64,000 nucleotides of DNA, taken from positions 14,681 to 78,680 of the forward strand of contig JAFUTV010000011.1 of NCBI GenBank assembly GCA_017484125.1, written 5' to 3'. Positions 1 through 64,000 of this stretch are shown in pieces. Source of the stretch: Bacilli bacterium (GTDB lineage Bacteria; Bacillota_I; Bacilli_A; RF39; UBA660). A program made the position numbers and the translations under genes. How positions within the stretch are numbered: position 1 is the stretch's first letter; the number at the start of each line of letters is the position of its first letter. The notes below the pieces were generated by a model. That model had not been told where the DNA came from. It saw nothing but the letters and a program-made list of their open reading frames with translations, and searched no databases.

Positions 1-1133
1 TTAAAGCTATAGTTAACCTATATATCATTTTACATAATTTATCACCTAGAGAAATAATTAATGATATAGCATTACTAGCACCAACAGGAAGAGCCGCAAA
101 AAAACTAGCTGAATCAACAGGACTTCCCGCATCAACAATTCATAGATTTTTAAAATGGAATAAAGAAAGTAATGATTTTCAAGTTAATGAATTTAATCCT
201 AATAATCAAAAACTAATAATAGTAGATGAAACATCAATGATAGATACAAATTTATTTGCATCTCTTTTAAGGGGATTAAATAAAAATATTCAATTAATTT
301 TAGTTGGAGATGCTAATCAACTTCCTTCAGTTGGACCAGGTATGGTTTTAAATGATTTAATTGCTTCTCAAATGTTTACTTATTCTCCACTTTATGAAAT
401 ATATCGTCAAAGTATTAATTCATACATTCCAATACTTGCTAGTGAAATAAAAAATAAAGAATTATCTGATAATTTTCAAACAAAAAAAGATGATTATAAT
501 TTTTTAGAAACTCCATCATATAATATAAAAGAAACTTTAAAACAAATTTGTGAAATGTCTATTTCTAAAAACTTATCTGAAAAAGATATTCAAGTCCTTG
601 CTCCAATGTATAAAGGTGAAAATGGAATAGATAATATTAATGTTGTATTACAAAGTTTATTTAATCCTAAAAGTGATGATAAAAAAGAAATAAAGATTGG
701 TGAAGTTATTTATAGAGAACACGATAAAGTTTTACAACTTGTTAATGATCCAGATAATTTAGTATTTAATGGTGATATTGGATATATTAAATCTATCATA
801 TCTATTACTCATCCAAGAAAAAGTGAAGTATTTCTAATCGATTTTGATGGTAATACTGTTGAATACAAAAAAGAAGATATGTATAACGTTAAACATGCAT
901 ATGCCATTTCTATTCATAAATCTCAGGGTAGTGAGTTTCCTCATGTCATAATTCCTATTTGTAAAAATTATTATAAAATGCTATATAATAAATTAATTTA
1001 TACTGGAGTATCTCGTGCTAAAAAATCATTGGTAATTATTGGAGATTCAACTTCTTTTAAAATGGCCGTATATAATGATTACCAAGAATTTAGAAAAACA
1101 AATCTATTAGATAAAATATTACATAATATTTAA
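1..1133 (+). CDS. recD2: RecD2-type SF1 DNA helicase, C-terminal part (5' end lies upstream of the window)
   Basis: The frame starting at nt 3 is open up to the listed ORF. Motifs LAPTGRAAKKL, IIVDETSM (motif II), LILVGDANQLPSVGPG (motif III), AISIHKSQGSEF and YTGVSRAKK (motifs V/VI) are the RecD/TraA-like helicase signature. Confidence 0.85.
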   Translation, partial: KAIVNLYIILHNLSPREIINDIALLAPTGRAAKKLAESTGLPASTIHRFLKWNKESNDFQVNEFNPNNQKLIIVDETSMIDTNLFASLLRGLNKNIQLILVGDANQLPSVGPGMVLNDLIASQMFTYSPLYEIYRQSINSYIPILASEIKNKELSDNFQTKKDDYNFLETPSYNIKETLKQICEMSISKNLSEKDIQVLAPMYKGENGIDNINVVLQSLFNPKSDDKKEIKIGEVIYREHDKVLQLVNDPDNLVFNGDIGYIKSIISITHPRKSEVFLIDFDGNTVEYKKEDMYNVKHAYAISIHKSQGSEFPHVIIPICKNYYKMLYNKLIYTGVSRAKKSLVIIGDSTSFKMAVYNDYQEFRKTNLLDKILHNI

Positions 1134-1167
1134 AATAATGTTCATAATACTTTTAGAGGTGAAATTT

Positions 1168-1308
1168 ATGAAAAAAGCAATGCTTATGTTAGGAATGGTT
1201 GGAGGTTCAGCATTAACTTTTATGGTAATGAACAAAAATGTTCGTGATATGATGCAAAAAAAGATGAATTGTGCATTTGATAGCGCTAATAAAATGTTTG
1301 ATAATTAA
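1168..1308 (+). CDS. Small hypothetical protein, 46 aa (MKKAMLMLGMVGGSALTFMVMNKNVRDMMQKKMNCAFDSANKMFDN)
   Basis: Not in the ORF track because it is under 60 aa. GAGGTG Shine-Dalgarno lies about 7 nt before ATG 1168, there is a hydrophobic N-terminus, and a clean terminator hairpin follows immediately. Confidence 0.4.
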   Translation: MKKAMLMLGMVGGSALTFMVMNKNVRDMMQKKMNCAFDSANKMFDN

Positions 1309-1310
1309 AA

Positions 1311-1336
1311 ATAATCACTAAAAAGTGATTATTTTT
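1311..1336 (+). terminator. Rho-independent terminator
   Basis: ATAATCACT / AGTGATTAT 9-bp stem with a 4-nt loop, followed by a T run. Confidence 0.6.
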
Positions 1337-1445
1337 AATTATTTAGGAATAACTATGTAATGTCAACTTGTCACTTATTATTATTTTTTAATTCTTAATT
1401 TAACAAACATTTAGTATAATAATATTTAGAAAGAGGGAATAATGT

Positions 1446-1844
1446 ATGGATAAAAAATTAAGCACAGTATTAGGTTTTATTGGGGGAATTGCTATTGGTG
1501 TTGCAGTCGGCGTTTTATTTGCACCAAAATCAGGAAAAGAAACTAGAAAAGATATTACAAATAGTGCAAAAAATGCTGTAAAAAAGGTAAAATTGATAAA
1601 AAATGATGTAGAAAAAAATATTTCAAAAAAAATTGATGAAATTGAAAAAAACATAAAAGAATTATCTTCTGAAAAAAATTTAAAAAATGCTAAAAAGAAA
1701 GCAAAAAAAATAAAAGATGAAATAACATATGTAATAGAAAAAGTAAAAGATAATGCTGATGATAAATTTGAAGATGTAATTGAAAACTTAAAAGTAAAAT
1801 ATAATAAAACTTCAAAAAAGGTATTAGAAAAATTAGAAGGGTAA
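1446..1844 (+). CDS. YtxH domain-containing general stress-type protein
   Basis: N-terminal TM plus LFAPKSGKETRKD motif, then a Lys/Glu-rich helical tail, which is typical of the YtxH family. Confidence 0.7.
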   Translation: MDKKLSTVLGFIGGIAIGVAVGVLFAPKSGKETRKDITNSAKNAVKKVKLIKNDVEKNISKKIDEIEKNIKELSSEKNLKNAKKKAKKIKDEITYVIEKVKDNADDKFEDVIENLKVKYNKTSKKVLEKLEG

Positions 1845-1859
1845 TTCTTTCTTTTTTTA

Positions 1860-1888
1860 TTGCAAAATATAGTGTTTTAGTATATAAT
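1860..1888 (+). promoter_or_regulatory. Sigma-A type promoter of the glyQS leader
   Basis: TTGCAA (1860-1865), a 17-nt spacer, then TATAAT (1883-1888). Confidence 0.6.
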
Positions 1889-1894
1889 TTAGTC

Positions 1895-2030
1895 ATACAA
1901 ACGAAGACGGACCCTGGAAAGTCTATCAGTTATATAATAATTAAGGTGATTCTAATAAGAATAATTAGGGTGGAACCGCGGTTATATATAATCGTCCCTA
2001 AATATTATTAGAATTATTTTTTATTTTATG
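1895..2030 (+). promoter_or_regulatory. T-box riboswitch leader (glycine-type by context)
   Basis: Canonical T-box sequence AATTAGGGTGGAACCGCGG at 1964-1982. The upstream strand TCTAATAAGAATAATTAGGG can pair with CCCTAAATATTATTAGA (about 1995-2012), followed by a T run, giving a terminator/antiterminator alternative. It lies directly upstream of glyQS. Confidence 0.8.
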
Positions 2031-2044
2031 AAAGGGTGATAATA

Positions 2045-3409
2045 ATGGAAAAATCAATGGAAACTTTGGTTAATTATTCAAAACAATATGGTTTTATATT
2101 TCAAGGTAGCGAAATATATGGAGGACTTGCAAATACTTGGGACTATGGTCCTTTAGGTTCAAGATTAAAAAATAATATAAAAGATGCATGGAGAAAAAGA
2201 TTCATTCAAGAAAGAATAAATGCTTATGAACTTGATGCCGATATACTAATGCATCCAAGGGTGTGGGAAGCATCAGGACATGTTCAATCATTTTCTGATC
2301 CATTAGTTGATTGTAAACATTGTAAGACAAGACATAGAGCTGATAATCTTATTAATGATTATGATGAAAATGCACATGCTGATGGTATGAGTCAAGAAGA
2401 AATGATTAACTATATTAAAGATAATAAAGTGCCATGTCCAAAGTGCGGAAAGAGTGATTTCACAGATATAAGACAATTTAATTTAATGTTTCAAACTTAT
2501 CGTGGAGTAACTAATGATTCTAAAAATATAGTTTATTTAAGACCAGAAAATGCTCAAGGTGAGTATGTTAATTTCTTAAATGTTTTAAGAACTCAAAGAT
2601 GTAAATTACCATTTTCTATAGGACAAATTGGTAAGGCATTCAGAAATGAAATAACTCCAGGAAATTTTACATTTAGAACTATTGAATTTGAACAAATGGA
2701 ATATCAAACATTTTGTAAGAATGGAGATGATTCTAAGTTATATGATTATTTCAAAGAATATGGTAAAAAATTCTTTATGGATTTAGGTTTACCAGAAGAT
2801 AAATTAAGATATCATGATCATGAAAAACTAGCTCACTATGCTAAAGCTGCATGTGATATTGAATATTTATTTCCATTTGGTTGGGGTGAAATAAACGGAA
2901 CTCATAATCGTACTGATTTTGATCTTTCTCGTCATCAAGAGTATTCTAATACTCCACAAACTTATTTAGATCCTGAAACGAATGAAAAATTTATTCCATA
3001 CATAATTGAATCCACATATGGACTTGATAGAACAGTATTAGCAATTTTATCTGAAAGTTTAATTAGTGAAGAACTTGAAAATGAAGAAAGGTTAGTTTTA
3101 AAATTAAAACCATTTCTTGCACCATATAAAGTTGGTATAATGCCATTAGCTAAAAAGTATCATTCAGAAAAAGCATTAGAAATATATGAAAAATTATCAA
3201 AGTATTTTATGTGCACTTATGATGATTCAGGAAGTATTGGTAAAAGATATAGAAGATGTGATGCAATTGGAACACCATGGTGTATTACAATTGATGATGA
3301 AACAATAAATAATAATACAGTTACATTAAGAGATAGAGATACTATGAAACAAATTACTTTATCTGTTGATGAAATAGTAGATTATATTAATGAAAGAATT
3401 AAATTTTAA
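2045..3409 (+). CDS. glyQS: Glycine--tRNA ligase, single-chain class II (alpha2 type)
   Basis: YGFIFQGSEIYGGLANTWDYGPLG, FRNEITPGNFTFRTIEFEQME and the anticodon-binding C-terminus are present. ATG 2045 is preferred over GTG 2036 because AAGGGTGA sits just upstream. Confidence 0.95.
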   Translation: MEKSMETLVNYSKQYGFIFQGSEIYGGLANTWDYGPLGSRLKNNIKDAWRKRFIQERINAYELDADILMHPRVWEASGHVQSFSDPLVDCKHCKTRHRADNLINDYDENAHADGMSQEEMINYIKDNKVPCPKCGKSDFTDIRQFNLMFQTYRGVTNDSKNIVYLRPENAQGEYVNFLNVLRTQRCKLPFSIGQIGKAFRNEITPGNFTFRTIEFEQMEYQTFCKNGDDSKLYDYFKEYGKKFFMDLGLPEDKLRYHDHEKLAHYAKAACDIEYLFPFGWGEINGTHNRTDFDLSRHQEYSNTPQTYLDPETNEKFIPYIIESTYGLDRTVLAILSESLISEELENEERLVLKLKPFLAPYKVGIMPLAKKYHSEKALEIYEKLSKYFMCTYDDSGSIGKRYRRCDAIGTPWCITIDDETINNNTVTLRDRDTMKQITLSVDEIVDYINERIKF

Positions 3410-3490
3410 TATAATAAACTAAAGAAAACATTTGAATTTTGAGGAAAATATGATAAAATACCTATGTAAGAAAAAGGAGGCATGAAAGAT

Positions 3491-3655
3491 ATGGCAAAAA
3501 AGGATGATAGAAGTTACGTAACAATTAAATGTAGTGAATGTAAAAAATTTACTTATACTACACCTAAAAATAAAAAGAATACAACTGAAAAATTAGAAAT
3601 CAAAAAGGCTTGTCCTGTTTGTGGTAAACATACAGTATTTAAAGAATCTAAATAG
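3491..3655 (+). CDS. rpmG: 50S ribosomal protein L33 (zinc-ribbon C+ form)
   Basis: Not in the ORF track. Product [54 protein letters not shown] has CxxC...CxxC, and AAGGAGG lies upstream. Confidence 0.85.
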
Positions 3656-3677
3656 TTTTGAAAGGGGAGTTTAATTT

Positions 3678-4238
3678 ATGTTCGTAAATATTAATGATGT
3701 AAAAAATGGTATGACAGTAATAATTGATGGAAAGTTATGCCAAATTCAAGATTTTCAACATGTAAAGCCTGGTAAGGGTGCTGCAATCGTTAAATTAAAA
3801 TTAAGAAATTTAAAAACTGGTGCTATTACTGTTGAATCTTATAATTCTACTATAAAAGTAGAAAAAGCACATATAGATAAGAAACCTATGACATATCTAT
3901 ATAAAGATGGAACAAATTATATTTTTATGGATAGTGAAACATATGAGCAAGTATCTGTTCCAGAAGTACAAGTTGAGGAAGAAAAGAAATTCTTAAAAGA
4001 AAATTTAGAAATTAAAATAAATTTCTATAATGGTGAAATAATTGGTTTAGATTTACCTGAAAAAATCGAATTTGAAATAATTGATACTACTGAAGCAGTA
4101 AAGGGAAATACAACAAATAATGCCCAAAAAGATGCAACAATCGAAACTGGCTATGTAGTTAAAGTTCCACTATTTATTAATCAAGGAGAACATATAATTA
4201 TTTCAACTATTGATGGTAAGTATTCATCAAGAGCTTAA
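3678..4238 (+). CDS. efp: Elongation factor P
   Basis: Contains the FQHVKPGKGAAIVKLKLRNLKTG loop with the modified Lys. The length of 186 aa fits. Confidence 0.95.
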   Translation: MFVNINDVKNGMTVIIDGKLCQIQDFQHVKPGKGAAIVKLKLRNLKTGAITVESYNSTIKVEKAHIDKKPMTYLYKDGTNYIFMDSETYEQVSVPEVQVEEEKKFLKENLEIKINFYNGEIIGLDLPEKIEFEIIDTTEAVKGNTTNNAQKDATIETGYVVKVPLFINQGEHIIISTIDGKYSSRA

Positions 4239-4264
4239 GTTGGTTTTTTAACCAACTTTTTTTA
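4237..4264 (+). terminator. Rho-independent terminator after efp
   Basis: AAGTTGGTT / AACCAACTT stem followed by a T run. Confidence 0.7.
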
Positions 4265-4316
4265 TTGAAAATAATATTAAAAAGGATTATAATTAATAAC
4301 AATAGGAGAGTATGTT

Positions 4317-6347
4317 ATGAAAAGGATATATGCATATTGTTGTTTAGCTTTTTTGTTGTTTTTTTTAGTGCCTATTATTGGACTTGCTGAGAGTTCTTCA
4401 ATATTAGATAATAAATTAGTTGAAAACATAAATAATGGTGATTATTCTAAAGCAAGAGTAACAGAGGGATTTATTACCAATATTCATGCTGAAATTAAAG
4501 ATTCAACCACATCATCAAGTGAGTGTACAATAAATTGTTTAGATAGTAAAATGATTGAATTTTCATTCATATATAAAGAACAAACATATACTTATAATAT
4601 ACTTAAATATATGACAAATCAAACAGATGATATTCTTTCATTTTATGAGGTTAATGCTGGAAACTCCAGGGTTTTAATGAATAGAGCTGTTCTTGAAATA
4701 GTATTAAGTGCATTTGTTGAAACAAGTGATTATTATTCTAGATTAAAGCCATATCTTCCTAGTTTGAATACTGTTCTTCATCCAGCAGATATTGAAACTC
4801 CAATTTGTAATAGAACAGGTGCTGGTATTTGTGCTACTACTAGTAATACATCAATTAATTTAAAAATGTTTTCAAATGATTTATATTGCAAATATTTAAT
4901 AGCATATTATGATGCAAATAATAATGGCGATTATGAGGATTTAATAGATAAAGCAATTAATGGAAATTATACAGCAAGTATAATGGATAAATATGTTGTT
5001 GATGATAATTATACTTTATTCATAGATTTAAGAAATCATTTTGATGGAAATAATGTATTAAGTGACTCTATAAAAAAAGAAGAAAAAAATCCTTTAGAAC
5101 TTGTAATAAAGTATAAAGATGTATTGTATTACTATTCATTAAGTATACCTGATGGTGAAAATGATTCATTAGTGTTTGAACAAAGCCTAAATGGAAAAAC
5201 AGCTGATGAACAGTTTATTATTTCACTTATCCCTGAATTAATGGTTAATTGGATAAGTGAATCTTCAAATAATTTTGATGAACTATCAAATAATTATTTG
5301 GAGCCAAAGTCGTTAGTTAGTTCTTATATAAAAAATAATGATAGTGATCTATGTGATTATGAAAATGCTGGTGTATGTATAACAAGAAATGACGAAAAAG
5401 TATTAGTTAAAGTAAAAACTGACTCAACTTATGTAACATATGCTATAAATTATTATAAATCATTAGAAGATAATTCAAATGACAATGAAGAAGAAACAAC
5501 AGATGATGAAATACCTGATGAAACAAAAGAAAAGCTATTAGATATGCTTGAATTGACAAAAAATGGATATAAAAGAGATGATAATTTAGTTGATGATTAT
5601 GAATTGCCTAAAGAATATGATTATATAGACTTTAATTTTTATAGTATGCAAAGTTTATTTTTGAATTTTCAAGACAATGAAAAAATAGAAATTAATTCTA
5701 TGTCTAATGATGATATAAAAAGATTAATATTTATTTATGCATTAAAACATGGAATGATGTTGATTGATAAAGTAAGTGGTGATGACTACCAATATTGTAG
5801 TAATGGTGATGATTACTGTGATGCACTTAGTATAGAAGACTATAAAAAGATTGCATCTAAATACGGACTAGATGAAGATGGTAGTAATTATTTTGAAGAA
5901 AAAGAACAATATAATAATTATTACTTATATGATTACGGAGGAACAGTCATAAACATTGCAAAAATTGAGGATAGTGTTTTATTTACAAAAGATGGAGATA
6001 ATATTATTGTTACATACAATATAAAAACTGAATTTGTAGCTGATGCTAGCTATAGCAAGAATAATTTTAATAAGAAAGCAGAGTATACATTTAGGTTAAA
6101 TGATGATAAAGAATATTATCTATATTCATTTACTATTACTAATAATGAAGAAAATAATTCTAATGAATCAAATGGTACTAGTGATGATGACAATAATGGT
6201 AGTGAAAATAATAATGAAAGTGAAAAAAAATATCAAAATCCAGAAACAGGTAGTTTTTTAAATATTGCTGTGTGTATAGTTGTTTCAATTGCAATGTTAT
6301 TAGTTGGATATATTATAAAAAAGCATTCAAAATTCTATCGCATATAA
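4317..6347 (+). CDS. Large secreted surface protein with an internal duplication and a C-terminal sorting-signal-like anchor (NPETG + TM + KKHSKFYR)
   Basis: Signal peptide MKRIYAYCCLAFLLFFLVPIIGLAES. Two related modules end in CNRTGAGICATTSNTSINLKMFSNDLYCKYLIAYYD and CDYENAGVCITRNDEKVLVKVKTDSTYVTYAINYYK. An acidic Asn/Asp/Ser-rich linker follows, then NPETG at nt 6237-6251, a hydrophobic stretch and a basic tail. I recognise no family. Confidence 0.6.
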   Translation: MKRIYAYCCLAFLLFFLVPIIGLAESSSILDNKLVENINNGDYSKARVTEGFITNIHAEIKDSTTSSSECTINCLDSKMIEFSFIYKEQTYTYNILKYMTNQTDDILSFYEVNAGNSRVLMNRAVLEIVLSAFVETSDYYSRLKPYLPSLNTVLHPADIETPICNRTGAGICATTSNTSINLKMFSNDLYCKYLIAYYDANNNGDYEDLIDKAINGNYTASIMDKYVVDDNYTLFIDLRNHFDGNNVLSDSIKKEEKNPLELVIKYKDVLYYYSLSIPDGENDSLVFEQSLNGKTADEQFIISLIPELMVNWISESSNNFDELSNNYLEPKSLVSSYIKNNDSDLCDYENAGVCITRNDEKVLVKVKTDSTYVTYAINYYKSLEDNSNDNEEETTDDEIPDETKEKLLDMLELTKNGYKRDDNLVDDYELPKEYDYIDFNFYSMQSLFLNFQDNEKIEINSMSNDDIKRLIFIYALKHGMMLIDKVSGDDYQYCSNGDDYCDALSIEDYKKIASKYGLDEDGSNYFEEKEQYNNYYLYDYGGTVINIAKIEDSVLFTKDGDNIIVTYNIKTEFVADASYSKNNFNKKAEYTFRLNDDKEYYLYSFTITNNEENNSNESNGTSDDDNNGSENNNESEKKYQNPETGSFLNIAVCIVVSIAMLLVGYIIKKHSKFYRI

Positions 6348-6366
6348 TTAATTGTAAAATAAATGT

Positions 6367-6396
6367 AAAACTTAAGTGAAATCTTAAGTTTTTTTT
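6367..6396 (+). terminator. Rho-independent terminator
   Basis: AAAACTTAAG / CTTAAGTTTT 10-bp stem followed by a T run. Confidence 0.7.
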
Positions 6397-6440
6397 ATGT
6401 TTGTTTACCAAAATAATAATATTTATGTTATTATTATATT

Positions 6441-6472
6441 GTACAAGTGGTACAAAGTGGAAGAAAGTGGGG
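6441..6472 (+). promoter_or_regulatory. Putative MraZ operator: three direct GTGG repeats with 10-bp spacing
   Basis: gtacaaGTGGtacaaaGTGGaagaaaGTGGgg, with GTGG at 6447, 6457 and 6467, immediately upstream of the mraZ start. Confidence 0.6.
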
Positions 6473-6479
6473 AATAACT

Positions 6480-6914
6480 ATGTTCATGGGTGAATATTGT
6501 CATAACTTAGATGATAAATCAAGAATAGTTGTTCCAGCAAACTTTAGATTTGAATTGGGCGATAAATTTATTATTGCCAAAGGAATTGAAAAGTGTTTAT
6601 ACATTTATTCTAAAAATGAATGGGAAAGTATTGTTTCAAAATTTAATTCTCTTCCATTTACAAGAAAAGATGTTAGAACTTTTATGAGAGTGTTCTTTGC
6701 AGGAGCTAATAATTTAGAAATGGACAAATCTGGTCGAGTTGTTATTGCTTCTAATTTAAAAGAATATGCAAATATAAAAAAAGAATGCGTCATAATAGGT
6801 GCTAATGATCGTATTGAAGTTTGGGCAAAAGATGAGTGGGAAAACTTTGTTAATACTTATCAAGATAAGATTAGTGATATAGCTGAAAACTTATTTGAGG
6901 ATGTATCAGTATGA
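6480..6914 (+). CDS. mraZ: Transcriptional regulator MraZ
   Basis: MFMGEYCHNLDDKSRIVVPANFR plus a second SpoVT/AbrB-like half (LEMDKSGRVVIASNLKEY). Start moved to ATG 6480, since the track's GTG 6447 lies inside the operator repeats. The TGA stop overlaps the rsmH ATG. Confidence 0.9.
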   Translation: MFMGEYCHNLDDKSRIVVPANFRFELGDKFIIAKGIEKCLYIYSKNEWESIVSKFNSLPFTRKDVRTFMRVFFAGANNLEMDKSGRVVIASNLKEYANIKKECVIIGANDRIEVWAKDEWENFVNTYQDKISDIAENLFEDVSV

Positions 6915-7825
6915 AACATTATAGTGTATTAAAAAAAGAAAGTATTGAAGGCCTTAATTTAAAAGAAAATTCTATTGTTGTTGATGCAACACTAGGGTAT
7001 GGTGGCCATTCTAAAGAAATTTTAAAAAGTATTCCTAAAGGTCATTTATATGCTTTTGATCAAGATATTAATGCTATTAATTATTCCAAGGAATTATTAA
7101 GTGAAGTATCTTCCAACTTTACTTTAATTCATTCTAATTTTGTTAATTTAAAAGAAAAATTAAATGAAATAGGTATTAATAATTTCGATGCTATAATCTT
7201 TGATTTAGGTTTATCTAGTCCCCAAATAGATGAAGCAAGTCGTGGATTTAGTTTTCAAAGTAATGCTAAACTTGATATGCGAATGAATCAAGACGAAAGA
7301 TTATCAGCTCATGAAGTTGTTAATAATTATTCTCTTGAAAATTTGATTGATATATTTTATTTATATGGTGAAGAAAAACTAAGTAAGTCTATTGCTAAAA
7401 AAATAGTAGATGAAAGACCTATTAATACTACTTTAGAATTAGTTGAGGTTATTAAAAATGCTGTAGGATTAAAGTATTTTAATTTACATCACCCAGAAAG
7501 AAAAATATTTCAAGCCATAAGAATTGAAGTAAATCATGAATTGGATGTATTAAAAAAAGTAATACCAGATGCAATAAATATGCTAAATGCAGGTGGAAGA
7601 ATGAGTGTTATTACTTTTCATTCACTTGAGGATAAAATAGTTAAAAAGATTTTTAAAGATATGAGTGAAATTAACGAATTGGTTAAAGGACTTCCAGAAA
7701 TTCCAGAAGAATATAAACCAAAGATTAAATTGATAAATAAAAAGGTTATTTTACCTAGTCAAGAAGAATTAAAAAATAATTCACGTAGTAAAAGTGCAAA
7801 GTTAAGAATAATAGAGAGGATTTGA
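6911..7825 (+). CDS. rsmH: 16S rRNA (cytosine1402-N4)-methyltransferase
   Basis: HYSVLKKE, VDATLGYGGHS, FDLGLSSPQID and ITFHSLEDKIVK motifs are present. Confidence 0.95.
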   Translation: MKHYSVLKKESIEGLNLKENSIVVDATLGYGGHSKEILKSIPKGHLYAFDQDINAINYSKELLSEVSSNFTLIHSNFVNLKEKLNEIGINNFDAIIFDLGLSSPQIDEASRGFSFQSNAKLDMRMNQDERLSAHEVVNNYSLENLIDIFYLYGEEKLSKSIAKKIVDERPINTTLELVEVIKNAVGLKYFNLHHPERKIFQAIRIEVNHELDVLKKVIPDAINMLNAGGRMSVITFHSLEDKIVKKIFKDMSEINELVKGLPEIPEEYKPKIKLINKKVILPSQEELKNNSRSKSAKLRIIERI

Positions 7826-7830
7826 AAAAT

Positions 7831-8127
7831 ATGACTACTAAAAAAGTAAAAAGAAGAAAATTAAAGGGAGAAAAATTTGTAATTATTGCAATATTTATGT
7901 TAATAGTTGCAACACCTCTTTTGAATGTTTATACTCAAACTAAACTTTCAGAATCAAATATTGAGGTAGAAAAATTAAAACAAAATATTGAATATCAAAG
8001 TAGTATTAATGAATCCTTAAATATGAAAATAAATGAATTAGCTTCTTTAGATAAAATAAGAGAAGTTGCATCTGAAGAAGGATTATCTTATAATAATGAT
8101 AATATAAAAGTTATAGAAAAAAATTAG
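7831..8127 (+). CDS. ftsL: Cell division protein FtsL
   Basis: Small bitopic protein with a basic N-terminus, one TM and a coiled coil, in the conserved position between rsmH and pbpB. ATG 7831 is preferred over TTG 7822. Confidence 0.7.
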   Translation: MTTKKVKRRKLKGEKFVIIAIFMLIVATPLLNVYTQTKLSESNIEVEKLKQNIEYQSSINESLNMKINELASLDKIREVASEEGLSYNNDNIKVIEKN

Positions 8128-8139
8128 AGGTGAATAAAA

Positions 8140-10257
8140 ATGAAGAAGAATAAGACTATCAAGACAAGTAAATTAGTTTTAATAGTTCTTATTGCTTCTT
8201 TTTTTGTTATAATAGGCCAATTAATTCATATTGCAATGTTTGATAAGGTAGATGGAATTGATATTGCAAGCTTTGCCAAAAACAGAAATACAACCACTAA
8301 AACTCTTTATGCTTCTCGTGGATCTATTTATGATGTTAATGGTGATATATTAGCTCAAACTGCTAACTCTTATACAGTAATTGCCTATTTGTCTGAATCT
8401 CGTACAAAAGATATTAATAATCCAAAGCATGTTGTCGATAAAGAAATGACTGCCAGAAAATTATCTGAAGTATTTGAAAAAAATAAAATAACATCTATGA
8501 CATATGAATATATATTAGAACTTTTAAGTAAAAATAGATACCAAGTAGAGTTAGGACCAGGTGGAAGAGAGATAACAGAGGTATTAAAATCAGAAATTGA
8601 ATCTTTAAGTTTGCCAGGAATAGCATTTACTAAAAGTACTATGCGATATTATACAAAATCTACATTAGCACCATACATTATTGGTTATGCCAAGAAAAAT
8701 GATGATGGTAAAATAACAGGTGAAATGGGAATTGAAAAATATTATGATGATGAACTTGAAGGTGAAGATGGTAAAACGACATATGAAACAGATGTTTATG
8801 GGTATCGTCTTCCAAATTCTACTGAAACTACAGTTGAACCAAAAGAAGGTAAAGATATTTATTTAACAATAGACTCAAATATTCAATTGTTTTTAGAGAA
8901 TTCAATTAGTGAATTATCTGATAAGTATGAAATGAGTTGGTTAACTTTTACTGTTGCCGATGCTAAAACAGGTGCAATACTTGGTAGTGCATCTAATCCA
9001 ACTTTTGATTTAAATAAGCAAAATATGGAATCTTACTTAAATCCTTTAGTATCTTATCAGTATGAACCAGGTTCTACTATGAAAATATTTTCCTTTTTAG
9101 CTGCCATGGATAATAATGTTTATAAAGGATCTAATACATATATGTCTGGTTCAGTTAAAGTGGGAGATACTACTATTCATGATTTTAATGATGTTGGATG
9201 GGGAGAAATAACATATGATACTGGGTTTGCATATTCATCAAATGTAGGAGCTGTTTATTTATCTAAAGCAGTTGGTAGAGAAAAATTAAGAGAATTTTAT
9301 GATAGATCAGGATTTGGTCAAAAAACAGGTATAACATTACCTGGTGAAGTTGAGGGTTATGCAAATTTTATATATGATACAGAAATTGCAACAGCTTCAT
9401 TTGGTCAAGGTATTACCACAACACCAATTCAAAATATACAAGCCTTAACTATGTTAGCAAATGATGGAATAATTTTAAAACCATATATTGTTTCTAAAAT
9501 TGTTGATAGAACTACTGGTAATGTTGATTTTACTGGACAAAGGCAAGAAATTAGACAAGTAACATCAAAAGATAATATAGAAAAAATAAGAAAACTAATG
9601 GACAATGCTTTATATGATACAATAACTGATGCTGCATATTACCAACCAAGTAATATTAGAATGATTGGTAAAACAGGAACTGCAAATATTCCTTCTTCTA
9701 AAGGTGGATATTTAAAAGGAAAGTATGATTATATTAGATCTTTTGCAGGCCTTTTTCCAGCTGAAGATCCTAAATATATTATTTATGTTTCTACTAAACA
9801 ATTTATTGGACCTATTAAAGCCTTAGCTAAGGCAGTAACATCAGTTGTAGAAGATGTTGCTAATTATAAAAATATTGCTGAACTTGATTCAACAGTTTCT
9901 AAAAATGAAATAATTGTCTTAGATAATTATTTAAATACACTAGTAGAAGAAACAGAAGAAAAGATTAAAAATTTAAACTTAAATCCAATAATTTTAGGTG
10001 ATGGAAAATATGTATTAAAAATGTATCCAAATAAAGATAGTAAAGTTTTAAAAGATAGCAAAGTATTTATTGTTACTTCACAAAATAATTATGTTATGCC
10101 GGATGTATTATCTTGGAGTGAAAATGAAATTAAAACATTTTGTAATCTTATAGGACTAAATTATAATATTTCTGGATATGGTAGAGTTGTATCTCAAAGT
10201 ATTGCTGCAAATTCAGTAATTGATTTAAATGATACTTTAACTATAGTATTAGAATAG
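8140..10257 (+). CDS. pbpB: Class B penicillin-binding protein (PBP2B/FtsI-like) with two C-terminal PASTA domains
   Basis: Transpeptidase motifs STMK, SSN and KTGTA, an N-terminal TM plus dimerisation domain, and the dcw position. Confidence 0.9.
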   Translation: MKKNKTIKTSKLVLIVLIASFFVIIGQLIHIAMFDKVDGIDIASFAKNRNTTTKTLYASRGSIYDVNGDILAQTANSYTVIAYLSESRTKDINNPKHVVDKEMTARKLSEVFEKNKITSMTYEYILELLSKNRYQVELGPGGREITEVLKSEIESLSLPGIAFTKSTMRYYTKSTLAPYIIGYAKKNDDGKITGEMGIEKYYDDELEGEDGKTTYETDVYGYRLPNSTETTVEPKEGKDIYLTIDSNIQLFLENSISELSDKYEMSWLTFTVADAKTGAILGSASNPTFDLNKQNMESYLNPLVSYQYEPGSTMKIFSFLAAMDNNVYKGSNTYMSGSVKVGDTTIHDFNDVGWGEITYDTGFAYSSNVGAVYLSKAVGREKLREFYDRSGFGQKTGITLPGEVEGYANFIYDTEIATASFGQGITTTPIQNIQALTMLANDGIILKPYIVSKIVDRTTGNVDFTGQRQEIRQVTSKDNIEKIRKLMDNALYDTITDAAYYQPSNIRMIGKTGTANIPSSKGGYLKGKYDYIRSFAGLFPAEDPKYIIYVSTKQFIGPIKALAKAVTSVVEDVANYKNIAELDSTVSKNEIIVLDNYLNTLVEETEEKIKNLNLNPIILGDGKYVLKMYPNKDSKVLKDSKVFIVTSQNNYVMPDVLSWSENEIKTFCNLIGLNYNISGYGRVVSQSIAANSVIDLNDTLTIVLE

Positions 10258-10287
10258 AAAATAAAACTTTTCGCAGTTTTATTTTTT
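10258..10287 (+). terminator. Rho-independent terminator after pbpB
   Basis: AAAATAAAACT / AGTTTTATTTT 11-bp stem followed by a T run. Confidence 0.65.
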
Positions 10288-10306
10288 ATTTGTCAATTTA
10301 AATTTA

Positions 10307-10347
10307 AAACATATAAAAAAACGTTGAAACTTTTATATGTTTTTTTT
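10307..10347 (+). terminator. Second terminator-like hairpin (12-13 bp A/T-rich stem + T run)
   Basis: AAAACATATAAAA ... TTTTATATGTTTT followed by Ts. The TTG 10324 start of the ORF track sits in its loop, which argues for a later start of the next gene. Confidence 0.45.
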
Positions 10348-10368
10348 ATAATATATATAGAGAAGAAA

Positions 10369-11991
10369 ATGGTGAAGAGTATGAATTATAGTAAACCTAA
10401 TTATAGCTATAGGGGATTTTTGTTATTTTTATTTTTTTTGATTTTTATTGCAATAATATTAGCAATAAACGTTTTTAATGATGAAGAAAAATCAAATACT
10501 TATAGAAATGATATTTTTTATTTAATATCAAGTTCAGAAAATGAAGTATTTGATGATGATATAAAAAAATTTGCAAATAAAGAAAAATTTAAAATAGAAA
10601 TTACTTATGATGATACTCAAAAAATAGTAAAAAGATTAAATAATGGTGAAAAATTTGATGCTGTATGGTTATCTAATTCTATTTGGACATACGCTGTAAA
10701 TACTAGCAAAGTATCAATTTCTAATACTAAATCAACTAGTATAAATCCAATTATTTTTGGAATTAAAAAAAGTAAAGCAGAAGAATTAGGATTTATTAAT
10801 AAAGATATTTATACTAAAGATATTGTTAATGCAGTTGAAAGTGGTAAACTAAAGTTTAGTATGTCTAATCCTATTACTACTAATAGTGGCGCTAGCGCAT
10901 ATCTTGGTATACTTGCAACTTTAGCAGGTAATCCTGAAGTATTAACAAGTGATATGTTAAACAATCAAGTATTAAAAGATAAATTAAAAACCTTCTTTTC
11001 TGGATTAGAAAGATCAGCAGGAGATGAAGATTTTCTAGAAGAAGCTTTCTTAAATGGAGATTATGATGCAGTTTTTTCTTATGAATCGTCTATAATTAAT
11101 ATTAATAAAAAGTTACAAGAAAATAATAAAGATTATTTATATGCTATTTATCCAGTTGATGGCGTTTCTATATCAGATAGTCCAATAGGCTTCATAGATC
11201 AAAAAAATAGCGATAAAAAAGAAATATATGAAAAAATAAATAATTATTTACTTGGAAATGATGGTCAAAAATTATTTGCTAGTTATGGAAGAAGAACATG
11301 GTATGGTGGAACATCAACTACCGCTGATAAAAATATATTTAATCCTACATGGGGAATAGATACAACTAAATATATATCACCAATTAAATATCCATCAACC
11401 AGTGTAATTACTGAAGCACTAGCATTATATCAATCAACATTAAGAAAACCTGTTCATGTTGCTTTTTGCTTAGATTATTCAGGAAGTATGTATGGACAAG
11501 GTTATAAAAAATTAATTGATGCCATGGATTATATTTTAACAGATAGAGCACAAGAAGAATTGCTTCAGTTTAGTGAAGAAGATAAAGTTGATGTTATTGC
11601 ATTTGATTCTTCAATTTCTGCTCCTTGGTCAACTACTAGTGGAATAAATACTAATGAATTACTTTCAAAAATAAAGGAAAAAACACCAGGCGGTACAACA
11701 GCACTTTTCCCAGCTGCTAAAAAAGCAGTAGAATTATTAAAAGATGAAGATAGAACAAAATATAATACATCAATAATATTATTAACAGATGGTGAAGGAA
11801 ACGTTGGTACTTTTGCTGATTTAAGTACATACTATAATTCTATAAATAAAGATATTCCAATATATTCAATAAAATTTTCTGATGCTAGTCCAGCACAGTT
11901 AAGACAATTAGCAGATCTATCAAACGGAAAAGTCTTTGATGGCGATGAAGATTTAGTTGAAGCTTTTAAAGAAGTAAGAGGATATAATTAA
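10369..11991 (+). CDS. Membrane-anchored protein with a periplasmic-binding-like N-terminal half and a C-terminal von Willebrand factor A domain
   Basis: N-terminal TM. MIDAS motif DYSGSM plus TPGGTTALFPA and LLTDGEGN in the C-terminal half. The start could be 10369 or 10381. Confidence 0.8.
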   Translation: MVKSMNYSKPNYSYRGFLLFLFFLIFIAIILAINVFNDEEKSNTYRNDIFYLISSSENEVFDDDIKKFANKEKFKIEITYDDTQKIVKRLNNGEKFDAVWLSNSIWTYAVNTSKVSISNTKSTSINPIIFGIKKSKAEELGFINKDIYTKDIVNAVESGKLKFSMSNPITTNSGASAYLGILATLAGNPEVLTSDMLNNQVLKDKLKTFFSGLERSAGDEDFLEEAFLNGDYDAVFSYESSIININKKLQENNKDYLYAIYPVDGVSISDSPIGFIDQKNSDKKEIYEKINNYLLGNDGQKLFASYGRRTWYGGTSTTADKNIFNPTWGIDTTKYISPIKYPSTSVITEALALYQSTLRKPVHVAFCLDYSGSMYGQGYKKLIDAMDYILTDRAQEELLQFSEEDKVDVIAFDSSISAPWSTTSGINTNELLSKIKEKTPGGTTALFPAAKKAVELLKDEDRTKYNTSIILLTDGEGNVGTFADLSTYYNSINKDIPIYSIKFSDASPAQLRQLADLSNGKVFDGDEDLVEAFKEVRGYN

Positions 11992-12003
11992 GGGGGCATA
12001 AAA

Positions 12004-12627
12004 ATGAAATATAAAGATAGTGTTTCAGCTGTTATTGGTGGTGCCTTCTTTGCTGTACCATATCTTGCACTTGCCGTAGATATTGTACCATCACTTCTTA
12101 TTGGTGCAGCAGCTTTTGCAGCCGGTGAACTTGTTTTTACTCAAAAGAAGAACTTAACATTAAAAGAAAGTAATCGTAATTTATATGATACACTTCAAAA
12201 TGCGAAAAAACAAAATAAACATATTGTTGAAATGATTCCATTAATTGAAGATGATGAAATCAAGAAAGAATTAAACGAAATAAATGAATCAGTCACAAAA
12301 ATAATTGATACTATTACCAAAAATCCAAAGAAAGTTGAAACAATAGGAAATTTCTTTGACTATTATTTACCAGTAACAATTAAAATAATTGATAGGTATG
12401 ATGAAATAGAAAATCAAAAACTTTCGTCATCAGAGAGTAAAAAATTTTTAAATTCAACTAATAAAATGGTTAAAGAAATTAATAAATCATATAAAAAAGT
12501 CTTATCAGAATTATATAAATCTGATATAGTAGATACAGATGCAGAAATGAAAGTATTAGATTCACTACTTAAAGCAGATGGTTTTAATGATGCTGATATA
12601 GATGTTTCGAAGGAGGAAGATGTTTAA
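12004..12627 (+). CDS. XpaC-like (5-bromo-4-chloroindolyl phosphate hydrolysis family) membrane protein
   Basis: Two N-terminal TM helices, then a helical domain with FFDYYLPVTIKIIDRYDEIE. Lies in the usual vWA/TelA neighbourhood. Confidence 0.55.
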   Translation: MKYKDSVSAVIGGAFFAVPYLALAVDIVPSLLIGAAAFAAGELVFTQKKNLTLKESNRNLYDTLQNAKKQNKHIVEMIPLIEDDEIKKELNEINESVTKIIDTITKNPKKVETIGNFFDYYLPVTIKIIDRYDEIENQKLSSSESKKFLNSTNKMVKEINKSYKKVLSELYKSDIVDTDAEMKVLDSLLKADGFNDADIDVSKEEDV

Positions 12628-13832
12628 TGAAGAAAGGACAAATTATTGGTATAAGTATATTTATTGTATTAATATTATTAATTATTGGCATAAAGGCATT
12701 TTCAAGTGACAATGATAACAAAGAAAATGTGAGAGGATTAACAACCATATATGTTGCTACAGGTGGTGGCAAAGAAGACTTCCTTGCTGATGAAGAAGTT
12801 CAAAAAATATTAAAAGATAAATATAAACTTAATGTTATATTTGATACGTGGAGTAATGGTAAAACTGTTAGCCAACCATTAATTAGAGAATATGTAAAAC
12901 TCGGAAATGAATCAATAGTATCTAAAATAGCAGCAGGCGATAAGTCATATACCATAACTTCTTCAGATGTTAGTAAATATGATGCATTATTTACTTCTGA
13001 TCAAAGATTTTATGATTATTATAAACTTTATCCAGATAAATCAAAAAATGAGGCAGATAGATATAGTGTTTTAGGTGGAAGTTTAACATTAAATACGCCA
13101 ATTGTTATATATAGTTGGAATAAAGTAGTTGATGCACTTAAAAAAGAAGGAATTGTAACAGAAAATAATGGTGTTGCTTATATTAGTAATATGAGTAAAC
13201 TAATGAATTATATTTTAGAATGAAAAAAATGGTCTGATATTGGTTTAAAAGAATTATATGGAAAGATTAATATAGCATCAACAGATCCTGTAACATCAAG
13301 TCCAGGAGCAACATATTATGGACTTTTACTATCAATACTAAGTGAAGGACAAGTAACTGATGAAACATTAAGTGAAAATTTAGCAAAATTAAAACAATTT
13401 TATATTAAATCAGGTTATATGAATAATACTCCAGCAGATCTTTTTGAAAGATATTTAAAAACTGGAATGGGTGGACAACCAATGATAGTTGATTATGAAA
13501 AGAGTATTATAGATTTTGCAAATTCAAATCAAGATGGATTTAATCAAGTAAAAGATGAAATAAGGATTTTATATCCATCGCCAACTATTTGGAACAGTCA
13601 TTGCTTCGCATATTTTACAGAAAATGGTAAAAAATTATTTGAAGCATTTGATGATAAGGATATACAACAAATTGCCTGGTCTAAGTATGGATTTAGAACA
13701 GGTATTACTGGAGGAGATTATGATGTATCATCTATTGGAATTGGTGTTCCTCAAACAATAACAAGTACGGTTACAAGTTTAAAAATGGATACTTATAACA
13801 AATTAATTGAATATTTAGGAAATGGAGAGTAG
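12627..13832 (+). pseudogene. Substrate-binding-like protein gene interrupted by a single in-frame TGA (13221-13223)
   Basis: ORFs 12627-13223 and 13419-13832 share a frame (offset 792 nt), and 13224-13418 is open in that frame. The product is a paralogue of the N-terminal half of the upstream vWA protein. Confidence 0.7.
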
Positions 13833-13838
13833 GAAAAT

Positions 13839-14984
13839 ATGAAAGAAATGGAAATTAAGTTAGAAAGCAAAAAAGCAGAAAAAAATGTAGAAAGCTTAGC
13901 ACAAGATGCAACAAGTAAAATTACTGATGAAGAAATTGAAGAGTCATTAAACTATGATTTATTGTCAGCTGATGAAAAGAAAGCAATAGATGAATTTGTT
14001 GAAAAAATAGATGTATTTGATTCAACACAAGTTCTTCAATTTGGTGCAGCATCTCAAAGCAAAATATCAGAATTTTCTGATTCAGTTTTAGAGGATGTAA
14101 AAACAAAAGGAACTGGTGTTACAGGAGATTTACTAGCTGATTTAGTAGCTCAAATAAAATCATTTGATTCATCAGTTGGTCAAGAAAAGAAAGGCTTAAT
14201 GAAATTATTTTATAATGCTAAAAAAGAAATTGATAGAATAATTGCTAAGTATTCTAAAATTGAAAAGAATATAGATTTTATTGAAAAAGATTTAGAAAAA
14301 GATAAAATCCAAATGTTAAAAGATATTGCAATATTTGATACAATGTATGAAAAAAATTTAGACTATTTTAAAGAAATATCATTATACATTATTGCAGGTG
14401 AAAAGAAATTAGAAGAATTGAAAACAAAAACATTACCTGAACTTCAAAAGAAAGCAGAAAAATCTAAGGATCAACTTGATGTTCAAAAAGTTAATGATAT
14501 GGAAAATACAATTAATAGATTTGAAAAGAAATTATATGATTTAAAAACTACAAGAGTTATTTCTATTCAAATGGCACCACAAATTAGATTACTTCAAAAT
14601 AATGAGGCAGAACTTGTTGAAAGAATTCAAAGTTCGATTACAAATACTATTCCACTATGGAAAAATCAAATGGTTCTTGCACTTGGTATAAATAATGCTA
14701 AACAAGCACTTAAAACACAACAAGCAGTTACTAATTTAACAAATGATATGTTAAAGAAAAATAGTGAAACTTTAAAACAAGGATCTATAGAAATTGCTAG
14801 AGAATCTGAAAGAGCAATTGTTGATATTGAAACATTAAAGAAAACGAATGCAGATATTATAGAAACTTTAGATCAAGTTCTTGAAATTCATAAGAATGGT
14901 AGAATTCAAAGACAAGAAGCTGAAAAGGAACTTCAAAATATAGAAAAAGAATTAAAAGCAAAAATGTTAGAAATTAAAATGTAA
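13839..14984 (+). CDS. telA: TelA/YceH-family toxic anion resistance protein
   Basis: IDVFDSTQVLQFGAASQSKISEFSD, a long coiled-coil body and a TelA-like length of 381 aa. Confidence 0.85.
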   Translation: MKEMEIKLESKKAEKNVESLAQDATSKITDEEIEESLNYDLLSADEKKAIDEFVEKIDVFDSTQVLQFGAASQSKISEFSDSVLEDVKTKGTGVTGDLLADLVAQIKSFDSSVGQEKKGLMKLFYNAKKEIDRIIAKYSKIEKNIDFIEKDLEKDKIQMLKDIAIFDTMYEKNLDYFKEISLYIIAGEKKLEELKTKTLPELQKKAEKSKDQLDVQKVNDMENTINRFEKKLYDLKTTRVISIQMAPQIRLLQNNEAELVERIQSSITNTIPLWKNQMVLALGINNAKQALKTQQAVTNLTNDMLKKNSETLKQGSIEIARESERAIVDIETLKKTNADIIETLDQVLEIHKNGRIQRQEAEKELQNIEKELKAKMLEIKM

Positions 14985-15030
14985 TAAGAAAGATGTCGAT
15001 TCAATTGACTTCTTTTAGAAAGAAGTATAT

Positions 15031-16605
15031 ATGAACAAAAATTATTTAAATGATATTTATAAAGACTTTTTTGGAAAAGAAATAGATTTAAATCAGGAAG
15101 TTAATGTAAAAATAGATAATAATAAACAAATTAAAATTGATGAAGAAATAGAAAATTTATTAGTTAGCGATGAATCTAAAGAATTATTAAAAAAAATAAT
15201 TTTATATATTAAAGAATATAAAGATGACAATTATTTAAGCTTTAATTTAATTGTTGAATCTGATAATAAAGAAACTAAGGATAGTATAAGAAATATTATA
15301 AAAAATGTTATAGATAATTATGATTATATTGAAAATAATAATCAAATAATAATATCTTTTTATGAATTAGATGATATAAATAAACTTAAAGAAATATTTG
15401 AAAAAAATTCACTTATTATTTTAAAGGATATAAAGGCTTTAGAGTTAAAAGATGATAACTATAAAAGAGTATTTGTTCATTTATTAGAAGAATATTCACT
15501 TAATAAAAACATTATTATTATTGAAGGATTAAAAGAAGAAATAAATTATATATTTGAATTAAATAATTTATTGGAAGAAAAGTATTTTCCATTTAAAATT
15601 ATTGGAAAAAATCCTGATGTATTAGATATCTATCAAGAAATATTAAATATAACTAAATCTACTGATGAAGAATTTAATGTAAAAATACTGGATTATATTT
15701 CTAAAACATTTAATGATTCTAAAGTTGATTATCCAACTTATCGTGATAATTTATGTAGAGAGATAATGTTTAATCACGATATTCCTAAATTAGAAGTTAG
15801 TAAATCTCTTGACGAAATATTTGCAGAATTAAATGAATTGGTAGGATTAGATAATGTAAAAAAGACATTGCATGAATTAGTTGATTTAATATCATTAAAA
15901 GACAAAGCAGATTATTTAAAAATTAATAATGTTAATTTACATATGGTATTTTTAGGTAATCCAGGGACAGGAAAAACTACTGTAGCACGAATAATAGCTG
16001 ATATTTTATATAATTTAAAGTATATTAAACAAAATAAATTAATTGAAGTATCTAATAAAGATTTAGTTGCTGAATATGTAGGGCAAACATCACCTAAAAC
16101 AATGGCAGTAATAGAAAGGGCAATGGGTGGAGTATTATTTATTGATGAAGCATATGCCTTAGCTAGTAAAAATACAAATAATTCATTTAATGAAGAAGCA
16201 ATAGCTACACTAATTAAAGCAATGGAAGACTACCGTGATGATTTAGTTGTTATTTTTGCTGGTTATACAAAAGAAATGCAAGATTTCCTAGAATCAAATT
16301 CTGGCATAGTTTCAAGAATTGGTTATACATTAGAATTTAATGATTATACAAGTAATGAATTAATTCAAATATTTAATAATATGATGAAAAAATCTGGATT
16401 TATTGTAAAAGAAGATGCAATAGATAAATTAAGAAAAATAATAGATGATTATAAAAATAAACCAAACTTTGGTAATGCTAGATTTATAAGAAATGTCTAT
16501 GAAAAAACAGTTATAAAACATGCAGCTAATACTAAAGATAAAAAAAGAAAAGATGTTTTAAAAACTATCACTAAAGAAGATATTAGTATAGAAAATATTA
16601 AATAG
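15031..16605 (+). CDS. SpoVK/CbbX-type AAA+ ATPase with a roughly 260-aa unrecognised N-terminal extension
   Basis: Walker A GNPGTGKTTVARIIA, Walker B VLFIDEAYAL, DDLVVIFAGY and NARFIRNVYE are typical of the SpoVK subfamily. Confidence 0.8.
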   Translation: MNKNYLNDIYKDFFGKEIDLNQEVNVKIDNNKQIKIDEEIENLLVSDESKELLKKIILYIKEYKDDNYLSFNLIVESDNKETKDSIRNIIKNVIDNYDYIENNNQIIISFYELDDINKLKEIFEKNSLIILKDIKALELKDDNYKRVFVHLLEEYSLNKNIIIIEGLKEEINYIFELNNLLEEKYFPFKIIGKNPDVLDIYQEILNITKSTDEEFNVKILDYISKTFNDSKVDYPTYRDNLCREIMFNHDIPKLEVSKSLDEIFAELNELVGLDNVKKTLHELVDLISLKDKADYLKINNVNLHMVFLGNPGTGKTTVARIIADILYNLKYIKQNKLIEVSNKDLVAEYVGQTSPKTMAVIERAMGGVLFIDEAYALASKNTNNSFNEEAIATLIKAMEDYRDDLVVIFAGYTKEMQDFLESNSGIVSRIGYTLEFNDYTSNELIQIFNNMMKKSGFIVKEDAIDKLRKIIDDYKNKPNFGNARFIRNVYEKTVIKHAANTKDKKRKDVLKTITKEDISIENIK

Positions 16606-16623
16606 GAAAGGATTTGATAAATT

Positions 16624-17277
16624 ATGGATAATAAAATTTATAGTAAAGTATTCGGTTGGCTTTTTGTAGGCTTGATGATTGTTTTTTTAGGAGGATATTT
16701 AACTCAGTCATTTTTGCTAAGTCATTTAGAATTGGCAAAGACATTATATTCGGGAATTGGTTTTTGGATAATTATTATTGTTGAACTTGCACTGGCATTT
16801 ATATTAAGCTTAAGAATAAGAAAAATGAATAGTTTAACAGCTAAGATATTGTATATTTTATATTGTATAGTAACTGGTTTTACATTTTCATCAATATTTA
16901 TAATGTTTCAATTAAAATCAATAATATTTGTTTTCTTAATAACAGCTGTTATTTTTGGTATATTTGCAATTATAGGAAGTAAATTAAATGTTGACTTATC
17001 AAAATTTGGATTATACTTGTTTGTTGCATTAATAGGAATAATTATAGTATCTATAATTAATATATTTTTACATAATAGTACACTAGATATTATTTTGTCT
17101 ATTGTATCTATATTAGTATTTACATTATATATTGGATATGATATTAAAATAATTAAAGAAATGGCAAATACCGATATTAATGAAGATAATTTAGCAATTT
17201 ATGGTGCATTTCAATTACTACTTGACTTCATTAATATATTTATTCGTTTATTAGAATTATTTGGAGATAATAAATAA
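16624..17277 (+). CDS. Bax inhibitor-1/YccA (YetJ-like) family membrane protein
   Basis: Seven predicted TM segments and a C-terminal YGAFQLLLDFINIFIRLLELFG motif. Confidence 0.85.
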   Translation: MDNKIYSKVFGWLFVGLMIVFLGGYLTQSFLLSHLELAKTLYSGIGFWIIIIVELALAFILSLRIRKMNSLTAKILYILYCIVTGFTFSSIFIMFQLKSIIFVFLITAVIFGIFAIIGSKLNVDLSKFGLYLFVALIGIIIVSIINIFLHNSTLDIILSIVSILVFTLYIGYDIKIIKEMANTDINEDNLAIYGAFQLLLDFINIFIRLLELFGDNK

Positions 17278-17280
17278 AAT

Positions 17281-17303
17281 GAACTAGTAATAGTTCTTTT
17301 TTT
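17281..17303 (+). terminator. Rho-independent terminator
   Basis: GAACTA-GTAA-TAGTTC followed by T7. Confidence 0.6.
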
Positions 17304-17330
17304 AATTAATATAATCTATTAGGTGATATA

Positions 17331-19238
17331 ATGTTTTGGCAAGATAAGCAAGTAAGAATAAGATTTGTTGTATTAATAATTACATTTTTAATAATTACTA
17401 TAATAGTTAAAGTATTTTATATTGAAGTATTTCAATATAAAAAGTTAAACTCTTTAGCTAGTGATTTATGGTCTAGAAATCTTCCTATAACTGCTGATCG
17501 TGGCAAAATATTAGATAGAAATGGTAAAATTTTAGCAGATAATATTACAACAACATCTCTTTATTTAATTCCAAATCAAATAAAAGAAAAAGAAAAAGTT
17601 ACTCAAGAACTTGCTAGTATTCTTAATGTAAGTTATGAAGAAATGAAAGAACATGTTTTTAAAAAAACTTCTTTGGAAAGGGTCCATCCAGAAGGCAGAC
17701 AATTATCATTTGAAATAGCAGATAAAATAAATGCATTAAACTATGATGGAGTATACTTATTAAAAGAATCTAAAAGATATTATCCATATAAGAATTTAAT
17801 GGCTCAAACACTAGGATTTGTTGGAATAGATAATCAAGGATTATCAGGTTTAGAACTTAAGTACAATGATTATTTAACTGGAACTAATGGCTCTATTAAA
17901 TATTATAGTGATGCTAAGGGAAATAAACTTCCTGTATCTGAAGAATATAAAGAAGCAGTATCAGGACTTGATCTTACCTTAACAATTGATTTAGATTTAC
18001 AACAAGCAGTTGAACGAGAACTTGATAATGTTGTATCTAAATATAGTCCTGAAGCAGCTTTAGCAATAGCTATGGATCCACAAAGTGGTGAATTACTTGC
18101 AATATCTTCTAGACCAAATTATAATCCCAATTCTTATCAAACAACATCTTTAGAAATATTAAATAGAAATCTTCCTATTTGGATGACGTATGAGCCTGGT
18201 TCAACAATGAAAATAACTACACTTGCAGCATCACTCAATGAAGGTGTAGTAAATTTATTTGAAGATAACTTTTATGATAAAGGCTCTATTGAAGTAGATG
18301 GAGCACATCTTCATTGTTGGAAAAGGGGAGGACATGGTCAAGAAACATATTTACAAGTAGTTGAAAATTCATGTAATCCAGGTTTTGTATCATTGGGTTT
18401 AAAACTAGGAAAAGATAGATTATTCTCTTATATTAAAAATTATGGATTTGGTGAAAAAACAGGTATTGATTTAATTGGAGAAGAAAACGGTATTATATTT
18501 GACTTAGATAAGATTGGTAATGTAGAATTAGCCACAACTGCATTTGGTCAAGGTATTTCTGTTACGCCTATACAACAGGTAAGAGCAGTATCTGCATCAA
18601 TAAATGGTGGTACACTATATAGACCATATATATTAAAAAATATAAGTGATTCAACAACCAAACAAATAGTATTGGAAAATTCTTCAGAAATTATTAGACA
18701 GGTAATAACTAAAGAAACATCAGATATGGTTAGATTTGCACTAGAGAGTGTTGTTTCAAATGGTACTGGAAGAAATGCTTATATTGAAAACTATCGAGTT
18801 GGAGGAAAAACAGGAACAGCACAAAAGGTTAATAATGGAAGATATATGGTGGGAAATTATATTGTTTCTTTTATTGGGTTTATGCCAGCAGATAACCCCA
18901 GTATTGTTGTTTATGTTGCTATAGATAATCCTAAAGGTGTTACTCAATATGGTGGTACAGTTGCAGCACCTGTTGCTAAGGCTATTTTAGAAAGTTATAT
19001 TAATATAAAAAAACTTCCGCCAGCAAGTGATTTAATGCCTAAAGTATATAATTGGAATGATATTAAATATCAAGTATTACCTGATGTTGTTGGAAAGTCA
19101 TTAGAAGAAGCAAAAAAAATATTAAAAGGTTATACATTAGAGTATTCTGGTCAAGGAAATAAAATAATACACCAATCTCCAAGTGCTGGACTTTATGTAG
19201 AAGATAATTCTACTGTTAAATTAATGTTATCAAATTGA
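17331..19238 (+). CDS. spoVD: Class B penicillin-binding protein (SpoVD/FtsI-like) with one PASTA domain
   Basis: STMK, SCN and KTGTA motifs and a C-terminal PASTA domain (VLPDVVGKSLEEAKKIL). It is followed by mraY, as in the Bacillus dcw cluster. Ends in TGA. Confidence 0.8.
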   Translation: MFWQDKQVRIRFVVLIITFLIITIIVKVFYIEVFQYKKLNSLASDLWSRNLPITADRGKILDRNGKILADNITTTSLYLIPNQIKEKEKVTQELASILNVSYEEMKEHVFKKTSLERVHPEGRQLSFEIADKINALNYDGVYLLKESKRYYPYKNLMAQTLGFVGIDNQGLSGLELKYNDYLTGTNGSIKYYSDAKGNKLPVSEEYKEAVSGLDLTLTIDLDLQQAVERELDNVVSKYSPEAALAIAMDPQSGELLAISSRPNYNPNSYQTTSLEILNRNLPIWMTYEPGSTMKITTLAASLNEGVVNLFEDNFYDKGSIEVDGAHLHCWKRGGHGQETYLQVVENSCNPGFVSLGLKLGKDRLFSYIKNYGFGEKTGIDLIGEENGIIFDLDKIGNVELATTAFGQGISVTPIQQVRAVSASINGGTLYRPYILKNISDSTTKQIVLENSSEIIRQVITKETSDMVRFALESVVSNGTGRNAYIENYRVGGKTGTAQKVNNGRYMVGNYIVSFIGFMPADNPSIVVYVAIDNPKGVTQYGGTVAAPVAKAILESYINIKKLPPASDLMPKVYNWNDIKYQVLPDVVGKSLEEAKKILKGYTLEYSGQGNKIIHQSPSAGLYVEDNSTVKLMLSN

Positions 19239-19324
19239 CAAAATAAAATGTAAAATAAATAATATTGTTATTAAATAATCTATTTAATTGTAGTATAATT
19301 AATTTAAGAGTTAGGAGAGATATT

Positions 19325-20314
19325 ATGCTTATTTTAGCTAAATCAGCAATGGCTTTAATGCTAGGATTTATTTTAGCAATTGTTGTTGGACTTATATTTA
19401 TTCCTTTAATGAAAAAAATAGGCGCTGGACAACAAGTTAGTCATTCATTAAAAAAACACTTAAAAAAAGAAGGAACACCAACAATGGGAGGATTTATTTT
19501 TATAATCCCAACTATTTTGGCTATATTATTTCTTTGGCTGTATGGATCTCTTGAAATAACATCCAATATCATTATTGTTGTATTCGTATTTATTTCATAT
19601 GCAGCATTAGGATTTGCAGATGATTATTTAAAAATAAGATATAAAAATAATGTTGGTTTATCTAGATTATTTAAACTACTTATTCAAACATTAATAGCAT
19701 TGATCTTTTTCTATATATTTATAAGACATGGTGGGGATCCAACAATTGAAATATCATTTTTAAATATCAATATTAATTTGGGATGGATTTATGGTTTATT
19801 CATATTATTTTTATTAGTTGGTACTAGTAATGCCGTAAATTTAACCGATGGTTTAGATGGACTTGCAGGTGGCCTTTCTGCAATTGCATTTTTGGCTTAT
19901 GGCTTAATTGCTTGGTCAACATCTTGGCTTGCCGGTTATACTGAAATTGCTATATTTTGTTTTATATTAGTTGGTTCTTTACTTGGATTTTTATTATTTA
20001 ATTCTCATCCAGCAAAGGTATTTATGGGTGATACTGGTTCAATGGCACTTGGTGCAACACTTGCTGCAATTGCAATATTAACACGTCATGAAATTTCTTT
20101 AGCAGTTATTGGTGGTGTATTTGTTATTGAAACACTATCAACATTAATTCAAATAATAGCTATTAGAAAATTTCATAAGAGAGTATTTAAAAAAGCACCT
20201 TTACATCATCATTTTGAAGAATTAGATTGGCAAGAAACAGATATTGTAAAACTATTTTGGGTAGTAGGTTTAACACTTGCTATGATAATGATTACATACG
20301 GCGTATGGTTATAA
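19325..20314 (+). CDS. mraY: Phospho-N-acetylmuramoyl-pentapeptide transferase
   Basis: KEGTPTMGG, NAVNLTDGLDGLA, GDTGSMALGA and PLHHHFE motifs. ATG 19325 has an AGGAGA RBS, so the track's upstream start is rejected. Confidence 0.95.
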   Translation: MLILAKSAMALMLGFILAIVVGLIFIPLMKKIGAGQQVSHSLKKHLKKEGTPTMGGFIFIIPTILAILFLWLYGSLEITSNIIIVVFVFISYAALGFADDYLKIRYKNNVGLSRLFKLLIQTLIALIFFYIFIRHGGDPTIEISFLNININLGWIYGLFILFLLVGTSNAVNLTDGLDGLAGGLSAIAFLAYGLIAWSTSWLAGYTEIAIFCFILVGSLLGFLLFNSHPAKVFMGDTGSMALGATLAAIAILTRHEISLAVIGGVFVIETLSTLIQIIAIRKFHKRVFKKAPLHHHFEELDWQETDIVKLFWVVGLTLAMIMITYGVWL

Positions 20315-20315
20315 T

Positions 20316-20341
20316 AAGAAGTCTATTAAGACTTCTTTTTT
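20316..20341 (+). terminator. Rho-independent terminator after mraY
   Basis: AAGAAGTCT / AGACTTCTT stem followed by a T run. Confidence 0.7.
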
Positions 20342-20367
20342 CATATTATTAATAAGGAGATAAACAC

Positions 20368-21468
20368 ATGAAAAAAATAAAGGATAATATTCTTCTTATA
20401 ACAACTATTTTATTATGTTTATTTGGAATAACAATGATTTACTCATCATCATATGTTTGGTCAATATATAAATTTAATAATCCATATAAATATTTAATAT
20501 CACAAGCTATATTTTTTATTGTAGGTTTAGTACTTATGTTCATATTAAAAAAAATTGATTATCATTTATATGAAAAACATGCCAATAAAATATTATTAGT
20601 ATGTATAATACTTTTAATACTTGTTCTAATACCTGGTGTTGGAAAAATAAGAAATGGATCTCGAAGTTGGTTTGGCTTTGGACCTTTTGGAATACAACCA
20701 TCAGAGTTTTCTAAGATAGGATTAATAATATTTGTATCAAAATATTTATCAAAAAATAATAAAGATATTAAAGATATAAAAAAAGGAATATTTCCAATTC
20801 TTAGTATTATTATTTTTTTCTTTTTTCTTATTATGTTAGAACCAGATTTTGGTCAGGGAATGGTTATTGTTTTATCTTTATTATTAATAATATTTGTTAG
20901 TGGTACAAAGTTATCATTTTTTATAAAGTGTTTTATCTTGGGATTACTTTGTATAATTGGACTTATTATAGTTGCTCCATATCGTATGGCAAGGATAGTA
21001 TCTTATTTAAATCCTTGGACAGATCCTTTAGGTAGTGGTTTTCAAATAATACAAAGTCTATATGCCATTGGCCCTTCAGGATTACTTGGCTCAGGATTAG
21101 GTAATTCAATACAAAAACACTTTTATTTACCAGAGCCACAAACAGATTTTATATTTGCAATTATATCTGAAGAATTTGGATTTTTAGGTATATTATTAAT
21201 AACATCGATGTTTATGATTATATTTTATAAATCAATAAAAATATCATTATCATCAAGTGATTTATTCAGTAAATATTTAGTATTTGGATTATCGTCTCAA
21301 ATTATTATTCAAGCAACACTTAATTTAGCAGTAGTAGTAGGACTAATTCCTGTAACTGGGGTTACTTTACCATTTATATCATATGGTGGATCATCACTTT
21401 TAGTAAGTTTGATGAGTATTGGAATAATACTAGGGATAGAAAAATCAAATAAAAAAACTGATTTTTAA
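20368..21468 (+). CDS. ftsW: SEDS-family peptidoglycan polymerase (FtsW/SpoVE-like)
   Basis: QPSEFSKI, PEPQTDFIFAIISEEFG and LPFISYGGSS motifs are present. Confidence 0.9.
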   Translation: MKKIKDNILLITTILLCLFGITMIYSSSYVWSIYKFNNPYKYLISQAIFFIVGLVLMFILKKIDYHLYEKHANKILLVCIILLILVLIPGVGKIRNGSRSWFGFGPFGIQPSEFSKIGLIIFVSKYLSKNNKDIKDIKKGIFPILSIIIFFFFLIMLEPDFGQGMVIVLSLLLIIFVSGTKLSFFIKCFILGLLCIIGLIIVAPYRMARIVSYLNPWTDPLGSGFQIIQSLYAIGPSGLLGSGLGNSIQKHFYLPEPQTDFIFAIISEEFGFLGILLITSMFMIIFYKSIKISLSSSDLFSKYLVFGLSSQIIIQATLNLAVVVGLIPVTGVTLPFISYGGSSLLVSLMSIGIILGIEKSNKKTDF

Positions 21469-21521
21469 CTTACGAAAATATTTTTAAAATGTTACAATTA
21501 TATTGTAAGTAGGTGAAATAG

Positions 21522-21995
21522 ATGTTTAAAATAAATAGTCATGTTTTATATAATTGTAATGTGTGTAAAGTAAAAGATATTGTTAAAAATAGTGATAAAG
21601 ATTATTATGTTCTAGTGCCAATTAATGATGAATCATTAACTATAAAAGCACCACTTACTCAAGAAAATATAAGAAAATTATTATCTAAAAAAGAAATTAA
21701 TAGACTCATTAATAATATGCCTAATATTAAAACAATTAACTATCCAAATCATCAATTAGAAGCTGAATATAAAAAATTACTTAACACTGGAAATAGAGAA
21801 GATTTAGTAAGAATTATTAAAACAACATATTTAAGAAATAAAGAAAGATTAGATAGTGGTAAGAAAAAAGGAGAAAAAGATAATACATATATGCTTTTAG
21901 CAGAAAAATCTTTATATAGTGAAATAGGTACTGTATTAAACATGTCATTAGATGATGCTAAAGAATATGTAATAAATAAGATTAATAAAAAATAA
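21522..21995 (+). CDS. CarD/CdnL-family RNA-polymerase-binding regulator
   Basis: N-terminal Tudor-like segment (FKINSHVLYNCNVCKVKDIV ... YYVL) and a helical C-terminal domain. The size fits. Confidence 0.65.
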   Translation: MFKINSHVLYNCNVCKVKDIVKNSDKDYYVLVPINDESLTIKAPLTQENIRKLLSKKEINRLINNMPNIKTINYPNHQLEAEYKKLLNTGNREDLVRIIKTTYLRNKERLDSGKKKGEKDNTYMLLAEKSLYSEIGTVLNMSLDDAKEYVINKINKK

Positions 21996-22074
21996 CATTT
22001 TAAAAGAATATTAGTTCTTTTTTTTTATTTTTTATTATGGTAAAATAAAAATAGTAGAAATGAGATGTAGAAGT

Positions 22075-23007
22075 ATGAGTAAAAAGAAATTAAGCATTGT
22101 AGTATCTTGCTTTAATGAAGAAGAAGCTCTTCCTATGTTTTATAAAGCAATATCAAATGTTGCTGAAAAAATGGATAACTTAGATTTTGAATTTTTGTTT
22201 GTTGATGATGGGTCATCTGACAATACATTAAAGTTATTAAAAAAATATAGTAGTCATGATGATAAAGTAAGATTTATATCATTTTCAAGAAACTTTGGAA
22301 AAGAAGCTGCAATGTATGCTGGTCTTAAAGAATCTACTGGAGATTATATCACGGTAATGGATGCTGATTTACAAGACCCACCATCACTACTTCCTGAAAT
22401 GTATCGCCTTATTGCTTTAGAGGGGTATGATATTGTTGCAACAAGAAGAGTATCAAGATCTGGTGAACCTAAAATCAGAAGTTTTTTTGCAAGACAATTC
22501 TATAAATTAATTAACAAAATGACTGATAGAGTTGAAATAGTTGATGGCGCTAGAGATTTTAGACTAATGACTAGACAAGTAGTTGATTCAATACTTTCAC
22601 TTGGTGAATATAATAGATTTTCTAAAGGTTTGTTTTCCTTTGTTGGTTTTAAAACTAAATATTTAGAATATGAAAATATTAAGAGAATTGCTGGAAATAC
22701 TAAATGGTCTTTCATGGGACTATTTAAGTATGCAATTGATGGTATTATTGCATTTACTACTATGCCTCTTTCATGGCCAATATATTTTGGAGTATTATTT
22801 ATATTTATTTCTTTAATATTATTTATTATTATGATATGTAAATCATTTATAGTTTCATCTTTATTTGCAATAATTACTTTATTACTATTTATATTTGGAT
22901 TATTATTTGTTTTTGTGGGCAATATAGGACTTTATTTGGCTAAAGATTATTTAGAGAATAAAAAAAGACCAATATATATTGTCAAAGAAACAGATAAAGA
23001 TTTATAG
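22075..23007 (+). CDS. GT2 polyprenyl-phosphate glycosyltransferase (GtrB/CsbB-like)
   Basis: LSIVVSCFNEE, DDGSSDNT, DADLQDPP and two C-terminal TM helices. The start could be 22060 or 22075. Confidence 0.85.
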   Translation: MSKKKLSIVVSCFNEEEALPMFYKAISNVAEKMDNLDFEFLFVDDGSSDNTLKLLKKYSSHDDKVRFISFSRNFGKEAAMYAGLKESTGDYITVMDADLQDPPSLLPEMYRLIALEGYDIVATRRVSRSGEPKIRSFFARQFYKLINKMTDRVEIVDGARDFRLMTRQVVDSILSLGEYNRFSKGLFSFVGFKTKYLEYENIKRIAGNTKWSFMGLFKYAIDGIIAFTTMPLSWPIYFGVLFIFISLILFIIMICKSFIVSSLFAIITLLLFIFGLLFVFVGNIGLYLAKDYLENKKRPIYIVKETDKDL

Positions 23008-23015
23008 GAGGAAAT

Positions 23016-24473
23016 ATGGGAGTTATTTTTACATTTTTAATGGGCTTATTTATGGCACTTGAACCTATTACTGATAATGACTGGTTTTGGCATTATGTTA
23101 TAGGTAATATAATAGATGTTTCTCATACCATCCCAAAATCAGAAATGTTTTCCTGGTTTGGAAATTATTCGTGGACTGCCCATGAATGGTTAACTGAATT
23201 TGTTATGTATAAACTAGGTCCTGTCGGAGACTTAGTAATAATGTTAGTTATATTTTTGCTACTTTATATTTTAATGGCTAAAATGCTAAAAGTTAAATTA
23301 AAAAAAATATTTGATTTTAAATTATGTTATTTACTTTTAATGACAGTATTTTTTAAAGTAACAGGTCCTCGTCCATATATATTAAGTTTACTTATGATGG
23401 CTTACTTAGTTTATGTATTATTTAATTATTTGGATGATAAAAAACATTTTGATAAATTGATATATACTATTCCAATACTTCAAATAGTGTGGGTAAATTT
23501 TCATGGTGGTTCATCATCTCTTGCTTATATATTTATAATTGGTGTATTACTATGTGATATCTTCTTAAAAATATTTAAATTCGATGAAGAAAGATGGACT
23601 TCATTTAAATTAAGTAAAAAGCAAACAAAAACATTAGTAATAGTTTTAGTATTAACCTTATTAGCTACTTGTTTAAATCCATTTGGATATACAATGCTTG
23701 CTTATCCATTTACTAATATGGCTGATCAAAATATGATTGAATATATAGTAGAATGGCAATCAGCAAGTTTCCATGGTATGTTTGGTATATATATATTTAT
23801 AATTGTAGCTTTTCCATTAATTAATTTAATATTGCAACATAAAAAAATGAAATTACATGAAATAGCATTTCAATTATTATTACTATTTATGTGTATGAGA
23901 AGTCAAAGATTTATTGGAATGTATGGAATATATTCAACATGGACATTAGGTAAGTATTTCTTTGTTAGCGATGATATGTACAAATATTTAAAAAATCCAT
24001 TTAAAAAAGTGGAAAAATTGATTTTAATTTGTTTTTGCATTGTATTAGTTGGAGTTACTGCCGTAGTTGGATACAAGCAAATTAATTCATTTAGAAATCA
24101 AGGATTAATTGATAATGATGGATTTTATAGTGATGAGGCAATTAGGAAAATTATTGAATTAAAACCTAAGAGAATGTATAATGATTATTCTCAAGGTGGA
24201 TATTTACTTTATAAACTAAATGAATTTAATGCATTATCTGATATTAAAATATTTGCATATGGCTTAGGTGATGTTTTTTCTAAAGATGTGTTACCAGATG
24301 CAAGAAATTTAGAAAATCTTGATACTAATCCAAGAGAAATAATTGAAAAATATAATTTTGATGTAATTCTTACAACAGTTAAACATCCTATGCATTATTT
24401 CTTAGAAGAAATGGATGATTACAGTTTATATTATAGTGATAAAATGTGCTTTATTTATGTAAAAAATATTTAA
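23016..24473 (+). CDS. Polytopic membrane protein, probable GT-C-type glycosyltransferase partner of the GT2 enzyme
   Basis: About 10-12 TM helices followed by a soluble C-terminal domain. It is adjacent to a GtrB/CsbB-like gene, analogous to csbB-yfhO or gtrB-gtrC. No diagnostic motif was recognised. Confidence 0.4.
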   Translation: MGVIFTFLMGLFMALEPITDNDWFWHYVIGNIIDVSHTIPKSEMFSWFGNYSWTAHEWLTEFVMYKLGPVGDLVIMLVIFLLLYILMAKMLKVKLKKIFDFKLCYLLLMTVFFKVTGPRPYILSLLMMAYLVYVLFNYLDDKKHFDKLIYTIPILQIVWVNFHGGSSSLAYIFIIGVLLCDIFLKIFKFDEERWTSFKLSKKQTKTLVIVLVLTLLATCLNPFGYTMLAYPFTNMADQNMIEYIVEWQSASFHGMFGIYIFIIVAFPLINLILQHKKMKLHEIAFQLLLLFMCMRSQRFIGMYGIYSTWTLGKYFFVSDDMYKYLKNPFKKVEKLILICFCIVLVGVTAVVGYKQINSFRNQGLIDNDGFYSDEAIRKIIELKPKRMYNDYSQGGYLLYKLNEFNALSDIKIFAYGLGDVFSKDVLPDARNLENLDTNPREIIEKYNFDVILTTVKHPMHYFLEEMDDYSLYYSDKMCFIYVKNI

Positions 24474-24498
24474 GATAAGTTTTAATAACTTATCTTTT
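24472..24498 (+). terminator. Rho-independent terminator
   Basis: AAGATAAGTT / AACTTATCTT 10-bp stem followed by Ts. Confidence 0.65.
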
Positions 24499-24547
24499 CT
24501 TGTTTAATAAATTAAAATATGATATATTTATAATAGGTGATAGTAAG

Positions 24548-25045
24548 ATGAAAAAAATAATTATTTTTGGTATAATTGGTGTTTTACTTATCTATGGATT
24601 TGTTTTTTATTATAAATATGTATATGTTCCAACAGGACAAGAATTTGATGTTAAATTTAGTAATCTTAAAGAAGGTGAAGTTAAAGGCCTTGTTGACGTT
24701 GAAAAAGTTGAATTAACTGATCATGGATTATACACTAGATCTAAATTTATGAAATCCGGAGATTCATTTACATATACTTTTGATGTTACTAATGATGGAA
24801 CAATAAATGCTGAACTTAAGGCAGAACCAATAAAAATGATGCTTGATCAATATTTTAAAAGTCATATTGTTTATGAAATAACGTATGCTGATGGCTCAAG
24901 AATTTCAAAAGGTGATATGTTAAATGTTGGAGACGTAAAAACATTTAAAGTAACAATAACTTATAAAAGGTCAGCTGACATGGCAACACAAGATAGCCAA
25001 TTTTATGAAAGTAATATTTACTTATTATATTTACAAAAAAGATAG
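24548..25045 (+). CDS. N-terminally anchored secreted protein of unknown function, first gene of the pilin-like operon
   Basis: AGGTGA RBS before ATG 24548. One TM helix, then a beta-rich domain (SFTYTFDVTNDGTINAEL, FKVTITYKR). Confidence 0.6.
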   Translation: MKKIIIFGIIGVLLIYGFVFYYKYVYVPTGQEFDVKFSNLKEGEVKGLVDVEKVELTDHGLYTRSKFMKSGDSFTYTFDVTNDGTINAELKAEPIKMMLDQYFKSHIVYEITYADGSRISKGDMLNVGDVKTFKVTITYKRSADMATQDSQFYESNIYLLYLQKR

Positions 25046-25059
25046 AAGGGAAAATAATT

Positions 25060-25503
25060 ATGAAAAAGAATATTATAATTATTATTTTATCAATCATCTT
25101 ATTAGTATTGATTATATTAACATTTACAATCAAATATGAAAGTATTTGTGAAGAAAAAGAAAATGAATATATTTGCACTGGTACAAGAAATATATTTGAT
25201 GAAGATAATAATATAATAGATAAGCAAGATGTAAAAAATATTATCCAATATGATAATACAGGACAAGTAACACATTATTATACAGGATATATAAATCATT
25301 ATTCATCACCATCAGATTGTGATAAAGATGTAGAATATATGAAAAAAAATGGTTTTACTTTTTCTAAAGAAGATAAAACTAGTATATTCATTTATGATGA
25401 TAATATAAATAACGAAGAAGAGGATTACAAGATTTGGTTTAAAGATTTAATTGAAGATGTAAATAATGAAGAATATAATATAACATGTAAAAAGAGTAAA
25501 TGA
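25060..25503 (+). CDS. Small membrane-anchored Cys-containing protein (paralogue A)
   Basis: MKKNIIIIIL TM anchor. Shares IIQYDNTGQVTHYYTGYINHY, TSIFIY and KIWFKDLIED with the next ORF. Confidence 0.6.
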   Translation: MKKNIIIIILSIILLVLIILTFTIKYESICEEKENEYICTGTRNIFDEDNNIIDKQDVKNIIQYDNTGQVTHYYTGYINHYSSPSDCDKDVEYMKKNGFTFSKEDKTSIFIYDDNINNEEEDYKIWFKDLIEDVNNEEYNITCKKSK

Positions 25504-25526
25504 TATAGCTAGGGTGGGAGATTATA

Positions 25527-25961
25527 ATGAAAAAAAACATTATTATAATAATATTAATAGTTTTAATACTAATATTTGGATTTGTTTTGATATTTAAAAG
25601 TTTAAATAAAAATAATAATTGTCTAACTAATCAAAGCAAAACAAGTAAAGTTATATGTACAAAAGATGTTGTAAAAAATGAAAATATAACATTTGATAAA
25701 TATAAAGAAATAATAGAATTTAATGAAGAAGGAACAATAATTAATTATTATTCAGGAATAATTGTTCATTTTGAAAGTAAAGATGAGTATGATAAAGCAA
25801 TTGAGAGCATAAAAAATCAAAATGTCTCTTTTACTGAGGAAGAAAATTTAACTATATTTATTTATACTAATTTGTATGAATATGATGATACTTATAAAAA
25901 TGTATGGTATAAACATATTCTTGATAATAAAAAAATAGAAAATTATAATTGTGTAGAGTAA
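25527..25961 (+). CDS. Small membrane-anchored Cys-containing protein (paralogue B)
   Basis: Same architecture as 25060-25503 (IIEFNEEGTIINYYSGIIVHF, LTIFIY, NVWYKHILDN), so this is a tandem duplicate. Confidence 0.6.
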   Translation: MKKNIIIIILIVLILIFGFVLIFKSLNKNNNCLTNQSKTSKVICTKDVVKNENITFDKYKEIIEFNEEGTIINYYSGIIVHFESKDEYDKAIESIKNQNVSFTEEENLTIFIYTNLYEYDDTYKNVWYKHILDNKKIENYNCVE

Positions 25962-25971
25962 TATCAAAAGA

Positions 25972-28900
25972 ATGGATAGTGGTCTTATGAAAAAAAAGTC
26001 TGGATTTACATTAACAGAATTAATAGCAGTAATAGTTATATTAGGATTACTTGTAGCAATAGCAGTTCCAGTATATTTTAATGTAACAAAAAAAGCTAAA
26101 GAAAATGAATATGAGGCAAAAAAAGCATACATTGCAACTGTTGCAACAAGATATGCAGAAGAAAATAATGTTAACATAACTAATGCTTTTTCAGTTGCTA
26201 GATTAATTGCAAGTGGTTATATGTCTGCAGAAGACTATATTGATAGTGATTCTTCTCAAATTCCATTTATTGCTAATCCAACAAATGCAAATGATAATTT
26301 AGCATGTCATACTATATCAATAACAGTTGATAATTATGAATATAGTGCTACTGTAAATGATGATTCTGATTGTTCATTAATATCTGGAGATGAAGATGCA
26401 AAAGATTTTGGAATTAAAGCGTATAAATTAGAAGATAATAGTATTAAATCTGAAATATCATTTGAAAATTCAAATACTTTAAATTGGGTAAATACAGATG
26501 TAATTTTATTAATAAAACCAAATTATTCTAATATTTTGGAATCAATAATATCATACAATGGTGAAAGTAAAGAAATTAACTTTAATGATTCAAGTATTTG
26601 TAGTTCAGTGAAAATGGATTGTCCAAATGTTGTTATTTTAAGAGCAACAGCAATTTTAAAAACAGAAGTTTCAATATCTCTTAAACTAACTCAAAATGAT
26701 AATGAAACGAAATTATTAACAACACGAGTTGAAGTAAGAATTGATAAGGAAGTACCAACTGTAAATTTTGAAAAATATGATGGATGGACAGATGCTAATA
26801 AAGATACATTAATTTACGTATCTGATGGTAGTGGTTCTGGTCCAAAAGGCGTTTATGTTACTGATAATCAAGTTATGCCAAACAAAGAATGTACTGAAGC
26901 TAATAGATGTTATAAAATAGACGATAATAAAATTTCTGGAGCAGTTGCTGTACCAAATTTAACAGATAAACAATATTATTTATGGGGAATTGATAATGTT
27001 GATAATATATCCAGTGAATATGTTTTATTTGATGTTAATAATGTTGATAATGTTGCTCCAACATGTACAGTAGAGGGTGAAAATACCACCTGGAAAACTG
27101 GAAGTATAACTATAAAATGGGGATGTCGTGACTCAGAATCTGGTTGTAAAACTGGATATGATGGTTCATCAAAAGTTTATACTGAAACAGCTAAGCAAAT
27201 AACAATTCCATCATATGTAATAAAAGATAATGTTGGTAATGAAACAAATTGTCCTTCAAAAAATGTTAATGCATATATTGATAATGATCCACCAACATGT
27301 ACTAATACTCCAAGTTTTTCTGATTGGACTAGAGAAGATAGAACAATCACATGGGGATGTAGTGATAATGGTTCAGGCTGTGATCCAAGTTCTGGTGGTG
27401 GAAGCAAAATAATAAATACTACTATGGAAAAATATACTATTCCATCATATGTAATAAAAGATAATGTTGGAAATGAAACAAATTGTCCAAGCGTTACAAT
27501 AGATGTCAAAGTTGAAAAAAAGCCTTTAGATACAACCCCACCAACGTGTACACATACTTCAAATTTTTCTAATTGGACTAATCAAAATAGAACAATTACG
27601 TGGGGATGTAGTGATTCTGATTCGGGTTGTGATTCAAGATATAGTGGTGGAAGTAAAATAATAAACACTTCTATGGAAAAATATACTATCCCATCATATG
27701 AAATAAGAGATAATGATGGTAATATTACTCGTTGTCCAGCAGTTTCAGTTGATGTAAAGGTTGATAAAAATCCACCAACATGTGGAAATGCCACAGGAGG
27801 AAAAACATATTGGACAAAAAATCAATCAGTAAGTATCGGTGTAAATTGTAGCGATACAGGAAGTGGTTGTCAATATTCTAATTTTACAAGTTCAATATCT
27901 GGAAATGGAACAACACAATATACAGGAATAACAATAAGAGATAATGCTGGAAATACCACAACATGTTATAATACATATAATAAATACATAGATACTATTG
28001 CACCATCATGTGGTAGTGCTACAGGAGGAAAAACATACTGGACAAAAGATCAATCAGTGAGTGTTGGTGTAAATTGCAGTGATACAGGAAGTGGTTGTAA
28101 ATATTCTAATTTTACAAGTTCAATATCTGGTCATGGAAGAACATCATATATAGGAATAACAATAAAAGATAATGTTGGAAATACAGCTACATGTTATAAT
28201 ACCTATAATAAATATATAGATACAGTGCCACCATCTTGTACGACAACAGGTGGAGAAACTAATGCAACATCAAATTTAACAATTAGAGGAACTTGTAGTG
28301 ATTCAGATTCTGGTTGTTTATATTCTTCAGTAGCAACAACTGTTTATACATCTACATCATACAATCCTGGATGGTCATCGCCGGGAACTGTTTATGATAA
28401 TGTTAATAATTATACAACATGTCCAAGTACTTATTATTCATTTAAAGAATCCTGTGCATATACTGCAGGTAAATCTTGGTCAATAACAATAGATAATAAT
28501 TTTGTTATTCCTTGTAGTGGATCATATACAATCAAACTTTGGGGTGGTGCTGGTGGTTCTGATGATGAATCTCCAGGTGGAAAAGGAGCGTATATAAAAG
28601 TAACTGCTAAATTGAAAAAAAATTCCGTTGCGGCATTTATAATTGGGGGTGAAGGTGGATCATCAACATGGCAAGAAAAAATGAATGCTGGTGGTCATAA
28701 TGGTGGTGGAAACGCATATTGGTCTGGAGCTGGTGGTGGTCGTACCGAAGTCAGTATTGATGGTACCCTAGCAGCAGCCGCTGCTGGTGGAGGCGGTGGA
28801 ACATTTCATCTAGGACAAGCTGGTGGAGGAAGAGTTTCTACCAAGTCAGGAAATACAACTTCATCATGGAAAGGTGGTTCTACCAATACATACGTAGCTT

Positions 28901-29214
28901 ATGACTGTAATGCCGATGCTGGTGGAGGCGGTGCTGGATACAAACGTGGTGGAAAAAGAGGTATTTATGAGGAATGTAGTGGTGCAAGTACTGGATATGG
29001 CGGAATAAGTGGATATGAATCATCATTAGTTACAAAAGTTGAAGAAAAAGCAAGCAATAAAAGTGGAAATGGTAAAGCAGAAATAATACTTGATTCAATT
29101 GATTCATCATCAATAGGTGAAGAAATAATAATTGAGGATGATGGAAATGGCGAGGAAATAATAATTGAGGATGATGGAAATGGCGAGGAAATATTATTTG
29201 AGGATGCTGGATAA
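25972..29214 (+). CDS. Giant type IV pilin-like protein: prepilin-type N-terminus, six four-Cys modules, glycine-rich (ALK/LTK-type) domain and an acidic tandem-repeat tail
   Basis: KKKSG|FTLTELIAVIVILGLLVAIAVPVY is a class III (N-methylation) signal with Glu at +5. The repeats and glycine-rich domain are described in the findings. The start could be 25972 or ATG 25987. Confidence 0.85.
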   Translation: MDSGLMKKKSGFTLTELIAVIVILGLLVAIAVPVYFNVTKKAKENEYEAKKAYIATVATRYAEENNVNITNAFSVARLIASGYMSAEDYIDSDSSQIPFIANPTNANDNLACHTISITVDNYEYSATVNDDSDCSLISGDEDAKDFGIKAYKLEDNSIKSEISFENSNTLNWVNTDVILLIKPNYSNILESIISYNGESKEINFNDSSICSSVKMDCPNVVILRATAILKTEVSISLKLTQNDNETKLLTTRVEVRIDKEVPTVNFEKYDGWTDANKDTLIYVSDGSGSGPKGVYVTDNQVMPNKECTEANRCYKIDDNKISGAVAVPNLTDKQYYLWGIDNVDNISSEYVLFDVNNVDNVAPTCTVEGENTTWKTGSITIKWGCRDSESGCKTGYDGSSKVYTETAKQITIPSYVIKDNVGNETNCPSKNVNAYIDNDPPTCTNTPSFSDWTREDRTITWGCSDNGSGCDPSSGGGSKIINTTMEKYTIPSYVIKDNVGNETNCPSVTIDVKVEKKPLDTTPPTCTHTSNFSNWTNQNRTITWGCSDSDSGCDSRYSGGSKIINTSMEKYTIPSYEIRDNDGNITRCPAVSVDVKVDKNPPTCGNATGGKTYWTKNQSVSIGVNCSDTGSGCQYSNFTSSISGNGTTQYTGITIRDNAGNTTTCYNTYNKYIDTIAPSCGSATGGKTYWTKDQSVSVGVNCSDTGSGCKYSNFTSSISGHGRTSYIGITIKDNVGNTATCYNTYNKYIDTVPPSCTTTGGETNATSNLTIRGTCSDSDSGCLYSSVATTVYTSTSYNPGWSSPGTVYDNVNNYTTCPSTYYSFKESCAYTAGKSWSITIDNNFVIPCSGSYTIKLWGGAGGSDDESPGGKGAYIKVTAKLKKNSVAAFIIGGEGGSSTWQEKMNAGGHNGGGNAYWSGAGGGRTEVSIDGTLAAAAAGGGGGTFHLGQAGGGRVSTKSGNTTSSWKGGSTNTYVAYDCNADAGGGGAGYKRGGKRGIYEECSGASTGYGGISGYESSLVTKVEEKASNKSGNGKAEIILDSIDSSSIGEEIIIEDDGNGEEIIIEDDGNGEEILFEDAG
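27055..28455 (+). repeat. Six tandem coding repeats of about 76-83 codons (module boundaries 27055, 27289, 27538, 27772, 28000, 28228)
   Basis: Each module follows (A/P)P(T/S)C ... C(S/R)D(S/T/N)xSGC ... D(N)xGN ... C. By my hand alignment, modules 4 and 5 are identical at 62 of 76 residues. Confidence 0.85.
29116..29211 (+). repeat. Three copies of a 33-nt direct repeat encoding GEEIIIEDDGN (last copy diverged)
   Basis: Units start at ggt 29116, ggc 29149 and ggc 29182. The second and third begin with the identical ggcgaggaaata. Confidence 0.9.
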
Positions 29215-29240
29215 AAAAATAGACTTTTGTCTATTTTTTT
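29213..29240. terminator. Bidirectional terminator between the pilin-like gene and convergent yigZ
   Basis: AAAAATAGAC-TTTT-GTCTATTTTT, flanked by an A run and a T run. Confidence 0.75.
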
Positions 29241-29586
29241 ATTTTACCACATTATTTGCAGCACTAGAGTAAGCTCTTAATAAACCGCCAGCACCAAGTT
29301 TTATTCCGCCAAAATATCTTACAACAACAATTAAACAATTATTTAATTGTTGTTTTTCAATTATATTATATATTGGTGATCCTGCTGTTCCATTAGGTTC
29401 TTTATCATCACTTTTTTTAACAATATTATCTATTTTATATGCATATGGTAAATGACGTGCTTTTTTATGTTCTTTTTTTAATTGATCTAATATTTCTTTT
29501 ATTTCATTTATATTAAAAACTTCATAATAATAAGCAATAAATCTACTTTTTTTAATTTGCTCTTCATATGTATTTATAAGATTCAT
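29239..29586 (-). CDS. yigZ: YigZ/IMPACT-family protein, N-terminal (UPF0029) domain only
   Basis: KSRFIAYYYEV, HLPYAY, DDKEPNGTAGSPI and VVVRYFGGIKLGAGGL motifs. At 115 aa it lacks the C-terminal domain found in longer family members. Confidence 0.75.
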   Translation of the reverse strand: MNLINTYEEQIKKSRFIAYYYEVFNINEIKEILDQLKKEHKKARHLPYAYKIDNIVKKSDDKEPNGTAGSPIYNIIEKQQLNNCLIVVVRYFGGIKLGAGGLLRAYSSAANNVVK

Positions 29587-29768
29587 TTATAATCACCTAA
29601 ATTAATTATATATAAATAAATTATTAATTACTAGAAAAATTTTACTATTTTAAAAAAATATATTATATTAAATTAGATTTATAATAAATCTAATTTTTTT
29701 AGTATCGATTTTATGGTATAATTAATTAGTATTTATTAAAAAAATATATTTGAAAGGAGGTATTTAAT

Positions 29769-31535
29769 ATGAAGTTTAAAGAAAAACTATCTTTAGTTCC
29801 AAATCTTCCAGGATCGTATCAAATGTTAGATGAAAATGGAGTAATTATTTATGTTGGAAAAGCAAAAAATCTTCATAAAAGAGTATCTTCTTATTTTAAT
29901 AGAGAACATACCGGTAAAACTGCAAAACTGGTTGAAAATATTCATGATTTTACATATATTGTTGCAACAACTGAAGTGGAGGCTTTCTTAATTGAAATTA
30001 ATTTAATAAAAAAATATAAACCTAAATATAATATAATGTTAATGGACGCTAAAAGTTATCCATATATTGAATATATTTCTAAACCATATCCTAAACTTAA
30101 AATATCAAGATATTTAAATATTAAGAAAAAAGATAATAAAATTTTATTTGGACCATATCCAAATGCATATGCTGCAAGAAGAATAGTTAATTTGATTAAT
30201 AGATTATATCCTTTAAAAAAATGTGATAATCAAAAAGAATTATGTCTATATTATCACATAGGTGAGTGTTTAGGATATTGTTCTAAAAATTTAGATCAAA
30301 ATAAAGTTAAAGAAATGGAAAATGAAATATTATCTTTTTTAAGAGGAAATGATAAAATTCTTAAAGATAAGATAATGGAAAAAATTAAAATATATAGTGA
30401 TAATTTAAATTTTGAAATGGCTCAAGAATTAAAAGAAGAATTAAACTATGTAAATATTGTTATGGAAAAGCAAAAGATTGATTTATCTGATTTAAAGACA
30501 AGAGATGTTTTTGGATTTTTCTATAAAGATGGTTATATGTCTGTTAATGTTTTCTTTGTTAGAAATGGAAAATTAGTTGGAAGTAAAAATGATATTTATG
30601 TATGTTTAGATGATGAAATTGATGCTGCTGAATATTATATTGCAGAATTTTATACAAGAAATGAAATTCCAAAGGAAGTATATGTTTCAGATAATTTAAA
30701 CAAAAATGTTTTAGAAAGTGTTGTAGAAACTAATTTTATTACACCTGTTAAGGGGGTAAAAAAAGGACTTCTTGATATGGCATTAATGAATGCTAAAATA
30801 AATTATGAAAATAAATTTAAACTACTTGAAAAAGAAGACGAAAGAACTGCAGGTTCAAATGAAGAATTAAGAAAACTACTTAAATTACCAAAATTAACTA
30901 GAATTGATCTTTTTGATAATTCTAATCTTTTTGGTACTTTTGCAGTATCTGCTATGGTTGTATTTATTAATGGTAAACCAGAGAAAAAAGAATATAGAAA
31001 ATATAAAATAGTTGTAGATAAAAATGATGATTATCATACTATGCAAGAGGTAATTTATCGAAGATATAATAGAGCTATGATTGAGAATACTCAAATGCCA
31101 GATTTAATACTTGTTGATGGTGGAGAAATTCAAATTCATGCAGCTAAAGAAGTGTTATCTGATCTAGGTTTAAATATTGCAGTTGCTGGTTTAAAAAAAG
31201 ATAATAAACATAATACTAACTCATTAATTGATTTAAATGAGGAAGAAATACCTTTGGATATAACATCAAATTTATTTCATTATTTAACTAGAATGCAAGA
31301 TGAAGTTCATCGTTTTGCAATTAATTATCATAGGCAAATAAGAAGTAAAGGGCAAATATCTAGTGTTTTAGATAATGTATTAGGAATTGGTCAAAAAAGG
31401 AGAAAAGATTTAATAAAAAAATATAAGTCAATTACTAAGATTGAAGAAGCAAGTATAGAAGAGTTAAGCAAATTAATTCCTAAAGAAATTGCTATTAATT
31501 TAAAGGAATATTTAAAATCAATTAAAGAAAAATAA
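29769..31535 (+). CDS. uvrC: Excinuclease ABC subunit C
   Basis: GIY-YIG N-terminus (PGSYQMLDENGVIIYVGKAKNLHKRVSSY), a UVR domain, an endonuclease V-like domain and a C-terminal HhH. Confidence 0.95.
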   Translation: MKFKEKLSLVPNLPGSYQMLDENGVIIYVGKAKNLHKRVSSYFNREHTGKTAKLVENIHDFTYIVATTEVEAFLIEINLIKKYKPKYNIMLMDAKSYPYIEYISKPYPKLKISRYLNIKKKDNKILFGPYPNAYAARRIVNLINRLYPLKKCDNQKELCLYYHIGECLGYCSKNLDQNKVKEMENEILSFLRGNDKILKDKIMEKIKIYSDNLNFEMAQELKEELNYVNIVMEKQKIDLSDLKTRDVFGFFYKDGYMSVNVFFVRNGKLVGSKNDIYVCLDDEIDAAEYYIAEFYTRNEIPKEVYVSDNLNKNVLESVVETNFITPVKGVKKGLLDMALMNAKINYENKFKLLEKEDERTAGSNEELRKLLKLPKLTRIDLFDNSNLFGTFAVSAMVVFINGKPEKKEYRKYKIVVDKNDDYHTMQEVIYRRYNRAMIENTQMPDLILVDGGEIQIHAAKEVLSDLGLNIAVAGLKKDNKHNTNSLIDLNEEEIPLDITSNLFHYLTRMQDEVHRFAINYHRQIRSKGQISSVLDNVLGIGQKRRKDLIKKYKSITKIEEASIEELSKLIPKEIAINLKEYLKSIKEK

Positions 31536-31555
31536 ATATTATTTGGAGGAAATTT

Positions 31556-32635
31556 ATGAAAACAGTTAATATATTAAGAGATTTAAATTTAAATATTGTT
31601 GATAATTATTTTGAAGTATTAACTCCAGATTATATTTTTATTCCTATAGTAGATGAAAATTATATTATAATTAAATTAAATACTCATATTTTAAAAGGTC
31701 AACTAGTATATGATGATAATAATATAAAAAGATATTCTTCTGTTTCAGGCATTGCATTAAAAATAGGAAAATTAAATAATAAGAAATATTTAATAATAAA
31801 AAATGATTATAAGGAATTATCTATATCTAAAAGAGCAAGAAATGTTGATAATATTTCGAAAGAAGTATTTTTAAAATATTATAGTAATGATGATATAAAA
31901 AAAATATTAGATAATAAAATTCATACTTTATATATTAATGCAATTGATGATGATCCATATATTTATAATAAATATATGTATTTAAAAAATAATATTAAAG
32001 ATATTTCTGATATAATAAATAATTTACTTAGATTATTTGCCATTGAAAGAGTAGAATTTGTTATAAAAGATAGTTATAGAGATTTATTAAATGACTATAA
32101 AATTAATATTAATTATAATATAGTAAATGATATTTATCCAATAGGAAATGATAAATTATTACGTAAGTATTTAATAAACAGAGATGATGATTTTCTTATT
32201 AATATTGAAGATATTTTAGATATGGTTTATGAAGTTAAAAAAAATAAACCTATTTTAGAAAAATATGTAACAATAAATGGTAATTTAATTGATAATCCAA
32301 GTGTAATTAATGTAAAAAAATATACTTATTTAAAAGAAATACTATCTAAATTTAATATTAAAGAAAAAAATTATAGTATTATATTAAATAATTCTTTATG
32401 TGGAAAAAATATATCATTAAATGATTGTATAATAACATCTGACATTAATGGTGTTATTATAAATAAAAATAATAATAATGTAAAAATGGAATGTACTAGA
32501 TGTGGATTATGCTATGATGTTTGTCCTGTTAACATTAATCCATTAATAAAAAGCGAGAAGTGTATTAAATGTGGTTTATGTAACTATGTTTGTCCAAGTA
32601 AAATAGATGTAGTAAAGGAGTATCAAGATGACTAA
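31556..32635 (+). CDS. RnfC-like protein lacking the recognisable NADH/FMN loop, with a C-terminal 2x[4Fe-4S] ferredoxin
   Basis: YSSVSGIALKIG (RnfC_N-like), NAIDDDPYIY (compare NGAECEPY), CTRCGLCYDVCP and CIKCGLCNYVCP. No GxGGAGFP motif was seen. Confidence 0.6.
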   Translation: MKTVNILRDLNLNIVDNYFEVLTPDYIFIPIVDENYIIIKLNTHILKGQLVYDDNNIKRYSSVSGIALKIGKLNNKKYLIIKNDYKELSISKRARNVDNISKEVFLKYYSNDDIKKILDNKIHTLYINAIDDDPYIYNKYMYLKNNIKDISDIINNLLRLFAIERVEFVIKDSYRDLLNDYKININYNIVNDIYPIGNDKLLRKYLINRDDDFLINIEDILDMVYEVKKNKPILEKYVTINGNLIDNPSVINVKKYTYLKEILSKFNIKEKNYSIILNNSLCGKNISLNDCIITSDINGVIINKNNNNVKMECTRCGLCYDVCPVNINPLIKSEKCIKCGLCNYVCPSKIDVVKEYQDD

Positions 32636-33539
32636 TTATTTAAAATCTAAATATTCTAATATAAGTATTATTACAAAATATTATATAATAATTTTACTAT
32701 TAACTATTTATGCTACATATAAAAATGGTATATTGTTATATCAAAAAGAATTAATAAACTTTATATCAATATTAAAACCTGCTTTTTTAGTTTTACTTGC
32801 AATATTTATACCTTTTATTATTAGTTATATATATTATAAATACCTAAAAAAAGAAGAATATCATATACTAAATGATTATAATTTAGTATTATTTCCATTA
32901 GTGGCATTTGCCTTACCATTACAAATAAATATATTTTTGTATATAGGCATTATTTTATTATTTAGTATTATAAAAATGGCTTTTAAAACTAATATAATTA
33001 ATTATTATGCACTTATGAAATTAGTAATTATGTTTATAATTTATTTACTTGGCAAGTATTCTTATCTTACTATATATGATTTAAATATTGAAACAAATTA
33101 TACAACACTAGATATGTTTTTAGGAAATGGCATAGGTGGAATTGCTACAACAAATATTGCTTTACTAATAATTTGCTATCTTATACTTTGTATAACAAAA
33201 TCTTATAAAAAAGAAATTCCAATTATTTCTTTAGTATCATTTTTTATTATATTATTATTATCATGTTTAATATTTAAAAATAATATTATTTTAGATATTA
33301 AAGAATTAATTACTAGTGAATTTATTTATGGTATAATATTCATCTCGACTATATCATTTTATAGTCCAATAGAAAGTAAAAAAAAGATAATATATGCAAT
33401 CTTAGTAGGAGTTTTATCATACTTATTCAATAAAATAATTAATCCTTTTGAAGGAATATTTTTTGCTATAATAGTAACAAACTTAATTATATTTTTATAC
33501 GAAATTATAGAGAAGAGGATGAAAAATGAACATAAATGA
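32628..33539 (+). CDS. RnfD/NqrB-like polytopic membrane protein, divergent
   Basis: [23 protein letters not shown] and the C-terminal [16 protein letters not shown] resemble RnfD/NqrB conserved segments. The SGAT FMN-attachment motif was not found. Confidence 0.5.
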
Positions 33540-34551
33540 TTTTGATTATTATTTACCTGAAGATAAAATAGCACAAACTCCATTAAAAAATAGAAGTGAT
33601 TCAAAACTTTTAGTATTAGATAGAAAAACTAAAGAAATAAATCATGAAGTATTTTATAATATTATTAATTATTTAAATAAAGGTGATGTATTAGTTTTAA
33701 ATAATACAAAAGTAATACCTGCTAGATTAATAGGAGAAAAAGAAGATACTCATGCTCATATTGAATTATTACTTTTAAAAGATTTGGGAGATAATAAATG
33801 GGAATGCTTATCAAGACCTCAAAAAAGATTACATATTAATACTATTGTTAGTTTTGGAAATGGTATATTAAAAGCTAGAATTGATGAGATATTTGATGAA
33901 GGAATAGTTAATGTTACTTTAATATATGATGGTATTTTAGTTGAAATATTAGATAAACTTGGTGAAATGCCTCTTCCTCCATATATACATGAAAAATTAA
34001 ATGATAAAAACCGATATCAAACAGTTTATGCAAAAGTTGAAGGTAGTGCTGCTGCACCAACTGCTGGACTTCATTTTACTACTGATTTGCTTGAAAAATT
34101 AAAACAAAAAGGTGTTACTATTACTTTTGTTACTCTTCATGTTGGACTTGGTACTTTTAGACCAGTTCAAGAAGAAAATATTTTAGATCATAAAATGCAT
34201 AGTGAATATTATGAAATGTCTAAAGAAACATCAAATATATTAAATTTAGCAAAAAAAGAAAAGAGAAGAATTATTAGTGTAGGTACAACATCATGTCGAA
34301 CTTTAGAAACTATATATGGTAAATATAATGAATTTAAAGAATGTGCTGGAACAACTGATATATTTATTTATCCTGGTTATGAATTTAAAGCAATAGATGG
34401 ACTTATTACTAATTTTCACTTACCTAAGTCTACATTAATTATGTTAGTATCTGCATTTGCTTCAAAAGATATTATTTTAAATGCTTATAAAGAGGCAATA
34501 AAAAATGACTATAGATTTTTTTCCTTTGGAGATGCAATGTTTATAAAATAA
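33526..34551 (+). CDS. queA: S-adenosylmethionine:tRNA ribosyltransferase-isomerase
   Basis: [36 protein letters not shown] and [10 protein letters not shown] motifs are present. Confidence 0.95.
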
Positions 34552-34575
34552 TGTATTTTATACATTATTTTTTTA
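34548..34575 (+). terminator. Rho-independent terminator after queA
   Basis: ATAATGTA / TACATTAT stem followed by a T run. Confidence 0.6.
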
Positions 34576-34599
34576 TTAAAAAAAGGAAGTAAACCTTCC

Positions 34600-34776
34600 T
34601 TAACGATTATTGCTATTATTATTTCCAAACCAACCAGCACCAATTATAATAACTAAAAGAATAAATAATACTATCCAAATAGCAGCACCAATTCCACCAC
34701 CATAAGTATAACCTACATAACCACCTTGATTACAACCAGCATTTCCATAATAACCGTTATTTCCGTAGTAATACAT
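34600..34776 (-). CDS. Gly/Tyr-rich small membrane protein (YjcZ-like sporulation peptide family?)
   Basis: Not in the ORF track. Product MYYYGNNGYYGNAGCNQGGYVGYTYGGGIGAAIWIVLFILLVIIIGAGWFGNNNSNNR. AAGGAGG RBS lies upstream and a hairpin plus T run (34575-34600) lies downstream on the minus strand. Confidence 0.6.
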   Translation of the reverse strand: MYYYGNNGYYGNAGCNQGGYVGYTYGGGIGAAIWIVLFILLVIIIGAGWFGNNNSNNR

Positions 34777-34895
34777 ATTTATACCTCCTTTATGTATCTA
34801 TTATATTTTATTAATTTAGACACTTTTTTGACAATCATTTTATCTAAAGATTATTAAATCAAGTTAAAGTATGCTATTATATAAATAGTAGGGTG

Positions 34896-36065
34896 ATGTT
34901 TGTGAAAAAGCATATTCAAAAAATGGATTTACTTCTTTTACTTTCATCTATTATTTTAACGATAATAGGTGTGGTTGCTATTTATTCCGCATCATCTGTT
35001 GTAACAGTTTTATCTCAAGGTGTTGCATCAAATTATTATTTAAAAAAACAAGTATTAATTGTTTTAGCTGCATCAGCATTTTCTACTTTGTTTATTTTAT
35101 TATTTAAATATCGATTGTATAAAAATAAATTAATAATATATTTTTTAACGATATTTATTATAGTTTCTTTGATAGGATTAAAATATTATGGAATGGTAGT
35201 TAATGGTTCTCGAAGCTGGTATGATTTGGGATTATTTAGTTTTCAGCCATCAGAATTTGCTAAGACAATATTAATTCTTTTTATGGCATATTATTATGAA
35301 AGATTAATAAAAATAAAAGAATATAGATGGTATTTATATTTTATTCCATTTCTTGTAGCGATAATAATGGCATTTTTGATATTTAAACAACCAGATTTAG
35401 GCGGAGCTATTATTATTGCTTTACTTGTGCTATTAACATTTGTTAGTGTTCCAATTAATAAATTTGTTAAAAAGAAGTGTAGTTCAATAATATGGATTAC
35501 TATTGTCATTGGTTTAGTATTAGTTGCTTTGGTTGGTCCAAAGTTAATATCTGAATATCAAAGAAATAGACTTAACTTTTTAGCACCATGTACAAGGTAT
35601 ACTGAGCCAACAGGATATCAAGTTTGTAATAGTGAAATAGCTATAAAAAATGGAGGATTAACAGGCCTTGGTTTTGGTAACTCAACTCAAAAGTATTTGT
35701 ATTTACCAGAGGCTCACACTGATTTTATTTTCCCAATTATATGTGAAGAAATGGGTATAATTGGTGGAATAATTGTTTTATTACTATATATAGCAATGCT
35801 TTATTCAATTCTTAGAATTGCTAAAGGAGCATCTAAAGTAAGTGATTCAATTATTGCATATGGAACATTCATTTATTTAACTATACATATATTAATTAAC
35901 TTACTTGGAGTATTAGCATTAATGCCTCTTACTGGAGTACCTCTACCATTGCTTAGTTATGGAGGATCATTTAATATTAATGTGATTGTTTTATTATTTG
36001 TTTGTCAAAGAATTGCTATTGATTCTAAAAATGCAAAAATAACTGAAAAAATAAAAAAATTATAA
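34896..36065 (+). CDS. SEDS-family peptidoglycan polymerase (RodA/FtsW-like), second copy
   Basis: QPSEFAKT, PEAHTDFIFPIICEEMG and LPLLSYGGS motifs are present. Confidence 0.9.
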   Translation: MFVKKHIQKMDLLLLLSSIILTIIGVVAIYSASSVVTVLSQGVASNYYLKKQVLIVLAASAFSTLFILLFKYRLYKNKLIIYFLTIFIIVSLIGLKYYGMVVNGSRSWYDLGLFSFQPSEFAKTILILFMAYYYERLIKIKEYRWYLYFIPFLVAIIMAFLIFKQPDLGGAIIIALLVLLTFVSVPINKFVKKKCSSIIWITIVIGLVLVALVGPKLISEYQRNRLNFLAPCTRYTEPTGYQVCNSEIAIKNGGLTGLGFGNSTQKYLYLPEAHTDFIFPIICEEMGIIGGIIVLLLYIAMLYSILRIAKGASKVSDSIIAYGTFIYLTIHILINLLGVLALMPLTGVPLPLLSYGGSFNINVIVLLFVCQRIAIDSKNAKITEKIKKL

Positions 36066-36093
36066 AATACAAATATATTATTTGTATTTTTTT
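36065..36093 (+). terminator. Rho-independent terminator
   Basis: AAATACAAATA / TATTTGTATTT stem followed by a T run. Confidence 0.65.
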
Positions 36094-36138
36094 AATAAAT
36101 AATAAATTAATTCATATAATTATTTAGGAGATGATTAT

Positions 36139-36792
36139 ATGAAAAGTGTTATTCCTTATGAAAAGGATATAAAATTTGATACTAAAATTGCAGAGATAAC
36201 TTCAATATCATTAGAGCATGAAGAACAATTAAATAATGGTGAAATTGATGGAACTTTTATCATATCAGGAGATTATAAGGCACATTTAATTAGTGTTAAT
36301 AAAGAAAATTTTACATATAAAATACCTTTTACTATTGAATTAACTGATAATATTGATAAAGATTCAGTTATAGTAGATATCAATGATTTTACATACGATA
36401 TTAAAGATAATGATACTTTAACTGTTAAAATAGAATTATTATTTTCTTATGAAGAAATAATAAAAGAAGATATTATTGAAAATAAAGAAGAAGAAAGTGT
36501 TGATGATAATATTTTGAAAGAACAAAGAAATGAAGAATTAGACAAAGAAATTGATGCAATAATAAATAACAATGAAGAAAAAAATGTTGAAAGTTCTATA
36601 ATTGATAATTCTATAACTACTACTGATAATACGTATGTAACTTATCATGTATATATTGTTACTAAAGAAGATACAATTGATTTAATTTGTCAAAAGTTTA
36701 AAGTATCTAAAGAATTACTTCATGAATATAATGATTTTGATGAAATAAAAATTGGAGATAAACTATTAATACCTATTGAAGAAGATGAATAA
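36139..36792 (+). CDS. spoVID: SpoVID/SipL-like spore coat morphogenetic protein (N-terminal DUF3794-like region + C-terminal LysM)
   Basis: IPYEKDIKFDTKIAEITSISLEHE...GEIDGTFIISGDYK, an acidic middle region, and a LysM at the C-terminus (YHVYIVTKEDTIDLICQKFKVSKELLHEYND...IKIGDKLLIP). It is followed by a ysxE-like gene, as in B. subtilis. Confidence 0.65.
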   Translation: MKSVIPYEKDIKFDTKIAEITSISLEHEEQLNNGEIDGTFIISGDYKAHLISVNKENFTYKIPFTIELTDNIDKDSVIVDINDFTYDIKDNDTLTVKIELLFSYEEIIKEDIIENKEEESVDDNILKEQRNEELDKEIDAIINNNEEKNVESSIIDNSITTTDNTYVTYHVYIVTKEDTIDLICQKFKVSKELLHEYNDFDEIKIGDKLLIPIEEDE

Positions 36793-37681
36793 GTCTTTAG
36801 AAACAATAAAGGAAATATATAAACCATATCGCTATACCTTAAAGGGAAGTGCAACTATATTAGAAACCACCAGTGTTAATTATGTAATAAAAGAAAGTAA
36901 TAATAATTTAAGAGAATTATTTTCTTATCTTAAATCTAGAAGTTTTGACAATTATCCAGAAATAGTAGATGATTCTAGAAAAGGAATTGATGTTTTCAAA
37001 TACATTGATGATATATCTTATCCAAATGAACAAAGAGCTAATGATTTAATAAATTTAATAGCAAAACTACACTATAAAACATCTTTTTATAAAGATGTTA
37101 CAGAAGATAATTTTAAAGAAGTCTATGATAATATAAAAAGTAATATTGATTATTTAAATGAAATATATGATAAGTATTACGACGATTTTTTTAAATCTAT
37201 ATATTTATCACCATCAAAATATTTATTTATGAATAATTATAGTAAAATAAAAGCTAATTTAAATTTTTGCCAGAATGAATTAGATAATTGGTACTCATTA
37301 GTTAAGAAATTAAAAAAAACTAGAGTTGCGGTTATTCATAATAATTTATCACTTGATCATTTTTTAAAAGATACTAAAGATTATTTGATTAGCTGGAATA
37401 AATCTACAATAGATATACCTATAATTGATATAATAAAGTTTTATAAAAAAGAATATTTTAATATAAATTTTGATAATTTAATAAAAAATTATTTAAATAT
37501 ATACTCCCTATCTGATGATGAAAAAAAATTATTTTTTGTTCTTATTTCTCTTCCAAATGAAATTAAATTTGATGAAAATGAATTTTTATCTTCCATAAAA
37601 GTAAGAGAAAATTTAGATTATATTTTTAAAACTGAAAATTTAATAAGGCCATATTATCTTGAAAATCAAAAAGAAGAATAG
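36785..37681 (+). CDS. ysxE: CotS/YsxE-family kinase-fold spore coat protein, catalytic residues apparently replaced
   Basis: Position directly after spoVID. The kinase-like region reads VIHNNLSLDHFL where the family has HxDxxxxN. Confidence 0.5.
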   Translation: MNKSLETIKEIYKPYRYTLKGSATILETTSVNYVIKESNNNLRELFSYLKSRSFDNYPEIVDDSRKGIDVFKYIDDISYPNEQRANDLINLIAKLHYKTSFYKDVTEDNFKEVYDNIKSNIDYLNEIYDKYYDDFFKSIYLSPSKYLFMNNYSKIKANLNFCQNELDNWYSLVKKLKKTRVAVIHNNLSLDHFLKDTKDYLISWNKSTIDIPIIDIIKFYKKEYFNINFDNLIKNYLNIYSLSDDEKKLFFVLISLPNEIKFDENEFLSSIKVRENLDYIFKTENLIRPYYLENQKEE

Positions 37682-37825
37682 TGCGATTTCTATAAGTAAA
37701 AAAAATATATGCGTTCTAAATGGTAAAATTAGAGTTATTATAGTTTGATAAAATATTAATATTGCTAAAAAAAATAGACACAAAAAATATATAAATCCTG
37801 GAGTTTTAGGTTTTTTTGGACACAT
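37640..37825 (-). CDS. Possible small two-TM membrane protein (61 aa)
   Basis: AGGTGA RBS 7 nt before ATG 37825 on the minus strand. The product is hydrophobic. It overlaps the ysxE 3' end by 42 nt, and it could be spurious. Confidence 0.3.
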   Translation of the reverse strand: MCPKKPKTPGFIYFLCLFFLAILIFYQTIITLILPFRTHIFFLLIEIALFFFLIFKIIWPY

Positions 37826-37920
37826 AAATTATCACCTATAATATTTTATGTAAATATTAAAAATATTCTTTATCTTTTTATTAATATTTGATATTATTAT
37901 TAGGATAAGAAGGGCAAAAT

Positions 37921-38418
37921 ATGAAAATATTGAATAGATCAATTATTAGATATACAATTTCTTTAATAATATTTATCGGTGTTTTAATTGGATTAACAGT
38001 ATTTATAACTATAAAAATTATTGAAGATAATATTCATAAAACTTATCAAGATAATGGTTTTATAATTGATATTAATCCAAAAATTAATAAAAAATTAGAT
38101 AAACAATTAGATATTGACGGTATTTATTCTCCATTTAATATTATTAATTTAACTAATAATGGTAAAAAAAGAAAATATCAAATAGTATTAACTCCAATAA
38201 ATAATAGTGATGCTAATATAAGAGTATCAGTAAATAATGTATTAATAAGATATTTAAATAATTTTGATAAAGTTGATGATGGCTATTTGTTATATGAAAA
38301 TTATTTAAATGAACATTATAGTATTTCACATCAAATAAGAGTATGGCAATCAATTAATAGTGTAGTGGATAATATTACAGTCAATTTTAATTTAAAAGTA
38401 AATATTTTAGATGAATAA
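37921..38418 (+). CDS. N-terminally anchored secreted protein of unknown function, upstream of a pseudopilin gene
   Basis: One TM helix and then a beta-rich domain (FNIINLTNNGKKRKYQIVLTP), the same architecture as ORF 24548-25045. Confidence 0.55.
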   Translation: MKILNRSIIRYTISLIIFIGVLIGLTVFITIKIIEDNIHKTYQDNGFIIDINPKINKKLDKQLDIDGIYSPFNIINLTNNGKKRKYQIVLTPINNSDANIRVSVNNVLIRYLNNFDKVDDGYLLYENYLNEHYSISHQIRVWQSINSVVDNITVNFNLKVNILDE

Positions 38419-38495
38419 ATATACCATTCATCTTTTTTTTATGGTATTATTATAATAGATAGATATAAAAAGTAAGATGATAAAGGGTGATAGTC

Positions 38496-39053
38496 ATGAA
38501 TAAAGTAAGTAAAGGAACTACTTTAGTAGAAATAATGGTTAGTGTCATGTTAATTGCTGTAGTACTAGTTTTTATATTTAATATTTTAGTTGATTTAAAA
38601 GCTGAAAAAGAACTATCTACTAAAAGAAGCGAAGATGCTATTGAAAGAGCTTCATATACTAGGATAATTCAAAATGACTTTATTAATTATGGCTTAAAAA
38701 AAATTAGTAGTTGTACAAGTGGATTAATTTGTTATGATTTTGAATACAACAATGACTTAAAAAAAAGATTAGTAATATTTGATACTTATGTTGTTTATGA
38801 TGATGAAAAGTGGGTAATATCAACTGGAACTTATAAGAAAAATGCCGCTAAATTTTGTTATACAAATGTATTTGATAATAGTAAAATAACTACAGAAATG
38901 AAAAATGATAGTACAGTTAAGAATTACCATGTTTTAAAATTGATAGTACCAGTAACAAAAAATATTTCATCCAATAGAAAATATGATATAGAATTAACTA
39001 ATATTAGTGAAAGTCCAGTTGAAATTTCTGGCATAACAATAAAATGTGATTAA
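38496..39053 (+). CDS. Prepilin-type N-terminal cleavage/methylation domain protein (pseudopilin)
   Basis: MNKVSKG|TTLVEIMVSVMLIAVVLVFIF has Gly at -1, Glu at +5 and a hydrophobic helix. AAGGGTGA RBS precedes ATG 38496. Confidence 0.7.
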   Translation: MNKVSKGTTLVEIMVSVMLIAVVLVFIFNILVDLKAEKELSTKRSEDAIERASYTRIIQNDFINYGLKKISSCTSGLICYDFEYNNDLKKRLVIFDTYVVYDDEKWVISTGTYKKNAAKFCYTNVFDNSKITTEMKNDSTVKNYHVLKLIVPVTKNISSNRKYDIELTNISESPVEISGITIKCD

Positions 39054-39878
39054 AAGAATTAAAGCAATTATTACCTGCATTATTCTTCCATTTAAAAAAT
39101 ATTTGTAATCAATATTAGAATTTTGTAAAATACTGTTTACTTGCGTATGAATAGAAAGACCACCAAATGAAATGTATATTACTGATAAAATTAATTTATA
39201 TAAAGTATTTGAATTACTATTAACTAAATAATTTAATCCTTGTGTAACTTCAATTATTCCAATAAAATTACTAAATATTTTTGGTAATAAACTAATAATA
39301 ATATTAAATATAATAATGGTTATATAAATATTTATCATTACATTACATGATTCTTTAATACTGGTAATTAATATATCATTAAAAGATTTTGACTTTATTT
39401 TAATAATATTATTTTTTTTGATTGGATTTATAATAAAAATAATAACATTAGTAATTAGCTCAATTACTATTATGGTAATAGCTATATCATTATTAAATAT
39501 CGTTTTTAGCATTGTATATAAAAATAAGGGACTCTGAAAAAAAGATGATTTCAAATAAATATTAGCTTCTTTAATAGTTATTACATTATTCTTTAATAAA
39601 TCTTTTATAGTTATAACATTATTTGGACATCCAGATATAAATGATATTAATAATATATAAATATAAATATTATTTTTAAATATAGATGAAATATAATAAG
39701 CAAAATTATAATTAATTAATATTTTGGATATTATAAATATAGGTAATAAAAAAGGTAATACTTTACTTAAAAATAGATATGAAGAAGATATAGTAGTGAT
39801 ACTAATTATATTATTATATTTAAATAAGAGGTATATTATCATAAATAATATTGTAATAATTAATATATTTTTTTTCAT
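38994..39878 (-). CDS. ylbJ: YlbJ-like sporulation integral membrane protein (nucleoside-recognition/Gate-domain type)
   Basis: Polytopic membrane protein with LSKVLPFLLPIFIISKIL near the N-terminus, divergent from ylbL as in B. subtilis. Confidence 0.5.
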   Translation of the reverse strand: MKKNILIITILFMIIYLLFKYNNIISITTISSSYLFLSKVLPFLLPIFIISKILINYNFAYYISSIFKNNIYIYILLISFISGCPNNVITIKDLLKNNVITIKEANIYLKSSFFQSPLFLYTMLKTIFNNDIAITIIVIELITNVIIFIINPIKKNNIIKIKSKSFNDILITSIKESCNVMINIYITIIIFNIIISLLPKIFSNFIGIIEVTQGLNYLVNSNSNTLYKLILSVIYISFGGLSIHTQVNSILQNSNIDYKYFLNGRIMQVIIALILLITFYCYARNFNWTFTNIS

Positions 39879-39921
39879 TATTCATCTTCTTTTCTGATAT
39901 AATATTAAAAGGAGGATACAC

Positions 39922-40926
39922 ATGTATAATAAAGTATATGACAAAATAAAAAAATACATTAAAGAAAATCTATGGTTTGTTATTAGTTTAATAGCTATTA
40001 TTTTATTATTTACTATAGAACTTCCTTATCAAGTTGAAACACCTGGTGGTTTTATATCATTAAATGATCGAATAAAAGTTGAAGGTCAAGAAACTACTTC
40101 TGGAGAATTTGGCATGGCTTATGTATCTATGATTAAAGGAAATATTCCATTTATTTTATTTAGTTATATAAATAATGATTGGGATGTAATAAAAAAGGAT
40201 AAGCTTACATATGATAATGAATCACTAAAAGAAATGACTTTAAGAGAAAGATTAAATTTAAATGAAGCAATTTCAAATGCTACAATATCTGCTTATAATT
40301 TAGCAGGTAAAGATGTAAAAATAAAAAAACAAATGATTTGTGTTGCATATAATGATAATGAAAATTCTGACTTAAAAGTTGGAGATATCATATTAAAAAT
40401 AAATGATGTTAGTATTAATACTTTAAAGGATATTCAAGACTATATTCAAACTTTAGATATCAATGATATAGTAAATGTAAATGTTTTAAGAGATAACAAA
40501 GAAATAACTGTTACTTCTACATTAAAAGAATATGAAAATTCTAAAAAAATGGGTGTTTCAATTATTTATAATTATGAACTTGAAACTAACCCTAATATAG
40601 AAATAAATAGTAAGTCAAATGAATCAGGTCCTTCTGGTGGACTTATGATGGCACTTGGTATATATGATAAATTAACATCTTCAAATTTAACAAAAGGGGA
40701 TAAAATTATTGGTACAGGAACAATTGATAATGAAGGTAATGTTGGTGAAATAGGTGGGGTAAAATATAAATTAATTGGTGCAGTAAAATCGCGTGCTAAA
40801 ATATTTTTATGTCCAAAAGAAAATTATGAAGAAGCTATAACTATAGCTAAAGAAAGAAATTATGATATAATTATAAAGAGTGTAGAAACATTAAGTGATG
40901 CAATAAATTATTTAAAAGGAAGGTAA
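39922..40926 (+). CDS. ylbL: YlbL/SepM-family membrane protease (PDZ + Lon-type S16 domain)
   Basis: N-terminal TM, PDZ domain (GDIILKINDVSINTLKDIQDYI), and Lon catalytic region SGPSGGLMMALGIYDKLT ... GTGTIDNEGNVGEIGGVKYK. Confidence 0.85.
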   Translation: MYNKVYDKIKKYIKENLWFVISLIAIILLFTIELPYQVETPGGFISLNDRIKVEGQETTSGEFGMAYVSMIKGNIPFILFSYINNDWDVIKKDKLTYDNESLKEMTLRERLNLNEAISNATISAYNLAGKDVKIKKQMICVAYNDNENSDLKVGDIILKINDVSINTLKDIQDYIQTLDINDIVNVNVLRDNKEITVTSTLKEYENSKKMGVSIIYNYELETNPNIEINSKSNESGPSGGLMMALGIYDKLTSSNLTKGDKIIGTGTIDNEGNVGEIGGVKYKLIGAVKSRAKIFLCPKENYEEAITIAKERNYDIIIKSVETLSDAINYLKGR

Positions 40927-40928
40927 TT

Positions 40929-41510
40929 ATGACTTATTATAGTAGCGATATAAAAAAGGATTTAACACATTTAGAAAAATGTAAATATTTTGATGAATGG
41001 TTAGATATTGTAAAGGAAATACTATTAAATGATGAATTTCAAAAAAGAAAGTATTTCCGTCATCATAAAGGAAGATTATGGGATCATGTAACAGAAGTAT
41101 CTTATTATTCTTTTTTAATGGCAAAAGTTCATCATGCAGATTCTAAAGTTTGTGCAATTGCAGGATTATTACACGATTTTTATCCAAAAGCCTATAAATA
41201 TAGTAAAGAACTTGATGAAATTGATCATGATTATGTAACAGATGTTAAAAAGAAACAATCAATTTTTAAAATGCACGGATTTTCTCATGCTGAAGCTGCA
41301 GCAATTAATTCTAAAAAATATTTTCCAAATTTAGTGGATGATAAAATATTTAGTATTATAAAAACACATATGTTTCCATTAAATATTAGTAAGATTCCTA
41401 AATATAAAGAAGGATGGATAGTTACATATGTTGATAAAAAATTAAGCATTGGTCTTATTAATAAAATAAGATATATGATTGATAAAGATAAAAAAACAGT
41501 TGATTATTAA
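40929..41510 (+). CDS. HD-domain phosphohydrolase
   Basis: RHHKGRLWDHVTEVSYYS ... AGLLHDF ... KTHMFP carries the HD-superfamily His/Asp pattern. Confidence 0.6.
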   Translation: MTYYSSDIKKDLTHLEKCKYFDEWLDIVKEILLNDEFQKRKYFRHHKGRLWDHVTEVSYYSFLMAKVHHADSKVCAIAGLLHDFYPKAYKYSKELDEIDHDYVTDVKKKQSIFKMHGFSHAEAAAINSKKYFPNLVDDKIFSIIKTHMFPLNISKIPKYKEGWIVTYVDKKLSIGLINKIRYMIDKDKKTVDY

Positions 41511-41540
41511 TCAATTGTTTTTTTATTGATTTTATTAAAA

Positions 41541-41570
41541 TAAAAAAACACACTATAATTGTGTGTTTTA
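41541..41570 (-). terminator. Terminator of the tRNA pair (the hairpin is also usable on the + strand)
   Basis: AAACACAC / GTGTGTTT stem. On the minus strand it is followed by T7, directly after the tRNA-Leu 3' end. Confidence 0.7.
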
Positions 41571-41579
41571 TAACCAAAG

Positions 41580-41665
41580 TGGTGCGGGTAAAGGGACTTG
41601 AACCCCCACGGATTTCTCCACTAGATCCTAAGTCTAGCGCGTCTACCAATTCCGCCATACCCGCA
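41580..41665 (-). tRNA. tRNA-Leu (anticodon TAG), CCA encoded
   Basis: The reverse complement GCGGGTATGGCGGAATTGGTAGACGCGCTAGACTTAGGATCTAGTGGAGAAATCCGTGGGGGTTCAAGTCCCTTTACCCGCACCA folds as a class II tRNA with a long variable arm and anticodon loop CTTAGGA. Confidence 0.9.
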
Positions 41666-41672
41666 AATCAAA

Positions 41673-41749
41673 TGGTGGACCCTGTAGGACTCGAACCTAC
41701 GACCGCCCGGTTATGAGCCGGATGCTCTAACCAACTGAGCTAAGGGTCC
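41673..41749 (-). tRNA. tRNA with CAT anticodon (Met, or Ile2 after lysidine modification), CCA encoded
   Basis: The reverse complement is GGACCCTTAGCTCAGTTGGTTAGAGCATCCGGCTCATAACCGGGCGGTCGTAGGTTCGAGTCCTACAGGGTCCACCA. The acceptor and D-arm resemble E. coli ileX, so Ile2 is plausible. Confidence 0.9.
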
Positions 41750-41771
41750 ATTAATTCATCTGACATACAAA

Positions 41772-41800
41772 ATAATACCACAATAAATTGTTTTAGGCAA
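41772..41800 (-). promoter_or_regulatory. Sigma-A type promoter for the tRNA pair
   Basis: Minus strand reads TTGCCT, 17 nt, then TATTAT, with an upstream TGg extended -10. It lies about 20 nt upstream of the tRNA 5' end. Confidence 0.5.
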
Positions 41801-41882
41801 TATTTTTTAAAAAAAAATAAATAAAAAAAGGAAATTAGATATTTATCTATAATAATATAATTAGAGGGATTTCAAAGGAGGT

Positions 41883-43580
41883 ATGATGAAAAAATATTTA
41901 TATTTGGTTATGATCTTATTTTTTATGATAATTTTTATGCAAAGTGTTAGTGCAGAAAATTTTAGTAGGGAATCTATTCCTGATATATATTATAAGATAA
42001 ATTTTGATGATAAAGAGAAAATAATTCAGGCTGCTTTTATTAAAGATAGTAATAATAACATATTTTATAGTATTAATCCATTTGATGAACTTGGATTTAA
42101 TTATGTTAAATATTTTAATAATTACGACTTATTAGGGTTACATCAGGAAACATTTGAATATATAAATGCTTTAGCTTATTATGGATATAATTATGGGTCT
42201 AGAACTAAAGATATAGATTATGTTATAACACAGTTATTAATATGGAAAAATATTTTTCCTAACGCTAAAATAGTATTAACCAGTTCTATTGATGGTGAAG
42301 AAATAACAACATATAACAGTAAAATTAAAAGTGTAAATAGAGCTGTAGAAAGATATATTCCTATTTCTAAAGAACATACTATTGAAGTTAATTCTTCAAG
42401 GCCTTTATTTATAAAATATTTATTAGATTATGAAGAAGTATTAACTGATGGCTTAGAAATCGATGAAGGAGGTAGAATAAATTTAGTAGAAAAGTTTAAT
42501 AATACAAAAACATATCAAATTGCTCAAGGATACGAAAATAGTATGGAATTCTACTTATCAAACAATTACGTATCTTTATTTAGAGCAATAAATTTACCAA
42601 GAATAATTAATAATTATAATATAATTTCTTTATCTAGTAGATTAAATATTAATTTTAACAATATAAATGATTATAAAGAAGATGTGTTATTTGAAAATGT
42701 ATATGGTATTTATAATAACAACAATGAATTAATAGAAAAAATAGTAATAACAGATAATAATTATTCTATAGATTTAGATTATGGTAATTATTATCTTAAA
42801 CAAATTGAATGTGGTTTAAATTGTAAGGAAGATTTAAATATTTATGAATTTGAAATTAATGGTGAAGAACTAAATTTATCAATTAATATAGAAAATGATC
42901 AATTAATTGATGAAACTATTGATAATAATATAAATAGTATTAAAACTAATAATTTGGATAAAGAAGATACTATTTATAATCCAAATAATGAAATTGCCAA
43001 AGAAACCAATATCAAAGAAATCATAACTAATAAAGTAGTAAAACAAGGCGAACAAAAAGAATTAAAAGAAAACAAGAAGATTGAAAAAATAAAACCAATA
43101 GTACCAAAATATGATATTAATATTTATGTAAGTGATATTAATGGTAAAAATATAAAAGATTCTAAAATTTGCTTATATAATTCTAATAAAGAATTAATAA
43201 GATGTGGTAATACAAATAAATATGGAAAAGTATTGTTTAAAAACAATAATTCCGAGGTATATTATTTAAAACAAGAAAATGTCTCTAATAATTATAAATT
43301 AAATAAAGTCGTTGAAAAAATTAATTTATTAGAAAATAAAAGTATCTATTTAATTAATTATTTAAAAGAGAATAAAAATAAATACTTTAAAAAGAAAGAA
43401 TCAAATTCATTAATAGTTCCATTATTAAATGAGGAGAAAATAGATGATTTTAAAATTAATGATAATCAAATACCAGTATTAGATACTAATATAGAAGATA
43501 TTAATACTACTTCTTTTATAATTACAGTTCTATTTATGATTATTGTTATTACTAAATATTATGTCAAAAAAAATAATTAA
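41883..43580 (+). CDS. Secreted adhesin-like protein: thioester-domain-like N-terminus (Cys position is Ser), SpaA/CnaB-like beta domains and a C-terminal TM + basic tail
   Basis: Signal peptide ending SVSA|EN. YSIN (S63) and LAYYGYNYG...ITQLLIW (Q117). YGKVLFKNNNSEVYYLKQENVSNNYKLN is prealbumin-like. The tail reads TSFIITVLFMIIVITKYYVKKNN. Confidence 0.55.
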   Translation: MMKKYLYLVMILFFMIIFMQSVSAENFSRESIPDIYYKINFDDKEKIIQAAFIKDSNNNIFYSINPFDELGFNYVKYFNNYDLLGLHQETFEYINALAYYGYNYGSRTKDIDYVITQLLIWKNIFPNAKIVLTSSIDGEEITTYNSKIKSVNRAVERYIPISKEHTIEVNSSRPLFIKYLLDYEEVLTDGLEIDEGGRINLVEKFNNTKTYQIAQGYENSMEFYLSNNYVSLFRAINLPRIINNYNIISLSSRLNINFNNINDYKEDVLFENVYGIYNNNNELIEKIVITDNNYSIDLDYGNYYLKQIECGLNCKEDLNIYEFEINGEELNLSINIENDQLIDETIDNNINSIKTNNLDKEDTIYNPNNEIAKETNIKEIITNKVVKQGEQKELKENKKIEKIKPIVPKYDINIYVSDINGKNIKDSKICLYNSNKELIRCGNTNKYGKVLFKNNNSEVYYLKQENVSNNYKLNKVVEKINLLENKSIYLINYLKENKNKYFKKKESNSLIVPLLNEEKIDDFKINDNQIPVLDTNIEDINTTSFIITVLFMIIVITKYYVKKNN

Positions 43581-44055
43581 GTTATGTTTACTTTTAATTG
43601 TATTTGTGCTATTAATAAGCATATTTATTAAATTCAATAATACTTATCATAAAATAGTTAATATAAATTCTTATATTGATAATGAAAAATCTTCTAATAT
43701 ATCTGGTTATTTAAAAATTGATCAAATAAATTTATTAGAAGTTATTAATAATATAGATTCTAATCTAAATAGTTTAAATAATGGTTTAATGTTATATTAT
43801 TTAAATCCATTTGTAATATTGGGACATTCTGGAACTGGTAAAACAGCTTTATTTAATGATTTAAAATTATTAAAATTAAATGATACTTTTGAATTTAGCT
43901 ATAATAAGACTATTTATAATTATAAAATAATAAAGATTTATAAAAAAAATAAAAAAGATTATTTAACATTAGAAGGTGACATTATTCTTGTTACTTGTCT
44001 TAAAAATGATAATAATAAACAATTAGTTTTAGTAGGACAAAAATTGAATTTTTGA
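43561..44055 (+). CDS. Small sortase-like transpeptidase (His and Cys present, conserved Arg not found)
   Basis: N-terminal TM, ILGHSG (His), IILVTC (Cys), but no Arg downstream (LKNDNNKQLVLVGQKLNF). It overlaps the 3' end of the adhesin gene by 20 nt. Confidence 0.6.
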   Translation: MSKKIIKLCLLLIVFVLLISIFIKFNNTYHKIVNINSYIDNEKSSNISGYLKIDQINLLEVINNIDSNLNSLNNGLMLYYLNPFVILGHSGTGKTALFNDLKLLKLNDTFEFSYNKTIYNYKIIKIYKKNKKDYLTLEGDIILVTCLKNDNNKQLVLVGQKLNF

Positions 44056-44062
44056 CTAAATA

Positions 44063-44095
44063 AAATGCAAAAAATAAATTTTTTTGCATTTTTTT
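44063..44095 (+). terminator. Rho-independent terminator
   Basis: AAATGCAAAAA / TTTTTGCATTT 11-bp stem followed by a T run. Confidence 0.7.
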
Positions 44096-44158
44096 AAAGA
44101 AAAAAAAGGAAATTGGGCATATACCTATAATATATATAATTGAGGGGAGGTTTTTATT

Positions 44159-45925
44159 GTGGCATTCATTGATAATAGCGAAATTGAAAAAATAAGAGCC
44201 AAAGCAGATATTGCAACTATTATATCAAGTTTAGGAGTAGATGTTATTCCTGCAGGTAAAGATTATAAATGTGTTTGTCCATTTCATGATGATCATTCAC
44301 CAAGTTTAAATATTTCTATTTCGAAACAAATATTTAAATGTTTTGCATGTGGAGCAGGTGGAAATGTATTTAATTTTGTTTCCAAGTATGAAAATGTTAC
44401 TTTTCCTGAAGCAGTAAAAATTGTTGCAGATAAAATTGGTTATAATTTATCAGTAAGTAATTCTATTAAAAGTGAAGATAAACATAAATTAGAGCATGAA
44501 ATATTTAATCTAGCTTGTATGTTTTATCAAAATAATTTAAATACAAGCAGTGGTGTTATTGCAAAAAAATATTTAAAAGAACGAAATATTGATGATAAAA
44601 TAATTAATGAATTTAAAATTGGGTTAGCTTCAGATAATAAAAATGATTTATTTACTCTATTAACTAAAAAGGGATATAAAATCGATTTATTAGAGGATTT
44701 AGGGTTAATTAATATTATTAATGATAGAGCATATGATTTTTTTGTAGGAAGAATTACTTTTCCATTAGATGACATTAATGGAAATATTGTTGGATTTTCT
44801 TCAAGAATATATAGGGGAGAAAAAGATACATCTAAATATATTAATACAAAAGAAACACCTATATATATTAAAGGAAATAACTTGTTTAATTATTCAAAAG
44901 CAAAAGTTGCTGCAAAAAAAGAAAAAAATTTAATAATTGTTGAAGGACAAATGGATGCAATTAGAGTTTATTCATCTGGGATTGAAAATGTTGTTGCTCT
45001 TGGTGGAACAGCATTAACCCAAAATCAGATAAAACTAATTAAAAATTTAAATTGTAAAGTGATTTTATGCTTGGATGCAGATGAAGCGGGTGAAAAGGCA
45101 ACATTAATTAATGGCGATTTACTAGTTAAAGAAAATATTGCTGTACAAGTAATTAGACTTTCTGATTATAAAGATCCTGATGAATACATAATAAATAAAG
45201 GTATTGATGCTTTTGCTGATAATATAAAAAATCCAATTGATTATTTAGAATTTAAAATAAAAGTTGAAGAACACAATATAAACATTAACAATACGGAGGA
45301 ATTAGCAACTTTTATAAATAAAGTTGTTATTGATATAAGCAAATTAAAAGATCCAATTCAAAAGGAACTTACTTTAAATAAGGTATCTTCTAAATATAAT
45401 ATTAGTTTAGACATTTTAAAAAATAAATTAGAAAATATTAAGGTGGAAAATGAAGTTGCAAAGGAAGTATTTTCACCGCAAATAAAAAATAATAAAAAAT
45501 TAACTGGACTTGATATAGCAATTAGAAAAGTATTGTATTATATGATGTGTGATAATAAATATATTAAAAAATATCAAAGCAAAATTGGATTTTTTGAGAA
45601 TAAAGAATATCGAAATATTGCAAATGAAATAGTGTACTTTCAAGAAAAACATGGTATAATATCAATTGCTGATTTTATTTCATACATAACACCTAATCAG
45701 GATTTATATCAAATTGTATTAGATATCATGGATGCAAATGATAATGATTTAAATGAATTAGAATTTGATAATTATGTTGAGGTTATTAATCAAAAAAGTA
45801 ATGAAATTAAAATTAAATTATTAAAAGAGGAAATCAAAAAAGAATTAGATTTAAACAAGAAAAAAGAATTGTTAGAAGAAATTACTAAAATTAAAAGAGG
45901 GAGTGTAATAAATGAAAACAATTAA
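44159..45925 (+). CDS. dnaG: DNA primase
   Basis: Zinc finger [14 protein letters not shown]...[15 protein letters not shown], a TOPRIM domain ([10 protein letters not shown] ... [12 protein letters not shown]). GTG start with a GAGGGGAGG RBS. Confidence 0.95.
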
Positions 45926-47216
45926 GGGATTAAAAACAAAAGAGAGTAAATTAATTAAATTGGGAAAAAAGCAAGGATTTATAAGTGAAAATGATTTAAA
46001 GGAATCATTAGAAGGAATTGAAATAACTGAAGAAGTATTAACTCATGTTAATCAAACTTTAGAAGAAAATAATATTACAATAGAGCTAGATAAAAAAGAA
46101 AATGTAAAAAAAGATAATAAAGTTTCATCAATAAAAACTATTAAAGGATTACAAGAAAGGGAAGAAGAATTAATTAAGTTAGGTAAAGAAAAAGGCCACT
46201 TAACATTTGAAGATTTAGCTGCTGCTTTAAAAGGATTAGATATTGATGCTGATAATTTAGATGAAATTTATAATTTATTAGTAGCAAATAATATTGAAGT
46301 TATTGCTGACGAAGATGGGGACGCTTCATCATTAAAAAAAGAAGATGAAATAATATTATCTGATGCAGAAATAACTAAAGATGTAAATATTAATGATCCA
46401 GTTAGAATGTATTTAAAAGAAATTGGTAGAATTCCGCTTCTTACTTCAGAACAAGAATTAGAATACTCTGTTCGTGCAGCAAATGGTGATGAAGATGCTA
46501 AGAGAATTTTAGCGGAATCTAACCTTCGTTTAGTTGTATCAATTGCTAAAAGATATGTTGGAAGAGGTTTACTATTTTTGGATTTAATTCAAGAAGGTAA
46601 TATTGGATTAATGAAAGCTGTTGAAAAATTTGACTATGATAAAGGTTTTAAATTTTCAACATATGCTACATGGTGGATTAGACAAGCAATAACTAGAGCA
46701 TTAGCAGATCAAGCAAGAACAATTCGTGTTCCAGTTCATATGGTTGAAACAATTAATAAAATGGCCCGTATTCAAAGACAAATGACATTAGAACTTAATA
46801 GGGAGCCATCTGAAGAAGAACTTGCCAAAAAAATGGGAATATCTGTTGATAAAGTTAGAGAAGTAATGAAAATATCACAAGATCCTGTAAGTTTAGAAAC
46901 ACCAATAGGTGAAGAAGATGATTCACATTTAGGAGATTTTATTCAAGATGAATCTAATATGTCTCCTGAAGAATATGCAACGAATGAAATATTAAAAGAA
47001 GAAATAAAAAATGTTTTACTTACTTTACAAGAAAGAGAACAAGAAGTATTAGAATTAAGATTTGGTTTAAAAGATGGAACATGCCATACTTTAGAAGAAG
47101 TAGGAAAAAAATTTAATGTAACAAGAGAAAGAATTAGACAAATAGAAGCAAAAGCACTTCGTAAATTAAGACATCCATCTCGTGCTAGAAAGTTAAAGGA
47201 CTTTTTAACAGACTAA
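45912..47216 (+). CDS. sigA: Primary sigma factor sigma-A (RpoD) with a duplicated region 1.1
   Basis: [16 protein letters not shown], regions 2-4 ([44 protein letters not shown]), and the conserved dnaG-sigA order. Confidence 0.95.
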
Positions 47217-47866
47217 TGAATAGTAAAAGATTATTAGCAATTGCATCCTTTATCGATAAAGATGATAAACTAATTGATGTTGGATGTGATCATGGATATT
47301 TGGGTATTTATTTAAAACAAAACAACTTAGTTAATGATTTATTATTAACTGATTTAAGAAGTAATGCATTAAATAGTGCAATAAAAAATATTAATAAATA
47401 TGATTTGAATATTAAAACTATTCAAACAGATGGATTAAATAATATAGATTTAAATAAATATAATACTGTTTCTATCAGTGGAATGGGAACTTCAACAATA
47501 ATTGATATTTTATCATTACTAAAAAATGACTCTTCTATCAAAAAATTAATTATTCAATCAAATAATGATTTAAATATTTTAAGAAAAGAAATAGAAAAAA
47601 TAGGCTTTTATTTAGATGATGAAATAACAGTTAAAGAAAACAATATATTTTATGTTATTTGCAAATTCTCTAAAAAATATAAAAAAATTTCAGATGAAAC
47701 GTATCTTTTTGGAATAAATAAAAGGGATAAAGTAGAATATTATAGTTATTTGATAGAAAATTATAACAATATAATAAAAAATATTTCTAAAACAAATAAA
47801 AAGAGAATAAATGAATTAAAAGAAAACATTAAAATATTAAATGAATTATTGAAAAAATGTAGGTAA
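47216..47866 (+). CDS. trmK: tRNA (adenine22-N1)-methyltransferase
   Basis: RLLAIASFIDKDDKLIDVGCDHGYLGIYL and ISGMGTSTI motifs, in the position after sigA as for B. subtilis yqfN. Confidence 0.85.
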   Translation: MNSKRLLAIASFIDKDDKLIDVGCDHGYLGIYLKQNNLVNDLLLTDLRSNALNSAIKNINKYDLNIKTIQTDGLNNIDLNKYNTVSISGMGTSTIIDILSLLKNDSSIKKLIIQSNNDLNILRKEIEKIGFYLDDEITVKENNIFYVICKFSKKYKKISDETYLFGINKRDKVEYYSYLIENYNNIIKNISKTNKKRINELKENIKILNELLKKCR

Positions 47867-48109
47867 ATTATTGTTACTTACTTTTTTTATTTCATTTACT
47901 TTTGCATCTTTTATATTATCATTTAATTCTATTTTTTCATTATCAGGGCTATTAATAATATTTACTATTTTAGATATATCTTTAACATTTGATAATATTG
48001 GTTTAAATTGCTGATATAAGGGAATTGCTTGATTTATTACACCTAAAGCCTTACTAATGCCACCTATGATTTTTGGTAAATCTAAGCCTGCTAAAAATTT
48101 TGGATTCAT
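47846..48109 (-). CDS. Small protein, possibly YqfQ/VrrA-like
   Basis: AGGTGA RBS before ATG 48109. The neighbourhood (sigA-trmK) matches B. subtilis yqfQ, but the family assignment is weak. Confidence 0.4.
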   Translation of the reverse strand: MNPKFLAGLDLPKIIGGISKALGVINQAIPLYQQFKPILSNVKDISKIVNIINSPDNEKIELNDNIKDAKVNEIKKVSNNNLPTFFQ

Positions 48110-48207
48110 GACTATCACCTAATATATTATATTTATTAAATCTATAAAGTTGTTATTTTATTTTAAAATAAACAATTATTATGATATAATCTTTGTGGTG
48201 ATTTATT

Positions 48208-49473
48208 ATGTTTGTAGATGAAATCATAGTAAAATTAATTGCAGGAAATGGTGGAGATGGATGCACTTCTTTTCATCATGAAAAAGCTATGCCAAATCTT
48301 GGACCAGATGGTGGTAATGGTGGAAGAGGTTCCAATATTATTTTTGAAGTTGATAAAGGTTTAAAGACTCTTGTAGATTTAAGATACCATAAAATAATAA
48401 AGGGTGATAAAGGAACAAATGGTAAGGGTAGTGATAGAACTGGGGCTAATGCTGAAGATATTATTATTAAAGTTCCGCAAGGTACAACTATTACTGATAT
48501 GAAAACTAATCAAGTTATTTGCGATTTAATAAATGATAAGGAACAGTTTATTGTGGCTAAAGGTGGAAGAGGAGGAAAAGGTAATGCTGCTTTTGCAACA
48601 CATGATAATCCTGCTCCAAGAATGTCAGAAAATGGTGAACCAGGTGAAATAAAAGAAGTAAAATGTGAATTGAAAGTATTAGCTGATATTGGTCTTGTTG
48701 GATTACCTTCAGTTGGAAAATCTACCATTTTATCAGTAATAAGTGCATCAAAGCCTAAAATAGCAGCTTATCATTTTACTACCTTAAATCCTAATTTAGG
48801 TGTAGTAAAGCTAAAGGATGGACGTAGTTTTGTCATGGCTGATCTTCCTGGATTAATTGAAGGTGCTAGTGAAGGATTAGGATTAGGTTTAAAATTTTTA
48901 CGTCATGCTTCAAGAACAAAAGTTATTGCTCATGTAGTTGATATGGGTGCACAAGAAGGAAGAAATCCAATTGATGATTTTAAAATCATTCAAGGTGAAA
49001 TAGAAAAATATGGTCATGGTCTTGATAGAAAGAGTTTAGTAGTAATTGCTAATAAAATGGATTTACCAGATGCTAAAGATAATTTGGATGAATTTATTAA
49101 AGAATATCCTGATTTAAAAATAATTCCAATTAGTGCATTTTCTTTAGAAGGTGTAGAAGAATTAGTTATAAAATTAGCCGATATATTAGGAAGTATTAAG
49201 GAAGAAGAAATAACTCCAAGTGTTGATGAAGTAGTATACAAATTTGAAGATAAACTTCCATTTACTATTGAAAAAACAAGTGATGGCTGGATTTTAAAAG
49301 GTGATAAAATTACGAAACTTTTCAAAATGACTAAATTTAATGAAGATGAAAGTGTTATGAGATTTGCTAAAAAATTAAAAGCAATGGGTGTTGAAGAAGA
49401 ATTAGAACGCCTTGGAGCTTCAAGAGGCGATGATGTAATTATTGAAGATTTTGTATTTCAATTTAAAGATTAA
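48208..49473 (+). CDS. obg: GTPase Obg
   Basis: Gly-rich Obg fold (AGNGGDGCTSFHHEK, GPDGGNGGRG), G-domain GLPSVGKST, DLPGLIEGAS and NKMD motifs, plus a C-terminal OCT domain. Confidence 0.95.
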   Translation: MFVDEIIVKLIAGNGGDGCTSFHHEKAMPNLGPDGGNGGRGSNIIFEVDKGLKTLVDLRYHKIIKGDKGTNGKGSDRTGANAEDIIIKVPQGTTITDMKTNQVICDLINDKEQFIVAKGGRGGKGNAAFATHDNPAPRMSENGEPGEIKEVKCELKVLADIGLVGLPSVGKSTILSVISASKPKIAAYHFTTLNPNLGVVKLKDGRSFVMADLPGLIEGASEGLGLGLKFLRHASRTKVIAHVVDMGAQEGRNPIDDFKIIQGEIEKYGHGLDRKSLVVIANKMDLPDAKDNLDEFIKEYPDLKIIPISAFSLEGVEELVIKLADILGSIKEEEITPSVDEVVYKFEDKLPFTIEKTSDGWILKGDKITKLFKMTKFNEDESVMRFAKKLKAMGVEEELERLGASRGDDVIIEDFVFQFKD

Positions 49474-49497
49474 AAAGTCTTATTTTAAGACTTTTTT
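49473..49497 (+). terminator. Rho-independent terminator after obg
   Basis: AAAAGTCTTA / TAAGACTTTT stem followed by a T run. Confidence 0.75.
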
Positions 49498-49518
49498 CTT
49501 TATCTATAATTAAACTTA

Positions 49519-49527
49519 TGTTATAAT
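49519..49527 (+). promoter_or_regulatory. Extended -10 element (TGtTATAAT) ahead of the Tad-like operon
   Basis: TG at 49519-49520 and TATAAT at 49522-49527. I saw no good -35 element. Confidence 0.35.
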
Positions 49528-49552
49528 TATTAATAATAAGGGATTGGTTAGT

Positions 49553-50335
49553 ATGGCAAGTTTAAGAAAAAGCAAAAGCATATTAATTACTTCAACTAAA
49601 GGCGGAGTAGGTAAATCGATATTTACTCTTAACTTGGCTGGTATTTTTTCGACAATTGAAAAAAAAGTATTAATTATTGACCTAGATTTAACATCTGGTA
49701 TTATTGCTATGGCTTTAAATAAACCATATAACAAATCCATTTATGAAATGAGTGAAGATATTAAAAATAATGTTTTTGATGAATTTGAAAATTATGTTTT
49801 AAAATATAATAATTATATTGATTGCATAGCTTGCCCAAAAGATCCAAGAGATGCTTCTAAAATTGATTTAAGATATGTTGATATGATAATTAATCAAGCA
49901 TATTTTAAATATGATGTAATATTAATAGATACAAACCATAATTTAAGTCCTATTAATTTGTTTTTAATGGATAAAATTGATGAGATTTTATTTGTTGTAA
50001 ATAATGATCCTTTAAATTTAAAAAGTAATAGATCATTGATTTCTATATTAAACAATATAGGTATAAATAATTATCATGTGTTATTAAATAATTCTAATAA
50101 TCCATATAAAGATTACTTTTCTATGTATGATATAAAAAATATATTACAAGCAAATGTTGATTATACTTTATCAAATACTTTCTATATAGAAAATATTGAT
50201 AAACTAATTATGGCTGGTGATATTGTAACATTATCTAATGATATAGCAAGAATATATAATAAAGATTATACTAGTTTAATGAATATTGCTATGGATTTAA
50301 CTAACCAAGGAAGTGATATAGATGGCAAGAAATAG
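49553..50335 (+). CDS. ParA/MinD-superfamily ATPase (TadZ/CpaE-like)
   Basis: Deviant Walker A TSTKGGVGKS, then LIIDLDL and VILIDTNH. First gene of a Tad-like cluster. ATG 49553 is preferred over TTG 49544. Confidence 0.7.
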   Translation: MASLRKSKSILITSTKGGVGKSIFTLNLAGIFSTIEKKVLIIDLDLTSGIIAMALNKPYNKSIYEMSEDIKNNVFDEFENYVLKYNNYIDCIACPKDPRDASKIDLRYVDMIINQAYFKYDVILIDTNHNLSPINLFLMDKIDEILFVVNNDPLNLKSNRSLISILNNIGINNYHVLLNNSNNPYKDYFSMYDIKNILQANVDYTLSNTFYIENIDKLIMAGDIVTLSNDIARIYNKDYTSLMNIAMDLTNQGSDIDGKK

Positions 50336-51611
50336 TTTAATTAAAGAATTTAATTACGAATTAAATTTTGATTATAATCAAAATGATTTAAATAACGTGT
50401 TTAAAAATAAAGAAGAACTTGACATATTACGAAAAAACATTTTAGGAGAATTGGGAAGTTTATCTTATGCTAATGAAAAGATTACTAAAGAATTAATATT
50501 AGATGTAATCTCTAATAAAACTAAAGGATATAATTTATCTAATTTAGAAAGAAATCATCTATATAATGTTATTAATGAAGAAATAAGTGGATATGGTCCA
50601 TTATCATCACTTCTTAAAGATCCAAATGTTGAAGAAATAATGGTTAATTCATATAATGAAATTTATGCATTAGTTGATGGTAATATTATTAGGGATACAT
50701 CACTATCTTTTATTAATAATGAACATGTTATGCGTACTATTAAAAAGATGTTGTCTTCAACAAATATCATTATTGATTCTTCTAAAGTGATTGAAACAAC
50801 TTTACCTGATGGATCTTTTTTAAGCGTTATACTTCCTCCGATATCTAAAAGGGGACCTATTTTAAGTATTAAAAAATTTAATCCAATGGTAAGCAATATA
50901 GATGAATTAATAAAATTAGGTACATTAACACCTTATATGGCTAGATTTTTAGATGCTGCAATCAAAGCAAAATTAAATATTATTGTTACTGGTGGCTCTA
51001 AATCAGGTAAAACTTCATTACTATCTGCTTTAGCAAATATTGGAAAAGATAATTCAAGATTAATTACAATATCTGATAATGAAGATTTAAATATTAATAA
51101 AGAAAATGTTGTTCATCTAACAAAAAATGAAAATATTATAAAAACAGCATTAAATATTTATCCCAATACTTTAATAATTAATAATTTAACTTCTGATTTA
51201 GTTGCTGATAGTATTGATGTTATGATAGATAATTCAATTAATGTATTAGAATCTACTAAGTCCAATAATGCCTTGGAGGTAATCAACTTTTTGGAAACAT
51301 CTTATTGTGAAGCAAAAGGATTATCTTCTAAAATAGCAAGAGAAACATTATATAATGCAGTTGATTTAATTGTTACTATTTCTAAATTATCAGATAATAA
51401 ACATCGAATTACTTCTATATTAGAATTAAATAAAAATAATAATAATGCAATTGTATTAAAAGAAATATTTGCATTTAAAACTAAAGGATTACTCGATAAT
51501 GGTAGTGTTAATGGTGAGTTTATTATGTATAACTATAGACCTAGAGCATATCGTAAAATTAAACGTCAAAATATTGATTCTATAGATGATATATTTGAAA
51601 ATATTAAATAA
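50322..51611 (+). CDS. CpaF/TadA-family secretion ATPase homologue with degenerate catalytic motifs
   Basis: GYGPLSSLLKDPNVEEIMVNS, TTLPDGSFLSVILPPIS and Walker A VTGGSKSGKTSLL are present, but the Asp box, Walker B and His box are not conserved (see finding). Confidence 0.7.
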   Translation: MARNSLIKEFNYELNFDYNQNDLNNVFKNKEELDILRKNILGELGSLSYANEKITKELILDVISNKTKGYNLSNLERNHLYNVINEEISGYGPLSSLLKDPNVEEIMVNSYNEIYALVDGNIIRDTSLSFINNEHVMRTIKKMLSSTNIIIDSSKVIETTLPDGSFLSVILPPISKRGPILSIKKFNPMVSNIDELIKLGTLTPYMARFLDAAIKAKLNIIVTGGSKSGKTSLLSALANIGKDNSRLITISDNEDLNINKENVVHLTKNENIIKTALNIYPNTLIINNLTSDLVADSIDVMIDNSINVLESTKSNNALEVINFLETSYCEAKGLSSKIARETLYNAVDLIVTISKLSDNKHRITSILELNKNNNNAIVLKEIFAFKTKGLLDNGSVNGEFIMYNYRPRAYRKIKRQNIDSIDDIFENIK

Positions 51612-51622
51612 AGGGGAATAAT

Positions 51623-52603
51623 ATGAAACAGTTAATAATTCAATTATTAATTATATTTATTATTATAATTATCTTTTATAATATTGTTAGAATAATTAGA
51701 ACTAATAGCAAAGAAAAAAGAATTAGTGAATTTTCACTATCTAAAAAAGATTTTAATGAAAATAGTATACTTGAAAGATTTAACTTAATAATTTGGAATA
51801 TAATTCATAATATAAGTAACATATTAAGTAGAAGTAATTTATTTTTAAAAAAAGCAATAAAATATGAAAAGTATATATTAATTAAAGAAGAAAAATATAA
51901 GAGTTCAATTGATTATGTAACTATTAAATATTTAAATATAATTTTAGCTATTACTCTATATTTTTTAATTATTTTATTATTTACATTAAAATTCAATATT
52001 TTTATTTTAATTATATTTATAATACTTGGTCTATTTCTCCCAGATTTTTTATGGAAGTTATCATATATTAATAAATGTAAGAATATTTCATCAAGATTAT
52101 ATGAATCTATAATTATATTAGATGACAATATTTCTAAATCTAACATATATAATTCTATTAATAAAGTTATTAATGAAAGTAGTGAAGAAATATCAGATGA
52201 ATATCAAAGAATATTTAACGATCTTTCTTATAACTTAACATTATACCAAGCTTTTAAAAGATTTTATGAAAGAACCAAAATTCCTGAAATAAAAACAATA
52301 TATCATTTATTGAATGTAGAACAAGATAATATTGAAAAAACATTTCATTTAATTAGAAAAGAATTTGAATATATTGATAAACAAAATGATTATAAACATA
52401 ATACAAATATAATATTAAATGTGCTTAGTAGTGTTTTTGTTCTCATTCCATTATTACTTATTATTTTTATAACTATTATTAATCCTGATTATTTTAAATT
52501 GGTTATTTCTTCATTATTTGGAATAGTAATATTAATTGTTATTGAATTGTTATATATTGCATTAATATTTTCTATAAGGCGTGTTTTGGAGGAAAGAAAA
52601 TGA
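51623..52603 (+). CDS. Type II secretion system F-family membrane protein (TadB-like)
   Basis: N-terminal TM, a cytoplasmic helical T2SSF-like domain (ISDEYQRIFNDLSYNLTLYQAFKRFYERTKIPEIK) and C-terminal TMs. Confidence 0.6.
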   Translation: MKQLIIQLLIIFIIIIIFYNIVRIIRTNSKEKRISEFSLSKKDFNENSILERFNLIIWNIIHNISNILSRSNLFLKKAIKYEKYILIKEEKYKSSIDYVTIKYLNIILAITLYFLIILLFTLKFNIFILIIFIILGLFLPDFLWKLSYINKCKNISSRLYESIIILDDNISKSNIYNSINKVINESSEEISDEYQRIFNDLSYNLTLYQAFKRFYERTKIPEIKTIYHLLNVEQDNIEKTFHLIRKEFEYIDKQNDYKHNTNIILNVLSSVFVLIPLLLIIFITIINPDYFKLVISSLFGIVILIVIELLYIALIFSIRRVLEERK

Positions 52604-53289
52604 GTGGTATTAAAAAGATTTTTAGTAAAAAATATATAACAAAATATGAAGAAAAAATAAAGTATTTGGGTCCAAATAATAAAATTAGTTTAGAAAACTT
52701 TTTATTAACAAGATTATTTTTATCAATTGTATTGTTAATTATATGTCTTATCATTCCTAAATATGGCTTAATTCTTGCTATTATTGTAGCTATTTCGTTT
52801 TATTATTTATATACTAGTATTTTAATTGATAATAAAATTAGAATAAGAAATGATAAGTTATATGATGAAGCTATTTTATTTTTTAATATGTTAAAACTAT
52901 CTTATGATAAAACAAAAGATATTAAAACATCTTTAGAAATAGTATCAAATAAATTAGGAAATTCTATATCCATAACATTTAGAAAAGTATTAAAAAACAA
53001 TCGATATAACAATGATTTAAAAGAAGTGTTTTCAAAAGTAATAGAAACTATTCCTAACAAGGATGTAAAAAATGCATTAGTGGATTTAAAGGAATGTAAT
53101 AATTATTATGATTGTTTAGAAAGAATTACAGAAAATCTTAAAGATAAAAATGTCGTTATATTAAAGAGTAAATATCAATTTAAGCCCATCATATTAGTAT
53201 TTGTCTCTTTAGTATTTATAAGCATTATTTGTATATTACTATTTAATATTTATGATATTATTAATTATTTAAATAGTTTATTTGTATAA
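52600..53289 (+). CDS. Type II secretion system F-family membrane protein (TadC-like)
   Basis: Same architecture as the preceding gene (KTSLEIVSNKLGNSISITFRKVL ... VKNALVDLKE). Its start overlaps the stop of the previous gene. Confidence 0.55.
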   Translation: MSGIKKIFSKKYITKYEEKIKYLGPNNKISLENFLLTRLFLSIVLLIICLIIPKYGLILAIIVAISFYYLYTSILIDNKIRIRNDKLYDEAILFFNMLKLSYDKTKDIKTSLEIVSNKLGNSISITFRKVLKNNRYNNDLKEVFSKVIETIPNKDVKNALVDLKECNNYYDCLERITENLKDKNVVILKSKYQFKPIILVFVSLVFISIICILLFNIYDIINYLNSLFV

Positions 53290-53337
53290 AATTAAGTCCT
53301 TTTAACCAATATAAGAGTTAGAAAGGATTTTTTATTT

Positions 53338-54114
53338 ATGAGCAAATATAGTGTAGAAATAACTGGTATTAATACTAATAATTTAACTGTATTATCTAAT
53401 GAAGAAATGACTAAATTATTTAATGATTTAAGAAATGGTGATAAAAGTGCTAAAGAAAAATTAGTTACTGGTAATTTAAAATTAGTGTTAAGTATTTTAA
53501 GAAAAATTAATAATAATAAATATAATTTAGATGATTTATTTCAAATTGGAGTTGTAGGGTTAGTTAAAGCCGTAGATAATTTTGATTTATCTTTTAATTG
53601 TCTATTTTCAACTTATGCAGTTCCTTTAATTTCAGGAGAAATTAAAAGATATATAAGAGATTTTACTTCAATTAGAATTAGTAGGGGAATTAAAGATAAT
53701 GCATATCAAATATTAAAATATAAAGATGAATATGAAAAAAAGTATGGAATAGAACCAACAAATGAAGAAATTTCAAATTCTTTAGATATGTCTGATTATG
53801 ATATAAAATTAGCTCTTGATTCTTTAAGAGAGCCAATGAGTATATATGATCCGATATATTCTGATCAAGGTGATACAATTTATTTATGTGACCAAATAGC
53901 AGATAATAAAAATAAAAATGATGAAAAAGATGATTTAATTGCTTTAAGAAAAGCTTTAGAACATATAAAACAAAGGGAAAGAAAAGTTTTAGAAGATAGA
54001 TATATAATAGGTAAAACTCAAACTGAAATTGCAGAAAATTTAAAAATATCTCAAGCACAAGTATCAAGAATTGAAAAAAATGCTATTGTCAGTTTAAAAA
54101 GATTATTGAAATAA
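53338..54114 (+). CDS. sigG: Forespore late sigma factor sigma-G
   Basis: MSKYSVEITGINTNNLTVLSNEEMTKLF...GDKSAKEKLVTGNLKLVLS is colinear with B. subtilis SigG (MSRNKVEICGVDTSKLPVLKNEEMRKLF). FSTYAVPLISGEIKRYIRD and ISQAQVSRIEK are also present. Confidence 0.85.
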   Translation: MSKYSVEITGINTNNLTVLSNEEMTKLFNDLRNGDKSAKEKLVTGNLKLVLSILRKINNNKYNLDDLFQIGVVGLVKAVDNFDLSFNCLFSTYAVPLISGEIKRYIRDFTSIRISRGIKDNAYQILKYKDEYEKKYGIEPTNEEISNSLDMSDYDIKLALDSLREPMSIYDPIYSDQGDTIYLCDQIADNKNKNDEKDDLIALRKALEHIKQRERKVLEDRYIIGKTQTEIAENLKISQAQVSRIEKNAIVSLKRLLK

Positions 54115-54265
54115 AAAAAGTAGAATTAATATCTACATCATAAATACTAGCAATGTACTAAAAACTTTTTTATCATAACTTTTACGCCTTTTTAATATTA
54201 ATGATATTAAATCACTTTTTCATAATTTATTCAAAAAAAAAATATAATTAATTAGGTGAGTATCT

Positions 54266-54490
54266 ATGAAACTATCAGATTTACAAGAAAAGGATGTAGT
54301 TAATGTTAATGATGGAAGAAATGTAGGTAGAATAATAGATGCACAAATAGATGAAAGTGGAAAGATAAACTACTTAGTGGTAGATACTAAAAAAGGTATC
54401 AGGGGATTTTTTTCATCATATCAAGAACTAACAATCACATTTGATAAAATAAAAAGAATTGGAACTGATGTTATTTTAGTTGATTTATGA
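54266..54490 (+). CDS. ymxH: YlmC/YmxH-family PRC-barrel sporulation protein
   Basis: LSDLQEKDVVNVNDGRNVGRIIDAQID..GKINYLVV. The 74-aa length fits the family. Confidence 0.85.
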   Translation: MKLSDLQEKDVVNVNDGRNVGRIIDAQIDESGKINYLVVDTKKGIRGFFSSYQELTITFDKIKRIGTDVILVDL

Positions 54491-54516
54491 TATAATATTT
54501 TAGGAAGTGACAAGAT

Positions 54517-54993
54517 ATGAATAAAAAGGTTTTAATTATATCATTAATTATCTTAATAATAGATCAATTAACTAAAATACTAGTTAGCACTTTTATATCA
54601 AGCAATTCTATTGTGATAATTCCTAACTTTTTTTATTTAACATTTGCTAGGAACACTGGTGCTGCTTGGTCAATTTTAAATAATAATCAATTATTTTTAA
54701 TAGCATTGTCAGTAGTTCTATTTATATTGTTATTTATATTTAAAAAGAATTTTAAAAATAATAATCGTAATAATATAGCATTTGCTTTATTGTATGGTGG
54801 AATATGGGGAAACTTATTAAATAGAATTTTTAATGGATATGTAATTGATTTCTTAGATTTTAAAATATTTGATTATGATTATCCAATATTTAATATAGCA
54901 GATATAGCAATAGTAATTGGAATTATTTTATTAGTTGTTGCAATTATAAAAGGAGAAGACAATGAAGTTATTAGTAGAAGAAGAAACAAATGA
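54517..54993 (+). CDS. lspA: Lipoprotein signal peptidase II
   Basis: ARNTGAAWS, VIDFLDF and FNIADIAIVIG motifs are present. Confidence 0.9.
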   Translation: MNKKVLIISLIILIIDQLTKILVSTFISSNSIVIIPNFFYLTFARNTGAAWSILNNNQLFLIALSVVLFILLFIFKKNFKNNNRNNIAFALLYGGIWGNLLNRIFNGYVIDFLDFKIFDYDYPIFNIADIAIVIGIILLVVAIIKGEDNEVISRRRNK

Positions 54994-55855
54994 AAGATTA
55001 GATAAATATATAAGTCAAAAGACTGATATATCTAGATCGCTAATATTAAAAATGTTAAAAGATGACTTTATATTAGTTAATCAAAAAAAAGAAAAGCCAA
55101 GTTATAGAGTTGAATTAAATGATACCATAGATATTAAAGATGGATATATTAAAGAAATAAATATTGAACCTAAAAAAATGGATTTAAATATAGTATATGA
55201 AGATAATGATTTAATAGTTATTGATAAACCAAGTGGATTAGTTGTTCATCCAGGTGCTGGAAATTATGATAATACTTTAGTAAATGGTTTAATGTATTAT
55301 ACAGATGATTTATCAATTGGAACTGATGAGAATAGACCTGGTATTGTTCATAGAATTGATAAAGATACATCTGGTTTAATCTTAATATCTAAAAATAATA
55401 AAACACAGGAATTATTATCTGATATGTTTGCTAAACACACAATTAAAAGAGAATATATTGCTTTAGTTCATGGAGTATTAGAAAGTGATAAAGCAATAAT
55501 TGATGCACCAATTGGAAGAGATAAAAATGATCGCAAAAAAATGAGCGTTACTGCAAATAATTCTAAGAAAGCAATTACTCATTTAACGGTTTTAAAAAGA
55601 TATAAAAAATTCACATTAGTAAAGTTAAATTTAGAAACTGGACGAACTCATCAAATTAGAGTACATATGAAATATATTAAACATCCTATATATAATGATC
55701 CGGTATATTCTAATGATAATGCAACAGAATTTGGTCAATTTTTACATTCTTATAAAATGAGTTTTGTTCATCCTATAACTAAGAAAGAGTTATCTTTTAC
55801 GTCAAAACTACCAAAAGAATTTGAAGATTTTATCAATTCTTTAGAGGAACTTTAA
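54962..55855 (+). CDS. rluD: 23S rRNA pseudouridine synthase, RluD/RluA family
   Basis: S4 domain at the N-terminus, HRIDKDTSGLILISK catalytic motif, and GRTHQIRVH. Confidence 0.9.
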   Translation: MKLLVEEETNERLDKYISQKTDISRSLILKMLKDDFILVNQKKEKPSYRVELNDTIDIKDGYIKEINIEPKKMDLNIVYEDNDLIVIDKPSGLVVHPGAGNYDNTLVNGLMYYTDDLSIGTDENRPGIVHRIDKDTSGLILISKNNKTQELLSDMFAKHTIKREYIALVHGVLESDKAIIDAPIGRDKNDRKKMSVTANNSKKAITHLTVLKRYKKFTLVKLNLETGRTHQIRVHMKYIKHPIYNDPVYSNDNATEFGQFLHSYKMSFVHPITKKELSFTSKLPKEFEDFINSLEEL

Positions 55856-56167
55856 TAGAATAATAAAAAATACATATATAAAATATAAAAAATAAGGAAT
55901 AGTTATAATAATATATCTTTTATTAATATTTTTAATTTCTCTAATTAATAAATAATTATTAATACACAGTAAAAACGAAATAATTAATGATAAATTAATG
56001 TCTTGAAAATAAAAATAAAATACTGCTAAGGTAAATATTAAAATTATTCCAATTAATAAAAAAAATAGTAAATCTTTAGATAGTTTATCTTCTTTTAAAC
56101 TATTTATTATATATAAATAAAATAAAGAAAATGATAATACTAGTATTAGTAAAGAAATATTGGACAT
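55841..56167 (-). CDS. Small polytopic membrane protein of unknown function
   Basis: GGGAGGA RBS before ATG 56167 (MSNISLL...). The track's longer start was trimmed. Confidence 0.45.
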   Translation of the reverse strand: MSNISLLILVLSFSLFYLYIINSLKEDKLSKDLLFFLLIGIILIFTLAVFYFYFQDINLSLIISFLLCINNYLLIREIKNINKRYIIITIPYFLYFIYVFFIILLKFL

Positions 56168-56231
56168 ATTATATCCTCCCTTTACTAATTTTATGAAATG
56201 TAATAAAATATATGAATGAAAGGAATTAAGT

Positions 56232-57356
56232 ATGAACACAGTTGTTGTAGATAAAAAGGATGAACTTGTAATGCGCTTAGTTCATTACTTTATTACCCAA
56301 AAAAACTACAGTCCAATAGTTGTTAATGGTGTAAAAAATGAAGTATGGTTAGAAAATGTTGATGGACCATATCGCATAATAAGAATAAATTCAAATTATA
56401 TTCATAATAATGAACAATATAATTATGATATAAGTAAAACAAAAAATATAATGCATCAAATAAAGAAAAAAACACTATCATTTAAATTAAATACATTAAA
56501 TATATTTTTGGATTTAAATGAAAGAGTTAAATTAGGAGAAGAAAAAAATATTTCATCAATATTTATAGATAGTTTATCTGATGTCAAAAAAAATAACTTA
56601 ATTAAAGATGCTTTTCCTGATATAGATAATAATTTATTAGATGATGCAAAAGGAATAGATTTAATTATTAATGTTACTAATGATATTAATGAAAAAACTG
56701 CAAAAAATAATGCAAGCTATGAAAATGTGTTTAAACCTAAGAAAATAATAGTTACTAAAATATTAATTGCATTATGTGTATTAGTTTTTCTTTTAACAAC
56801 ATATAATCAAAATTTAGTTTATATGTTAGCCAATAACTTAGAAATGGTAAAAGCTGGTGAATTTTATCGTATCATAACTAGTGCTTTTGTTCATGCTGGA
56901 TTACTTCATTTACTAGTTAATATGTATTCTTTATATATAATTGGCACACAAGTTGAAACCTTTTTAGGCAAAAGAAAATTCATATTTATATATTTAACAA
57001 GTGCCATAGTAGGTAATTTAATGTCACTAGTATTTAATACGGGATTTAGCGTTGGTGCTTCTGGTGCAATATTTGGACTAATGGGATCTTTATTATATTT
57101 TGGATATCACTATAGATTATATTTAAGTACTGTTATTAAGAGTCAAATAATACCAATCATATTAGTTAATTTAATAATTGGGTTTACTTTAGATGGAATA
57201 GATAATTTTGCTCATATTGGTGGATTAATTGGTGGATATTTATCAACTATGGCAATAGGAGCATCTGATCAAGCTACATTAAAAGAAAAAATTAATGGCT
57301 GGATAGTCTTAATTTTACTTACAATTTTTTTAGCAGTATTTAGTTTTTATAAATAA
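56232..57356 (+). CDS. gluP: Rhomboid intramembrane serine protease (GluP/YqgP-like)
   Basis: Cytoplasmic N-terminal domain followed by a rhomboid core with HAGLLHLLVNM, GASGAIFGLMG (Ser) and AHIGGLIGG (His). Confidence 0.9.
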   Translation: MNTVVVDKKDELVMRLVHYFITQKNYSPIVVNGVKNEVWLENVDGPYRIIRINSNYIHNNEQYNYDISKTKNIMHQIKKKTLSFKLNTLNIFLDLNERVKLGEEKNISSIFIDSLSDVKKNNLIKDAFPDIDNNLLDDAKGIDLIINVTNDINEKTAKNNASYENVFKPKKIIVTKILIALCVLVFLLTTYNQNLVYMLANNLEMVKAGEFYRIITSAFVHAGLLHLLVNMYSLYIIGTQVETFLGKRKFIFIYLTSAIVGNLMSLVFNTGFSVGASGAIFGLMGSLLYFGYHYRLYLSTVIKSQIIPIILVNLIIGFTLDGIDNFAHIGGLIGGYLSTMAIGASDQATLKEKINGWIVLILLTIFLAVFSFYK

Positions 57357-57429
57357 ACATCAATATTTGATGTTTTTTATGTTTAAAATATAAAATATTA
57401 TCCATAATAATTATGGAAAGGAATTTATT

Positions 57430-57621
57430 ATGACACAAAAAGAATTAAATTATATTGAGGATGCTATATCTCATGAAGATAATATAATTAAAATACTAGA
57501 AAGTACTTTAGATTATTTAAAAGATGAGTCTTTAATATCATACTTTAAAAGTGAAATTAAAAGTCACACAACATTAAAAGAAAAATTAATAAGCATGATG
57601 GAGGATAAACAAAATGGATGA
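57430..57621 (+). CDS. Small helical protein paired with a Coat F-like gene
   Basis: Its 3' end overlaps the next gene's start by 8 nt. It is helical and acidic. No family was recognised with confidence. Confidence 0.4.
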   Translation: MTQKELNYIEDAISHEDNIIKILESTLDYLKDESLISYFKSEIKSHTTLKEKLISMMEDKQNG

Positions 57622-57862
57622 TAGATTAATAATGGATAACTATTTATTGGTATTAAAAAGTACTGTAGAGGTATTTGTTCATGGAACATTAGAAAGTTCA
57701 AATGCAGATATTAGAGATTTATTAAAAAGTGGATTAGATCACATAATTAAACATCAAGCAGCAACATATGATAAAATGGTAGAGTGTGGTTGGTATGTTG
57801 TATCTAATGTAGAAACAAAATCTATTAACAAAACTCTAAATAAATTATGTAATAAAAAGTAG
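57614..57862 (+). CDS. Coat F domain spore coat protein
   Basis: DRLIMDNYLLVLKSTVEVFVHGTLESSNADIRDLLKSGLDHIIKHQAATYDKMVECGWY is the typical Coat_F pattern. Confidence 0.7.
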   Translation: MDDRLIMDNYLLVLKSTVEVFVHGTLESSNADIRDLLKSGLDHIIKHQAATYDKMVECGWYVVSNVETKSINKTLNKLCNKK

Positions 57863-57881
57863 ATTTTAAAATCTACTTTTT
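57855..57881 (+). terminator. Rho-independent terminator
   Basis: AAAAGTAGAT / ATCTACTTTT stem followed by Ts. Confidence 0.65.
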
Positions 57882-57910
57882 ATGTGTTATAATCAAAATA
57901 GAGGTATGAT

Positions 57911-58189
57911 ATGGAATATTTAATTGAATTTGTATTGGAATTAATATTAGAAGGAACTACTAACTTATCTTTAAGTAGACGAGTTCCTAAATTTATTAGA
58001 TATCCTTTAGCTATTATTTTAATATTATTATTTGCATCAATAATAGTTTTATTATTTTTAGTAGGTGTTCTTGTATTTAAAGATAACATATATTATGCAA
58101 TTTTGATTATTATAGTAGCAATAATATTATTAGTATCTGCAATTGTTAGATTTATTAAAATATATAAACATAAATTTAAAGTAGATTAA
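57911..58189 (+). CDS. Small membrane protein of unknown function
   Basis: Two or three hydrophobic helices and a basic C-terminus. No family was recognised. Confidence 0.4.
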   Translation: MEYLIEFVLELILEGTTNLSLSRRVPKFIRYPLAIILILLFASIIVLLFLVGVLVFKDNIYYAILIIIVAIILLVSAIVRFIKIYKHKFKVD

Positions 58190-58266
58190 TCATTATTCTT
58201 TTGTTATAATTTAAAATAGAAAGAAGTATATATTAATACACTTTAAAAGAAAATAATGGAAAGGAA

Positions 58267-58827
58267 ATGTATATGTATAAGAAAATAGTAATTATCCTAT
58301 TATGTTTATTCTTTGTAGTAGGATGTAAAGAAAAGAAGGAAATTAAAAGTGAAGTAGATAATACTTTAAATGTTGAAGAAAAAAAATTAAATGAAAATCA
58401 TGATGAAGAAGAAAGTAGTGAAGATGTGATTAGCGAAGAAGACATGATAACTCAATCAGGAAAATTGACAATTGAAATTGATGATCAACCATTTATCATT
58501 ACATTAGAAGATAATACAAGTGTTAAAGATTTAATTAAATTATTACCCATTCATTTTATTTTAAATTATTACGATGAAAATAAAATGACTGGATACATGC
58601 CATCTGAAATAACATCTAATGATAAAATTTATGGAATTATTAACAAGGGAGATTTAATGATTAGTGATGGTGATAAAATATCTTTATTTTTAAATGATTA
58701 TGTATCAACTAGTTCTTACACAAAAATTGGTCATATTGAGAATTTCAATTACACATCTAAAACTAGAAATGCAGATGATTTTATGAGAATGGAAGATGTA
58801 ATGGTAAGAATAATACCATATTTTTAA
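58267..58827 (+). CDS. Lipoprotein with a cyclophilin-like-fold C-terminal domain (uncharacterised family)
   Basis: Lipobox LFFVVGC, an acidic linker, and GKLTIEIDDQPFIITLEDNTSVKDLIKLLP ... GDLMISDGDKISLF, which resembles the cyclophilin-like superfamily of small secreted proteins. Confidence 0.5.
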   Translation: MYMYKKIVIILLCLFFVVGCKEKKEIKSEVDNTLNVEEKKLNENHDEEESSEDVISEEDMITQSGKLTIEIDDQPFIITLEDNTSVKDLIKLLPIHFILNYYDENKMTGYMPSEITSNDKIYGIINKGDLMISDGDKISLFLNDYVSTSSYTKIGHIENFNYTSKTRNADDFMRMEDVMVRIIPYF

Positions 58828-58930
58828 AAAAATATGCAAATGTTAATGTTAGTTGACAAATTTCCAATCATAATTGGTAGAACGCAACCAATTTTTAATA
58901 TATAATTATACTCATGAAAGAGGAGAGTTT

Positions 58931-59560
58931 ATGAATTTAGGAGAAAAATTAATTAATTTAAGAAAAAAGAAAGGTTTATCACAAGAAGAAGTGGCAGACA
59001 AGCTTAATGTTACTAGACAAACAATATCAAAGTGGGAAACAAATCAGTCAACACCGGATTTTGATAAAATTATTCCACTATGTGAATTATTTGAAATAAC
59101 AACTGATGAGTTATTTAAAGGACAAATAAATAATGATAATGAAAAATATGAAAGTGTAAATATAACAAATAATGAGGAAAAAACAAAAAAAAGAACTATT
59201 GGTTTAATTAGTGGTATATTACTATATTTTATTGCTGTTGCATTTATTGTTGTAAGCGTAGCAGGATTTATGATAAATCCAATTATTGCTACTTCAATAT
59301 TTATTATTATATGTGGTATTGCAACATGTATAATTATATATTCATGTGTAGTTTATAAAAAAAATAAAGTAGAAAAAGAAGAAAACAAGAACACAACATT
59401 TAAACAAATAGAAAATATTGTATCTATATTAACAGTTATTATTTATCTTGGTATATCATTTATAACAATGGCATGGCATTTAACATGGATAATATGGCTT
59501 ATATATGCTTTAGTAATTGAAATAATAAAGTTAATATTATCTTTAAGAGGTGAAATGTAA
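58931..59560 (+). CDS. XRE-family HTH protein with C-terminal transmembrane helices
   Basis: LGEKLINLRKKKGLSQEEVADKLNVTRQTISKWETNQSTPD followed by 4 TM segments. AGGAGA RBS precedes ATG 58931. Confidence 0.8.
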   Translation: MNLGEKLINLRKKKGLSQEEVADKLNVTRQTISKWETNQSTPDFDKIIPLCELFEITTDELFKGQINNDNEKYESVNITNNEEKTKKRTIGLISGILLYFIAVAFIVVSVAGFMINPIIATSIFIIICGIATCIIIYSCVVYKKNKVEKEENKNTTFKQIENIVSILTVIIYLGISFITMAWHLTWIIWLIYALVIEIIKLILSLRGEM

Positions 59561-60453
59561 TGAAAAATAAAGGGTTAACAATATTTTTAATAATTTTACT
59601 TAGTATTATAGCTATTGTATTACTTGGAATATTTATTGTTTTATTAAATGTTGAAAAACTAAAACTATTTTCAATTGGAAATTATAATGAAAGTACTAAT
59701 ATAGTATATGATAGGGAATATGATGATATATTTAATCAAATAAATATTGATGTTAATTCTGCAAATATTGAAATAAAAGAAAACAAAGAAAATAAAGTAA
59801 AATTAATAATGTATAGTGAAAAAAATGAAGAATATAGTGTTAATTCTAATTCAAATGATTTAAACATTAATATAAATAATGATAGTTGTAAGTTTTTATG
59901 TTTTAATTTTAAAACTTCTAAGGTTATTTTATCAGTTCCAAATAATAATAATAAAATGATTAAAATAAAAGATAATTTTGGAAATATTAAAGTAGAAGGA
60001 TTATTAAATAATATAGAATTCGATATAGATTCAAATGCTGGAAATGTAAAATTGGATAGTATAAAATCAGCAATAATTAATAATGATTATGGTGACATAT
60101 TTGTAAGTAGTGCAAATGATTTAAATTTAAATGCAAGTGCTGGAAATATAAAAGTAGATAATGTCGGTAAAATAACTGCTAAAAATGATTATGGAAATAT
60201 CGATATAGATAAAATTGAAGGATCAGCAAACATTAAAGAAAATTGTGGAAATATTAAAATTAATAGTTTATATTTAATTGAAGACTCTATTATTGAAAAT
60301 GATTTAGGAAATATAAAAATTGGTAATACAAATGAAGTTTATATTGATGCAAATACAGAATTAGGTAATACAAATATAAAAAATAACTATAGAAATTCTA
60401 ATATTAATTTAAAAATCAAAAATGATTGTGGAAATATTGAAGTAAATAATTAA
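59560..60453 (+). CDS. DUF4097/LiaG-like beta-repeat protein
   Basis: N-terminal TM followed by repeated GNI(K/D)(V/I) strands (AGNVKLD, AGNIKVD, YGNIDID, CGNIKIN, LGNIKIG, CGNIEVN). Confidence 0.7.
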   Translation: MKNKGLTIFLIILLSIIAIVLLGIFIVLLNVEKLKLFSIGNYNESTNIVYDREYDDIFNQINIDVNSANIEIKENKENKVKLIMYSEKNEEYSVNSNSNDLNININNDSCKFLCFNFKTSKVILSVPNNNNKMIKIKDNFGNIKVEGLLNNIEFDIDSNAGNVKLDSIKSAIINNDYGDIFVSSANDLNLNASAGNIKVDNVGKITAKNDYGNIDIDKIEGSANIKENCGNIKINSLYLIEDSIIENDLGNIKIGNTNEVYIDANTELGNTNIKNNYRNSNINLKIKNDCGNIEVNN

Positions 60454-60544
60454 TTTTATTTACTTTTTATATGACAAATAATAGTAAAAAAATAATAGAT
60501 ATTAATAAGATGATTTGATAGAATTAATATAGAGGTGCATAGGT

Positions 60545-61348
60545 ATGGTTATTACTAGTGAAATTATAATTATATTACTTGCAATTATTATTGTTTGCTC
60601 TTATGGATTTAAAAACCCATTTTGGCTTATTTCTACAGGATATGGCTTTTCTGTTGCAACCAGCGGTATATTATTATTAATATTATTTTTTAACAATATT
60701 AATTTATCTATAATATTATCAAGTTTATTTCTTATTGTTTATGGGCTTAGACTTAGTTTATTTTTAATAATTAGAAGAAAAAAAAGCATTTCTTATAATA
60801 AAAAGATGGATAAGGAATTAGCTCATAAAAAGAAATTTAAATTATCAACTAAAATAATAATGTGGTTATCTTGTTCTTTACTTTATTTACTAATTATTTC
60901 TTCATTATTATATAGAGCAATAAATAAAAGTGAAATTGATTGTTGCTTTATTGTTGGACTTATTATTGCTATACTTGGTTTATTTATTGAATCTTGTGCA
61001 GATATTCAAAAAAGTAAAGCAAAGCTTAATAATCCTAATAGATTTTGTGATAGTGGATTATATAAAATAGTAAGATGTCCAAATTATTTTGGAGAGATAG
61101 TAATTTGGAGTGGTATATTTATTAGTGGTTTTACTACTTTATGTAGTATTTGGCAATTAGTAGCATCAAGTATAGGATATTTAAGTATGGTTTATATAAT
61201 GTTTAGTGGTGCTAGAAGGCTTGAACTAAGACAAGACAGAACATATTTTGATGATAAACAATATAAAACATACAAAAAGAAAACACCTATTATTATTCCC
61301 TTAATTCCACTTTATAGTGTTAAAAATCACAAATGGTTAGTAGGATAA
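60545..61348 (+). CDS. DUF1295 / steroid 5-alpha-reductase-like membrane protein
   Basis: Polytopic membrane protein. The C-terminal CDSGLYKIVRCPNYFGEIVIWSGIF motif is typical of this fold. Confidence 0.65.
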   Translation: MVITSEIIIILLAIIIVCSYGFKNPFWLISTGYGFSVATSGILLLILFFNNINLSIILSSLFLIVYGLRLSLFLIIRRKKSISYNKKMDKELAHKKKFKLSTKIIMWLSCSLLYLLIISSLLYRAINKSEIDCCFIVGLIIAILGLFIESCADIQKSKAKLNNPNRFCDSGLYKIVRCPNYFGEIVIWSGIFISGFTTLCSIWQLVASSIGYLSMVYIMFSGARRLELRQDRTYFDDKQYKTYKKKTPIIIPLIPLYSVKNHKWLVG

Positions 61349-61419
61349 AACAAAATAAGTAATAATGGAAATAGTTATATATATATGTTAAAATATATTT
61401 AGAAGGGTGGTTTTATTGT

Positions 61420-62322
61420 ATGCCAAAAAAAATTGATGAAAATAAAGTAGAAGAAGAAAAAGATACAAAAGAAGAAATTGATATAAAAAAATTAAAAAAG
61501 GAGTTAACCACTTACATTGATAATCAAATATTTGATAAATTTAATTTTGAATTAGATAAAGTAAATAAAAAAATAATAAGAGAAAAATCGAGAAAAATAC
61601 TATTAAGAGATTTAATTATAATTTTACTAGTGGCACTTTGTTTATATTTAGTATATTTATTATATGATAATCGATTTTTTGATAAGTTTTTTATTAAAAA
61701 TACTGAATTAAAGGAAGTTATTAAAGAAGAAAAAAAAGAAGAACAAGCAACATCTTCTGAAGAAGTAAAACCCACTTTATCAGAATTAAAAGAAAAATAT
61801 GCCTCTTTATTAGATAATATTTATATTAATGAAAAATCTGAATATTTAAATGATTATTATAAAGGTAATCTAACAAATGAATTAAAATTATATTTTGTTT
61901 TAAATTCAATTAATATAGATAACATTATTAAGGAAAATGAATATAGCATAATTGAAGAAAATTTATTAAATGATGCATACTCAAGCTTATATATTGATAA
62001 ATATAATGCAGCAAGTTTTAAATATAATGGTAATCAAGTTAAGTATATATCCTTATTAAAATCATATATTTCTGAAAAGGTAATAACAAAAAATAAAACA
62101 AATATTCAAAGGGAAATATATAATATTCAAGTAACAGATGATGAAATAATTATTAAAACATATGAGGGTTTAGTAAAAGATAATAAATTATATAATATTT
62201 TAGATAATTCTAATATTGAAAATTATAAAAAAGATTCTTTATTAAATTACAAAGATAAATTAAATAAAGTAGTTTATTCATTTGATAAAAATAATAAATT
62301 ATTAAAAATTCAGGATAAATAA
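61420..62322 (+). CDS. Bitopic membrane protein of unknown function
   Basis: Lys/Glu-rich cytoplasmic N-terminus, one TM (LIIILLVALCLYLVYLLY) and an extracellular domain of about 210 aa. Confidence 0.5.
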   Translation: MPKKIDENKVEEEKDTKEEIDIKKLKKELTTYIDNQIFDKFNFELDKVNKKIIREKSRKILLRDLIIILLVALCLYLVYLLYDNRFFDKFFIKNTELKEVIKEEKKEEQATSSEEVKPTLSELKEKYASLLDNIYINEKSEYLNDYYKGNLTNELKLYFVLNSINIDNIIKENEYSIIEENLLNDAYSSLYIDKYNAASFKYNGNQVKYISLLKSYISEKVITKNKTNIQREIYNIQVTDDEIIIKTYEGLVKDNKLYNILDNSNIENYKKDSLLNYKDKLNKVVYSFDKNNKLLKIQDK

Positions 62323-62351
62323 AAAAGTTCAGAATAATTTCTGAACTTTTT
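62321..62351. terminator. Bidirectional terminator (+ gene and minus-strand tRNA-Ser)
   Basis: AAAAGTTCAG / CTGAACTTTT stem with an A run and a T run on either side. Confidence 0.7.
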
Positions 62352-62361
62352 AGTTTTAAAA

Positions 62362-62452
62362 TGGCGGAGCAGGAGAGATTTGAACTCTCGCGCCAGTTTC
62401 CCGACCTACACCCTTAGCAGGGGCGCCTCTTCAGCCTCTTGAGTACTGCTCC
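62362..62452 (-). tRNA. tRNA-Ser (anticodon GCT), CCA encoded
   Basis: The reverse complement GGAGCAGTACTCAAGAGGCTGAAGAGGCGCCCCTGCTAAGGGTGTAGGTCGGGAAACTGGCGCGAGAGTTCAAATCTCTCCTGCTCCGCCA is a class II tRNA with a long variable arm. Confidence 0.9.
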
Positions 62453-62473
62453 ATATTAACAAGGCACAAATTA

Positions 62474-62502
62474 ATTTTACAATAACTTGACCTTGTAGTC
62501 AA
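62474..62502 (-). promoter_or_regulatory. Sigma-A type promoter for tRNA-Ser
   Basis: Minus strand reads TTGACT, 17 nt, then TAAAAT, about 20 nt upstream of the tRNA 5' end. Confidence 0.55.
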
Positions 62503-62508
62503 TATTTT

Positions 62509-63378
62509 TTATAACACAACATCAGATAAATTTTTAATAAATGTTCTTGTTATATTAATATAATTTTCATTATTTTTAACTTCTTCATCACTTAATACAG
62601 TCATAGTATTAATAGATACTGTCTTGGCATTATAATCTTTTACTAATGTATCAACTTTGTCTGTTGTTTTATTATTTTCAATAAAAACATATTCATACAC
62701 TTTGTCTTTAAATTTATTTTTAAGTTCATTAGTAAAGTTTTTAGAATCTTCTAAAGAGATAACATTAAATCCATAGTTTTCCAAATATTTAAATGCATCA
62801 CTACTAACTATTATTGTATTTTTATTCTTACTTTTTGAACTTGATCCAATACTTCTTAATTCCGCATCAATTAAACTAACTTCTTCTTGAATTTTTTTAT
62901 AATTTTTGTCAATTTCTTCTTTAATATATGTATTTGTTACAAAATCAATTAAGTTATCTTTAACTGTTGTAGCAAGCATTAAATAATTATTAGGACTTAG
63001 CCATAATTCTGCAGGATTTTCTTCACTATATTCAATATTTAATCCATAGGATACATCAATTATTTTTAAATTTTTATTCTTATTAATTAATTTTCTAGCA
63101 ATTTCTTTTTCATTACTTAATCCATTATATATAAATAAACTTGAACTTGCAAAGTCATTTAATTGTTTTTCTGTAAATTCATAATTATTTACATCAATAT
63201 CATTAGGATAAATACTATTAATAGTAGAGTAATTACCATATAATGAATTAATTATATATGTTATAGGATAAACAGTTGTATATATATTAATATTTTCCAT
63301 ATCATCTCTTTTAATACAACTTGTAGAAACTCCTAAAACCAATAAACATAATAATAGCCCTTTAAATATTCTCTTCAT
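62509..63378 (-). CDS. TroA/ZnuA-fold (cluster A-I) solute-binding lipoprotein with the usual metal ligands replaced
   Basis: Lipobox LGVSTSC. Overall colinear with ZnuA/PsaA-type proteins (IYTTVYPITYII, LFIYNGL, AFKYLENYGF, VFIEN). There is no adjacent ABC permease or ATPase. Confidence 0.6.
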   Translation of the reverse strand: MKRIFKGLLLCLLVLGVSTSCIKRDDMENINIYTTVYPITYIINSLYGNYSTINSIYPNDIDVNNYEFTEKQLNDFASSSLFIYNGLSNEKEIARKLINKNKNLKIIDVSYGLNIEYSEENPAELWLSPNNYLMLATTVKDNLIDFVTNTYIKEEIDKNYKKIQEEVSLIDAELRSIGSSSKSKNKNTIIVSSDAFKYLENYGFNVISLEDSKNFTNELKNKFKDKVYEYVFIENNKTTDKVDTLVKDYNAKTVSINTMTVLSDEEVKNNENYINITRTFIKNLSDVVL

Positions 63379-63389
63379 AAAAATCTCCT

Positions 63390-63605
63390 TTACTTAACTG
63401 GATCATATCCATATTTTCCTTTTGGATGACACTTTAATATTCTTTTAATACCAAGTCTAATTCCCTTTATAACACCATATTTTTCAATTGCATCAATCAT
63501 GTATTGACTACAAGTTGGAGTAAATCTACAAAGGCTGTGAGAATGCAAAGGTGTTATTTGATATGTTTTAATTAAAAATATTAATATCTTTTTTATATGT
63601 ATCAC
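63390..63605 (-). CDS. yidD: Membrane protein insertion efficiency factor YidD
   Basis: [30 protein letters not shown]...CHP..KYGYDPV is the family signature. Confidence 0.9.
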
Positions 63606-63767
63606 CTTAAATAATTTTACTATAAAATTTAAATATTGTAAAACAATTTATTATATATTTTTAATCATGTTATTAAATTTTATAAATATCAATACTTATT
63701 AAGGAATAATCAATTTTTATTCTTTATTTTATAATTAATATTTGTTATAATATCTTAGGTGATAGTA

Positions 63768-64000
63768 ATGGATTTCTTGAAGAAATATAATATCAATATT
63801 AAAAATACTGAATTACTTTTAACTGCATTAACACATTCATCATATTCTAATGAACATAATTGTGAATCTTATGAGAGATTAGAATTTTTAGGTGATGCAG
63901 TACTTGAAGTAATAATAAGTGATTATTTATATACTCATGAAGATTTATCTGAAGGTAAAATGACTAAAAAAAGAGCATCATATGTATGTGAAGAAGCTTT
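63768..64000 (+). CDS. rnc: Ribonuclease III, N-terminal part (continues beyond the window)
   Basis: LLLTALTHSSYSNE and the catalytic signature ERLEFLGDAVLE. AGGTGA RBS precedes ATG 63768. Confidence 0.9.
   Translation, partial: MDFLKKYNINIKNTELLLTALTHSSYSNEHNCESYERLEFLGDAVLEVIISDYLYTHEDLSEGKMTKKRASYVCEEA

Follow-up and report, generated by a model that had tools for sequence, protein, structure and literature searches.

A giant modular type IV pilin-like protein with an Ig-like stalk and an ALK/LTK-type glycine-rich head in uncultured gut Bacilli

A very long protein that starts as a type IV pilin and ends in a glycine-rich domain raises the question of whether it is a pilus subunit or a surface fibre that only borrows the pilin anchor. 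Such a protein is encoded in the 64-kb stretch of DNA analysed here (the window), where the program-made list shows an open reading frame at 25972-29214 (forward strand). The sequence-only reading of this locus gave it 1,080 aa; the frame exists, but its best start is the ATG at 25987, used by gene callers and database copies, which gives a gene at 25987-29214 and a protein of 1,075 aa (P0230), the frame from 25972 being the longest ORF. The database copies P0001 and P0230 both begin MKKKSG. Upstream of the gene there is a GGATAGTG motif, which is common to the paralogues of the related locus L003. The gene had been described as closing a terminator-bounded 4.7-kb unit with three small anchored proteins. 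Folding hairpins are found at both ends and make these boundaries plausible, although a consensus terminator scanner shows no match at either of them. The downstream one (29215-29243) is an AT-rich hairpin with A- and T-run flanks, likely a bidirectional intrinsic terminator (dG -15.2 and -14.4 kcal/mol, z = -8.0 and -7.2 for the two strands), and the plausible left boundary (24472-24496, +) is a 10-bp hairpin with a U-rich tract 3' of the upstream gene, the region around which, taken whole, is not significant against shuffles (z = -0.6). The first small protein (24548-25045, +) belongs to a CARDB/camelysin-like beta-sandwich family (profile match E = 4e-8; jackhmmer 1.5e-39), shows weak DUF11/B_ant_repeat matches, and has family members near the giant pilins of loci L009 and L004. 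The other two (25060-25961, +; 147 and 144 aa) are paralogous, N-terminally anchored proteins (pairwise E ~1e-19) with no relatives in other family loci. The three small genes were therefore rejected as a conserved accessory set, since only the first recurs near other family members, and the 4.7-kb unit as a whole is species-specific. A prophage or mobile-element origin was also rejected, because the flanks contain housekeeping genes (dcw-cluster, uvrC, rnf).

The N-terminus shows a class III (prepilin) leader, MKKKSG (25987-26004, +), with cleavage predicted after Gly, and the sequence MKKKSG|FTLTELIAVIVILGLLVAIAVPVY combines a short basic leader, Gly at -1, a hydrophobic run and Glu at +5. 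Both Pfam N_methyl (PF07963; 26.6 bits, cut-off 21.2) and TIGR02532 (25.0 bits, cut-off 16.3) exceed their cut-offs, which supports the prepilin signal proposed before any database search. From the ATG at 25987 the leader has six residues, as in most homologues; among 73 homologues its length is mostly four to seven. F1 and E5 are conserved in all 73 homologues having the motif, and G14, P22 and Y24 are the majority residues. These five residues lie in the long pilin alpha1 helix at the mature N-terminus (26005-26166, +), modelled by AF2 as a 52-residue helix (model residues 9-60; model pLDDT 88.6). The helix is followed by a small beta-sheet pilin head (26167-26376, +), defined by the AF2 strands (model residues 67-127) and by the cysteine map, which places a Cys112/Cys134 pair in it. 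The prediction thus shows the lollipop fold of pilins, an alpha1 of about 50 residues on an antiparallel beta-sheet head. The Foldseek list for the N-terminal model consists mostly of matches to Ig stalks, with no separate match for the head, and all PDB sequence matches of the protein are to pilin N-termini. The protein shows no match to the Flp_Fap (PF04964) or TadE (PF07811) signatures and was not retrieved by iterative searches that started from genuine Flp and TadE proteins in related Bacilli; by signature, it does not appear to be a Tad/Flp (type IVc) pilin.

The region of about 200 aa that follows had been called unrecognised. Its two domains indeed have no Pfam match, but AF2 shows two Ig-like beta-sandwiches (26413-27036, +), supported by Foldseek and by the family consensus, which form a conserved base of the family; the second contains the motif RIDKEvPT...SDGSGSG...YY...D.v.N. 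Downstream of the base there are six four-cysteine Ig-like stalk modules of 76-83 aa each (27049-28449, +). Their cysteines are 365/385/392/427, 443/463/470/505 and 526/546/553/588 in modules 1-3, and 604/626/633/665, 680/702/709/741 and 756/775/782/817 in modules 4-6. In the alignment of the six, P, C, C, D, SGC, DN, N and C are invariant, and the DNA under them shows tandem repeats with periods of 249 and 228, and the six modules noticed in the sequence-only reading are confirmed. Module 1 is a beta-sandwich in the AF2 model. The module shows no Pfam family above threshold, the best being a sub-threshold DUF7743, and no sequence relative in the PDB; by structure, the Foldseek matches of the stalk are the tandem Ig-like stalks of adhesins (MpIBP, FdeC, GhpA).

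The distal head (28453-29106, +) is an ALK/LTK-type glycine-rich domain (GRD), with a TNF-like beta core and a polyglycine-II region. The earlier assignment to this type holds: Pfam ALK_LTK_GRD (PF12810) matches residues 849-1023 with 48.7 bits (cut-off 24.5; E = 1.3e-12) over model positions 7-220 of 243, a profile of the domain retrieves the GRDs of SCD-2, LTK and ALK from the PDB (E 7e-11 to 1e-8), and in the AF2 model (pLDDT 90.9, pTM 0.89) the first 21 Foldseek matches in the PDB are all ALK/LTK/SCD-2 GRDs (E 1e-8 to 1e-5), the next having E 0.07. The ALK/LTK fold is thereby confirmed by Pfam, by profile against solved structures and by predicted fold. Long high-confidence stretches of the model have neither DSSP helix nor strand, as polyglycine II would give. 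Relatives were collected by an exhaustive HMMER search, a word-indexed search having given one match, swamped by poly-Gly words. Among the 149 closest, 21 have prepilin signals, 12 a zinc ribbon with a transmembrane segment, and others Sec signals; the fold is also common on phage fibre and virion proteins. No description of a bacterial GRD function was found in the literature, and we know of no ligand for any of them. The protein ends in an acidic tandem tail (29122-29211, +), GEEIIIEDDGN x2.7, already noticed in the sequence-only reading and recovered by TRF as a 33-bp unit with 94% matches. Its copy number is polymorphic between assemblies, P0001 being one unit shorter, and its low pLDDT is read as disorder. 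The C-terminus is this repeat (...GEEILFEDAG) and not a sortase anchor. Elsewhere in the window, ORF 4317-6347 encodes a sortase substrate, with a Sec signal, NPETG, a transmembrane segment and KKHSK.

The family of this protein comprises at least 79 clusters at 90% identity, with lengths of 603–1,738 aa, and is found in uncultured gut Bacilli of low G+C. Its members have the pilin module and the base in common and carry swappable heads (GRD, BspA-LRR, InlB-repeat, VWA). Tandem paralogues are 97.9% identical over 2,238 nt and split into different heads beyond that stretch. There are many giant-pilin paralogues per genome, and related genomes also encode normal-sized N_methyl pilins. In related loci the family genes are orphans amid housekeeping genes, and in a Faecalibacillus locus (L037) an orphan pilin lies amid glycogen and tRNA-synthetase genes. 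A scan of contigs with the pilin N-terminal motif gave pilins of many phyla, the species of the window being absent among the matches listed.

We see about an even chance that the protein is an adhesin in the form of a giant modular type IV pilin. A tip or low-abundance pilus subunit displaying a binding head is most likely, the main rival being a pilin-anchored fibre that does not polymerise. A giant minor pilin, a tip adhesin and a pilin-anchored fibre had been proposed at the outset, and all three readings are still viable. The predicted architecture consists of leader, alpha1, pilin head, a rigid stalk of two base and six disulfide-type modules, and the distal GRD. A prepilin peptidase would cut after Gly11, and the hydrophobic alpha1N would keep the protein in the membrane until it is taken up by a type IV filament machine, probably encoded elsewhere in the genome. 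Through its pilin module the protein would then enter the filament, in low abundance and at the tip or close to it, and the filament and the stalk, of about 30 nm, would bring the GRD through the Gram-positive wall, where it may bind a host, dietary-particle or other-cell ligand. Alternative specificities would come from paralogues in which the same base carries another head (BspA-LRR, InlB-repeat, VWA, extra GRDs). Glu5 serves subunit docking in filaments and is missing only from the capping subunit (Pelicic 2023, PMC10191384). Its strict retention in the family therefore argues for polymerisation over mere anchoring, and its presence here indicates that the protein is not the terminal cap. 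The adhesin-like stalk, the confirmed GRD fold, the prepilin signals on GRD relatives, the normal-sized pilins of related genomes, the presence of ComEC in a syntenic contig and the tandem paralogues that diverge into different heads also support the favoured reading. It is weakened by the absence of PilB/ComGA, PilC/ComGB and prepilin peptidase (PilD): searches seeded with E. coli HofB, HofC, GspE, GspF and GspO (L037 gave no seeds) found none of them in the 64 kb of the window or at distances of up to 10 kb from the 53 related low-G+C loci; for the window this bears out what had been noted before. Of 30 loci from other taxa, 17 do have PilB/PilC/PilD-type genes. A membrane protein of 224 aa that recurs near the lineage pilins was rejected as a prepilin peptidase, as it shows no match to GspO or to the PilD of locus L016; presumably it is of YetF/DUF421 type, which its sequence resembles. 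Also counting against the favoured reading, we know of no experimentally studied precedent for a pilin of about 115 kDa with an eight-domain stalk, and a stalk of about the thickness of the Gram-positive wall would allow function without a filament.

Type IV filament machinery does occur in the window: a Flp-less type IVc core missed earlier, with genes for TadZ (ParA-like), the TadA/CpaF ATPase, TadB and TadC, is located at 49544-53289 (+). TadA matches Pfam T2SSE and TIGR03819 and has relatives annotated as CpaF, and the 326-aa and 229-aa proteins match TadB and TadC of locus L089 (5e-24 and 1e-30), which carry T2SSF. It is doubtful, though conceivable, that the giant pilin is a genuine filament subunit whose machine is this core and not PilB/ComGA, a type IVc motor being paired with type IVa-like (GFTLxE) pilins. 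The core is the sole type IV filament machinery seen in the window, about 20 kb downstream of the giant pilin gene, and no Flp or TadE was found near it. Its synteny is kept in relatives (49-100% ATPase identity), always without Flp or TadE, and more distant Bacilli retain both beside the core, with Tad pilins in the same register (KG|QALVE) as KSG|FTLTE. In addition, sigG lies directly 3' of the core in this lineage, the three giant pilins of L003 are about 7-10 kb from sigG, and the family of the first small protein is found directly upstream of the Tad loci L089 and L092. However, the link is unproven, as these points are co-occurrence alone: a TadA homologue lies within 10 kb of none of the 53 related pilin loci, an A24/TadV peptidase was found neither in the window nor in related loci, the core, being always next to sigG, might just as well have a role in connection with sporulation, PilB/ComGA may be encoded in another part of the genome, and we know of no precedent for Tad machines assembling N_methyl-type pilins. 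With the same low probability, the lineage may use the prepilin signal as a general display route for its giant-adhesin repertoire, served by TadZABC near sigG, either as a type IVc motor with type IVa-like pilins or as a bacterial analogue of the archaeal bindosome.

Less probable than the favoured modular pilin, yet a serious possibility, is a surface fibre that has a pilin anchor but does not polymerise, its class III signal being only a cleavable signal-anchor: alpha1N would stay in the membrane, the eight-domain stalk would cross the peptidoglycan and the GRD would be displayed on the monomer. The orphan genes amid housekeeping genes, with no PilB/PilC/PilD near the 53 related loci, fit this explanation, as do the eight Ig-like domains, which would match the Gram-positive wall in length, and the many paralogues per genome, typical of surface adhesins. 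The same head is also found on zinc-ribbon proteins with a transmembrane segment and on Sec-signal anchors, and therefore needs no pilus. Against a mere anchor are the invariant F1 and E5, a charged residue being unexpected in a pure membrane anchor (role of Glu5: PMC10191384), the G14, P22 and Y24 kept as in filament-forming pilins, and the folded pilin head that AF2 places after the helix. The organism, moreover, already has ordinary anchors, namely the NPETG sortase substrate at 4317-6347 and LspA. Archaeal binding proteins with class III signals (the Sulfolobus bindosome) also depend on a PilB/PilC-like assembly system. Release of the protein, for instance by cleavage or by export in the manner of type II secretion substrates, to act as a soluble or S-layer-like factor is very improbable; the lack of a C-terminal anchor and the disordered acidic tail would allow it, but alpha1N is a strong membrane or filament anchor, secretion-system genes are not nearby, and the anchor-stalk-head architecture is that of a tethered adhesin.

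The giant pilin is among the largest and most elaborate modular pilins seen, and belongs to a sizeable unstudied family in uncultured animal-gut Bacilli; given the size of this family, the display of adhesins through pilins may be one of their main means of colonisation. Discussions of the ALK/LTK glycine-rich fold mostly treat it as a curiosity of metazoan receptors. In bacteria it appears as a common extracellular head, both on pilins and on other anchors, and phage fibre proteins carry it too; this spread is relevant to where the ligand-binding domain of ALK came from and what its ancestral function was. Pilin genes systematically apart from PilB/PilC/PilD, together with a conserved Flp-less Tad core, raise the question of which machine handles them.

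Modular pilins, in which a domain is grafted onto a pilin module, are a published concept (Raynaud et al. 2021, PMC8179133), and a protein with both N_methyl and ALK_LTK_GRD falls within that definition. The architecture is therefore less novel than first claimed: Dataset S1 of that study contains IPR012902-PF12810 (two proteins) and IPR012902-PF12810 x3 (one protein), which are uncharacterised there, and Dataset S2 includes a PilY1 with PF12810, so that the GRD recurs on both known carriers at type IV pilus tips. The giant pilin thus adds to a described class, in which the largest protein singled out has 860 aa and in which Streptococcus sanguinis PilB and PilC are established adhesins, modelled at pilus tips (PMC8179133). 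PilB (pilin with vWA) and PilC (pilin with lectin) share with it the class III signal, the small pilin module, the grafted binding domain, the Gram-positive host and the proposed tip display (PMC8179133; Shahin et al. 2023, PMC9934059). They are bimodular proteins of about 50 kDa encoded inside the pil locus with PilD and assembly genes, whereas the giant pilin has 1,075 aa, eight intervening Ig-like domains and an orphan gene, and is known from its sequence alone. The CofB/TcpB-type minor pilins and GspK also combine a pilin module with extra beta-rich domains and are tip-located and assembly-priming (PMC8179133, PMC10191384); they have one or two extra domains and belong to their own pilus operons, and GspK-type caps are without the Glu5 that the giant pilin retains. 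PilY1/PilC are large modular non-pilin adhesins at type IV pilus tips, docked by a C-terminal beta-propeller (IPR008707), which has no Pfam match in the giant pilin. The GRD (TG) domains of ALK, LTK and SCD-2 (PDB 7lrz, 7nx1, 7lir and others) are of the same Pfam family (query TM-score ~0.5-0.6) and share the PC.G.Y.L..WGxxGG start and the glycine runs; the metazoan domain, of about 300 aa, lies beside an EGF-like module in a receptor tyrosine kinase and binds ALKAL cytokines, whereas the bacterial one, of about 215 aa, sits on the far end of a pilin stalk. Phage proteins with this fold, for example those of Synechococcus and Caulobacter phages (BFVD predicted structures; TM-score up to 0.68, E down to 3.5e-11), likewise carry it as a distal module on long fibrous virion or tail-fibre proteins, but they are viral structural proteins without a pilin anchor, mostly with unannotated functions. 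Finally, the RTX adhesin MpIBP, FdeC and the grappling hook GhpA show the same arrangement of a tandem beta-sandwich stalk with a distal binding region, and differ in their export by T1SS, autotransporter/intimin or T9SS routes, where the giant pilin has a prepilin signal.

The ORF at 25972-29214 on the forward strand is present in the ORF list of the window, as the sequence-only reading had it, and the G+C content of the window is about 24%. In both database copies, and according to gene callers, the giant pilin begins at the second ATG, 25987, which gives a protein of 1,075 aa beginning with MKKKSG/FTLTEL (the slash marks the cleavage position) and a leader of six residues, the commonest length among the homologues. 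The database copy P0230, on a 225,976-bp NCBI/ENA contig, is an exact match. A GGATAGTG motif is located upstream of this ATG and also upstream of two paralogues in a related genome. The giant-pilin unit (24548-29214) starts with three small anchored proteins: the first (24548-25045) belongs to a CARDB/camelysin-like family, and the other two are paralogues of 147 and 144 aa (25060-25961; mutual E about 1e-19), whose relatives were found in none of the other loci compared. The description of this unit as terminator-bounded is plausible because folding gives hairpins at both edges, a 10-bp hairpin, rich in A and T and with a U-tract, directly 3' of the upstream gene at the left and a strong bidirectional hairpin (z = -8) 3' of the giant-pilin stop codon at the right, although a consensus scanner finds no terminators flanking the unit. 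The CARDB/camelysin-like family, an N-terminally anchored beta-sandwich family, is seen in three contexts. Three copies lie directly upstream of the Tad loci of two other genomes (L089, 6513-8417; L092, 6546-8411), one member opens the giant-pilin unit, and LRR_5 proteins near the giant pilins of two further genomes (L009, 15851-16480; L004, 1-2768) have the family's domain at their N-terminus.

The prepilin signal is borne out by profile searches, in which Pfam N_methyl scores 26.6 bits (curated cut-off 21.2) and TIGR02532 is also above its curated threshold. The AlphaFold2 model of residues 6-440 (36 homologues, pLDDT 88.6) shows an N-terminal helix of 52 residues which, together with a small beta-sheet head carrying a Cys pair, forms the pilin 'lollipop', followed by three beta-sandwich domains in succession, the third of which is four-Cys module 1. 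The region of about 200 aa formerly described as unrecognised is without a Pfam match above threshold, but it corresponds to two Ig-like domains because the model shows beta-sandwiches there. Foldseek relates the N-terminal model to Ig-like domains in tandem, among them those in the stalks of the large bacterial adhesins MpIBP, FdeC and GhpA; no Pfam model above threshold and no PDB sequence matches either the base domains or the four-Cys module. The six four-Cys modules lie exactly where they had been placed, between residues 365 and 817, each with four Cys at fixed spacing and with P, C, C, D, SGC, DN, N and C unchanged throughout; in the DNA they correspond to tandem repeats of 249 and 228 bp. 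The GEEIIIEDDGN tail is encoded by 2.7 copies of a 33-bp repeat (29122-29211), and its copy number is polymorphic, since in another assembly the gene lacks one of these units (1,064 versus 1,075 aa). The giant pilin thus consists of a leader, a pilin module, an eight-domain stalk, a glycine-rich domain (GRD) head and a short acidic disordered tail.

The head is solidly established as an ALK-type GRD by three independent tests, namely Pfam, sequence profile and predicted fold. Pfam ALK_LTK_GRD (PF12810) matches residues 849-1023 with 48.7 bits (cut-off 24.5, E = 1.3e-12). The model of the C-terminal 236 residues (18 GRD relatives, pLDDT 90.9, pTM 0.89) retrieves from the PDB 21 top matches which are all ALK, LTK and SCD-2 GRDs (E 1e-8 to 1e-5, TM about 0.5-0.6), the next match having an E of 0.07, and a sequence profile of bacterial GRDs reaches the same structures with E 7e-11 to 1e-8. 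An exhaustive HMMER search gives 151 representatives related to this GRD at E <= 1e-3. Among the 149 other GRD proteins listed, 21 show canonical prepilin signals, 12 have zinc-ribbon anchors and six (P0115, P0125, P0131, P0135, P0147 and P0191) show a pilin-like KGFA(I/L)(S/T)..Y N-terminus without Glu5; the N-terminal patterns place the remainder outside these classes, and several of these show Sec-type signal peptides on inspection. Tip-capping minor pilins characteristically lack Glu5, as those six do. In the 12 zinc-ribbon proteins (P0083, P0086, P0088, P0090, P0094, P0097 and others) a cytoplasmic CxxC...CxxC start replaces the pilin signal and forms a second anchor on which this head recurs. 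In a comparison with predicted viral structures, phage virion, tail-collar and short-tail-fibre proteins commonly show the GRD fold (TM as high as 0.68, E as low as 3.5e-11). Since it recurs on pilins, on other bacterial anchors and on phage fibre proteins, the GRD is a distal extracellular module that is reused widely, in keeping with a binding role, and part of the value of the giant pilin is that it gives the ALK glycine-rich fold a bacterial and phage context. A literature search found no published account of the function of any bacterial GRD.

Database searches show that the giant-pilin family contains at least 79 clusters of proteins with lengths of 603-1,738 aa (median 992), 73 of the 79 with the N-terminus K-K-G/F-T-L-x-E. 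They share the pilin module and a base of roughly 350 residues, after which the number of four-Cys modules varies and the C-terminal heads differ: one to two or more GRD copies, BspA/DUF285 leucine-rich repeats, InlB B-repeats, VWA, TSP1 or Big. The value of the giant pilin lies partly in the size of this family and in its modular logic of shared base, stalk repeats and swappable heads. Related genomes contain several giant pilins in tandem; on the contig L003 three follow one another (684, 1,313 and 1,030 aa), with two 180-aa pilins 9 kb off. The two largest are adjacent genes (10001-17129) whose first 2,238 nt are 97.9% identical and whose first 661 aa are identical, but past the shared part one shows two GRDs and the other a weak Flg_new match. 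A near-identical 5' part followed by unlike heads is the signature of a recent duplication with head replacement. Among the matches listed, full-length relatives in species-representative genomes belong only to low-G+C MAGs of uncultured bacteria, which bear the labels Bacilli, Bacillales, Tenericutes or 'Mycoplasma sp. CAG:956'. Several of the relatives come from bins with a Muribaculaceae label instead. Eight loci (L009, L017, L023, L026, L029, L039, L043 and L075) are labelled 'uncultured Muribaculaceae', yet they show 24-30% G+C and Bacilli-type pilin genes, and these bins are probably mislabelled or contaminated. Going by the sample names, the habitat would be the gut of ruminants and other animals. 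The host is walled and spore-forming, given its PBPs, MraY, FtsW and SigG, and Coat_F, GerA and CotE in relatives. In Faecalibacillus intestinalis (L037, 9959-10654) a 231-aa N_methyl protein lies alone among glycogen-synthesis and tRNA-synthetase genes, so orphan pilins also occur in cultured Erysipelotrichales-type Bacilli.

There is about an even chance that the giant pilin is a true filament subunit. This reading is favoured over a mere anchor because F1 and E5 are invariant in 73 of 73 homologues, and Glu5 docks the subunits of the filament through a salt bridge, being absent only from the capping subunit (PMC10191384). G14, P22 and Y24 are majority residues among the same homologues, and at all five positions the giant pilin agrees with classical type IVa pilins. 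It is also favoured because a folded pilin head comes after the helix in the model, and because the host has ordinary anchoring routes (LspA, and Sec with an NPETG sortase substrate), so that the pilin route is a choice. This substrate, a 676-aa protein (4317-6347, forward strand) with no Pfam family, shows a Sec signal peptide, a C-terminal NPETG, a TM segment and a KKHSK tail; this sortase-type signal makes it a probable surface protein anchored in the wall. As a filament subunit, the giant pilin would, because it is bulky, occupy the tip or its vicinity or be scattered thinly along the filament, as proposed for other modular pilins. A non-polymerised, membrane-anchored fibre is a serious, if rather unlikely, rival, since a stalk of eight Ig-like domains would measure roughly 30 nm, about the thickness of the wall. 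The window contains no prepilin peptidase, PilB/ComGA or PilC/ComGB, which counts against the filament reading, and none was found within 10 kb of the pilin genes in 53 related low-G+C loci among the matches listed, where the recurrent neighbours are housekeeping genes; the same scan in other taxa finds machinery near the pilin genes in 17 of 30 loci among the matches listed.

The sequence-only reading was right that PilB, PilC and PilD are absent from the window, but it overlooked a TadZABC core at 49544-53289, in which a ParA-like gene is accompanied by genes for a CpaF/TadA ATPase and for two membrane proteins. For the ATPase there are matches to T2SSE and to TIGR03819 (128 bits), its relatives being named CpaF in the sources, and the membrane proteins match TadB and TadC (5e-24 and 1e-30) of a bona fide Tad locus with T2SSF domains and TadE. 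Directly downstream is sigG (53338-54114), and this synteny is kept in relatives with 49-100% ATPase identity, including three loci (L087, L088 and L093) with ATPases 49-76% identical; neither in the window nor in these relatives is Flp or TadE found beside the core. More distant Bacilli retain Flp-TadE-TadZABC, and their Tad pilins show the cleavage register KG/QALVE, the same as in the giant pilin. That the Flp-less core serves the orphan GFTLxE pilins seems improbable, the observations, among them the CARDB/camelysin-like family shared by the giant-pilin unit and the Tad loci of L089 and L092, being hints and not evidence; given its tight link to sigG, the core could equally have a sporulation-related role. 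The question of which machine handles these orphan pilins is a further part of the value of the giant pilin. Elsewhere in the window, a cluster at 10324-14984 contains an SBP_bac_11 and VWA protein, a Halogen_Hydrol (XpaC-like) protein, two family-less proteins and TelA, and resembles a toxic-anion-resistance or stress module; four consecutive ORFs at 36776-39878 (301, 165 and 188 aa on the forward strand, 294 aa on the reverse) show no Pfam match.

Modular pilins, in which a functional domain is grafted onto a pilin module, are a published class that comprises over 1,200 proteins in 264 architectures, and the PilB (vWA) and PilC (lectin) of S. sanguinis are demonstrated adhesins modelled at the pilus tip (PMC8179133). 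This catalogue includes IPR012902-PF12810 in two proteins and IPR012902-PF12810 x3 in one, and its parallel PilY1 table a PilY1 with PF12810 (PMC8179133). The pairing of pilin and GRD was therefore already known to exist, although it is uncharacterised; the earlier observation is confirmed and its interpretation partly supported. The largest modular pilin singled out by those authors has 860 aa (PMC8179133), against 1,075 aa here. Since its architecture is already catalogued, the giant pilin is not categorically new, but an extreme new member of the modular-pilin class.

Follow-up and report, generated by a model that had tools for sequence, protein, structure and literature searches.

What is a set of pilus-assembly genes without a pilin doing directly upstream of a sporulation sigma factor gene? 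The window, the whole 64,000-nucleotide stretch of DNA that was analyzed, carries four such genes in the order tadZ-tadA-tadB-tadC. The answer that we favor, with moderate confidence, is that they are the pilin-less remnant of a Tad system, encoding a conserved, non-motor membrane complex with a hydrolysis-dead CpaF-like ring, and that their adjacency to sigG is inherited. The four genes are as follows.

49553..50335, + strand: TadZ/CpaE-like MinD/ParA ATPase, single domain, motifs intact (Pfam AAA_31, CbiA, ParA)
50322..51611, + strand: CpaF/TadA-like putative pseudo-ATPase, P-loop kept, catalytic residues lost (sequence, fold and residue map)
51623..52603, + strand: divergent TadB-like (T2SSF-family) polytopic membrane protein (PF00482-bearing matches down to E 7e-39)
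52600..53289, + strand: divergent TadC-like (T2SSF-family) membrane protein (BLASTP to the TadC of locus L007)

An ORF check reproduced the layout given by an earlier, sequence-only reading: four open reading frames at these coordinates, successive junctions of a 14-nt overlap, an 11-nt spacing and a 4-nt overlap, and a 48-nt gap before the sigma factor gene at 53338. The carriers, uncultured Bacilli of the gut and rumen, form a clade of low-GC spore formers and are small-genome relatives of Erysipelotrichia. Their sporulation genes include SpoVD and YlmC, which scored above cut-off, and SpoVE, SpoVK, YsxE and YlbJ, which were the best family matches for their ORFs; L017 also encodes GerA and GerAC.

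Family, PDB and fold matches bore out the assignment of the first protein as ParA/MinD-like and of the second as CpaF/TadA-like. In TadZ, the KGGVGK[ST], DLDL, PKDPR and ILID[TS] motifs are invariant or nearly so across degenerate and canonical members, and at 45-53% identity to TadZ of canonical loci this ParA-like component of the Tad system is present. The claim of two T2SSF-family proteins held in part: a Pfam scan of the TadB-like and TadC-like proteins yielded no direct T2SSF match, and it is homology to PF00482-bearing TadB and TadC that places them in the family. Specifically, the TadB-like protein aligned with canonical TadB in hhalign at 100% probability (E 1e-47, 323 columns), and the TadC-like protein matched L007 TadC, itself PF00482-bearing, with a BLASTP E of 2e-26 and 29% identity. 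The identities to L007 were 45% for TadZ, 43% for CpaF, 30% for TadB and 29% for TadC; those to L019 were 53%, 42%, 33% and 31%, respectively. Judged by these alignments, both T2SSF-family platform proteins of the Tad system are present, and all four proteins are true homologs of TadZ, CpaF/TadA, TadB and TadC.

The CpaF-like protein is 42-48% identical to canonical CpaF. It scored 128 bits (E 3e-37) against the NCBIfam TadA family TIGR03819, under the equivalog cut-off, and matched CpaF in the PDB by sequence with an E of 8e-41. Its AF2 model had a pLDDT of 80.7, and the best Foldseek matches of this model were the CpaF structures 8RJF, 9E24 and 8RKD (E ~1e-33 to 1e-34; top match 2e-34). We compared eight active-site residues, numbered on Caulobacter CpaF. 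The P-loop lysine is retained (K287=K230) and E312 is kept as Asp (D255). The other six of the eight are changed non-conservatively (R217->T160, R223->F166, R347->N278, E357->N288, R359->T290 and H382->K313), and 12 residues of the Caulobacter protein are deleted. The CpaF-like protein thus lacks the Walker B Glu, the Arg fingers and the His box that are intact in a motor ATPase. In Caulobacter CpaF, the E357A substitution abolishes function, and E312, R217, R223, R347, R359 and H382 touch the phosphates or Mg (PMC11300603). The sequence-only reading had overlooked this degeneration.

The changes extend across the family: in 49/49 proteins (P0086-P0134), the His box and R359 are missing, as are 9-12 positions of the 12-residue segment. 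Clade A proteins additionally lack the Walker B Asp and Glu. In clade B proteins, the Walker B Glu is retained along with both glutamates of the Asp box, and weak activity may therefore persist. The replacement motifs, PNTLIINNL and DNSINVLETTKANNA, are themselves conserved. Judged from its residues, the CpaF-like protein has probably lost ATP hydrolysis and would bind nucleotide without hydrolyzing it.

Pilins were searched for by tblastn, with the Flp, TadE and TadE' sequences of L006 and L007 as queries, and by a scan for class-III signal peptides; positive controls were recovered. Across the 64-kb window and flanks of up to 10 kb at six orthologous loci, neither the module nor its surroundings yielded an Flp or TadE homolog or a class-III signal peptide, in agreement with the earlier statement that no Flp-type pilin is encoded there. 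As for a TadV or CpaA peptidase, Peptidase_A24 had no match among the window membrane proteins scanned. The lack of pilin genes and of most motor catalytic residues makes it unlikely that the module builds a pilus by itself.

Four canonical sister loci from sister Bacilli (L006, L007, L019 and L020; MAGs or metagenome contigs) contain flp-tadE-tadE'-tadZABC operons that encode Flp (RGQALVEY), TadE, TadE' and an intact CpaF; tadV is absent within these loci as well. In the window and in L018, the gene directly 5' of the module is obg, and obg also precedes the tad genes in L019 and L020. Since the closest intact operons and the module all follow obg, the module is probably the positional ortholog of the flp-tadE-tadE'-tadZABC operon after loss of the three pilin genes.

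Despite the absent pilin genes and the lost catalytic residues of the motor, the module is retained under purifying selection. The dN/dS of the cpaF-like gene was 0.07 (L010 versus L011), and those of tadZ and tadB were 0 and 0.09, respectively. Clade-A CpaF-like proteins are 71-80% identical, a conservation equal to that of SigG. Relative rates are reversed: between canonical loci, CpaF is 71% identical and TadZ 45-49%, and between CpaF-like and canonical proteins the figure is 42-48%. The reading frames of the module are unbroken in 8/8 loci, and its overlapping gene junctions are conserved.

Selection of this strength on four genes would also be expected if the module still worked in a type IV filament system, with pilins, peptidase and perhaps an active ATPase encoded elsewhere and the CpaF-like ring in an adaptor or regulatory role. 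In this group, a peptidase gene away from the tad locus is the normal state, as the canonical sister loci are also without a local tadV. Two orphan N-methyl pilin-like proteins with class-III signal peptides, at 25972-29214 (1080 aa, N_methyl plus a glycine-rich domain) and 38487-39053, could be substrates; however, they belong with the G|FTLxE (type IVa/Com) pilins and not with Flp, and no assembly genes lie nearby. Moreover, neither Flp nor TadE occurred in the window or in any flank searched, Pfam no longer detects a T2SSF signature in TadB and TadC, and inspection of the window ORFs, mostly by eye and in some cases via Pfam/NCBIfam, brought up no second T2SSE ATPase. We consider a working filament system unlikely.

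The region between obg and the module contains three elements.

49472..49500, + strand: intrinsic-terminator-like hairpin and T-run, ending the obg transcript (RNA fold dG -9.8 kcal/mol, z -3.0)
49517..49527, + strand: candidate sigma-A-type extended -10 of the module, TATGTTATAAT = TRTGnTATAAT (TGnTATAAT conserved)
49538..49547, + strand: conserved 5' leader and ribosome-binding site AAGGGATTGG of the tadZ-like gene (conservation)

The terminator and extended -10 element noted earlier before the module were thus both recovered. The terminator is an AT-rich hairpin 3' of obg that a rule-based scan overlooked because its stem contains too few G-C pairs. In 8/8 loci, the distance from TGnTATAAT to the tadZ-like start is 34-35 nt (46 nt in L017) despite differing upstream genes, and the leader, AAAGGGTTGG or AAGGGATTG, is present in all module-bearing loci. 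The TATGTTATAAT-type motif also occurs 5' of obg and uvrC in the window, and the canonical pilus operon of L006 is likewise preceded by the extended -10 promoter type. In the 200 nt upstream of the module, TGnTATAAT was the only motif found in the eight loci; no sigma-E/F/G/K/H motif was present, and a single, non-conserved Spo0A-box-like match occurred in L017.

Downstream, the features of the sigG region are as follows.

53284..53313, + strand: putative sigma-F/G-type promoter of sigG, GTATA-N18-CAATATA (fixed-spacing conservation)
53294..53330, + strand: hairpin of ~13 pairs with one bulge, then a U-run (dG -11.1 kcal/mol, z -2.95)
53338..54114, + strand: SigF/SigG-family sporulation sigma factor, most likely sigG (NCBIfam)
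54266..54490, + strand: YlmC/YmxH sporulation protein, for context (TIGR02888, 77.5 bits, above the 44.2-bit cut-off)

The identification of the sigma factor gene as sigG is favored by the scores, the SigG models being its best NCBIfam matches (323 and 300 bits, versus 248-253 bits for SigF models), but these remain under the respective cut-offs of 372 and 457. Its own sigma-F/G-type promoter, a hairpin that would occlude the ribosome-binding site on read-through and ylmC downstream all fit SigG. In each relative in which ylmC, lspA, rluD and the rhomboid gene were located, they come after sigG in the order ylmC-lspA-rluD-rhomboid, and lspA-rluD-rhomboid also follow sigG-ylmC in the B. subtilis region.

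Two earlier statements about the 48-nt gap, that it holds neither a sigma-F or sigma-G promoter nor a terminator, had to be withdrawn. The -35 element of the sigG promoter overlaps the tadC-like stop codon. The form G[T/A]ATA-N18-CA..[A/T]T[A/T] recurs with unchanged spacing in L015 and in all seven of the module-bearing loci that were examined, and close variants, GAATA-N18-CATAAAT, were read by eye in the module-less L013 and L016. A stricter form of the motif has 2 matches in the 128 kb that the two strands of the window make up. The hairpin places the -10 element in its loop and the sigG ribosome-binding site in its 3' arm, and it recurs in eight other loci, including module-less ones (dG -12 to -22, z -3.4 to -6.0, ~13-15 bp). 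It resembles a terminator and would trap the ribosome-binding site of sigG on read-through transcripts. The transcription start sites of the module and of sigG are predictions from these motifs. An equivalent hairpin covering the ribosome-binding site lies downstream of spoIIG in B. subtilis (PMC5942855).

The sequence-only reading had asked whether the synteny is conserved, and the module-then-sigG order indeed holds in 8/8 module-bearing loci, with differing upstream neighbors. Unrelated genes intervene between the module and sigG in two lineages, either dgkA by itself or dgkA and a surface protein gene with its own terminator. L015, nested inside the clade, has kept sigG, with the module absent at the sigG position; in L013, GerQ, YunB and sigG are present and the module is absent at the sigG locus. 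The gene before sigG in module-less relatives is priA or another unrelated gene, and not spoIIGA-sigE, which the sequence-only reading named as the usual occupant of this position in endospore formers.

The unbroken order could reflect selection, not inertia, and counts in favor of the proposal, made in the sequence-only reading, of a sporulation-dedicated membrane complex, which might for instance replace SpoIIIAA and SpoIIIAB of the SpoIIIA-SpoIIQ channel for sigma-G activity. The sporulation genes of the hosts are compatible with such a role, as is the absence of spoIIIAA to spoIIIAG from spore-forming Erysipelotrichia (bioRxiv 10.1101/2022.02.25.481979), and a sigma-A promoter of the unit before sigG parallels PspoIIG of B. 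subtilis and C. difficile (PMC7438776). However, the promoter type of the module is that of obg, uvrC and a canonical pilus operon, with no sporulation sigma motif and one stray Spo0A-box-like match. Moreover, sigG is insulated by a promoter and hairpin of its own that also occur in module-less loci, sigG persists without the module at its locus in L015 and L013, and dgkA, with or without the surface protein gene and its terminator, can intervene. The ATPase lacks its catalytic residues, and the SpoIIIAA and SpoIIIAB families were absent among the Pfam and NCBIfam matches of the four module proteins at E <= 0.01. We regard a sporulation-dedicated complex as quite improbable. A stripped-down Tad machine that makes no pilus agrees with the missing pilin genes and catalytic residues; its dedication to sporulation, and any regulatory or functional link to sigG, are unsupported. 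That a Tad platform was exapted as a nucleotide-gated, non-motor membrane complex in sporulation is a long shot. If true, it might act as a polar or septal organizer via TadZ, or stand in for the cytoplasmic and platform parts that the feeding-tube channel is missing, and this role would explain why the module has stayed locked to sigG.

Finally, the loss of pilin genes, catalytic residues and a detectable T2SSF signature might suggest functionless, decaying remnants of a lost pilus system, but this can hardly be right given the intact frames, the dN/dS of 0 to 0.09, the 71-80% identity of clade-A CpaF-like proteins with their conserved substituted motifs, and the conserved promoter, leader and gene junctions.

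We therefore return to the pilin-less Tad remnant with inherited adjacency to sigG: a new, degenerate Tad-system variant and probably a non-motor membrane complex. The three pilin genes would have been deleted in the common ancestor of the clade, and the remaining four genes would have come to precede the sigG-ylmC-lspA-rluD block. The CpaF-like protein would then have lost its catalytic machinery in two steps while keeping its fold and P-loop; it probably retained nucleotide binding and a ring on TadB/TadC, and would be unable to power pilus extension or retraction. The predicted cytoplasmic-membrane complex would combine a MinD/ParA-type TadZ with intact ATPase motifs, the hydrolysis-dead ring and a fast-evolving TadB/TadC platform, transcribed from its own putative sigma-A-type extended -10 promoter. 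The role of such a complex might be that of a scaffold, a sensor or a device for positioning, rather than that of a filament motor, although this functional label is weak and unspecific. The adjacency to sigG would be inherited gene order, with sigG expressed from its own forespore-type promoter and the terminator-like hairpin occluding its ribosome-binding site on read-through transcripts.

Among known systems, the closest are the Tad/Flp (type IVc) operons of sister Bacilli, which share the tadZ-tadA-tadB-tadC order and protein sizes, homology with all four proteins over their full length, a sigma-A-type promoter and an upstream obg. The reference motor is Caulobacter CpaF (PDB 8RJF, 8RKD, 9E24), whose fold is retained. 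The module differs in having no flp or tadE-like genes, in the replacement of R217, R223, R347, E357, R359 and H382 with deletion of 12 residues, in the disappearance of the Pfam T2SSF signature from TadB and TadC, and in its 3' neighbors, the sigG block here versus yebC or feoAB after canonical Tad loci.

The archaellum protein FlaH and Aggregatibacter TadZ are nucleotide-binding, non-hydrolyzing partners in type IV filament machines. They resemble the CpaF-like protein in belonging to a filament-type machine and in keeping a P-loop while missing hydrolysis residues. However, they operate beside an active motor in filament-building systems, whereas here the motor itself is degenerate and no filament genes are linked.

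SpoIIIAA and SpoIIIAB pair a member of the secretion-ATPase superfamily with a GspF-like protein near sporulation genes in a spore former, as does the module. In contrast to the SpoIIIA-SpoIIQ channel, the best match of the module ATPase is TadA/CpaF, no sigma-E promoter precedes the module, catalytic residues are lost, and a TadZ partner and two platform proteins replace the SpoIIIAC-AH proteins. Doan et al. reportedly found in 2009 that SpoIIIAA function requires its Walker motifs; a hydrolysis-dead ATPase is a poor analog of it.

The spoIIG-sigG arrangement of B. subtilis and C. difficile likewise places a sigma-A-driven unit directly 5' of sigG (PMC7438776) and gives sigG its own forespore-type promoter (PMC5942855, PMC7438776). 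There, too, a large hairpin covers the ribosome-binding site and forms only on read-through transcripts (PMC5942855). Unlike that arrangement, the locus described here has no conserved Spo0A box, with one match in L017, and the upstream unit is a Tad remnant, or priA and other genes in relatives, in the place that spoIIGA-sigE occupies in B. subtilis and C. difficile.

The four open reading frames of the module (49553-53289) and their junctions, comprising a 14-nt overlap, an 11-nt gap and a 4-nt overlap, were as described in the sequence-only reading, as was the 48-nt gap between the module and sigG. The first product is a single-domain MinD/ParA-type ATPase, and the second matched the TadA/CpaF family. 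Direct Pfam/NCBIfam scans returned no usable match for the third and fourth products, and no Pfam T2SSF. Despite this, both were placed in the T2SSF family based on homology to PF00482-bearing TadB and TadC. Specifically, the third product matched PF00482-bearing proteins (best E 7e-39), and its clade aligned with canonical TadB at 100% probability (E 1e-47, 323 columns). The fourth matched PF00482-bearing TadC at E 2e-26. A profile search of the TadB-like alignment against the PDB yielded no match.

ATPases of the PilT/VirB11 superfamily, which serve secretion systems and pili, are commonly regarded as obligate motors. In all 49 clusters of CpaF-like proteins (P0086-P0134), Walker A (GGSKSGKTS) was retained, the His box was absent and 9 to 12 of the 12 residues of one segment were missing. 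In clade A, the group that makes up most of these clusters and includes the window protein, PNTLIINNL occurred in place of the canonical PDRIIVGEVRG. Residues of the window protein were mapped onto Caulobacter CpaF using the roles reported in PMC11300603.

Residues of Caulobacter CpaF and their counterparts in the CpaF-like protein of the window
K287: K230, kept
E312: D255, conservative change
R217: T160, lost
R223: F166, lost
R347: N278, lost
E357: N288, lost
R359: T290, lost
H382: K313, lost

In Caulobacter, the single change E357A abolishes CpaF function (PMC11300603). The second group of CpaF-like proteins, clade B (L004, L017 and L018), retained both glutamates of the Asp box as well as the Walker B Glu; a two-step decay is therefore indicated. 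The AlphaFold2 model of the CpaF-like protein had a mean pLDDT of 80.7, and its top PDB matches were CpaF structures (E ~1e-33 to 1e-34). As modelled, the fold is intact. Its defined set of substitutions offers a means to test what is done by a CpaF ring predicted to be unable to hydrolyse ATP.

Pseudogenes were rejected as an explanation based on the dN/dS values between the module-bearing loci L010 and L011: 0 for tadZ, 0.07 for cpaF and 0.09 for tadB. Identity among clade-A CpaF-like proteins was 71-80%, comparable to that of SigG, and the replacement motifs were conserved in turn. CpaF was the slowest-evolving protein of canonical loci (71% identity vs 45-49% for TadZ), and the CpaF-like proteins shared only 42-48% identity with canonical CpaF. 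This rate pattern would fit a burst of substitutions that then gave way to a new constraint. In TadZ of the module, the motifs were unaltered.

The nearest intact relatives were flp, tadE, tadE', tadZ, tadA, tadB, tadC operons of sister Bacilli (L006, L007, L019 and L020), one of which, L006, contained TadE and TadE' and had no annotated flp. The Flp proteins of these canonical loci carried a G/QALVEY motif, and the CpaF of L019 had all motifs intact. The obg gene occurred upstream of the canonical operon in L019 and L020 and immediately 5' of the module in the window and L018. The module is thus most likely the positional orthologue of this Tad operon, after loss of its three pilin genes. In searches that recovered the controls, neither Flp nor TadE nor any class-III signal peptide was found near the module in the window and six orthologous loci. 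In three canonical loci, a divergent DUF192 gene lay just 5' of flp; the degenerate modules were without it.

L007, 7906-8226 (-), DUF192 gene
L019, 4581-4910 (-), DUF192 gene
L020, 5502-5831 (-), DUF192 gene

A Tad motor without catalytic residues or linked filament genes is nevertheless kept with TadZ, TadB and TadC across the clade, and purifying selection on the set is strong. From these comparisons, we consider that the module is probably a Tad-derived, non-motor membrane complex and that its place beside sigG reflects inherited gene order. It would be a natural case of a type IV filament platform kept for a non-filament job.

Alternatively, the module could serve a working pilus whose pilins are unlinked. 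Two orphan N-methyl pilin-like genes in the window favor this explanation, which we nonetheless judge unlikely.

25972-29214 (+), 1080-aa pilin-like protein; type IV pilin signal peptide KKKSG/FTLTE; Pfam N_methyl above cut-off
38487-39053 (+), 188-aa pilin-like ORF; KG/TTLVE; N_methyl marginally below cut-off
37921-38418, small membrane protein with no family assigned, adjoining the 188-aa ORF
41883-44055 (+), SpaA-type-fold surface protein, then a small sortase

The larger pilin-like protein had Cys-rich modules in repeat and ended in an ALK_LTK glycine-rich domain; the smaller sat between ysxE-like and ylbJ-like sporulation genes. No PilB, PilC, PilD or ComG genes were noticed across the 64-kb window. 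The SpaA-sortase pair is a possible sortase-dependent pilus or adhesin. In L018, a membrane-anchored ALK_LTK glycine-rich-domain protein (9731-11597) was encoded between the module and dgkA-sigG. It was considered as a pilin substrate because the domain is shared with the giant pilin-like protein of the window, and was dropped: its N-terminal anchor is ordinary, and its gene has its own terminator and promoter.

The placement of the module next to sigG had led the sequence-only reading to suggest a sporulation-dedicated complex. The synteny itself held: the module was 5' of sigG in all eight loci with sufficient flank (the window, L003, L004, L009, L010, L017, L018 and L022), with dgkA intervening in L004 and a surface protein plus dgkA in L018. 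This linkage, unbroken wherever the module exists, favors a sporulation role, as does the lack of SpoIIIAA to SpoIIIAG in spore-forming Erysipelotrichia (bioRxiv 10.1101/2022.02.25.481979). Neither regulatory nor phyletic evidence supported such a role, and we consider it very unlikely. Three loci with about equally similar SigG proteins (L013, L015 and L016) had no module 5' of sigG; the gene in that position was priA or others, never spoIIGA-sigE. In a neighbour-joining analysis of five flanking proteins, without bootstrap support, L015 was nested within the module-bearing clade, implying secondary loss or relocation of the module. L015 and L004 are from related genomes of one sample (JGI metagenome 3300059061). 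In both, polA is followed by a cation-efflux (czcD-type) gene, then by mutM and by further genes up to dgkA ... sigG; only L004 contains the Tad remnant. They form a natural presence/absence pair usable for comparative work.

In the window, the module was preceded by a terminator-like hairpin 3' of obg and by TATGTTATAAT at 49517-49527. In 8/8 loci, TGnTATAAT occurred at a set distance 5' of the tadZ-like start codon, and the leader and RBS of this gene were also conserved; the genes 5' of the module varied (obg, rpsU-yqeY, a PedC-like gene and others). Regular expressions for sigma-E, F, G, K and H motifs had no match in the 200 nt 5' of the module in the eight loci, and the sole Spo0A-box-like match in these regions was in L017. 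The module-type promoter also preceded obg and uvrC in the window, and the canonical operon of L006. We found no paper tying CpaF to sporulation and sigG. The module is of interest for how spore-forming Erysipelotrichia can dispense with most of SpoIIIA; no evidence obtained here connects it to the missing proteins.

The window, with a G+C content of ~19-31% (2-kb windows), is from an uncultured bacterium. Scans of genome and metagenome contigs yielded four and three further module loci, respectively, and no cultured host among them. This low number would reflect either a rare family or narrow search patterns. The related genome records found were all MAGs, labelled Erysipelotrichaceae, Bacillota or "Tenericutes". 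In the window, SpoVD scored above its equivalog cut-off, SpoVE marginally below and YlmC/YmxH above; SpoVK, YsxE and YlbJ were the top matches of their ORFs. The division and cell-wall cluster (6447-21468; most assignments by eye) was fragmentary, with mraZ-rsmH-ftsL-pbp, then unrelated genes for vWA-like, TelA-like and SpoVK-like AAA proteins, then spoVD-mraY-spoVE. No murD, murG, ftsQ, ftsA or ftsZ was identified in the 64-kb window, this cluster having mostly been read by eye.

Finally, the gap 5' of sigG contained G[T/A]ATA-N18-CA..[A/T]T[A/T]. Seven module-bearing loci were examined for this sigG promoter expression, and all of them matched it, as did module-less L015; close variants, GAATA-N18-CATAAAT, were read by eye in module-less L013 and L016. 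In nine of ten loci, the spacer and -10 element formed the 5' arm and loop of a ~13-15-bp hairpin whose 3' arm contained the RBS and was followed by a U-run.

Window, 53284-53330, sigG promoter, hairpin and U-run; also in L003, L004, L009, L010, L013, L015, L016 and L018

Folded singly, the sequences had energies of -11 to -22 kcal/mol and z-scores of -3 to -6. RNAalifold recovered only a 7-pair core of weak energy from a MAFFT alignment in which the arms were misaligned, and a rule-based search for terminators detected neither of the two AT-rich hairpins, 3' of obg and before sigG. The element occurred with or without a Tad remnant upstream. Based on the inferred start site, the 5' arm would be missing from transcripts begun at the sigG promoter. 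With its own promoter and an RBS-pairing hairpin, sigG would therefore be insulated from any upstream gene. In C. difficile, two promoters serve sigG: a distant upstream one of the sigma-A type and a forespore promoter directly before the gene (PMC7438776). In B. subtilis, an equivalent hairpin blocks translation on spoIIG read-through transcripts (PMC5942855). The hairpin in the window looks like the counterpart of the latter, which widens the range of this regulatory device from Bacillus to a distant lineage of uncultured bacteria.
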